From assembly GCF_036864975.1 (NCBI RefSeq), contig NZ_CP104311.1, positions 2,273,513 through 2,297,512 of the forward strand: DNA of 24,000 nt, in the 5' to 3' direction. The notes under the pieces were generated by a model. It was given only the letters and a program-made list of their open reading frames with translations. It had not been told where the DNA came from and made no database searches. This DNA comes from Methylococcus capsulatus. Its GTDB lineage: Bacteria > Pseudomonadota > Gammaproteobacteria > Methylococcales > Methylococcaceae. The position numbers were made by a program, and so were the translations under genes. Below, piece by piece: positions 1-24,000 of the stretch; the first letter of the stretch is position 1, and every line of letters begins with the position of its first letter.

Positions 1-1
1 G

Positions 2-706
2 GCGATCCGGATCATCGAAGCATTCGCGCCGACCGTTCCAGACCCTTTGGTGCGGGAGGCCATGGAGCTGATGGCCGAGGAGGAACGGCGGCACGAGCGA
101 TTGGTGCGGCACCTGATCGCCCGCTATGGGATCGTGATCGAAGCCAGAGAGATTCCGCCGTTGCCGTCGGATGTCGAACGGACGTTCATCGACTTCGGCT
201 ACGGCGAATGCGTGGATTCCTTCCTGGGGTTCGGCTTCTTCCGTCTCGCGCGGGAGAGCGGATTCCTGCCGCCGGAAATGTTCGACGCTCTGGAAATCCT
301 CATGGGAGAGGAGGTCCGCCATGTGCTGTTCTTCGTCAACTGGATGGCTTGGCACCAGGCACTCCGCGGACGGCGTGCGGCGGCTTCGCGCGGGCTGACC
401 TCGGCATGGCATTACGCCCGTGCGATCGCGGCGCTGGCGGGCGTCGCCGCACGGAATGCCCGCCACCAGGGCAATGGCCGGGAATTTTCGGCGACCCAGG
501 CCGCCGGCCTGATGCCAGGCTTCACGATGGGCGGTCTGCTCGCGGCCTGTCTGGAGGAAAACCGGCGGCGGCTGGACGCCTACGACCGGGATTTGCTGCG
601 CCCGCGCCTATTGCCGGCACTGGCGCGTGTCGCACTGGCGTTTACCGGCAGGGGCGGGCGGCGGAAACGGGGGGACGGCAGGGCGGAGGTTCGATGCGGC
701 AGGTAA
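2..706 (+). CDS. Ferritin-like / di-iron-carboxylate superfamily protein, 5' end outside the window
   Basis: The frame is open from nt 2 (AIRIIEAFAPTVPDPL...), so the GTG at 47 in the ORF track is probably internal. Stop TAA 704-706. Two ExxH motifs (MAEEERRHE and MGEEVRHVLF) lie about 75 aa apart, as in four-helix-bundle di-iron proteins. Third positions are GC-rich. Exact family not recognised. Confidence 0.45.
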   Translation, partial: AIRIIEAFAPTVPDPLVREAMELMAEEERRHERLVRHLIARYGIVIEAREIPPLPSDVERTFIDFGYGECVDSFLGFGFFRLARESGFLPPEMFDALEILMGEEVRHVLFFVNWMAWHQALRGRRAAASRGLTSAWHYARAIAALAGVAARNARHQGNGREFSATQAAGLMPGFTMGGLLAACLEENRRRLDAYDRDLLRPRLLPALARVALAFTGRGGRRKRGDGRAEVRCGR

Positions 707-1332
707 GGAGGGCGCTAGGGCGGTTCGTGGTGATCACAATGATTGCGGCGGCCGCGCTGCCTCTGGGCATGCTAGCATGGCGGGAGCAGGCGGAGCGCGC
801 CGCGGCGCTGGTATCCGGCACGCTGCTGCCGCAGCCGCGCCCCGTCGCCGATTTCGTATTGACCGGTGACGACGGCAGACCATTCACGCGGGCCGATCTG
901 GCCGGCCGCTGGACTGTCGTCTTCGTCGGCTATACCCACTGCCCCGATGTCTGCCCCGCCACACTGTCCCGGCTCAAGGCCGCCAAGGCCAGACTCGGTG
1001 CAGAGGGCGAGCGGCTGGCGGTGCTCTTCGTGTCGGTCGATCCCGAGCGCGATACGCCGGACCATCTGGCGCGCTACGTACGTCATTTCGACCAGGATTT
1101 CCGGGCGGTGACCGGCCCGGTGGATGTGCTGATGGCGTTGGGGCGCGAGCTCGGCTTCGTGTTCGTCAAGAATCTCGGCGCGGAAGGCGAGGGCTATGGC
1201 ATCGATCATTCCGCCGAGCTGATGTTGCTCGATCCGAGGGTCCGTCTGGTTGGCTACCTGATCCCACCTTTCCGGATCGAAGCTCTGGCTGCAGATTTCG
1301 AGACGATACTCAGGAAACGGGTTGCTCCATGA
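694..1332 (+). CDS. SCO1/SenC-family copper chaperone / thiol-disulfide oxidoreductase
   Basis: ATG 694 is preceded by GGAGG (685-689). N-terminal membrane anchor FVVITMIAAAALPLGMLAW. SCO signature FVGYTHCPDVCP (CxxxC) plus the downstream conserved His (GIDHSAEL). Overlaps the upstream gene by 13 nt. The 208-1332 version in the ORF track is an unsupported N-terminal extension. Confidence 0.85.
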   Translation: MRQVRRALGRFVVITMIAAAALPLGMLAWREQAERAAALVSGTLLPQPRPVADFVLTGDDGRPFTRADLAGRWTVVFVGYTHCPDVCPATLSRLKAAKARLGAEGERLAVLFVSVDPERDTPDHLARYVRHFDQDFRAVTGPVDVLMALGRELGFVFVKNLGAEGEGYGIDHSAELMLLDPRVRLVGYLIPPFRIEALAADFETILRKRVAP

Positions 1333-1754
1333 CGAAAGTGCATATTTTCTGCGCAGCCTTGGCTTGGTTCACTCTGCCGGGCCATGCCTGCGAAGGACTG
1401 GAGGTTTCAGCGGCCAGAGTGATGGAATCCCCGCCCGGTGCGAGCGTTCTCGCAGGGTTTGCGACGCTGCGCAACGGTGGGGATGCGCCCCTCGTCATCC
1501 GCCGCGCCGACAGCCCGGATTTCTCGGCGGTGGAATTCCATTCGCTGGTGCAGCGGGACGGGTTGATCCGGATGACGATGGACGGTTCGCTGACCGTGCC
1601 GCCGCATGGTCTGCTCGTCATCGAGTCGGGCAAGCGCCATCTGATGTTGATCAAGCCTGCCAGAGATTTTCACGAAGGCGACTGGATCACCGTTCGCCTG
1701 TTCTGTACGAGCGGGATGCTGGAAGTGAAGATACCGGTCGAGAAGAGCGGCTGA
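1329..1754 (+). CDS. PCuAC-like (DUF461) periplasmic copper chaperone
   Basis: ATG 1329 overlaps the SCO1 stop (ATGA). Signal peptide MTKVHIFCAALAWFTLPGHA. Family-like pattern AGFATLRNGGDAPLVI...SPDFSAVEFH...DGLIRMTM...LTVPPHG...GKRHLMLI. SCO1-PCuAC adjacency is a common synteny. Confidence 0.65.
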   Translation: MTKVHIFCAALAWFTLPGHACEGLEVSAARVMESPPGASVLAGFATLRNGGDAPLVIRRADSPDFSAVEFHSLVQRDGLIRMTMDGSLTVPPHGLLVIESGKRHLMLIKPARDFHEGDWITVRLFCTSGMLEVKIPVEKSG

Positions 1755-1795
1755 AGGTCGCTCTCGTCGAGCGGAGTCCTTGAAGGTGGACTGTG

Positions 1796-2581
1796 TCAGC
1801 GGGTCTGTGCTTCCAGAACGGCTAGCCGAACGCGGCTCGAAACTGGACGGCGCATCTGGATGACCACGCCAAGGATCTCGAGCGATTTCAGTTCGGTGCC
1901 CGCAAAGCTGGGAAAATCGGGATGTATCGAGATGAGTTCATAGTCGATCTCGTCCCCGGATTGTGATAGGACGCGGTATCTGTTCAGGTTGAGTCGCTCG
2001 GCACCCGGTCGGAAAACGATCACCGGATCGCTGGGCTGAAGCGGTGCATCCGGGTCGACAACCAATTGATCTCCGGGACGAAACTCGGGCTGGAACGCTT
2101 CGTCGCTCAGCTCCAGCTTGAGGGCGAACAGACGTGGACCGGATTCCGCGAATGGCAGCGAATAGTCCATGGCCACCCATTTGCCTGTCGATGATTGCAC
2201 CGACTGATCCTTGAGGTAAGCCTGTACGAGTTCGCAGTCCCGCGGAGAAAACAGCGGGACGCGACGAGCGCTCGCCATTGACAGAGGCCGTGCGGCATTC
2301 ACGATGCGGGAATGTTCATTTCCGAACAGCAGCGTATCGATATCGATTCCCAATTCCTTGGCGATAAGCGGCAGAAAGGTGCTTTTCCTGATTTTGCCCG
2401 ATTCTAGGCTTTGAATGGTTTGCTGTGCCGCGCCAACCCGTCCTGCCAGCTCATCCTGGCTCATGCCCAGACGTTCGCGGTAATGCCGGACACGCACGCC
2501 TACCGAAGTCAAATTTTCTCCCGATGATTGAATGGCGTTGGGATTCATGCCCAAGGAAGACATCCTCGCTGTTTTTCGCAT
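1796..2581 (-). CDS. XRE-family HTH repressor with C-terminal S24 (LexA/CI)-like domain
   Basis: HTH_3 motif VRHYRERLGMSQDELAGRVGAAQQTIQSLESGK. The C-terminal beta domain resembles the CI/LexA cleavage-dimerisation domain (FRPGDQLVVDPDAPLQPSDPVIVF...ILGVVIQM). Stop TGA 1796-1798. Start uncertain: ATG 2581, 2563 or 2548 are all in frame, and the 2605 track start is TTG. Confidence 0.7.
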   Translation of the reverse strand: MRKTARMSSLGMNPNAIQSSGENLTSVGVRVRHYRERLGMSQDELAGRVGAAQQTIQSLESGKIRKSTFLPLIAKELGIDIDTLLFGNEHSRIVNAARPLSMASARRVPLFSPRDCELVQAYLKDQSVQSSTGKWVAMDYSLPFAESGPRLFALKLELSDEAFQPEFRPGDQLVVDPDAPLQPSDPVIVFRPGAERLNLNRYRVLSQSGDEIDYELISIHPDFPSFAGTELKSLEILGVVIQMRRPVSSRVRLAVLEAQTR

Positions 2582-2611
2582 GCTCGGTGAGCAGATCAAA
2601 AACAAAAAACC

Positions 2612-2620
2612 ATTATAACA
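2612..2620 (-). promoter_or_regulatory. Candidate extended -10 promoter (TGtTATAAT) for the XRE repressor gene
   Basis: The minus strand reads ...actgTGtTATAATgg..., 30-40 nt upstream of the candidate start codons. No convincing -35, which an extended -10 tolerates. Confidence 0.35.
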
Positions 2621-2652
2621 GTAATGCAGGTTCGAGCCGGCCTGCGCTGCAG

Positions 2653-2916
2653 TCAGCGCCGGCCACGTCCGGTCTTGCGGCCTTTGTCCAGAGCGACGTA
2701 AATCGTCCTCCCTTCGAAATCTTGACCGTCCAGCCCTGAAATCGCCGCGCGGGCCTCATGACCTTCCATGTCCACCGTTGCGACGCCTCGCGCCTGTCCT
2801 GTAAATAAATCTCTACTCACCTTCAAGTCGAAGACTTTGCCATAGCCGCCAAACAATTCTCGCAGGTCGGCATCGGTCGTTGAAGGGGGTAAGCCATGCA
2901 CGAAAAGCGTCAACAT
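2653..2916 (-). CDS. Small RNA-binding protein with a single RRM (RNP-1/RNP-2) domain
   Basis: Starts MLTLFVHGLPPSTTDADLRELFGGYGKVFDLKV...ARGVATVDM...GRTIYVALDKGRKTGRGRR, with an RNP-2-like LFVHGL, an RNP-1-like RGVATVDM and a Gly/Arg tail. ATG 2916 is preceded by AGGAG with 9-nt spacing. The 2964 track start adds 16 non-RRM residues. Confidence 0.8.
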   Translation of the reverse strand: MLTLFVHGLPPSTTDADLRELFGGYGKVFDLKVSRDLFTGQARGVATVDMEGHEARAAISGLDGQDFEGRTIYVALDKGRKTGRGRR

Positions 2917-3189
2917 CGGTTCGAACTCCTGACTGAGATTGAAGTTGTGCGGAGAAAAAAGCACCTTCGAGGCAGGGAACGGGTCTGATGGTTTTGATGC
3001 TTGTTTACCACGCTGGCTGGAAGTGTACTGGACAAAATACTTTTTTAATAGTAGAAATTGGTGTCAATCATCGATTCGGCGACTAAGGGTGACGTGGTTC
3101 GTCGAACGCTTGGCTGGGCAGCCGGTGTCTGCCCGCCCCGGCGTTCGCACCGCCTGTTCGCACGGTTCACACAGTGCCTGGAGAATTCA

Positions 3190-4836
3190 TTGGGAAATCC
3201 TGTGTTGCAAACTTTTACCGCGTTGCGCGGCCTCGCCGACAGGAATGCAAGCTGGCGCCAGGATTTCGGTGCCGGCTTGCTGGTCTTTCTGATTGCCCTG
3301 CCTTTGTGTCTGGGCGTGGCCGTGGCTTCGGGATTCCCGCCCATGGCGGGTATTCTTTCGGCGGTGGTCGGCGGGCTGTTGGTGTCCCGTATCAATGGTT
3401 CCTACCTCACCATCACGGGTCCGGCCGCCGGTTTGATCGTGGTGATCCTCGGTGCCGTGCAATCGCTGGGTCAGGGCGACGCCATGGCCGGTTACCGCTA
3501 CACCCTGGCGGCCATCGTTGTATCCGGCGTGCTGCAAATCCTGTTGGGCCTTTACAAGGCCGGACGCCTGTCCGCCTACTTTCCCGCCTCGGTGGTCCAC
3601 GGCATGCTGGCCGCCATCGGCATCATCATCATGGCCAAACAGATCCCGGTGATGGCGGGCGTCAAAATCGAACCCGGTACCCACGCCAGCCTGTTGTCCA
3701 GCATGGCCCAGCTGCCTCATGGGCTCGCCTATTTCATCCCGGAAACGACCTTCATCGCCCTGGTGGGGCTGGCCATCCTGATCGCCTGGCCACGGCTCGA
3801 AAACCGCTTCCTCAGCAAAGTCCCGGCGCCCATCGTCGTCATTTTGTCCGGCATGGCCCTAGGGCAGGTTTTCGACCTGGCCCAGCTTCGCCCCGGTGAA
3901 AGCTTCCTGGTTCCCAAGGACTTGATCGTCGGCCCCGCTTTTCTGGTTGCGATTCCCGACAGCCTGCTGGCGAGCCTTTACCTGCCCGATTTCTCCAAGG
4001 TCTTCACGCTGGCGTTTTGGCAAAGCGTGATCAGCATCTGTCTGGTGGGCAGCCTGGAGAGCCTGCTAAGCGCAGCGGCGGTGGACAAGCTGGACCCCGA
4101 GCAGCGCTATTCCGACCTGAACCGAGACCTTCGCGCGGTGGGCATTGGCAACGTCGTCGCGGGGCTGATCGGCGGTCTGCCGATGATCGCCGAAATCGTG
4201 CGCAGCTCCGCCAACATCGACGCCGGTGCCCGAACCGCTTGGTCGAATTTTTTTCACGGCGCGTTTTTGCTGCTGTTCGTGTGGGCGTTTCCGCACGTGA
4301 TCGACACGATCCCTTTGGCCTCCCTGGCCGCGCTGCTGGTCTACACCGGTTTCCGCCTGGCCTCGCCCGAGGCCTTCGCCAGGACTATGGATCTGGGCCG
4401 GGAACAGCTGGCGCTGTTCGTCATCACCATCGTCGGTGTGCTGGCCACCAACCTCCTCGCGGGCGTGTTGATCGGCATCGCCGCCAAACTGCTCCTTCAT
4501 GTCGGGCGAGGCGTTCCCCTCAGGAATCTGCTGACCATTTTCTACCGGATCGAGCACCCAGCCCCCGGTACCTGTATCATCCATGTACGCGGTTCGGCGA
4601 TCTTCTCCAATTTCCTCGCCCTCAAGAGCGCCTTGGCGGAGCTGCCGGCCGGCAAAACGATCCTGTTCGACCTGTCCGACGTCTATCTGATCGACCATAC
4701 GGTGATGGAATTCATCGATCATTTCCGCGACGATGTCATCGCACAGGGCGGACGCTGCGAAATTCGTGGACTGGCCGGCCACGAGCCCTACGGCGAACAC
4801 GAGCTGGCGGCCCGCATCAAAACGCCGCAGAATTAA
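3190..4836 (+). CDS. SulP-family inorganic anion transporter with C-terminal STAS domain
   Basis: Multi-TM SulP core (GFPPMAGILSAVVGGLLV, LTITGPAAGLIVVILG, HGMLAAIGIIIMAKQ). STAS domain (IIHVRGSAIFSNFLALKSAL...ILFDLSDVYLIDHTVMEFIDHF). There is no in-frame ATG before TM1. I place the start at TTG 3190 (GGAGA 3180-3184), but GTG 3202 is equally possible. The 3058-3189 extension has visibly lower GC3 and no SulP-like sequence. Confidence 0.85.
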   Translation: MGNPVLQTFTALRGLADRNASWRQDFGAGLLVFLIALPLCLGVAVASGFPPMAGILSAVVGGLLVSRINGSYLTITGPAAGLIVVILGAVQSLGQGDAMAGYRYTLAAIVVSGVLQILLGLYKAGRLSAYFPASVVHGMLAAIGIIIMAKQIPVMAGVKIEPGTHASLLSSMAQLPHGLAYFIPETTFIALVGLAILIAWPRLENRFLSKVPAPIVVILSGMALGQVFDLAQLRPGESFLVPKDLIVGPAFLVAIPDSLLASLYLPDFSKVFTLAFWQSVISICLVGSLESLLSAAAVDKLDPEQRYSDLNRDLRAVGIGNVVAGLIGGLPMIAEIVRSSANIDAGARTAWSNFFHGAFLLLFVWAFPHVIDTIPLASLAALLVYTGFRLASPEAFARTMDLGREQLALFVITIVGVLATNLLAGVLIGIAAKLLLHVGRGVPLRNLLTIFYRIEHPAPGTCIIHVRGSAIFSNFLALKSALAELPAGKTILFDLSDVYLIDHTVMEFIDHFRDDVIAQGGRCEIRGLAGHEPYGEHELAARIKTPQN

Positions 4837-4856
4837 CCTCAGTCTCAGGAGCCGAG

Positions 4857-6971
4857 ATGCCGTTGTTTTTTGCTTACCTGTCGGTGATCGCCGCGCTGAC
4901 GTCGGCACTCCTCGCGCTGGCCACCAACCGCCGCGCCGGGTTGCAGCGTCTGGCGGAAGCGCTCGGGCGCCACGGGCTGCAAGCGCCGCCGGCGGTGGCC
5001 AGAATCCTTTCCGAAACGCATTTTGTCCGCATCCACCGCTACAGCCTGTTCGCCCTGCTGGGGATTTCCGGCGTCAGCGCCGTCCTGGCCGGGTTGGGCG
5101 CGCTCTCGAGCGGTGCCGTGCGCACCGATACCCTGCCGTTCGGACTGCCCTGGCTCAGCTGGCATGTCCGTATCGATCCCTTGTCCGGCTTCTTCTTCTG
5201 CGTCCTGGGCCTGCCGCTCGTCGCCGTCAGTCTTTACGGACCCAGCTACGTTCGGGAGTTCGAACACGGCAAGCACTCCCTGTCGGCCTTGGGGCTGTTC
5301 ACCGGGCTGTTCGTGGCCGGCATGGAGCTGGTCCTTTTGGCCGACGATGCGTTTTTGTTCATGATCGCCTGGGAGGTGATGTCGGTGGCCAGCTATTTCC
5401 TGGTCGCCTACCAGCACGATCATGCCGCAAACCGCCGCGCCGCTTTCCTTTACCTGCTGATGGCCGAAATCGGCGCGATCGCCATCATCTTAGGCTTTGG
5501 CGTGCTGGCGGGTTTCGGCGGGGGATTGAGTTTCGAGGCCTTGCGTGGGGCATCGTTGAGCCCGCTGTGGGCCAGCATCGCCTTCGTGCTCGGACTCGTC
5601 GGTTTCGGGATGAAGGCCGGCCTCGTTCCGATTCATGCCTGGCTGCCGGAAGCCCATCCCGTCGCGCCGTCCCATATTTCGGCGTTGATGAGCGGCGTGA
5701 TGTTGAAGATCGCCGTCTACGGCTTCATCCGCTTCACGTTCGACCTGCTGGATCAAATCCTCTGGCAATGGGGCGTGTTGGTGCTGATCATCGGTTCCGC
5801 ATCCGCCGTGCTCGGCATCCTCTACGCCCTGCAACAACAAAACCTCAAGCGGCTGTTGGCCTATTCCTCGGTGGAGAACATCGGCATCGTCTTCGTGGCG
5901 CTGGGATTGGCGCTGATCTTTCTGAGCAGCGGACAAACCCACCTGGGCACGCTCGGTCTGGTGGCTGCGCTGCTGCACTCGCTCCATCACGCCCTGTTCA
6001 AGTCTTTGCTGTTTCTCGGCGCCGGCGCCATCCTGCATCAGACCCACGAACAAAGCCTGGAAAACATGGGCGGCTTGGTCCATCGCATGCCCAAGCTGGC
6101 GGCGGTTTTTCTGGTCGGCACCCTGAGCATCGCGGCACTTCCGCCACTGAACGGGTTCGTTTCCGAATGGTTGATCTTCCAGACCGCGTTGCAGGCCAGC
6201 GCCATCGAGAGCGGCGTGCTGCGTAGCCTGATTCCCACCGCCAGCGCCGTACTGGCGCTGACGTCGGCCCTGGCGGCCACGTGTTTCGTCAAGGTCTACG
6301 GCGTGGCCTTCCTGGGATTGCCGCGATCGCATCACATCGCCCATGCCCGTGAGGTCCAGCATCGCGGCATGCTCGGCGGTCCCGTATTGCTGGCCGCCTG
6401 CTGCGTGCTGCTCGGCGTGCTGCCAACCCCGCTCATCAACGGTCTGGCGGGTTTGACGCGACAATTGACCGGCTTCGAGCTTCCCCACGTTTCCGCTTTG
6501 GGTTGGTTGTGGTTGACGCCGGTGTCGCCCGAGGTGGCGTCCTATTCGCCTGCCTTGGTGCTGGTGGGGGCTATGGCGGTCGGGTGGCTTTGCTATTACC
6601 TGCTGTATCGCCGCACCGGTTTGGATCCACGCCGGGCCGAACCCTGGGACTGCGGCTTCGGCGGTCTGACGGCACGCATGCAATACACCTCGGGGGCCTT
6701 CAGCATGCCGATCCGGCGTATCTTTCAACCCGTGTTCGAACTGCGCGAGACCCTCGAGGAACACAAGGAAGGCCCCGCCCAGGCGCGCGTCACGGCGCTG
6801 CGCTATCAATTCCACGTCCTGGATCGTGCCTGGTTGAGCCTGTATCAGCCGTCGGGCCGTGTCGTCACGAAGCTGGCGCGCGGGGCCGGCCGTTTGCAGA
6901 CCGGCAATATCCGCACCTATCTGGGTTATTCCTTCTTTACCTTGCTCTTTCTGTTGTGGGTGATCAGTTGA
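4857..6971 (+). CDS. HyfB/HycC-like (NuoL-type) antiporter-like membrane subunit
   Basis: ATG 4857 with AGGAG at 4847-4851, 20 nt after the sulP stop. Proton-antiporter family blocks are present (MIAWEVMSVASYFLV, GMKAGLVPIHAWLPEAHPVAPSHISALMSGVMLKIAVYG). The HycC/HyfB-type C-terminal region is present (EPWDCGFGG..MQYTSGAFSMPIRRIF). The 4017 track start is an out-of-context extension into sulP. Confidence 0.9.
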   Translation: MPLFFAYLSVIAALTSALLALATNRRAGLQRLAEALGRHGLQAPPAVARILSETHFVRIHRYSLFALLGISGVSAVLAGLGALSSGAVRTDTLPFGLPWLSWHVRIDPLSGFFFCVLGLPLVAVSLYGPSYVREFEHGKHSLSALGLFTGLFVAGMELVLLADDAFLFMIAWEVMSVASYFLVAYQHDHAANRRAAFLYLLMAEIGAIAIILGFGVLAGFGGGLSFEALRGASLSPLWASIAFVLGLVGFGMKAGLVPIHAWLPEAHPVAPSHISALMSGVMLKIAVYGFIRFTFDLLDQILWQWGVLVLIIGSASAVLGILYALQQQNLKRLLAYSSVENIGIVFVALGLALIFLSSGQTHLGTLGLVAALLHSLHHALFKSLLFLGAGAILHQTHEQSLENMGGLVHRMPKLAAVFLVGTLSIAALPPLNGFVSEWLIFQTALQASAIESGVLRSLIPTASAVLALTSALAATCFVKVYGVAFLGLPRSHHIAHAREVQHRGMLGGPVLLAACCVLLGVLPTPLINGLAGLTRQLTGFELPHVSALGWLWLTPVSPEVASYSPALVLVGAMAVGWLCYYLLYRRTGLDPRRAEPWDCGFGGLTARMQYTSGAFSMPIRRIFQPVFELRETLEEHKEGPAQARVTALRYQFHVLDRAWLSLYQPSGRVVTKLARGAGRLQTGNIRTYLGYSFFTLLFLLWVIS

Positions 6972-7915
6972 TGGTCTGGCTCCTGGCGATCGTGCAAACC
7001 CTGCTTTTCATCGGCGCGGCTCCCTTGCTGGCCGGCTGGACCAAACGGATCAAGTGCCGTCTGCAAAACCGCAAGGCACCCTCCCTGTTCCAGCCCTACC
7101 GCGACCTGTTCAAGCTGTACTGCAAGCAGCCCATCGTTCCGCAGCCGGCCTCGTGGATTTTCCGCGCCGCCCCTTACATCGTGTTCGCCTCGACCGTGCT
7201 GGCCGCTTCCACCGTGCCCTTGGTGGCGGTCGATCTGCCCACGGCGCGCATCGCCGACGTCATCGTGCTGGTGGGTTTCTTTGCCTTGGGACGGACCTTC
7301 CAGGTGCTGGCCGGCATGGACATCGGCACGGCCTTCGGCGGAATGGGCTCGTCGCGGGAAATGACCATTTCCTCGCTGGCCGAACCGGCGATGCTGATGG
7401 CGGTGTTCACCCTGGCCATGAGCGCCCACACCACCAACCTGTCGCAGGCCATGAACTATGTGCTCGACACCGGCCTGGTGCTGCGCCCCTCTTTCGTCTT
7501 CGCCCTGGGCGGTTTGATGCTGGTGGCGATCGCCGAGACCGGGCGGATACCGGTGGACAACCCCGCGACCCATCTGGAGCTGACCATGATCCATGAAGCC
7601 ATGATCCTGGAGTACAGCGGCCGCTGGCTGGCGCTCATCGAATGGGCCAGTCAGATCAAGCTGATGCTCTACGGTGTCCTCATCGCCAATATCTTCGTCC
7701 CCTGGGGGATCGCGCAGGCGCCGTCCCTGCCCATGCTCGGCTACGGGATCGCGGCGATCGCGCTGAAGCTCGCGGTTCTGGCGCTGCTGCTGGCCCTTTC
7801 GGAGGCCCTGTTCGCCAAGATGCGGATCTTCCGCGTGCAGGAATATCTTGGCTTTGCCTATCTGCTCAGTGTCCTGGGGATGTTGAGCCACATCATCCTG
7901 GAGGCGGCGCGCTGA
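6971..7915 (+). CDS. HycD/HyfC-like (NuoH-type) membrane subunit
   Basis: ATG 6971 shares its A with the upstream TGA (6969-6971). Clear similarity to E. coli HycD as I remember it (LLFIGAAPLLAGWTKRIKCRLQNRKAPSLFQPYRDLFKL; SSREMTISSLAEP; IPVDNPATHLEL..EAMILEYSG). Confidence 0.9.
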   Translation: MVWLLAIVQTLLFIGAAPLLAGWTKRIKCRLQNRKAPSLFQPYRDLFKLYCKQPIVPQPASWIFRAAPYIVFASTVLAASTVPLVAVDLPTARIADVIVLVGFFALGRTFQVLAGMDIGTAFGGMGSSREMTISSLAEPAMLMAVFTLAMSAHTTNLSQAMNYVLDTGLVLRPSFVFALGGLMLVAIAETGRIPVDNPATHLELTMIHEAMILEYSGRWLALIEWASQIKLMLYGVLIANIFVPWGIAQAPSLPMLGYGIAAIALKLAVLALLLALSEALFAKMRIFRVQEYLGFAYLLSVLGMLSHIILEAAR

Positions 7916-8592
7916 TGGCCATTACCGAACTAACCCTCTATCAACAGGCGATCCTGCTTTTGGCAGGATTGATCGCCCTGACCTCCTTCCTGATGCTGGG
8001 GCAATCGCGGCTGGTGCGTCTGGTCCTCGTGTTCGCCCTCCAGGGCCTGCTGCTGGCGGCGGCCACCGCACTGGCGGCCTCGGTGCTGGATTATCCCCAC
8101 TTGTACGTCTCGGCGGCCCTGAGCCTGTTGTTGAAAGGCATCGTCATTCCGGTCCTGCTGCAACGCCTGATCCACCGCATGGGGCTGCATCGGGTCATGG
8201 ACACCATCGACCACCCGGCGCGGGTGATGATGGCCGGAACGGCTTTGGTGGTGTTCAGTTATTACGTCAGCCTGCCGGTCGTCCAGCATTCCACCCTGGT
8301 CACGCTCAACGCCATCGCGGTCAGCCTCGCGGTGGTGCTGCTCGGCATGCTGCTGATGATCACCCGCCGCCAGGCGGTGGCCCACGTGGTCGGGTTCATG
8401 TCGATCGAGAACGGTCTGTTCTTTGCCGCCGTGGTCTCCACTTACGGCATGCCCATGGTGGTGGAACTGGGTGTGGCTTTCGACGTGCTGGTCGCCGCCG
8501 TGGTGTTCGGCGTGTTCTTCTTCCAGATCCGCTCCAGCATCGACTCCCTCAACGTAGACCAGCTCAGCAAGCTGACCGAGGCCGATCGATGA
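7915..8592 (+). CDS. HyfE-like small membrane subunit (NuoK-related)
   Basis: ATG 7915 shares its A with the upstream TGA (7913-7915). 225 aa, all-helical and hydrophobic, with the HyfE-like block GFMSIENGLFFAAV. Confidence 0.8.
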   Translation: MAITELTLYQQAILLLAGLIALTSFLMLGQSRLVRLVLVFALQGLLLAAATALAASVLDYPHLYVSAALSLLLKGIVIPVLLQRLIHRMGLHRVMDTIDHPARVMMAGTALVVFSYYVSLPVVQHSTLVTLNAIAVSLAVVLLGMLLMITRRQAVAHVVGFMSIENGLFFAAVVSTYGMPMVVELGVAFDVLVAAVVFGVFFFQIRSSIDSLNVDQLSKLTEADR

Positions 8593-10055
8593 TTGCGGTT
8601 TATCTCCTGCTTCTGGTCCCGCTCGCCGGCATGGCGCTGTTGAGCTTCCACGGACACCGTGCCGATGCCGGGCGGCTCAACGTCCGCTTCAATGCCTTGG
8701 CGTTGGCCGCCTCCGTGTGGCTGGCCATCGACGTGCTGATCAACGGTCCTGAACTCTCGGCGGGGCGGCTGCTGTACATCGATTCCTACAACGTCTACCT
8801 GGTGGCCCTGACCGCCTTCGTCGGCCTGACCACCTCGATGTTCTCCGGCCCTTACATGGCACACGAACAGGAGATCGGCCGGGTCACGGCGCGCCGGCTG
8901 CGTCTCTACTACGCCATGTACCAGGGTTTCATGCTGGCGATGTATCTGGTGCTCACGACCAACAACATGGGGGTCATGTGGGTGGCCATGGAGGGGGCGA
9001 CGCTCGCTACTGTGCTGCTGGTGAGCCTTTACCGCACCCCCGAATCGGTGGAAGCCGCCTGGAAGTATTTCATCCTGTGCGGCGTGGGTATCGCCCAGGC
9101 TCTGTTCGGCACCGTGCTGTTGTACTTCGCCGCCGAACAAAAATTGGGCGTGGGCGGCGAGGCGCTGTTGTGGACGGTGCTGCACGACAACGCCCACGCC
9201 CTCGATCCCGCCATCTTGAGCCTGGCTTTCGTATTTCTGCTGGTGGGCTACGGTACCAAGATCGGTCTGGTGCCCCTGCATCAATGGCTGCCCGACGCCC
9301 ACTCGGAAGGCCCCACCCCGATGTCCGCGATCCTCTCGGGGCTTTTGCTCAACGACGCGCTCTATGCGGTGGTACGCTGCAAGATGCTGGTGGATGGCTC
9401 GCTCGGAACCCATCTGGCTGGCAACCTGATGATGGGCTTCGGACTGCTGTCCTTCCTGGTCGCGGCCTTGTTCCTGCACCGCCAGACCGATATCAAACGG
9501 CTGTTCAGCTATTCCTCCATCGAACACATGGGGTTGATGACCTTCGCCTTCGGTGTGGGCAGTCCCTGGGCCACCTTCGCCGCGTTGTTCCACATGACCA
9601 CCCACTCCCTGACCAAGTCGGCCATCTTCGTCACCGTGGGGCATGCCGCTCAGTTGGCCGGCACCCAGCGCATGGACAAGATCCGCGGGCTCATCCTGAC
9701 CCAGCCCACTATAGGCTGGGGCCTACTGATCGGCACGGTGGCCATCGCCGGATTCCCGCCCTTCGGGGTGTTCGCCAGCGAGTTCCTGGTTTTGGTCGCC
9801 ACGATGGATGATTTCCCCTGGCTGACCCCCCTCTTGCTGCTGGGGATAGGACTGGCCTTCGCCGGGCTGTTCCGCCATATCCAGCCCATGGTGTACGGCG
9901 ACGTGCCGGAAGGGCAAAAAGCCATCACTGCCAATCTGTGGCCGGTCTTCATGCACCTCGCCCTGGTGCTGTGGCTGGGCCTGGCCATCCCCGGTTTTCT
10001 GGGAAATTGGTTCAGCCAGGCGACGCAACTGATTGCCGGGAGTTTGCCGCAATGA
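8589..10055 (+). CDS. HyfF-like (NuoN/NuoM-type) antiporter-like membrane subunit
   Basis: ATG 8589 overlaps the upstream stop (ATGA). Antiporter family blocks are present (WVAMEGATLATVLLV, GTKIGLVPLHQWLPDAHSEGPTPMSAILSG, LFSYSSIEHMG). Confidence 0.9.
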   Translation: MIAVYLLLLVPLAGMALLSFHGHRADAGRLNVRFNALALAASVWLAIDVLINGPELSAGRLLYIDSYNVYLVALTAFVGLTTSMFSGPYMAHEQEIGRVTARRLRLYYAMYQGFMLAMYLVLTTNNMGVMWVAMEGATLATVLLVSLYRTPESVEAAWKYFILCGVGIAQALFGTVLLYFAAEQKLGVGGEALLWTVLHDNAHALDPAILSLAFVFLLVGYGTKIGLVPLHQWLPDAHSEGPTPMSAILSGLLLNDALYAVVRCKMLVDGSLGTHLAGNLMMGFGLLSFLVAALFLHRQTDIKRLFSYSSIEHMGLMTFAFGVGSPWATFAALFHMTTHSLTKSAIFVTVGHAAQLAGTQRMDKIRGLILTQPTIGWGLLIGTVAIAGFPPFGVFASEFLVLVATMDDFPWLTPLLLLGIGLAFAGLFRHIQPMVYGDVPEGQKAITANLWPVFMHLALVLWLGLAIPGFLGNWFSQATQLIAGSLPQ

Positions 10056-11635
10056 GCGTTGACAGCTTGACTTCACTGCGGTTGAAGCTGGCGGCCCAGG
10101 ACATCGACAACGTTTCGTCGGTCCATCGTTTCCTGTCGCCCGCAATGGTGTTGCAGCTCGACGCCCGAGATTGGGGCAAAGCTGCCGAAATCACCAAGTC
10201 CGAACATTGGCGCTGGGCCGGCATCTGGGCCGAGGACCGAGGCGCCGAGCTGGTCGTCAATGCCTGTTTGGAACACCAGGGAAGTTATCTGATCCTGCGG
10301 ACCCTCCTGACGCCGGAGCGGGCGATCCTGCCGTCGCAGGCCCCGCACTACTGGGCCGCGGATCGGCCGGAACGCCACATCCGCGACCTGTTCGGCATCC
10401 ATTTCGAGGGCCATCCCGACCCGCGCCGCTGGATCCGACATCAGGCTTGGGACGAAAACGTATTCCCGCTGCGCAAACACTTCGCGGCGGCCGGCACCCC
10501 TCCCGGCGAGACCCCGCCAGACCGGGACTACCCTTTTCTGAAGGCGGAAGGCGCCAGCGTCTACGAAATCCCGGTGGGGCCGGTTCATGCCGGCATCATC
10601 GAACCGGGCCATTTCCGCTTTCAAGCCGTGGGTGAAACGGTCCTGCATCTGGAGGAAAGGCTGGGCTACGTGCACAAGGGCATCGAGAAGCTCGCCGAGG
10701 GCCGTGACCCGGCCGGCCTGGCGCGGCTGGCCGGGCGGGTGTCCGGCGACACCACGGTGGGCCACACCTGGGCCGCCTGCATGGCCATGGAACGCGCCGC
10801 CGGAATCGAAATCCCCTTGCGCGCGGCGTATCTGCGCGGATTGCTGGCGGAACGGGAACGGGTCATCAATCATCTGTGGGATTTGGGTGCTTTGTGCAAT
10901 GACGTGGGCTTCGCCTTCGGCCATTACCAGTTCGGCCGTTTGCGGGAACAGTGGCTGCGGGAAAATCAGCTCCATTTTGGCCATCGCCTGCTCATGGACC
11001 GGATCGTGCCGGGCGGGGTCGCCGTCGACCTCGGCCCCGACGCAGCGGGGACCATGGGTCGGTCCATAGCGGCCTTGCGGGGCGAACTCGACGAGCTGTT
11101 GACGATCCTCGATTCCAATTCATCCCTGGAAGACCGCTTTCTCGGCGCCGGCGTTCTCTCCACCGAGCTGGCGGCGGCCCTGGGTGCGCTGGGTTTCGTG
11201 GGCCGGTCCAGCGGCCAGACCTTCGACGTGCGCCGCGATGCGCCTTACGCCCCTTATGACCGGTTGACGTTCAACGTGCCGACGGAGAGTCAGGGAGACG
11301 TGGCTTCGCGGTTCTGGGTACGCTACAAGGAATTGCGGGTCGGCCTCCGCCTGCTCGAGGCATTGCTCGAAGGCCTGCCCGAAGGCATGGTGGCAGTACC
11401 CTGGCAGATTCCCCCCGAGGGCGCGGAAGGCTTCGCGGCGGTCGAGGGCTGGCGTGGCGAAATCCTCTGCTACGTGCGCTTCGGCGCGGGCAACGCGATC
11501 GCCCGCTACTGGCCGCGCGATCCCAGTATCGTCAACTGGCCGGCGCTGGAGAAACTGGTGCTCGGCAACATCGTGCCCGACTTCCCGGTGTGCAACAAAT
11601 CGGTGAACGGCTCCTATTCCGGCCACGACCTTTGA
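10052..11635 (+). CDS. Group-4-hydrogenase 'large subunit' homologue (NuoC-NuoD-like fusion) lacking NiFe cysteine ligands
   Basis: ATG 10052 overlaps the upstream stop (ATGA). N-terminal NuoC-like domain (RPERHIRDLFGIHFEGHPDPRRW). NuoD/HycE-like domain (IPVGPVHAGIIEPGHFRF...LGYVHKGIEKLAE). The usual RxCGxCxxxH position reads RVSGDTTVGH. The C-terminus reads DFPVCNKSVNGSYSGHDL-stop instead of DPCxxCxxH/R. Confidence 0.9.
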   Translation: MSVDSLTSLRLKLAAQDIDNVSSVHRFLSPAMVLQLDARDWGKAAEITKSEHWRWAGIWAEDRGAELVVNACLEHQGSYLILRTLLTPERAILPSQAPHYWAADRPERHIRDLFGIHFEGHPDPRRWIRHQAWDENVFPLRKHFAAAGTPPGETPPDRDYPFLKAEGASVYEIPVGPVHAGIIEPGHFRFQAVGETVLHLEERLGYVHKGIEKLAEGRDPAGLARLAGRVSGDTTVGHTWAACMAMERAAGIEIPLRAAYLRGLLAERERVINHLWDLGALCNDVGFAFGHYQFGRLREQWLRENQLHFGHRLLMDRIVPGGVAVDLGPDAAGTMGRSIAALRGELDELLTILDSNSSLEDRFLGAGVLSTELAAALGALGFVGRSSGQTFDVRRDAPYAPYDRLTFNVPTESQGDVASRFWVRYKELRVGLRLLEALLEGLPEGMVAVPWQIPPEGAEGFAAVEGWRGEILCYVRFGAGNAIARYWPRDPSIVNWPALEKLVLGNIVPDFPVCNKSVNGSYSGHDL

Positions 11636-11647
11636 CGAGGGCTTTTT

Positions 11648-12187
11648 ATGCTGCGACTGTACAGCAAGATCTTCAAAACCGGCGTTCTCACCGAGAAAGT
11701 GCCCAAGCCGCCCAGTCCCGGGATCGGCGTTGCCGAGCGAGAGGAGGCGATCGAGCAAGTCGGCCGGGCGCTCAAGGGGATCGTCGACAAACGGTTTCGC
11801 GGCAGTCTCGCCATCCGTCAGGTGGATGCCGGCTCCTGCAACGGCTGCGAGCTGGAGATCCATGCGCTCAACAACGTCTATTACGACGTCGAACGCTTCG
11901 GGGTGCATTTCGTGGCATCGCCGCGCCATGCCGACGTGCTGCTGGTGACGGGGCCGGTTTCCCGCCACATGGAAGCCGCCCTGAAGCGCACCTACGAAGC
12001 CACGCCCGACCCCAAATGGGTGATCGCCGTGGGCGATTGCGGCGCCTGCGGCGGCGAGTTCGGCGTGTCTTACGCCAGCTGCGGCGCAGTGAGCAACGTG
12101 ATCCCCGTCGATCTCGCCATCCCGGGCTGCCCGCCGTCCCCCCTCGCACTGTTGCAGGGCCTGCTGTCGCTGTGCGGGAGGCAGTAA
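11648..12187 (+). CDS. HycG/HyfI-like (NuoB-type) small subunit with [4Fe-4S] cysteines retained
   Basis: GAGGG RBS before ATG 11648. NuoB/HycG signatures are present: VDAGSCNGCELEI, ASPRHADVLLVTGPVS, GDCGACGG, IPGCPPSP. All four cluster Cys positions are therefore present. Confidence 0.9.
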   Translation: MLRLYSKIFKTGVLTEKVPKPPSPGIGVAEREEAIEQVGRALKGIVDKRFRGSLAIRQVDAGSCNGCELEIHALNNVYYDVERFGVHFVASPRHADVLLVTGPVSRHMEAALKRTYEATPDPKWVIAVGDCGACGGEFGVSYASCGAVSNVIPVDLAIPGCPPSPLALLQGLLSLCGRQ

Positions 12188-12315
12188 GGTTCCGTGATTG
12201 TGGCCATTCCGGGGCACGGCAGGTGCGATTTGATCTTCGGAAAAGACCGGGGATTGTTCGATCGCTGCGAGTCCGCCTCTGTCTGGGCTGGGGCAATGCC
12301 GATCGGGAAGAGCGG

Positions 12316-14163
12316 CTAAGTTCGGCTCTGCGCCGCTGCGCGTTCGCGGAAGACCTGGATGCGCCCATCGAAGCCCTCCAGCCAGGCCAACTGCGCTTCA
12401 AGCCGCCGGATCCGGGAGCCAGCCTGGTCCGAGGCCCGGGAGCGTTCCGCGGCACCCCGAGTCAATGCCTGTTCCAAGCCATCCGCCACGCCCTCCAGAC
12501 GCTGGCGTAGGCGGGCCGACAGCTCCTCCCTCGTTTCTTCCAGGCGTCGCCGGATGCCGCTGCGGATGCGTCCGGTCAGCATTTCCATTGTCTCGGTCAA
12601 CTGGCGCCTGCGTCGCCGGACGATACCGTGCCGGGCCCAGCGCTCGGCCAGGGATTTGAGCTTTCGGAAGCGCGGCGCGACCAGTTCCGGCGCCCGCTTC
12701 AAGACCTGCTCCGTGAGCAGCTCCAGCCCCATGGGTTCGTCCGTGGGACGGACCCCGGCGCGGGTTCGTTCCGGCCAGCTCGTCTGCAAAGCAGCGGTCG
12801 GCACGGCAAGCTGGAACAGACCGCCGGCAAAGCGCTGGAGGTCGGTGACCATTTCGTCGATTTCGAGGTCGAAGGTTCGGACAATCTCCGCGGCCGCCGC
12901 ATCGGCTTGGCGCTCCAATACCTCCCGCCAGTCGGCGAAGGATTCTGCGACCTCTTCCCGGATGAAGGTTTCCAGGCACTCGTCGAAATCTTTCGGAGGC
13001 TGGAGGTCGTGGTCGAGGACCAGAGCATCGAATCTCCGGGCCAGGTGCGAACGTAGCTCTTCGAACCGGCGTTCGGGGTCACGCGCGAAAATCCCGTCGG
13101 CCAGCAGATGGAATTCCTGCCGCAGACGTCCGTCGAGCCGCCGCAGTTCACGCTCCGCCTGAAACCGGCGGGCAGCAAACCGGGCGATCTTTTCGTCCAA
13201 CTCTGCTATCGGGAGGGTCAGGGAACTTCGCTCCAGCCGGGTTTCCAGGCGCAACCGACCGGTTAGGCGCGCGAGGCCGGAAGCCGCGGCATCGAGCAGC
13301 AGCGCACCTTTTTCCTCCAGTAAAAAGCGTTCGAGCGCCGCAGTGAAGACCGGCAGGCGGCTCGCGTCGAGCCGTGCCGGATCGTTGCCGGCTTTTCCCA
13401 TCAGCGCATCCCGGGCGGAAATGGGGAAGAGGCGGACCTCCGTACCCACTGCCTGGGTCAGGACACGGCGGGAGAAGTGCTCGATCGCGGCGATGTCGGC
13501 TTCCTGCAGGATGTCGATCTTATTCAACAGAAAAAAGATACGGCCGGCGTACTTCCGGACCTCATTGAGGAATTCCAGTTCGGCCTGGCTCACCGCCTGA
13601 TCGGCGGAGAGGACGAACAGAGCCGCATCGCAATGCGGCAGCCGGGCATAGGCGGTGTCGGTGTTGTGACGGAAAACCGAGCCGACCCCTGGGGTGTCGA
13701 CGATGCGCACGCCGTTCCTCAGGAGGGGCGAGGGCATCTGGATCAGCACCTCCCGCACGCCCTTCGCGTTGCCCGGATTACCCGGCTCGGTGATGTAATC
13801 CGCGAGCGTCTCCGGGTGGATGTCGAAGGGGCGGCCTTCCAGCGGCTGGACGGTGATCCGGTGCGTCTCGCCGTATATGAGGATGGTCACCACCGAGGTC
13901 AGCGGCACTGCCGCCGTGGGCAGCAGGTTTTCACCCAGTAGTGCGTTGATCAGGCTGGTCTTGCCGCGCTTGAACTGTCCCACCGTCAGGACGTCGAAAT
14001 ACCCCTCCTGCACCTTGTCACGAAGGGCGAGGGCGGGGCGCACAGCCGCAGGAAGGTTCTCGGCCAGCTCGTCGATCCGGTCCAAGAGCTCGGATTTGAG
14101 ATCCGCGTAGCCGGCGGCTTGCGGCGCGTCACCGGCGACACCGGAACGGGGAATGGCGTTCAT
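12316..14163 (-). CDS. Dynamin-family large GTPase (bacterial dynamin-like protein)
   Basis: G1 GQFKRGKTSLINALLG, G3 VRIVDTPGVGS, G4 FFLLNKIDIL, followed by about 350 aa of R/E/L-rich helical stalk. I place the start at ATG 14163, which overlaps the DUF4242 stop (ATGA). The 14313 track start would run 150 nt into the upstream gene. Confidence 0.85.
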   Translation of the reverse strand: MNAIPRSGVAGDAPQAAGYADLKSELLDRIDELAENLPAAVRPALALRDKVQEGYFDVLTVGQFKRGKTSLINALLGENLLPTAAVPLTSVVTILIYGETHRITVQPLEGRPFDIHPETLADYITEPGNPGNAKGVREVLIQMPSPLLRNGVRIVDTPGVGSVFRHNTDTAYARLPHCDAALFVLSADQAVSQAELEFLNEVRKYAGRIFFLLNKIDILQEADIAAIEHFSRRVLTQAVGTEVRLFPISARDALMGKAGNDPARLDASRLPVFTAALERFLLEEKGALLLDAAASGLARLTGRLRLETRLERSSLTLPIAELDEKIARFAARRFQAERELRRLDGRLRQEFHLLADGIFARDPERRFEELRSHLARRFDALVLDHDLQPPKDFDECLETFIREEVAESFADWREVLERQADAAAAEIVRTFDLEIDEMVTDLQRFAGGLFQLAVPTAALQTSWPERTRAGVRPTDEPMGLELLTEQVLKRAPELVAPRFRKLKSLAERWARHGIVRRRRRQLTETMEMLTGRIRSGIRRRLEETREELSARLRQRLEGVADGLEQALTRGAAERSRASDQAGSRIRRLEAQLAWLEGFDGRIQVFRERAAAQSRT

Positions 14164-14432
14164 TCTGCCGTGGTGGGATCGATGACGGTACGGACTTCGT
14201 TGATCGCGTCGGCGGGAAAGCCGCCTTCCATCGCATGCTGCCTCAACGTGGCGGCGTCCGGGGCGATGTAGATGCAGTACACCTTGTCGTCGGTGACATA
14301 GCTTTCGAGCCATTGAACCTGCGGTCCCATGGCGTTGAGGATGGAACAGGATTTCCGGGAAATCCGCTGCAACTCATCACGTGAAAGGTTTCCAGCGCCG
14401 GGAATCGTACGCTCTATGACATATTTGGGCAT
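14160..14432 (-). CDS. DUF4242 (SCO4226-like) small ferredoxin-fold protein
   Basis: The 90-aa sequence MPKYVIERTIPGAGNLSRDELQRISRKSCSILNAMGPQVQWLESYVTDDKVYCIYIAPD...GFPADAINEVRTVIDP matches my memory of the DUF4242 family pattern. A perfect AGGAGG lies 6 nt before ATG 14432. Confidence 0.75.
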   Translation of the reverse strand: MPKYVIERTIPGAGNLSRDELQRISRKSCSILNAMGPQVQWLESYVTDDKVYCIYIAPDAATLRQHAMEGGFPADAINEVRTVIDPTTAE

Positions 14433-14461
14433 GGTTATCCTCCTGACGGCTCTGATACATG

Positions 14462-14490
14462 AATAAAGCGGGCTGTATCGTGCTTGTCGA
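14462..14490 (-). promoter_or_regulatory. Candidate sigma-70 promoter for the DUF4242-dynamin pair
   Basis: The minus strand reads TCGACA-N17-TTTATT (-35 at 14490-14485, -10 at 14467-14462), about 30 nt upstream of the RBS. Sequence match only. Confidence 0.3.
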
Positions 14491-14610
14491 GTAAAGTATT
14501 TCTGCGTTGCCTGATTTTCTCATGGTTCGTAATTCGATTGAATGCGGCGAAATGTCTCAGGGTTCGGTAACGAATTGACGGCCTTTCTGCCGACTTGAGT
14601 CGTACCATTA

Positions 14611-14657
14611 TGTCCGATGACTGTATGAAAATCGGACAGGTGTCGTGATTTCGGACA
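14611..14657 (+). promoter_or_regulatory. Inverted repeat TGTCCGAT-N12-ATCGGACA plus an adjacent half-site copy; candidate enhancer (UAS) for the sigma-54 activator of mmoX
   Basis: Perfect 8-bp arms at 14611-14618 and 14631-14638. A third TCGGACA lies at 14651-14657 and a fourth TGTCCGA at 14730-14736. The palindrome is centred about 120 bp upstream of the -24 element. Confidence 0.45.
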
Positions 14658-14745
14658 GATCGTCCTTTCATGGCGGCAGGGTCTGACCAATCCCATATTC
14701 GCTCCAAGGTCTTGATATATAGGTATGTGTGTCCGAAATAAAAAT

Positions 14746-14762
14746 TTGGCACGATCCCTGTA
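14746..14762 (+). promoter_or_regulatory. sigma-54 (-24/-12) promoter of the mmo operon
   Basis: TTGGCACGatccCTGTA. The -24 half (TGGCACG, 14747-14753) is a perfect match. The -12 half reads CTGT rather than TTGC. It sits about 100 nt upstream of the mmoX ATG. sMMO expression is known to depend on sigma-54 and MmoR. Confidence 0.65.
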
Positions 14763-14773
14763 ACGAGATAGTC

Positions 14774-14793
14774 ACAACCTCGTTGGAGGTTGT
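14774..14793 (+). other. Perfect 8-bp stem / 4-nt loop hairpin at the predicted 5' end of the mmoX mRNA
   Basis: ACAACCTC-gttg-GAGGTTGT (14774-14781 / 14786-14793). It begins about 12-14 nt after the -12 element, at or next to the expected transcription start. Confidence 0.5.
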
Positions 14794-14864
14794 ATGTCCG
14801 GTGTCCACTGACGTCATCGGGCATTCCGACTCAAAGAAAGAATGTGTTACGGAGGAAACGAGTA

Positions 14865-16448
14865 ATGGCACTTAGCACCGCAACCAAGGCCGCGACGGAC
14901 GCGCTGGCTGCCAATCGGGCACCCGCCAGCGTGAATGCACAGGAAGTGCACCGCTGGCTCCAGAGCTTCAACTGGGACTTCAAGAACAACCGGACCAAGT
15001 ACGCCACCAAGTACAAGATGGCGAACGAGACCAAGGAACAGTTCAAGCTGATCGCCAAGGAATATGCGCGCATGGAGGCCGTGAAGGACGAACGGCAGTT
15101 CGGCAGCCTGCAGGATGCGCTGACCCGTCTGAACGCCGGCCACCGCGTTCACCCGAAGTGGAACGAGACCATGAAAGTGGTTTCCAACTTCCTGGAAGTG
15201 GGCGAATACAACGCCATCGCCGCCAGCGGAATGCTGTGGGACTCCGCCCAGGCGGCGGAACAGAAGAACGGCTATCTGGCCCAGGTGCTGGACGAAATCC
15301 GCCACACCCACCAGTGCGCCTACGTCAACTACTACTTCGCCAAGAACGGCCAGGACCCGGCCGGCCACAACGACGCCCGCCGCACCCGCACCATCGGGCC
15401 GCTGTGGAAGGGCATGAAGCGGGTGTTCTCGGACGGCTTCATCTCCGGCGACGCGGTGGAATGCTCCATCAACCTGCAACTGGTGGGCGAGGCCTGCTTC
15501 ACCAACCCCCTGATCGTCGCAGTGACCGAATGGGCCGCCGCCAACGGTGACGAAATCACCCCGACGGTGTTCCTGTCGATCGAGACCGACGAGCTGCGCC
15601 ACATGGCCAACGGCTACCAGACCGTGGTCTCCATCGCCAACGATCCGGCTGCCGCCAAGTACCTCAACACGGACCTGAACAACGCGTTCTGGACCCAACA
15701 GAAGTACTTCACGCCGGCGCTGGGCATGCTGTTCGAGTACGGCTCCAAGTTCAAGGTCGAGCCGTGGGTCAAGACCTGGAACCGCTGGGTGTACGAGGAC
15801 TGGGGCGGCATCTGGATCGGCCGTCTGGGCAAGTACGGGGTGGAGTCGCCGCGCAGCCTGAAGGACGCCAAGCAGGACGCTTACTGGGCACACCACGATC
15901 TGTATCTGCTGGCTTATGCGCTGTGGCCGACCGGCTTCTTCCGCCTGGCCCTGCCGGATCAGGAGGAAATGGAGTGGTTCGAGGCCAACTATCCGGGTTG
16001 GTACGACCACTACGGCAAGATCTACGAGGAATGGCGCGCCCGCGGCTGCGAGGATCCGTCCTCGGGCTTCATTCCTCTGATGTGGTTCATCGAAAACAAC
16101 CACCCGATCTACATCGACCGGGTGTCGCAGGTGCCGTTCTGCCCGAGCTTGGCCAAGGGCGCCAGCACCCTGCGCGTGCACGAGTACAACGGCCAGATGC
16201 ACACCTTCAGCGACCAGTGGGGTGAACGCATGTGGCTGGCCGAGCCGGAACGCTACGAGTGCCAGAACATCTTCGAGCAGTATGAAGGCATGGAGCTGTC
16301 GGAAGTGATCGCCGAGCTGCACGGCCTGCGCAGCGATGGCAAAACCCTGATCGCCCAGCCGCATGTCCGTGGCGACAAGCTGTGGACGCTGGACGACATC
16401 AAACGTCTGAACTGCGTCTTCAAGAACCCGGTGAAGGCATTCAATTGA
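14865..16448 (+). CDS. mmoX: Soluble methane monooxygenase hydroxylase alpha subunit
   Basis: 527 aa, MALSTATKAATDALAANRAP..., recognised as MmoX. Di-iron ligand motifs are visible (EVGEYNA, LDEIRHTHQ, GEACFTNP, ETDELRHMANG). GGAGGA RBS at 14851-14856. The 14790 track start is a TTG extension. Confidence 0.98.
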   Translation: MALSTATKAATDALAANRAPASVNAQEVHRWLQSFNWDFKNNRTKYATKYKMANETKEQFKLIAKEYARMEAVKDERQFGSLQDALTRLNAGHRVHPKWNETMKVVSNFLEVGEYNAIAASGMLWDSAQAAEQKNGYLAQVLDEIRHTHQCAYVNYYFAKNGQDPAGHNDARRTRTIGPLWKGMKRVFSDGFISGDAVECSINLQLVGEACFTNPLIVAVTEWAAANGDEITPTVFLSIETDELRHMANGYQTVVSIANDPAAAKYLNTDLNNAFWTQQKYFTPALGMLFEYGSKFKVEPWVKTWNRWVYEDWGGIWIGRLGKYGVESPRSLKDAKQDAYWAHHDLYLLAYALWPTGFFRLALPDQEEMEWFEANYPGWYDHYGKIYEEWRARGCEDPSSGFIPLMWFIENNHPIYIDRVSQVPFCPSLAKGASTLRVHEYNGQMHTFSDQWGERMWLAEPERYECQNIFEQYEGMELSEVIAELHGLRSDGKTLIAQPHVRGDKLWTLDDIKRLNCVFKNPVKAFN

Positions 16449-16458
16449 AACGAGCGTT

Positions 16459-16482
16459 GGGCTCCGTCGCAGAACGGGGCCC
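16459..16482 (+). other. GC-rich stem-loop in the mmoX-mmoY spacer
   Basis: GGGCTCCG-tcgcagaa-CGGGGCCC: an 8-bp stem with one mismatch and no U-tract, starting 11 nt after the mmoX stop. Confidence 0.4.
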
Positions 16483-16526
16483 GACACACAATCGTTCGAT
16501 CAACATCAAACTAAAGGAACATCGAT

Positions 16527-17696
16527 ATGAGCATGTTAGGAGAAAGACGCCGCGGATTGACCGATCCGGAAATGGCGGCCGTCATCCTGAAGGCGCTTCC
16601 CGAAGCTCCGCTGGACAGCAACAACAAGATGGGCTATTTCGTCACGCCGCGCTGGAAGCGCCTGACGGAATACGAAGCCCTGACCGTGTACGCGCAGCCC
16701 AACGCCGACTGGATCTCCGGCGGTCTGGACTGGGGCGACTGGACTCAGAAGTTCCATGGCGGCCGTCCGTCCTGGGGCAACGAGACCACGGAGCTGCGGA
16801 CGGTCGACTGGTACAAGCACCGCGACCCGCTGCGCCGCTGGCACGCGCCGTACGTCAAGGACAAGGCCGAGGAATGGCGCTACACCGATCGCTTCCTGCA
16901 GGGCTATTCCGCCGACGGCCAGATCCGGTCGATGGACCCGACCTGGCGGGACGAGTTCATCAACCGGTACTGGGGCGCGTTCCTGTTCAACGAATACGGA
17001 TTGTTCAACGCCCATTCGCAGGCTTCCCGCGAGGCGCTTTCGGACGTGATCCGGGTCAGCATCACTTTCTGGGGCTTCGACAAGATCGACCTGGCCCAGA
17101 TGATCCAGCTCGAGCGCGGGTTCCTGGCCAAGATCGTGCCCGGATTCGACGAATCCACCGCGGTGCCGAAGGCGGAATGGACCACAGGCGGCATCTACAA
17201 GGGGGCCCGCCTGGCGGTGGAGGCGCTGTGGCAGGAGGTGTTCGACTGGAACGAAAGCGCCTTCTCGGTCCATGCCGTCTACGACGCGCTGTTCGGCCAG
17301 TTCGTCCGCCGCGAGTTCTTCCAGCGGCTGGCGCCGAAGTTCGGCGACAACCTGACGCCGTTCTTCATCAACCAGTCCCAGACCTACTTCCAGATCACCA
17401 AGGTGGGGGTACATGACCTGTACTACACCACCCTGGGCGATGATCCGGAATTCGGCGACTACAACCGTACAGTGATGCGCAACTGGACCGGCAAGTGGCT
17501 GGAGCCGACGATCGCCGCGCTGCGCGACTTCATGGGGCTGTTTGCGAAGTTGCCAGCCGGCGCCACCGACAAGGAAGAAATCATCGCATCCCTGTATCGG
17601 GTTGTCGACGACTGGATCGAGGACTACGCCAGCAGGATCGACTTCAAGGCGGACCGCGACCAGATCGTCAATGCAATTTCGGCAGGACTGAAATAG
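16527..17696 (+). CDS. mmoY: Soluble methane monooxygenase hydroxylase beta subunit
   Basis: 389 aa, MSMLGERRRGLTDPEMAAVILKALPEAPLD..., recognised as MmoY. AAGGAA RBS. Conserved operon position. Confidence 0.97.
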   Translation: MSMLGERRRGLTDPEMAAVILKALPEAPLDSNNKMGYFVTPRWKRLTEYEALTVYAQPNADWISGGLDWGDWTQKFHGGRPSWGNETTELRTVDWYKHRDPLRRWHAPYVKDKAEEWRYTDRFLQGYSADGQIRSMDPTWRDEFINRYWGAFLFNEYGLFNAHSQASREALSDVIRVSITFWGFDKIDLAQMIQLERGFLAKIVPGFDESTAVPKAEWTTGGIYKGARLAVEALWQEVFDWNESAFSVHAVYDALFGQFVRREFFQRLAPKFGDNLTPFFINQSQTYFQITKVGVHDLYYTTLGDDPEFGDYNRTVMRNWTGKWLEPTIAALRDFMGLFAKLPAGATDKEEIIASLYRVVDDWIEDYASRIDFKADRDQIVNAISAGLK

Positions 17697-17707
17697 GAGT
17701 TATCACG

Positions 17708-18133
17708 ATGAGCGTAAGCAGCAACGCGTACGATGCCGGCATCATGAGCCTGAAAGGCAAGGAGTTCGCCGATCAGTTCTTTGCCGAAGAAAATCAGGTG
17801 GTCCACGAAAGCGACACGGTCGTTCTGGTCCTCAAGAAGTCGGACGAGATCAATACCTTTATCGAGGAGATTCTTCTGACGGACTACAAGAAGAACGTCA
17901 ATCCGACGGTGAACGTGGAGGACCGCGCCGGCTACTGGTGGATCAAGGCCAACGGCAAGATCGAGGTCGATTGCGACGAGCTGACCGAGCTTTTGGGCCG
18001 TCCTTACAACGTCTATGACTTCCTCGTCGACGTTTCCTCGACCATCGGCCGGGCCTATACCCTGGGCAACAAGTTCACCATTACCAGTGAGCTGATGGGC
18101 CTGGACCGCAAGCTCGAAGACTACCACGAATAA
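17708..18133 (+). CDS. mmoB: Soluble methane monooxygenase regulatory protein B
   Basis: 141 aa, [25 protein letters not shown]...[13 protein letters not shown], recognised as MmoB. TAGGAG RBS. The 17495 track start lies inside mmoY. Confidence 0.97.
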
Positions 18134-18143
18134 GGAGACCGAC

Positions 18144-18647
18144 ATGGGCATACACAGCAACGACACCCGCGACGCCTGGGTGAACAAGATCGCACAGCTC
18201 AACACCCTGGAAAAAGCGGCCGAGATGCTGAAGCAGTTCCGTATGGATCACACCACGCCGTTCCGCAAGAGCTACGAGCTGGACAACGATTATCTTTGGA
18301 TCGAGGCCAGGCTCGAGGAAAAGGTCGCCGTGCTCAAGGCGCGCGCCTTCAGTGAGACGGATTTCCGCCACAAGACCGCTTTCGGCGAGGACGCCAAGGC
18401 GGTTCTGGATGGCACCGTCGCGAAGATGAACGCGGCCAAGGACAAGTGGGAAGCGGAGAAGATCCACATCGGTTTCCGCCAGGCCTACAAGCCGCCGATC
18501 ATGCCGGTGAACTACTTCCTGGATGGCGAGCGCCAGTTGGGTACCCGGCTGATGGAGCTGCGCAACCTCAACTACTACGACACGCCGCTGGAAGAGCTGC
18601 GCAAGCAGCGCGGCGTGCGGGTGGTGCATCTGCAGGCGCCGCACTGA
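18144..18647 (+). CDS. mmoZ: Soluble methane monooxygenase hydroxylase gamma subunit
   Basis: 167 aa, [40 protein letters not shown]..., recognised as MmoZ. AAGGAG RBS at 18132-18137. Confidence 0.95.
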
Positions 18648-18710
18648 CGGGAGGAAGTCTCGCCCTGGACTCCGACGGCATCGCCGTGAGGTCAGGGGGC
18701 AGGGATGCCG

Positions 18711-18747
18711 TTCCGGGCCGGTCTGCCGGCCCGGAATCTTTGGTTTT
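18711..18747 (+). terminator. Intrinsic (rho-independent) terminator or attenuator inside the mmo operon, between mmoZ and mmoD
   Basis: Perfect 11-bp GC-rich stem TTCCGGGCCGG-tctg-CCGGCCCGGAA (18711-18736), followed by TCTTTGGTTTT (18737-18747). Oriented for the + strand: the opposite side has no T-tract. Confidence 0.7.
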
Positions 18748-18800
18748 CAAGGGGCGTGCCGGTCCCGGCTCCCCCCTCCATCTTTCGTAAGGAAATCACC

Positions 18801-19112
18801 ATGGTCGAATCGGTATTTCAGCCCTTTTCGGGCGACGCAGACGAAGGGTTCGAGGAACCACGGCCCCAGACCGGTTTCTTCCCTTCCGCGGACTGGCATC
18901 TGCTCAAACGGGACGAGACCTACGCAGCCTACGCCAAGGATCTCGATTTCATGTGGCGGTGGGTCATCGTCCGGGAAGAAAGGATCGTCCAGGAGGGTTG
19001 CTCGATCAGCCTGGAGTCGTCGATCCGCGCCGTGACGCACGTACTGAATTATTTTGGCATGACCGAGCAACGCGTCCCGCCAGAGGGCGGGACCGGCGGG
19101 GTTCAACATTGA
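18801..19112 (+). CDS. mmoD: MmoD (OrfY), sMMO-associated small protein
   Basis: 103 aa, MVESVFQPFSGDADEGFEEPRPQTGFFPSADWHLLKRDETYAAYAKDLDFMWRWVIVREERIVQEG..., recognised as MmoD. The 18705 track start lies in the terminator region. Confidence 0.93.
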   Translation: MVESVFQPFSGDADEGFEEPRPQTGFFPSADWHLLKRDETYAAYAKDLDFMWRWVIVREERIVQEGCSISLESSIRAVTHVLNYFGMTEQRVPPEGGTGGVQH

Positions 19113-19124
19113 ACAGGTAAGTTT

Positions 19125-20171
19125 ATGCAGCGAGTTCACACTATCACGGCGGTGACGGAGGATGGCGAATCGCTCCGCTTCGAATGCCGCCCGGACGAGG
19201 ACGTCATCACCGCCGCCCTACGCCAGAACATCTTCCTGATGTCGTCTTGCCGGGAAGGTGGCTGTGCCACCTGCAAGGCCTTGTGCAGCGAAGGAGACTA
19301 TGACCTCAAGGGGTGCAGCGTGCAGGCGCTGCCGCCGGAAGAGGAGGAGGAAGGGTTGGTGTTATTGTGCCGGACCTATCCCAAGACCGACCTGGAAATC
19401 GAACTGCCCTATACCCATTGCCGGATCAGTTATGGCGAGGTCGGCAGTTTCGAGGCCGAGGTCGTCGGCCTCAACTGGGTGTCGAGCAACACAGTTCAGT
19501 TCCTGTTGCAGAAGCGGCCCGATGAATGCGGCAACCGGGGAGTGAAATTCGAACCTGGCCAGTTCATGGATCTGACCATCCCCGGTACCGACGTTTCCCG
19601 CTCTTATTCGCCGGCAAACCTGCCCAATCCCGATGGCCGGCTGGAGTTCCTGATCCGTGTGCTGCCGGAAGGGCGGTTTTCGGATTACTTGCGCAACGAT
19701 GCGCGTGTCGGCCAAGTCCTTTCGGTCAAAGGGCCGCTGGGGGTGTTCGGGCTCAAGGAGCACGGCATGGCGCCGCGCTATTTCGTCGCCGGCGGCACCG
19801 GGCTGGCGCCCGTGGTCTCGATGGTGCGGCAGATGCGGGAGTGGACCGCGCCGAACGAGACCCGCCTCTATTTCGGCGTCAACACCGAGCCGGAATTGTT
19901 CTACCTTGACGAGCTCAAATCCCTGGAACAGTCCATGCGCAATCTCACCGTGAAGGCCTGTGTCTGGCACCCGGGCGCGGACTGGGACGGCAGGCAGGGC
20001 TCGCCCGTCGATCTGCTGCGCGAAGACCTGGAGGCCAGCGGCGCCCGGCCGGACATTTACCTGTGCGGCCCGCCGGGCATGATCGATGCCGCTTGCGAAC
20101 TGGCACGCAGCCGCGGTGTTCCGGGCGAACAGATCTTCTTCGAAAAGTTCCTGCCGTCCGGGACGGCCTGA
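19125..20171 (+). CDS. mmoC: Soluble methane monooxygenase reductase ([2Fe-2S] ferredoxin + FAD/NADH domains)
   Basis: 348 aa. Plant-type ferredoxin Cys pattern [13 protein letters not shown]...LLC. FAD motif RSYSPAN. NAD motif [12 protein letters not shown]-terminal CGPPGM. Confidence 0.97.
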
Positions 20172-20185
20172 AGCGGGGGAGTGCC

Positions 20186-20506
20186 GTGAGCGCCGAGCAG
20201 TTCCCGCCCCAATTCCTGCGTGAAATGATCGAGCAACTGGACGCCAGCATCCAGGAGCTCACGCGCAAGGAAAAGGGACTTGCCGCCTCCCTGGGCAGCG
20301 GCCGGGTCGCCGAACTTAGAGAGTACTGGGATCAGGTCCTCTCGCCCGAGGAAGAATGGGAGCTCAAGCAGAGCATGGACTTCCGAGATCGGGAATTGCT
20401 TTGGATCTGGTCCCGCCTCAGACGCGCCCGCACCAGCCGCGCCAACGCCGGAGAGGCCTATATGCGTCATCTCTCGCCGGTGGCGCGAATAAACCATAAA
20501 TCCTGA
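20186..20506 (+). CDS. Small hypothetical helical, Trp-rich protein between mmoC and mmoG
   Basis: The frame stays open after the mmoC stop. GTG 20186 is preceded by GGGGGAG; ATG 20225 is an alternative start. Third positions are mostly G/C in this frame. Ends 20 nt before the mmoG ATG. No recognisable domain (..EYWDQVLSPEEEWELKQSMDFRDRELLWIWSRL..). Confidence 0.5.
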   Translation: MSAEQFPPQFLREMIEQLDASIQELTRKEKGLAASLGSGRVAELREYWDQVLSPEEEWELKQSMDFRDRELLWIWSRLRRARTSRANAGEAYMRHLSPVARINHKS

Positions 20507-20526
20507 ACTGAACTGGAGTCGCCAAC

Positions 20527-22206
20527 ATGGCAAAGGAAGTGGTCTACAACGGGAATGCGCGGCAGCGCATGATGCAGGGCATCGAGATCCTCGCCCGGGC
20601 GGTGCTGCCGACGCTGGGCGCCAGCGGCCCCAGTGTCATGATCCAGCACCGCGCCGAGGGTTTGCCGCCCATTTCGACCCGGGACGGTGTTACTGTGGCA
20701 AATTCCATCGTGCTCAAGGACAGCCTGGCCAACCTCGGCGCCCGGCTGCTACGGGACGTCGCCGGCACCATGTCCCGCGAAGCGGGGGACGGCACCACCA
20801 CCGCTATCGTGCTGGCCCGCCACATCGCCCGGGAGATGTTCAAGAGCCTCAGCGCTGGGGCCGATCCCCTTGCGCTCAAGCGCGGCATCGACCGGGCCGT
20901 CGCCTGCGTGAGCGGAGACATCCGGGGGCGGGCCCGGCGCGGCGATCAGGAGTCGGTCATCCTGGGGGTAGCCGCAGTGGCGACCAAGAACGAGCCCGGC
21001 GTGGGCCGGCTGCTGCTGGAGGCGCTGGGCGCGGTCGGTGTCCACGGCGCCGTGGCGGTCGAACTGGGGCAGCGGCATGAGGACGTGCTCGACGTCGTCG
21101 ACGGCTATCGCTGGGAGAAAGGCTATCTGTCACCCTATTTCGTGACCGATCGGACCCGTGAACTGGCCGAACTCGACGACGTCTATGTGCTCATGACCGA
21201 TCGGGAGGTGACCGATTTCATCGATCTGGTGCCCCTGCTGGAGGCAGTGACCGAGGCGGGAGGCAGTCTGTTGATCGCCGCCGACCGCGTTCACGACAAG
21301 GCCCTGGCCGGCATTCTGCTCAATCATGTGCGCGGGGTGTTCAAGGCGGTGGCCGTCACCGCGCCGGGATTCGGCGACAAGCGGCCGAACCGCCTCTTGG
21401 ACCTGGCGGCGCTGACCGGCGGCCGCGCGATTCTCGAGGCTCAGGGAGACCGGCTGGACCGGGTGACGCCGGCTGATCTGGGGCGGGTGCGTCGGGCGGT
21501 CGTCAGTGCCGATGACACCGTACTGCTCGGTACACCGGGCACCGCAGCCTCCCGTGCCCGCCTGGAGGGTCTGCGCCGGGAGGCGGAGCAGTACCGGGCC
21601 CTCAAGCCAGGCCAGGGCTCGGCCACTGGACGACTGCACGAACTCGAGGAAATCGAGGCCCGCATCGCCGGTCTGAGCGGCAAGTCCGCGGTCTACCGCG
21701 TGGGCGGCGTGACCGATGTGGAAATGAAAGAGCGGATGGTGCGGATCGAGAACGCCTACCGCTCGGTGGTGTCCGCCCTGGAAGAGGGGGTGTTGCCCGG
21801 CGGCGGCGTTGGTTTCCTCGGCAGCCTCCCCGCTTTGGCGGAACTGGAAGCGCGCGACGTCGACGAAGCTCGCGGCATCGGCATCGTCCGTTCGGCGTTG
21901 ACGGAGCCTCTGCGGGTCATCGGGGAAAACTCCGGGCTGTCGGGAGAGGCCGTCGTCGCCAAGATCATGGATCACCCGAATCCGGGCTGGGGCTACGATC
22001 AGGAAAGTGGACGTTTCTGTGACCTCGACGCCCAAGGGATCTGGGATGCCGCTAAGGTGCTCAGGCTGGCCTTGGAGAAAGCCGCGTCGGTGGCCGGCAC
22101 TTTCCTCACCACCGAAGCCGTGGTACTGGAAATCCCGGACCGGGACGCTTTCGCCGGTTTCAGCGGCGAATGGGCCGCCGCGACCCGTGAGGATCCACGG
22201 GTCTGA
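20527..22206 (+). CDS. mmoG: GroEL-like chaperonin dedicated to sMMO
   Basis: 559 aa, Cpn60 fold with the ATP-site motif AGDGTTTA and GroEL-like blocks throughout. Its position downstream of mmoC matches M. capsulatus Bath. GGAG RBS at 20514-20517. Confidence 0.95.
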   Translation: MAKEVVYNGNARQRMMQGIEILARAVLPTLGASGPSVMIQHRAEGLPPISTRDGVTVANSIVLKDSLANLGARLLRDVAGTMSREAGDGTTTAIVLARHIAREMFKSLSAGADPLALKRGIDRAVACVSGDIRGRARRGDQESVILGVAAVATKNEPGVGRLLLEALGAVGVHGAVAVELGQRHEDVLDVVDGYRWEKGYLSPYFVTDRTRELAELDDVYVLMTDREVTDFIDLVPLLEAVTEAGGSLLIAADRVHDKALAGILLNHVRGVFKAVAVTAPGFGDKRPNRLLDLAALTGGRAILEAQGDRLDRVTPADLGRVRRAVVSADDTVLLGTPGTAASRARLEGLRREAEQYRALKPGQGSATGRLHELEEIEARIAGLSGKSAVYRVGGVTDVEMKERMVRIENAYRSVVSALEEGVLPGGGVGFLGSLPALAELEARDVDEARGIGIVRSALTEPLRVIGENSGLSGEAVVAKIMDHPNPGWGYDQESGRFCDLDAQGIWDAAKVLRLALEKAASVAGTFLTTEAVVLEIPDRDAFAGFSGEWAAATREDPRV

Positions 22207-22238
22207 AGGAGGGGGGGACGTGTTCGAACTCCGGGAGA

Positions 22239-24000
22239 TCAGGTGCTGGTGTAACGTACGCCGTTACGTCCGTTCTGCTTGACCTGATAAAGGGCGCTGT
22301 CCGCCTTCAGCAGTAGGTCTTTCAGGCTGGCGGCGGACGTGGAGTCCGCCACGCCGATGCTGGCAGTGAGCGGGCGGGGTAGCTCGAGTCCCTGGGGTTG
22401 CCGCTGCTCGATCGCGCTGCGGACGCGCTCGGCGGTCTGGATGGCGGCCGGCCCGTCCGTGTCCGGGGTGATGATCAGAAATTCTTCGCCCCCCATCCGG
22501 CAAACCACGTCACTGGTGCGCACGCTTTCCCGCATGACGCGGGCGGCATGCACGAGCGCTTGGTCCCCTGCGTCGTGGCCGAGAGAGTCGTTGATGGATT
22601 TGAACCAGTCGAGATCGAGCATAATGATACTCAGCGGCCGGCCGAACATACGCGCCTGTGCCCAGCCCTGTTCCAGCCTGTCCATCGCGTAGCGGCGGTT
22701 GGGCAGGCCGGTGAGCTGGTCGGTATTGGCCATGAGTTCCAGGCGGCGGTTCGCGGCGGCCAGTTCCGAGGAGTAGCGTTCGATTTCCTTGCGTTCCCGC
22801 GCGAGCTTCTTGTGGAGGGTGAGGATGCGCTGGCCGGCCCGTATGCGGGCCTTGAGGACCCTGACACTGGGCGGCTTGACGACGTAATCGTCGATGCCCG
22901 CGCCGAAGGCTTCGACCAGCGCATCCTCGCTCTCGTTCGCCGTGAGCATGATGATGTAGACGTTGCTGCCCAGGGCGGACTCCCGCAGCGCCTTGCACAG
23001 TTCCAGGCCGTTCATGGGTTTCATGTGCCAGTCCGTGATCACCATTTCCGGTTCGTGCTCGATGGCGTATGCGAGCGCCGCTTCGCCGTCGCGCCGTGAC
23101 GCGATGTGGTGCCCCTCGGCTTCGAGCTGGCGGGACAGGCGGATGAGCATGATGGGATCGTCGTCGGCGAGCAGGATGTGTAGCCTTTCCTCCACTTGCG
23201 GCCTTCGCCCCGAAAGCTCCGCGTCGCCGGTTTGATCGTCTTCGGCGAGGCCGATCACCCGGGTCCAGTCGAGCCATTCGGCCTGCGGGCCGCGCAGCAG
23301 CTGTGCCAGATCCTCGTCGTCGAGTCCGCATCTTCGCGCTTCCGTCTGCATTACCGGTGACAAGGTCATCCGCCGCGGTTCTTCGGCAAGCTGGTATTCA
23401 GCGATCCGCCGCGCCAGGGCCAGCTGTCGGGCAAAACGGCCGGTGCGGTCGTCATCCCGGAAGTCATCCCGGTGGTTCTGCTCGAGCGCGTCGATGAAAA
23501 CCTGTGGAAATCCCCAGTCCGTCAGGAGCATCCGGGTCAACTCGTCGTGATCGGTGGCGAAGCGCTCCCGTTCCAGGGCGATCAAGGCTTCGCCGTCCGC
23601 TTTCCGCAGGCATTCGCTGTATTCCAGCGGCCAGGCGGTGGCCAGGGCGAGGCGACCGACGTCGGCCAACAAACCCAGCGTGAACGCTTCCTTGGGGGCC
23701 ACAGTCGGTACGCGGGTCGTGATCGACTGGAGCGCAACGGCGCAGGCTAAGGATTTTTGCCAGTAGACGGGATAATCGAATGCCTCGCATCTGCCTTCGC
23801 GATGGGCGTCGATGAGCGAGAGGCTCAGCGCGAACTGGCGGATGGCCTGGAGGCCCAGGAGGCTCATGGCGTCGATCACGCTGACGATGGGGCGGCGCGT
23901 GCCGTGGGCGGGGGCATTGGCGAAACGCAGGATCCGTCCGGTGAGCGCCGGGTCCGTCTGGATCAGCTGGGCCAGCGCCTCCGCCGTGACGTCTTCGCGC
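22239..24000 (-). CDS. mmoQ: HDOD - receiver (REC) - GGDEF response regulator; positional equivalent of mmoQ; N-terminus outside the window
   Basis: The frame stays open past the GTG at 23879 to the window edge (REDVTAEALAQLIQTDPALTGRILRFANAPAHGTRRPIVSVIDAMSLLG... is a typical HDOD N-terminal half). REC domain: LLADDDPIM..., VITDWHMKPMNG, MLTA, VVKP. GGDEF domain with GGEEF (22479-22493) and RTSD I-site (22509-22520). Convergent with mmoG. The symbol is assigned from synteny with Bath and is less certain than the domain call. Confidence 0.8.
   Translation of the reverse strand, partial: REDVTAEALAQLIQTDPALTGRILRFANAPAHGTRRPIVSVIDAMSLLGLQAIRQFALSLSLIDAHREGRCEAFDYPVYWQKSLACAVALQSITTRVPTVAPKEAFTLGLLADVGRLALATAWPLEYSECLRKADGEALIALERERFATDHDELTRMLLTDWGFPQVFIDALEQNHRDDFRDDDRTGRFARQLALARRIAEYQLAEEPRRMTLSPVMQTEARRCGLDDEDLAQLLRGPQAEWLDWTRVIGLAEDDQTGDAELSGRRPQVEERLHILLADDDPIMLIRLSRQLEAEGHHIASRRDGEAALAYAIEHEPEMVITDWHMKPMNGLELCKALRESALGSNVYIIMLTANESEDALVEAFGAGIDDYVVKPPSVRVLKARIRAGQRILTLHKKLARERKEIERYSSELAAANRRLELMANTDQLTGLPNRRYAMDRLEQGWAQARMFGRPLSIIMLDLDWFKSINDSLGHDAGDQALVHAARVMRESVRTSDVVCRMGGEEFLIITPDTDGPAAIQTAERVRSAIEQRQPQGLELPRPLTASIGVADSTSAASLKDLLLKADSALYQVKQNGRNGVRYTST

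Follow-up and report, generated by a model that had tools for sequence, protein, structure and literature searches.

Does a SulP-family anion transporter have anything to do with a complex that resembles a hydrogenase? This question arises at a locus in a methanotroph of the Methylococcus capsulatus group, where a sulP gene directly precedes six genes of an Ehr (energy-converting hydrogenase-related) complex. Ehr complexes occur widely, in Proteobacteria, in Nitrospirota and in many candidate phyla, and are often mislabeled as hydrogenase-4 or formate hydrogenlyase. To our knowledge, no function has been assigned to them in the roughly two decades since they became known. We analyzed a window of 24,000 nucleotides that contains the locus (contig NZ_CP104311.1, positions 2,273,513 to 2,297,512), together with related loci in other bacteria. 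The adjacency of sulP and Ehr exceeds chance, and a functional link between them is likely.

Organization of the locus

From sulP to the NuoB-like gene, seven genes follow each other on the plus strand (Table 1). The next gene, which encodes a dynamin-like GTPase, is convergent and the unit therefore ends at the NuoB-like gene. Within the unit, four junctions are start/stop overlaps, with the sequence TGATG at 6969-6973 and 7913-7917 and ATGA at 8589-8592 and 10052-10055. A gap of 12 nt (11636-11647) separates the genes of the large and small subunits. An earlier note on this DNA had listed the same coordinates and gaps (20 nt, four overlaps, 12 nt), all of which were correct when we read the sequence again.

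Table 1. Features of the sulP-Ehr locus (positions are those of the window)
Feature	Position	Strand	Description
sulP	3190..4836	+	SulP/SLC26-family anion transporter; start TTG 3190, stop TAA 4836
sulP-hyfB spacer	4837..4856	+	20 nt, CCTCAGTCTCAGGAGCCGAG; ribosome-binding site AGGAG 4847-4851
hyfB-like	4857..6971	+	Antiporter-like (NuoL/M/N family) membrane subunit, 704 aa; ATG 4857
hyfC-like	6971..7915	+	NuoH-type membrane subunit, 314 aa; start overlaps hyfB stop
hyfE-like	7915..8592	+	Small membrane subunit, 225 aa
hyfF-like	8589..10055	+	Antiporter-like membrane subunit, 488 aa
Ehr large subunit	10052..11635	+	NuoC-NuoD/HycE-like fusion, 527 aa
Ehr small subunit	11648..12187	+	NuoB/HycG-like, one [4Fe-4S] site, 179 aa
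Dynamin-like GTPase gene	12316-14313	minus	Convergent neighbor 3′ of NuoB-like gene

The junction between sulP and hyfB was scanned for terminator-like and promoter-like sequences and for sigma-70 sites, with no match, and the junction RNA does not fold better than shuffled sequence (z = 0.44). These results agree with the earlier note, which saw neither a hairpin nor a T-tract at this place. We also rejected the idea that a known RNA such as a riboswitch lies 5′ of sulP or in the junction, as Rfam gave no match at the gathering thresholds in the whole window, nor at E <= 1 in positions 2500-5000.

The sulP-Ehr block also occurs in M. geothermalis, where the equivalent spacer has 24 nt, and in Methylococcus sp. 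EFPC2, where the spacer has 13 nt and the block lies inside a different genomic neighborhood. The spacing, the missing terminator and the conserved block fit the idea that positions 3190-12187 are probably one transcription unit, which is also how the tight junctions without a terminator had been read before.

Two NCBI annotations differ in the start of sulP: one begins at the TTG at 3190 (548 aa) and the other at a GTG at 3202 (544 aa). The TTG has a GGAG 6 nt upstream, and M. geothermalis has an ATG at the equivalent position.

The Ehr complex

The six genes downstream of sulP form an Ehr operon of the typical proteobacterial kind, a self-contained and widely conserved module whose gene order is conserved across about 80 loci. 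The HyfB-like protein matches Proton_antipo_M (3.4e-61) and the NCBIfam model “hydrogenase 4 subunit B” (823 bits vs. a cutoff of 667), and the HyfF-like protein matches “hydrogenase 4 subunit F” (785 bits vs. a cutoff of 543). The operon encodes two Proton_antipo_M proteins in all, beside one NADHdh protein, namely the HyfC-like subunit (1.9e-37). The HyfE-like protein had no match in the Pfam scan and matches the NCBIfam model “hydrogenase 4 membrane subunit” below its cutoff (2.4e-21), but its gene has the identical position across all related operons. The small subunit matches Oxidored_q6 (3e-31). Only homologues of B, CD, H and antiporter-like subunits are present; the NADH-input module NuoEFG and NuoI was not found in the unit, and the Ehr operon is without a NuoI/HycF-like subunit.

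The large subunit consists of Complex1_30kDa and Complex1_49kDa domains and an N-terminal fragment of NiFeSe_Hases, and among solved structures it matches E. coli HycE best (7z0s_E, 5.8e-65). The hydrogenase motif RxCGxC is replaced by RVSGD, and ELCYxCxDR is replaced by NGSYSGHDL. Both CxxC Ni-Fe motifs are absent across 84 homologues, whereas the true hydrogenases in the alignment show them. Because the Ni-Fe ligands are absent, the Ehr large subunit is not a hydrogenase. The domain matches and the replaced motifs bear out the earlier note, which had proposed a cysteine-less, Hyf-like module of the Ehr type that would translocate ions.

Where the Ni-Fe center used to be, there is a polar site under strict conservation. 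Two of its residues, R229 and D233, never vary (84/84), and S231, N515, K516, S517, Y522 and D526 are nearly invariant (81-83 of 84). The presumptive ligands of the Fe-S cluster in the small subunit, C64, C67, C131 and C161, are also kept (72/72), as are the antiporter Glu and Lys residues: E173, K253 and K382 of the HyfB-like subunit (64/64) and E135, K224 and K343 of the HyfF-like subunit (78/78). In the HyfC-like subunit, D196, E203 and E209 are invariant as well (74/74).

The SulP protein

The protein upstream has the two parts that define the SLC26/SulP family, a Sulfate_transp membrane domain (6.8e-57, 193 bits) and a C-terminal STAS domain, which is short and weak (24.8 bits vs. a cutoff of 22.6). 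It is 100% identical to WP_198323386 of Methylococcus, and the closest solved structures are SLC26Dg (5da0) and BicA (6ki1). BicA, SLC26Dg and DauA share its Sulfate_transp core and STAS domain, but the window protein scores under every NCBIfam equivalog cutoff. Family models therefore did not provide a substrate: the scores for DauA, sulP (TIGR00815) and BicA are all too low, the last with 119.8 bits vs. a cutoff of 880. The neighbors of SulP loci without Ehr were also uninformative about the substrate. A SulP paralogue that is 66-69% identical is located amid sulfate-assimilation genes.

SulP genes recur beside Ehr operons

We surveyed 84 related Ehr loci (1.42 Mb). The frequencies are rough, because the coverage is the best 80 of at least 596 matches. 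SulP genes occur in 11 of the 84 loci; they share the strand of Ehr in every case and, in 10 of these 11 loci, are at most two genes away from the operon. The surveyed 1.42 Mb contains 14 SulP genes, none of which is on the strand opposite to Ehr, and 13 of them are no farther than two genes from the operon. In a count by gene rank, 12 of 260 near genes and 1 of 376 farther genes encode SulP (odds ratio 18, Fisher p = 1.5e-4, with related loci that are not independent samples). SulP is the most enriched neighbor of Ehr, and the leading Pfam family at the nearest upstream (7/61) and second-neighbor (4/126) places. Downstream of the Ehr operon, no family recurs among the top-25 families listed in the neighbor census.

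The operons linked to SulP occupy at least six separate places in the Ehr tree. Their SulP proteins belong to three divergent subfamilies, with DauA-like types and “sulfate permease” types (TIGR00815) among them, and SulP genes of these subfamilies have repeatedly been placed beside the Ehr module, always on its strand. Depending on the locus, sulP is upstream or downstream of the operon. The pairing occurs in Methylococcus, Methylobacter-like bacteria, Methylothermaceae, Muproteobacteria, Thiobacillus and other Betaproteobacteria. In the subfamily of the window's SulP, hyfB is directly 3′ of sulP in 9 of 30 metagenomic loci, i.e., about one third. The earlier note had considered that the adjacency might be limited to one lineage, a doubt that is removed by this recurrence in unrelated bacteria.

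About 85% of the 84 Ehr loci have no SulP gene, and SulP is therefore not a core part of Ehr. There is none in the 29 loci of a mainly alphaproteobacterial Ehr clade. The sulP-Ehr junction is also absent from the close relatives Methylocaldum, Methylospira, Methyloterricola and Methylomagnum, and orthologous SulP genes occur without Ehr in Methylomagnum, Methyloterricola, Methylomonas and a locus that we call L097. The transporter had been described as genetically attached to the complex, a wording that is too strong for a module that mostly occurs alone.

Our literature search found no paper describing a pairing of SulP with Ehr or Hyf, in line with the earlier note, which knew of no characterized system with such an architecture.

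A sigma-54 cluster in some relatives

Loci of the Methylobacter type have a larger cluster with the order sulP-sulP-Ehr-DUF2490-kinase-NtrC-type regulator. Its sole recognizable sigma-54 promoter precedes sulP, and the DUF2490 protein is a putative outer-membrane pore. Orthologues of the kinase and the sigma-54 regulator are found 3′ of SulP in M. capsulatus and in locus L113, and 3′ of Ehr in loci L022, L011 and L007. This two-component system was not given a specific name, as its scores are generic (AtoS/AtoC- and NtrC-like) and below every NCBIfam equivalog cutoff. We found no description of the sigma-54/kinase/DUF2490 cluster in the literature.

In 12 of 20 loci, sigma-54 sites are predicted about 45-100 nt 5′ of sulP; the background rate is 0.042 per 260 nt. 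By contrast, 4 of 64 loci have such a site within 250 nt of hyfB, where about 2.7 are expected. With no enrichment, sigma-54 control of Ehr operons in general was rejected. In the window, there is no sigma-54 site upstream of sulP or hyfB, and matches across the window are at chance level. The SulP clade of the window (clade A) has neither a sigma-54 site nor two-component genes nearby. A gene for an HTH regulator in the window (1796-2605, minus strand) was rejected as a conserved regulator of Ehr, as a homologue is near Ehr only in M. geothermalis.

Comparison with known systems

Geobacter Ehr, the hyfBCEFGI genes of A. ferrooxidans and Nitrospira EhrL are among the members of the known, uncharacterized Ehr family (PMC6349859, PMC10284858, PMC7735108). 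The window shares with them a group-4-hydrogenase-like (NuoD-type) large subunit without CxxC ligands, a NuoB-like Fe-S subunit, and NuoH-like and antiporter-like subunits. It differs from them in a seventh gene, sulP, 20 nt upstream.

The hydrogenase-4 operon of E. coli (hyfABCDEFGHIJR-focB) has homologues of HyfB, C, E, F, G and I in the same order. However, the window lacks the Ni-Fe site, HyfA, HyfD, HyfH, a formate dehydrogenase and maturation genes. The E. coli operon has a gene for a FocA-type channel in last place, and the window has the SulP gene in first place.

In DAB and cyanobacterial NDH-1/CupA systems, as in the window, an antiporter-like subunit of the complex-I type is genetically tied to the uptake of an inorganic anion. 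The partner there is a vectorial carbonic anhydrase, whereas that in the window is a complete secondary carrier, and the window's Ehr has a full NuoB/CD/H core, in contrast to DAB and NDH-1/Cup. Neither DabA (PF10070) nor CupA/ChpX was found among the window proteins scanned. Among the related loci, DabBA occurs only in L004 and L112.

The membrane-bound sulfane reductase of Pyrococcus (MBS/Mbx) is a relative of group-4 hydrogenases that has lost the Ni-Fe ligands and kept ion translocation. Its 13 subunits include one that is NuoI-like as well as an Mrp module, and we know of no transporter linked to it. Its relationship to the window's large subunit is distant (6u8y_L, 7.7e-28).

Possible functions of the pairing

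We give a probability of roughly one half to the following explanation. The seven genes would form a unit, probably co-transcribed, in which the Ehr complex is a redox-linked translocator of H+ or Na+ and SulP is an accessory anion:cation symporter that is produced along with it. Anion uptake by SulP could draw on the ion circuit driven by Ehr, or balance its charge. The coupling would be chemiosmotic and would not involve a fixed physical complex. Foremost among the candidate anions are sulfate and bicarbonate. A “group 4f” cluster in Methylocystis that has an AARVS motif was induced 16- to 23-fold at pH 5, and H2 was not detected (preprint 10.1101/2025.08.29.672306). We infer that this cluster is an Ehr.

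It is somewhat unlikely that sulP and Ehr were merely joined by a rearrangement, and are perhaps read through, while their jobs are unrelated (the ordinary uptake of sulfate or another anion, and a respiratory or ion-pumping role). In favor of this, the pairing is missing in most Ehr loci and in close relatives, and orthologous SulPs stand alone elsewhere. Moreover, locus L097 has the window's upstream arrangement HTH-RRM-sulP but no Ehr follows, which means that sulP has a promoter region of its own. Against it speak the recurrence of the association, with three SulP subfamilies, at six or more places of the Ehr tree, where the genes are always adjacent and share a strand, and the Methylobacter-type loci, in which Ehr is nested between sulP and the cognate kinase and regulator.

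The earlier note had suggested bicarbonate or sulfate as the anion. SulP might import bicarbonate as BicA does, energized by Ehr, which would make this a third complex-I-derived carbon pump beside DAB and NDH-1/Cup. In Methylomonas AM2-LC, and apparently also in metagenome locus L112, DabB-DabA is a divergent neighbor of a SulP gene of the window's subfamily, and in AM2-LC the other flank of DabBA directly adjoins an Ehr operon. A beta-carbonic anhydrase adjoins Ehr in locus L018, and the hyf genes of A. caldus are reported to adjoin one as well, near carbon-fixation genes (PMC3826726). In addition, the SulP-linked loci belong to methanotroph and lithoautotroph lineages, with none in the mainly alphaproteobacterial clade. 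Nevertheless, DabA or beta-carbonic anhydrase is near just 2 of the 84 Ehr loci (one each), and no RuBisCO or carboxysome family is among the top-25 families listed in the neighbor census. The low BicA score, the “sulfate permease” and DauA-like types among the Ehr-linked SulPs, and the paralogue amid sulfate-assimilation genes also argue against a dedicated carbon pump, which we consider unlikely.

We are similarly doubtful that SulP and Ehr constitute one machine for anion uptake driven by redox reactions or an ion gradient, possibly with the STAS domain docked on the complex. The sigma-54/two-component/DUF2490 cluster would then be an inducible regulon.

In E. coli, the last gene of the hyf operon is focB, which encodes a formate channel, and polysulfide is reduced by MBS, a cysteine-poor relative. 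By analogy, SulP might import an anion (e.g., formate, a sulfur oxyanion or fumarate) that is oxidized or reduced at the polar site where the Ni-Fe center used to be. This site is not degenerate. Also, the Methylocystis cluster was induced at pH 5 together with formate dehydrogenases (10.1101/2025.08.29.672306), and a pairing of formate dehydrogenase and Ehr was proposed earlier (PMC6349859). However, no chemistry is known for the polar site, three divergent SulP subfamilies would need to carry the same substrate, and families of formate dehydrogenases or sulfur enzymes are not among the top-25 listed in the neighbor census. We thus regard substrate delivery as quite improbable.

Finally, the genes almost certainly do not encode a true formate hydrogenlyase or hydrogenase-4. 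The paper on the genome of M. capsulatus Bath gave this annotation to their equivalents, MCA1137-1142 (PMC517821), and HyfB and HyfF exceed the “hydrogenase 4 subunit” cutoffs of NCBIfam. However, all four Ni-Fe cysteines are missing from the large subunit, no HyfA, HyfH, FdhF or Hyp gene is in the window (24 proteins scanned), and HydDB classifies the catalytic subunit of A. ferrooxidans hyfBCEFGI as a non-hydrogenase (PMC7735108).

Conclusions

The pairing recurs in unrelated bacteria, and is therefore a testable lead on the role of Ehr. This recurrent, independently evolved link to SulP provides a first concrete experimental handle on the complex, in the form of an anion, an inducing signal and an ion. 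In some genomes, the sigma-54 two-component system and the putative outer-membrane pore are a second handle. Methylococcus capsulatus is genetically tractable and used industrially, so such tests are feasible.

If SulP and Ehr are indeed coupled, they would represent a new mode of energizing secondary transport, with a bearing on how methanotrophs and sulfur oxidizers keep sulfur, carbon or pH in balance. If the two were even one machine, it would join NDH-1/Cup and DAB as a third type of solute pump derived from complex I, and the orphan Ehr complexes would have a first physiological role.

Organization of the sulP-Ehr region

The earlier note had described sulP as attached to an Ehr/Hyf-type complex in a single unit, and all the junction positions it gave proved correct when we reread the sequence. 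The sulP stop codon (TAA, 4834-4836) is followed by a 20-nt spacer with an AGGAG sequence (4847-4851) and by the hyfB ATG at 4857. Subsequent genes are joined by TGATG start/stop overlaps at 6969-6973 and 7913-7917 and by ATGA overlaps at 8589-8592 and 10052-10055, and a 12-nt gap precedes the start of the last gene at 11648. The absence of a hairpin or T-tract between sulP and hyfB also holds: no terminator-like or promoter-like site was found at this junction, and its folding is no better than that of shuffled sequence. The TTG start of sulP at 3190 has a GGAG sequence 6 nt upstream and corresponds to an ATG in M. geothermalis; public annotations place the start either here or at a GTG at 3202.

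WP_198323386 has the same sequence as the window SulP (100% identity), and WP_198323382 matches the large subunit. The strain belongs to the Methylococcus capsulatus group. Synteny with M. geothermalis extends to the soluble methane monooxygenase (mmo) operon, which begins 2.6 kb past the Ehr unit and has an identical layout in both. In the mmo region (14790-22206), a 106-aa ORF lies between mmoC and the GroEL-like mmoG, and the spot expected for mmo regulatory genes is occupied by an HDOD/receiver/GGDEF regulator. The upstream copper-chaperone pair (208-1754) is noteworthy in a methanotroph regulated by copper. The HTH_3 and RRM genes (1796-2964) are divergent from sulP, and this trio recurs in a metagenomic locus (L097).

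Features of the window and of compared loci (L-numbers)
Sequence	Feature	Positions	Strand	Remark
Window	SCO1/SenC	208-1332	+	
Window	PCuAC	1329-1754	+	
Window	HTH_3 protein	1796-2605	-	269 aa
Window	RRM protein	2653-2964	-	
Window	sulP and six Ehr genes	3190-12187	+	
Window	Dynamin-like GTPase (Dynamin_N)	12316-14313	-	convergent to Ehr unit
Window	Small SCO4226-like protein	14160-14432	-	between Ehr unit and mmoX, convergent
Window	mmoXYBZDC	14790-20171	+	soluble methane monooxygenase, complete; mmoG next
Window	HDOD + receiver + GGDEF response regulator	22239-23879	-	downstream of mmoG
L086/L087 (M. capsulatus)	Paralogous SulP neighbourhood	3112-9698		sulfate-uptake hint
L086 (M. capsulatus)	SulP paralogue-kinase-regulator	8001-12657		
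L022	sulP-sulP-Ehr (6 genes)-DUF2490-kinase-regulator	931-15916		
L097	HTH and RRM genes of the HTH-RRM-sulP trio	4535-5709		
L004 (Methylomonas sp. AM2-LC)	Ehr operon, DabB-DabA, SulP	4810-18926		DabB-DabA on minus strand; SulP divergent
L069	Split SulP gene	11905-13764		two ORFs
L021	Split SulP gene	2913-4497		two ORFs

SulP genes beside Ehr operons

We aligned diverse cysteine-less large subunits (alignment A1). From at least 596 matches we took the best 80 as genomic loci with flanks of 10 kb, one genome per species. Neighbours were counted from self-trained gene calls, made anew in the flanks, and Pfam; SulP genes were detected by an HMM scan over all six-frame ORFs. Among these best 80 matches, the order hyfB-C-E-F-large-small occurs in nearly all loci, from Gamma-, Beta- and Alphaproteobacteria and Nitrospirota; the flanks vary greatly. 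Sulfate_transp ranks first at the nearest upstream position (7 of 61, level with a small XRE-type HTH_3 protein) and again among second neighbours (4 of 126), and the census found no recurrent family downstream. Fourteen SulP genes occur in 11 of 84 Ehr loci, every one on the Ehr strand, and are at most two genes from the operon in 10 of the 11; only in the Methylomonas locus does one lie elsewhere in the flanks. By gene rank, 12 of 260 near genes are SulP, compared with 1 of 376 lying farther out (Fisher p = 1.5e-4, odds ratio 18; the p-value serves only as a guide because related loci are not independent).

The arrangement is sulP-Ehr in Methylococcus, Methylothermaceae (L010), Thiobacillus (L032) and a betaproteobacterium (L076); sulP-sulP-Ehr in Methylobacter-like genomes (L009, L021, L022); sulP-CNNM/CorC-Ehr in Muproteobacteria (L012); Ehr-sulP in Burkholderiaceae (L043) and a betaproteobacterium (L069); and Ehr-DabBA-sulP in Methylomonas (L004). 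In two metagenome-assembled genomes (L069, L021), the adjoining SulP gene is split, through a sequencing frameshift or because it is a pseudogene. The neighbourhood survey that the earlier note had proposed revealed an enrichment of SulP near Ehr, with SulP-linked loci at six or more separate positions of the large-subunit tree, in gamma and beta clades, and at none of the 29 loci of a mainly alphaproteobacterial clade (best 80 of at least 596 matches). In the reverse direction, hyfB lies directly downstream in 9 of 30 metagenomic loci with the window's SulP subfamily.

The Ehr-linked SulPs form three subfamilies: a divergent type from Methylococcales (members share at least 58% identity), a TIGR00815 type that scores above the TIGR00815 cutoff and is 22-23% identical to the window SulP, and a DauA-like type (27-28% identical). 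Tandem SulP duplicates from two sister clades occur in L009, L021, L022, L107, L116, L118, L108, L110 and L111; Ehr stands behind some of them but not behind those of L108, L110 and L111.

The pairing is labile. It is missing in Methylocaldum, Methylospira and L006; orthologous SulPs without Ehr occur in Methylomagnum, Methyloterricola and Methylomonas; and in L097 the HTH-RRM-sulP arrangement of the window is retained but Ehr is absent behind it. The surroundings of the sulP-Ehr block, with a 13-nt spacer, differ in Methylococcus sp. EFPC2, so sulP and Ehr move together. As a module, the Ehr operon is autonomous and already known; SulP is an accessory recruited repeatedly beside it. Mere neighbourhood of sulP and Ehr seems unlikely.

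A sigma-54/two-component cluster in relatives

An orthologous histidine kinase (~50% identity) and NtrC-type sigma-54 regulator (67-72% identity) occur in two settings. They lie directly behind the paralogous SulP in M. capsulatus (L086), with the kinase directly behind SulP also in L113 and L123, or directly behind the Ehr operon (L022, L011, L007). SulP, kinase and regulator form a conserved module that has a sigma-54 promoter ahead of sulP and within which Ehr and DUF2490 are nested in Methylobacter-type genomes. DUF2490, which PMC4827864 lists among putative outer-membrane pore families, is also found behind a lone SulP (L109).

Of 20 SulP loci, 12 have a sigma-54 -24/-12 site (TGGCAC-N5-TyGCT) ~45-100 nt ahead of the SulP start, a perfect match in the case of L010, against a background rate of 0.042 per 260 nt. 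Between sulP and hyfB, these loci have no such site, and Ehr operons generally show no sigma-54 enrichment (4 of 64). A site before sulP and none before hyfB is consistent with one sigma-54 promoter driving both sulP and Ehr in those genomes. Neither a sigma-54 site nor two-component genes occur nearby in the clade to which the window's SulP belongs (window, M. geothermalis, EFPC2, L094, L095, L097). Our literature search found no published description of this cluster.

Which anion?

Sulfate is hinted at by the M. capsulatus paralogue (66-69% identical), which lies near genes for PAPS reductase, a CysQ-like phosphatase, a LysR regulator and glutamate-cysteine ligase, and by one Ehr-linked SulP subfamily that passes the 'sulfate permease' model. 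Bicarbonate is a candidate. DabBA, an inorganic-carbon pump, adjoins SulPs of the window's subfamily in L004 and L112, one beta-carbonic anhydrase adjoins Ehr in L018, and the hyf genes of A. caldus are reported beside a beta-carbonic anhydrase (PMC3826726). However, just 2 of the 84 loci (best 80 of at least 596 matches) have such neighbours, and the window SulP scores 119.8 against a BicA model cutoff of 880. A dedicated inorganic-carbon system is improbable. In L004 three systems that handle ions or anions stand next to one another, and L112 has a sigma-54 site at the SulP divergent from DabBA.

The Ehr module

The six Ehr genes match family models for HyfB-like (823 bits, cutoff 667), HyfF-like (785 bits, cutoff 543), NuoH/HyfC-like, HyfE-like and NuoB-like subunits and a NuoC-NuoD/HycE-like fusion. 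This large subunit has RVSGD at the hydrogenase RxCGxC position and ends in NGSYSGHDL, where hydrogenases have ELCYxCxDR. The cysteine-less pattern is common to most of 100 distant representatives aligned, among which true hydrogenases retain their cysteines. In the large subunit, R229 and D233 are conserved in 84 of 84 related loci, and S231, N515, K516, S517, Y522 and D526 in 81-83. Also invariant or nearly so across related loci are C64, C67, C131 and C161 of the NuoB-like subunit, the Glu/Lys residues of TM5, TM7 and TM12 in two antiporter-like subunits, and three acidic residues of the NuoH-like subunit. Given these conserved cluster, channel and polar residues and the missing Ni-Fe cysteines, the module appears to be a functional ion translocator that carries Fe-S and has a conserved site without Ni-Fe; it is no hydrogenase. 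No Ehr structure has been solved, the nearest being that of E. coli HycE. Delivery of a substrate by SulP to the modified active site of Ehr is quite improbable.

We take MCA1137-1142 of M. capsulatus Bath to be the equivalent of the window's six Ehr genes. That cluster was named formate hydrogenlyase in the genome paper (PMC517821), a label that does not fit the family known in the literature as Ehr (PMC6349859, PMC10284858, PMC7735108) and likely needs correction; a true hydrogenlyase is extremely improbable, and the window has no NuoI/HycF-like subunit, HyfA, formate dehydrogenase or maturation gene.

Many Ehr loci (L016, L018, L019, L020, L038, L042, L052, L063 and others) have a same-strand gene of ~85-105 aa directly before hyfB, which the window lacks. 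Possibly it is the seventh gene of Ehr, and it may account for the 'seven genes' in a Methylocystis preprint (10.1101/2025.08.29.672306).

A possible functional link between SulP and Ehr

The Methylocystis 'group 4f' cluster of that preprint was induced 16- to 23-fold at pH 5, with H2 undetected. Its AARVS motif would mark it as Ehr, and the 'group 4f hydrogenase' label probably needs correction to a cysteine-less Ehr. The induction points to ion or pH homeostasis.

The earlier note knew of no characterised system that combines SulP and Ehr, and our literature search likewise found no description of the pairing. Its observation stands, and so does its interpretation in a cautious form. In the mechanism that we prefer, an anion:cation symporter would be co-expressed with a redox-linked cation translocator, so that anion uptake may use or balance the ion circuit of Ehr; to a real functional link of this kind we give a probability of about 0.5.

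Follow-up and report, generated by a model that had tools for sequence, protein, structure and literature searches.

The open reading frame examined here almost certainly encodes, judging from its sequence and genetic context, the large subunit of an energy-converting hydrogenase-related (Ehr) complex and not that of a hydrogenase. In the window, the 24-kb stretch of DNA that was analysed, the frame belongs to an operon of a Methylococcus-like methanotroph whose six-subunit product is related to formate hydrogenlyase and complex I. The Ehr class is already known—it comprises group-4-like large subunits that lack the Ni–Fe cysteines and whose function is unknown (PMC10284858, PMC4758237, PMC6349859)—and the operon adds a member to it. 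An earlier note on this DNA had proposed a non-hydrogenase of the Ehr class, and the loss of the metal ligands, the six-gene Ehr architecture and the position within a Cys-less clade of a rough neighbour-joining (NJ) tree bear this out.

The large subunit and its former Ni–Fe site

The frame translates into 527 amino acids followed by a stop codon, with a NuoC-like part at approximately residues 55–149 and LGYVHKGIEKLAE beginning at residue 204; its start overlaps the stop of the upstream gene (ATGA; read from the sequence). The phmmer alignment to Escherichia coli HycE was unambiguous (7z0s_E; E = 5.8e-65; the match to MbhL reached 7.5e-37) and paired RVSGDTTVGH with RVCGICGFAH, and NGSYSG with DPCYSC, of HycE. 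Because this alignment places the cysteines of HycE there, the four Ni–Fe ligand positions correspond to S231, T234, S521 and G524, none of which is Cys. Neither the L1 motif (R-x-C-G-x-C-x3-H) nor the L2 motif (D-P-C-x-x-C-x-x-H/R), each with two metal-ligating cysteines, is found in the protein, and its five cysteines (residues 72, 243, 282, 473 and 514) form no CxxC anywhere in the 527 residues.

These results uphold the earlier reading by eye, which had placed the Ser231/Thr234 block exactly (nt 10736–10765), had seen DPCxxCxx[HR] replaced at the C terminus and had found no CxxC. Two further arguments in the earlier note carry less weight. The C-terminal maturation tail is indeed missing (the stop codon falls three residues past the former L2 motif), but its absence is not diagnostic because the nearest Cys-bearing relatives also stop right after C-x-x-C-x-D-R. 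Likewise, no hyp or hycI gene lies within the window, but this is weak as an argument, a 24-kb window being silent on the remaining genome.

The large subunit is predicted to keep a HycE-type fold. Foldseek matched its model to HycE with a TM score of 0.78, and the AlphaFold model had a pTM of 0.82, although its pLDDT fell below 50 precisely where the segments that form the pocket lie (residues 146–209 and 497–527). In the β1–β2 loop, E184 and H187 are retained. A quinone site in the former pocket, an idea raised in the earlier note, was rejected: in an ungapped alignment to 2fug_4, Tyr87 and His38 of Thermus thermophilus Nqo4, the quinone head-group ligands of complex I, are replaced by Gly232 and Ile183, respectively.

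On the evidence of alignments across relatives, the ligand replacement is a family trait, that is, a conserved motif under selection and not a product of chance. Among representatives at 50% identity, the four positions are Cys in 21, 21, 21 and 19 of the 21 Cys-bearing relatives, and S (73), S/T (66), S (84) and G (87) in the 95 Cys-less relatives, within the motif R-V/I-S-G-D-S/T ... S-Y-S/A-G-x-D-L. The Asp of this motif (D233) is new; it is present in 84 of the 95 Cys-less relatives and invariant in a 27-sequence alignment of diverse Ehr members, whereas Cys-bearing relatives have V, A or I at this position. The large-subunit gene has a dN/dS of 0.13–0.17, so it is not decaying but under purifying selection. 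In NJ trees, which are approximate because they were built from BLOSUM62 distances with no bootstrap, the large subunit fell within a single Cys-less clade that is sister to tail-less Cys-bearing (4f-like) group-4 enzymes, a placement that agrees with PMC10284858. The Cys-less family is large and apparently monophyletic; the query retrieved 7,984 representatives at E ≤ 1e-3, a count that includes true hydrogenases and NuoD-type relatives.

Operon architecture and the small subunit

Six genes (HyfB, HyfC, HyfE, HyfF, large subunit and small subunit) make up the Ehr operon at 4857–12187, with the SulP gene directly ahead of them (Table 1), and their order is invariant in 160 related loci (80 from genomes and 80 from metagenomes). 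As in published Ehr clusters, a large subunit with group 4 homology but no Ni–Fe cysteines is encoded together with a NuoB-like small subunit, NuoH-like and HyfE-like subunits and Mrp/Nuo antiporter-like subunits. The complex differs from Ehr as published in being the most reduced subtype, with a small subunit that lacks the HycF-like ferredoxin domain, and in the SulP transporters co-encoded in its lineage; neither feature was found described in the Ehr literature searched.

Table 1 Features of the Ehr operon and adjoining genes in the window
Feature	Coordinates	Strand	Evidence or remark
HTH (XRE-type) regulator, candidate for operon	1796..2605	-	PF01381
SulP-family anion transporter with STAS domain	3058..4836	+	PF00916, PF01740
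HyfB-like (NuoL-like) antiporter-like subunit, 704 aa	4857..6971	+	PF00361; NCBIfam NF005086, 823 bits (cut-off 667, passed)
HyfC/NuoH-like membrane subunit, 314 aa	6971..7915	+	PF00146
HyfE-like small membrane subunit, 225 aa	7915..8592	+	NCBIfam NF008556, E = 2.4e-21, below cut-off; position conserved in all related loci
HyfF-like antiporter-like subunit, 488 aa	8589..10055	+	PF00361; NCBIfam NF005045, 785 bits (cut-off 543, passed)
Ehr large subunit, 527 aa, NuoC-like + NuoD/HycE-like fusion	10052..11635	+	Pfam PF00329, PF00346, PF00374; HycE 7z0s_E
Former L1 motif R-V-S-G-D-T-T-V-G-H, residues 229–238	10736..10765	+	S231, T234 in place of two Cys
Former L2 motif and C terminus N-G-S-Y-S-G-H-D-L, then stop	11606..11632	+	S521, G524 in place of two Cys
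Ehr small subunit (NuoB/HycG-like), 179 aa	11648..12187	+	Pfam PF01058; alignment to HycG and MbhJ

The reading frames of the operon are intact and translationally coupled, and 20 nt separate the end of sulP from the start of hyfB; judging from the sequence, translation of sulP probably begins with the TTG at 3190, preceded by GGAGA. Scans of the operon for sigma-70 promoters and terminators and a search for the sigma54 consensus returned nothing above shuffled sequences. The XRE-type HTH protein is a candidate regulator of the operon, and homologues of its gene lie directly upstream of the Ehr cluster in two related loci (L003 and L004). Frequent companions of the Ehr cluster are a DUF2490 outer-membrane protein and a sigma54 two-component pair; NCBIfam typing of the two-component regulators gave generic AtoC/NtrC-like matches below cut-offs and no hint of a substrate. 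By alignment to Nqo12, MbhH and MbsH, HyfF retains the ion-pathway residues (Glu in TM5, Lys in TM7 and Glu in TM12); matching ion-pathway motifs in HyfB were read in the translation by eye only.

The best match in sequence and fold is to E. coli formate hydrogenlyase (HycE/HycG/HycF/HycC/HycD; PDB 7Z0S) and Hyf (hydrogenase 4), with which the complex has in common the NuoC–NuoD fusion, the E-P-G-H of the β1–β2 loop and membrane subunits of the HyfB/C/E/F type. Unlike these enzymes, it has neither the Ni–Fe cysteines nor the C-terminal maturation tail, and it lacks a separate HycF or HycB, FdhF and nearby hyp/hycI genes. With complex I (NuoB, C, D, H and L/M/N) it shares a homologous core module and fold, the ligands of the proximal (N2-equivalent) [4Fe–4S] cluster and the antiporter-like Glu/Lys residues, but the two quinone-ligand positions differ, as described above, and the operon has no equivalents of NuoI, NuoEFG, NuoA/J/K or NuoN. 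The combination that marks complex I, a NuoI with two [4Fe–4S] clusters and an NADH- or other electron-input module, is thus absent, and no gene for NuoEFG, FdhF or another oxidoreductase was found in the operon or conserved beside it. The membrane-bound sulfane reductase of Pyrococcus (Mbx/Mbs) contains a NuoI-like subunit, and its Mrp module is built from many more subunits. This enzyme is also derived from group 4 and has also lost H2 production (PDB 6U8Y), but it matches the large subunit much more weakly (MbsL, E = 7.7e-28).

By alignment to HycG and MbhJ, the small subunit retains the four ligands of the proximal [4Fe–4S] cluster (C64, C67, C131 and C161), which are conserved in 139 of 144 small subunits and invariant in the query clade; this strict retention speaks for a continuing importance of redox chemistry or sensing in the window's lineage. 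Five relatives have lost these ligands too and still have the complex, so redox-free Ehr exists. In deeper relatives the small subunit begins with a fused HycF-like ferredoxin domain (E = 7.1e-21 against HycF, residues 1–108 to 1–108), with two, one or no cluster motifs; the domain is absent from the window and from Methylococcales throughout, and the operon contains no separate HycF/NuoI-like gene. The first ~22 residues of the small subunit are a remnant of this domain, which the sequence comparison shows to be deleted in the window's lineage; this leaves at most one [4Fe–4S] cluster and no wire to the surface.

SulP and carbonic-anhydrase-like genes beside Ehr clusters

A SulP gene lies within 4 kb of the Ehr cluster in 51 of 65 evaluable genome loci, which do not represent independent events because the loci come mostly from one order; the 14 loci without one within 4 kb include the closest Methylococcus metagenome-assembled genome (L001). 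Among 48 diverse metagenome Ehr loci, five have SulP. Three placements of the gene occur: upstream of Ehr (often as a tandem pair), inside the cluster after HyfF and before the large subunit (Methylocaldum), and downstream of Ehr (Nitrospira-like loci). The SulP of the window shares 35% identity, along its full length, with a SulP whose gene adjoins a carbonic-anhydrase-like gene, and scores 270–301 bits against carbonic-anhydrase-linked SulP proteins, compared with 67 bits against BicA (6KI1) and 88 bits against its best solved relative, the fumarate transporter SLC26Dg. Its best NCBIfam matches (DauA, sulP and BicA) are all far below cut-offs, and with 119 bits against a BicA cut-off of 880 it does not qualify as a BicA equivalog. 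SulP proteins are also transporters of other anions, sulfate and dicarboxylates among them. Inspection of the conserved neighbours of the Ehr cluster turned up no genes for sulfur assimilation or dicarboxylates.

In three Nitrospira-like contigs (L091, L096 and L169), all related and representing one lineage only, the gene order runs from Ehr through SulP to a CsoSCA-like carbonic anhydrase. This 370-aa protein scores above the Pfam CsoSCA_cat threshold, and its C-x-D-x-R ... H ... C residues are invariant or at least 90% conserved within its own family, members of which follow cbbLSQO and adjoin a DabA/DabB cluster in Thiobacillus. Locus L165 has the SulP–carbonic anhydrase pair and no Ehr within 10 kb. 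No carbonic-anhydrase-like gene was found in the window or in 80 Methylococcales-type loci; tblastn with the CsoSCA-like protein matched only in L091 and L096, and a β-carbonic-anhydrase motif scan of 170 loci gave a single match, in an out-of-frame ORF.

DAB (DabA/DabB), the cyanobacterial CO2-uptake complex NDH-1MS and SulP–Na+/H+ antiporter pairs offer a functional analogy only. The window contains no homologue of DabA (PF10070) or CupA, and thus no carbonic-anhydrase-like subunit of the DAB or NDH-1MS kind; in contrast to those systems, the carbonic-anhydrase-like partner in the Nitrospira-like Ehr loci is of the CsoSCA type, which is absent from the window. DabB of the CO2-hydrating complex DAB2 structurally resembles the antiporter-like subunits of complex I, particularly NuoL (PMC13144422), and BicA-like SulP genes stand beside Na+/H+ antiporter genes in N. 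marina (PMC8115632).

Proposed function and its alternatives

The Ehr complex is likely to translocate ions. It would move cations (H+ or Na+) across the membrane in the way of Mrp and complex I, and its degenerate head would serve as a coupling or regulatory module and not as a catalytic redox site. Its physiological job would be to energize the co-encoded SulP transporter, and we lean slightly towards functional coupling between the two; the whole chain up to SulP-coupled anion transport can be put forward only tentatively. Bicarbonate would be the most likely substrate of SulP, favoured because in Nitrospira-like relatives SulP and a CsoSCA-like carbonic anhydrase come after Ehr of the same type; that the substrate is inorganic carbon is possible, and more tentative still.

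The complex could instead be a redox-driven ion pump, the usual proposal in the literature and in our judgement a rather unlikely one. A soluble ferredoxin or other protein would dock on the exposed proximal [4Fe–4S] cluster, and an acceptor reduced in the former Ni–Fe pocket would drive ion translocation independently of SulP. Such a pump would account for the conserved cluster ligands, for the retained E184 and H187 and the new conserved Asp in the pocket, and for the one or two HycF-type clusters still carried by deeper Cys-less relatives, so that early Ehr complexes were probably redox enzymes; formate dehydrogenase (FDH)–Ehr or similar couplings have also been suggested (PMC6349859, PMC7894505). 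It is harder to reconcile with an operon and conserved neighbourhood devoid of HycF/NuoI-like domains and oxidoreductase genes, with Gly and Ile in place of the quinone ligands Tyr87 and His38 and with the five relatives that keep the complex without any Fe–S ligand, and it leaves the recurrent SulP linkage unexplained.

That the Ehr complex energizes a SulP carrying sulfate or a small organic anion (formate or a dicarboxylate) is distinctly unlikely. The only neighbour of this SulP subfamily seen to hint at a substrate is the carbonic-anhydrase-like gene, and the conserved neighbours include no genes for sulfur assimilation or dicarboxylates, although the family is multi-substrate, the top NCBIfam matches are DauA and the generic sulP, SLC26Dg is the best solved relative, and the DUF2490 protein and sigma54 two-component pair resemble nutrient-scavenging systems.

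Less probable again is a machine for vectorial CO2 hydration, comparable to DAB or NDH-1MS, in which CO2 would be hydrated by a partner carbonic anhydrase or in the remodelled pocket, the resulting proton would be removed by the membrane arm and SulP would handle the bicarbonate. DAB2, which couples NuoL-like and carbonic-anhydrase-like subunits (PMC13144422), provides a precedent, and the gene order in the three Nitrospira-like contigs and the same carbonic-anhydrase-like family beside RuBisCO and DabA/DabB in Thiobacillus are compatible with it; however, no carbonic-anhydrase-like gene lies in the window or near Ehr in any Methylococcales locus, the pocket residues (Ser, Asp, Thr, Ser and Gly) match no known zinc site, and the SulP–carbonic anhydrase pair of L165 occurs without Ehr within 10 kb.

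All [NiFe] hydrogenases known to us have the four Cys/Sec ligands. A hydrogenase with non-cysteine ligands or a decaying remnant of one is very improbable despite annotation as hydrogenase or formate hydrogenlyase (databases; PMC517821), since the replacement motif is a conserved feature of a family that numbers thousands, and decay is effectively refuted by the dN/dS and the intact, translationally coupled frames.

The M. capsulatus genome paper called an apparently equivalent cluster hydrogenase/formate hydrogenlyase (PMC517821), and because it and the databases label such genes as subunits of these enzymes, H2 metabolism is over-predicted. Literature searches for the M. capsulatus locus tags and for the Rv0082-87 homologues of M. 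tuberculosis yielded no functional data. Ehr is widespread, occurring in methanotrophs, nitrifiers, Geobacter and many uncultured phyla, and has been proposed as a hydrogenase–complex I intermediate in the evolution of complex I. Stepwise loss of cofactors, from the Ni–Fe site to the HycF clusters to the last cluster, forms a natural series for how a redox enzyme may become a pure ion machine. The SulP/carbonic-anhydrase neighbourhood provides a concrete, testable hypothesis for a role of Ehr in bicarbonate uptake. In its boldest and more doubtful form, crown-group Ehr complexes would no longer be redox enzymes but cation engines for inorganic-carbon acquisition with SulP (and, in Nitrospira, a CsoSCA-like carbonic anhydrase). 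If true, this would give Ehr its first function, and complex I-type modules would have been recruited independently for carbon concentration a third time, NDH-1MS and DAB being the two earlier cases.

The large subunit lacks the Ni–Fe ligands

The 527-aa large subunit was compared with all PDB chains using phmmer; ranked by E-value, the matches were Escherichia coli HycE (7z0s_E, E=5.8e-65), MbhL (6cfw_L, E=7.5e-37), T. thermophilus Nqo4 (NuoD; 2fug_4, E=2.5e-33) and MbsL (6u8y_L, E=7.7e-28). Pfam analysis identified NuoC-like (PF00329) and NuoD-like (PF00346) domains, together with a match to the Ni-dependent hydrogenase family (PF00374) that covers its N-terminal part. In the phmmer alignment, RVSGDTTVGH (nucleotides 10736–10765, exactly as the earlier note had placed it) pairs with RVCGICGFAH of HycE and NGSYSG with DPCYSC, so that the four Ni–Fe ligand positions are occupied by S231, T234, S521 and G524. 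This confirms the earlier note in that all NiFe-ligating cysteines are lost and that no CxxC occurs anywhere in the protein, which has five Cys in total. The complex is a member of the energy-converting hydrogenase-related (Ehr) class without a Ni–Fe site, and a conventional hydrogenase is excluded, as had been claimed. The absent C-terminal tail, also offered as an argument, carries no weight because it is equally absent from the Cys-bearing sister group. Alignment to Nqo4 places Gly232 and Ile183 at the positions of Tyr87 and His38, the quinone ligands of complex I. The structure model (mean pLDDT 75, pTM 0.82) has HycE as its best Foldseek match (TM 0.78); precisely the segments that form the pocket are modelled unreliably.

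Exhaustive searching with phmmer through 1.84 billion representatives yielded 7,984 relatives at E≤1e-3. Among the best 150 of these, 95 full-length Cys-less sequences were separated from 21 full-length Cys-bearing ones. The Cys-bearing relatives share R-[IV]-C-G-[AV]-C and S-F-E-L-C-Y-[AS]-C-x-D-R, followed by the protein end; the Cys-less relatives share R-[IV]-S-G-D-[ST] and S-F-N-L-S-Y-[SA]-G-x-D-L. Among the latter, Ser occupies position 231 in 73 of 95, Asp position 233 in 84, Ser position 521 in 84 and Gly position 524 in 87. Asp233 is new in this group (V, A or I in Cys-bearing relatives) and invariant in an alignment of 27 diverse members. The beta1–beta2 loop G-P-V-H-A-G-I-I-E-P-G-H-F-R-F, which includes Glu184, is near-invariant in both groups, and the large subunit has a dN/dS of 0.13–0.17 against three relatives with 77–79% identity. 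The former Ni–Fe site has been remodelled rather than abandoned. In a rough neighbour-joining tree (distance-based, approximate and without support values), one clade holds all Cys-less sequences, tail-less Cys-bearing enzymes adjoin it and HycE-type sequences lie outside; this placement, together with the missing ligands, agrees with the fit to the Ehr class proposed earlier.

Operon, membrane arm and small subunit

The operon consists of six translationally coupled genes, and the fifth encodes the large subunit. On the 5' side, the gene for a SulP/STAS transporter stops 20 nt short of HyfB. The closest large-subunit homologues, from Methylococcus (M. geothermalis, 84%) and other Methylococcales, are labelled 'hydrogenase large subunit' or 'NADH-quinone oxidoreductase subunit C'.

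Ehr operon and neighbouring features in the window
Feature	Position	Strand	Remarks
SCO1/SenC and PCu(A)C copper-chaperone genes	208–1754	+	5' of Ehr operon
Small RRM-type RNA-binding protein	2653–2964	-	Between HTH regulator and SulP
HyfB-like	4857–6971
HyfC/NuoH-like	6971–7915
HyfE-like	7915–8592
HyfF-like	8589–10055
Ehr large subunit	10052–11635	+	527 aa; PF00329, PF00346, PF00374
NuoB/HycG-like small subunit	11648–12187
Dynamin-family GTPase	12316–14313	-	PF00350; between Ehr and sMMO operons
Small ORF	14435–14824	-	No Pfam match
Soluble methane monooxygenase (sMMO) operon	14790–22206	+	2.6 kb 3' of Ehr operon; mmoX, mmoY, mmoB, mmoZ, small ORF, mmoC, GroEL-like mmoG (Pfam)
Response regulator	22239–23879	-	HDOD and GGDEF domains; far window end

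In the membrane arm, alignment of HyfF with antiporter-like subunits shows that the Glu of TM5, the Lys of TM7 and the Glu of TM12 are all retained, and the same Glu/Lys motifs were read, by eye only, in the HyfB translation; the membrane ion machinery looks intact. In the small subunit, alignment with HycG and MbhJ shows all four ligands of the proximal [4Fe–4S] cluster (C-N-G-C, G-D-C and G-C-P-P), which are kept in 139 of 144 relatives.

The same six genes occur in 80 diverse metagenomic loci, many of which encode a longer small subunit whose extra N-terminal domain matches NuoI as well as HycF, the latter collinearly from residue 1 (7z0s_F, E=7.1e-21). This domain exists in three states: with two complete CxxCxxCxxxCP motifs, with the four Cys of one cluster, or deleted, the last in the window and all Methylococcales loci. 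In the window and the Methylococcales loci, only approximately 22 residues (MLRLYSKIFKTGVLTEKVP) are left at the N-terminus of the small subunit, similar to those with which the fused domain begins. HycF–HycG fusions (L084, L086, L104, L105, L110, L117, L121 and other metagenome loci) carry two, one or no ferredoxin-type clusters, and the fusion is also found in some Cys-bearing, true hydrogenase-like members. The annotated neighbour-joining tree runs, approximately, from Cys-bearing members with the ferredoxin domain through Cys-less members with it to a Cys-less crown group with the NuoB-type cluster only. In five metagenome loci (L115, L125, L126, L147 and L158), all four proximal ligands are replaced (three of four in L115), for example by D/T/D/N, and these complexes would be without a recognisable redox cofactor. 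Taken as a whole, the window complex has a peripheral arm with neither a catalytic metal site nor an electron wire.

Linkage to SulP and a carbonic-anhydrase-like protein

The six-gene order is invariant across 80 related genome loci, mostly from Methylococcales. Of the 65 evaluable loci, which are of Methylococcales type and phylogenetically clustered, 51 encode a member of the SulP family no more than 4 kb from the cluster; the other 14, the nearest Methylococcus MAG among them, have none within this distance. The arrangement varies: SulP stands directly 5' of the cluster, as in the window; many Methylobacter have two tandem copies; and in Methylocaldum and Methylotetracoccus (L006, L007, L009, L012 and L013) SulP is inserted after HyfF and before the large subunit. 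The tandem paralogues precede HyfB in 18 loci (L027, L037, L039, L047, L054 and other Methylobacter; locus positions approximately 1–4.7 kb). SulP is also found within about 3 kb in 5 of the 48 diverse metagenome loci whose flanks could be used; for a family with a few copies per genome, we roughly estimate that chance would place it in <1% of such neighbourhoods.

Other neighbours also recur. In 29 of the 80 related loci, a same-strand gene for a DUF2490 protein, which has a signal peptide and is probably located in the outer membrane, follows the small subunit by about 200 bp (for example, 12258–12968 in L028), and in about 18 loci it is followed by a histidine kinase and sigma54-dependent regulator (AtoS/NtrC-like pair). 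Four metagenome contigs (L087, L088, L118 and L131) each carry two tandem Ehr-type clusters of different subtypes. An ArsR-family regulator adjoins the cluster in 12 of the diverse metagenome loci L083–L162 (for example, 2546–2893 in L117), an arrangement reminiscent of Rv0081–Rv0087 of Mycobacterium tuberculosis.

Three loci (L091, L096 and L169) read kinase, sigma54 regulator, six Ehr genes, SulP and a gene for a 370-aa protein; their lineage is considered Nitrospira-like because the related locus L170 carries amoA and amoB, and the Ehr–SulP–carbonic anhydrase arrangement was seen in this one lineage. The 370-aa protein exceeds the Pfam CsoSCA_cat gathering threshold (31.9 and 23.1 bits; cut-off, 21.5), matches CsoSCA 2FGY and contains C-x-D-x-R, Y-H and G-C, residues that are invariant or ≥90% conserved in its own family (2,316 members at E≤1e-5, mostly annotated as hypothetical). 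In a Thiobacillus sp. locus (L163, 4480–21059), a 352-aa CsoSCA-like protein is encoded directly after cbbL–cbbS–cbbQ–cbbO, adjoined by a DabA gene and four PF00361 antiporter-like genes (a DabA/DabB cluster), and in a Nitrospirae genome the CsoSCA-like gene follows SulP alone. The family looks like a group of about 2,300 putative non-carboxysomal CsoSCA-type carbonic anhydrases. The window SulP shares 35% identity over its full length with the carbonic-anhydrase-linked SulP (270–301 bits); its scores with BicA and SLC26Dg are 67 and 88 bits, respectively.

Possible function and earlier descriptions

The Ehr complex probably translocates cations, since residues of the ion pathway are conserved and relatives without cofactors exist. 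The operon structure, and a linkage that recurs in at least three subclades and in three different gene orders, tip the balance slightly towards coupling with SulP. Bicarbonate is a more tentative candidate for the SulP substrate, suggested by the Nitrospira-like carbonic-anhydrase partner and by two precedents: BicA-like SulP genes adjoin Na+/H+ antiporters (PMC8115632), and DabB, a subunit of DAB2, is similar to NuoL and other antiporter-like subunits of complex I (PMC13144422). The main rival, a redox pump that would work between an electron donor and an acceptor, is favoured by the strict retention of the [4Fe–4S] ligands in the window's clade; it lacks candidate genes for these partners and leaves the SulP linkage unexplained. 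In the simplest version of SulP coupling, SulP would be a symporter whose coupling cation the Ehr complex recycles or extrudes. A gate that senses redox state or pH could be formed by the kept cluster together with the conserved pair Glu184/Asp233.

The name Ehr is about two decades old, and Marreiros et al. reportedly analysed the class in 2013. Ehr is defined by absent CxxC motifs, with its function stated as unknown (PMC10284858, PMC4758237 and PMC6349859), and the label is already in use in methanotroph metagenome work (PMC6155033). The class was known beforehand and the window complex is a correctly recognised further member. In the literature searched, we found no description of the replacement motif with the new Asp, of the HycF–HycG fusion and its stepwise loss, or of the SulP and Nitrospira carbonic-anhydrase linkages; any of the three may be described in other papers, Marreiros 2013 in particular.

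We take the M. capsulatus cluster MCA1137–1142 to be the equivalent of the Ehr cluster in the window. In the genome paper, these six genes are described as a formate hydrogenlyase that converts formate to H2 (PMC517821). If the cluster has the substitutions of the window protein, this label is untenable.
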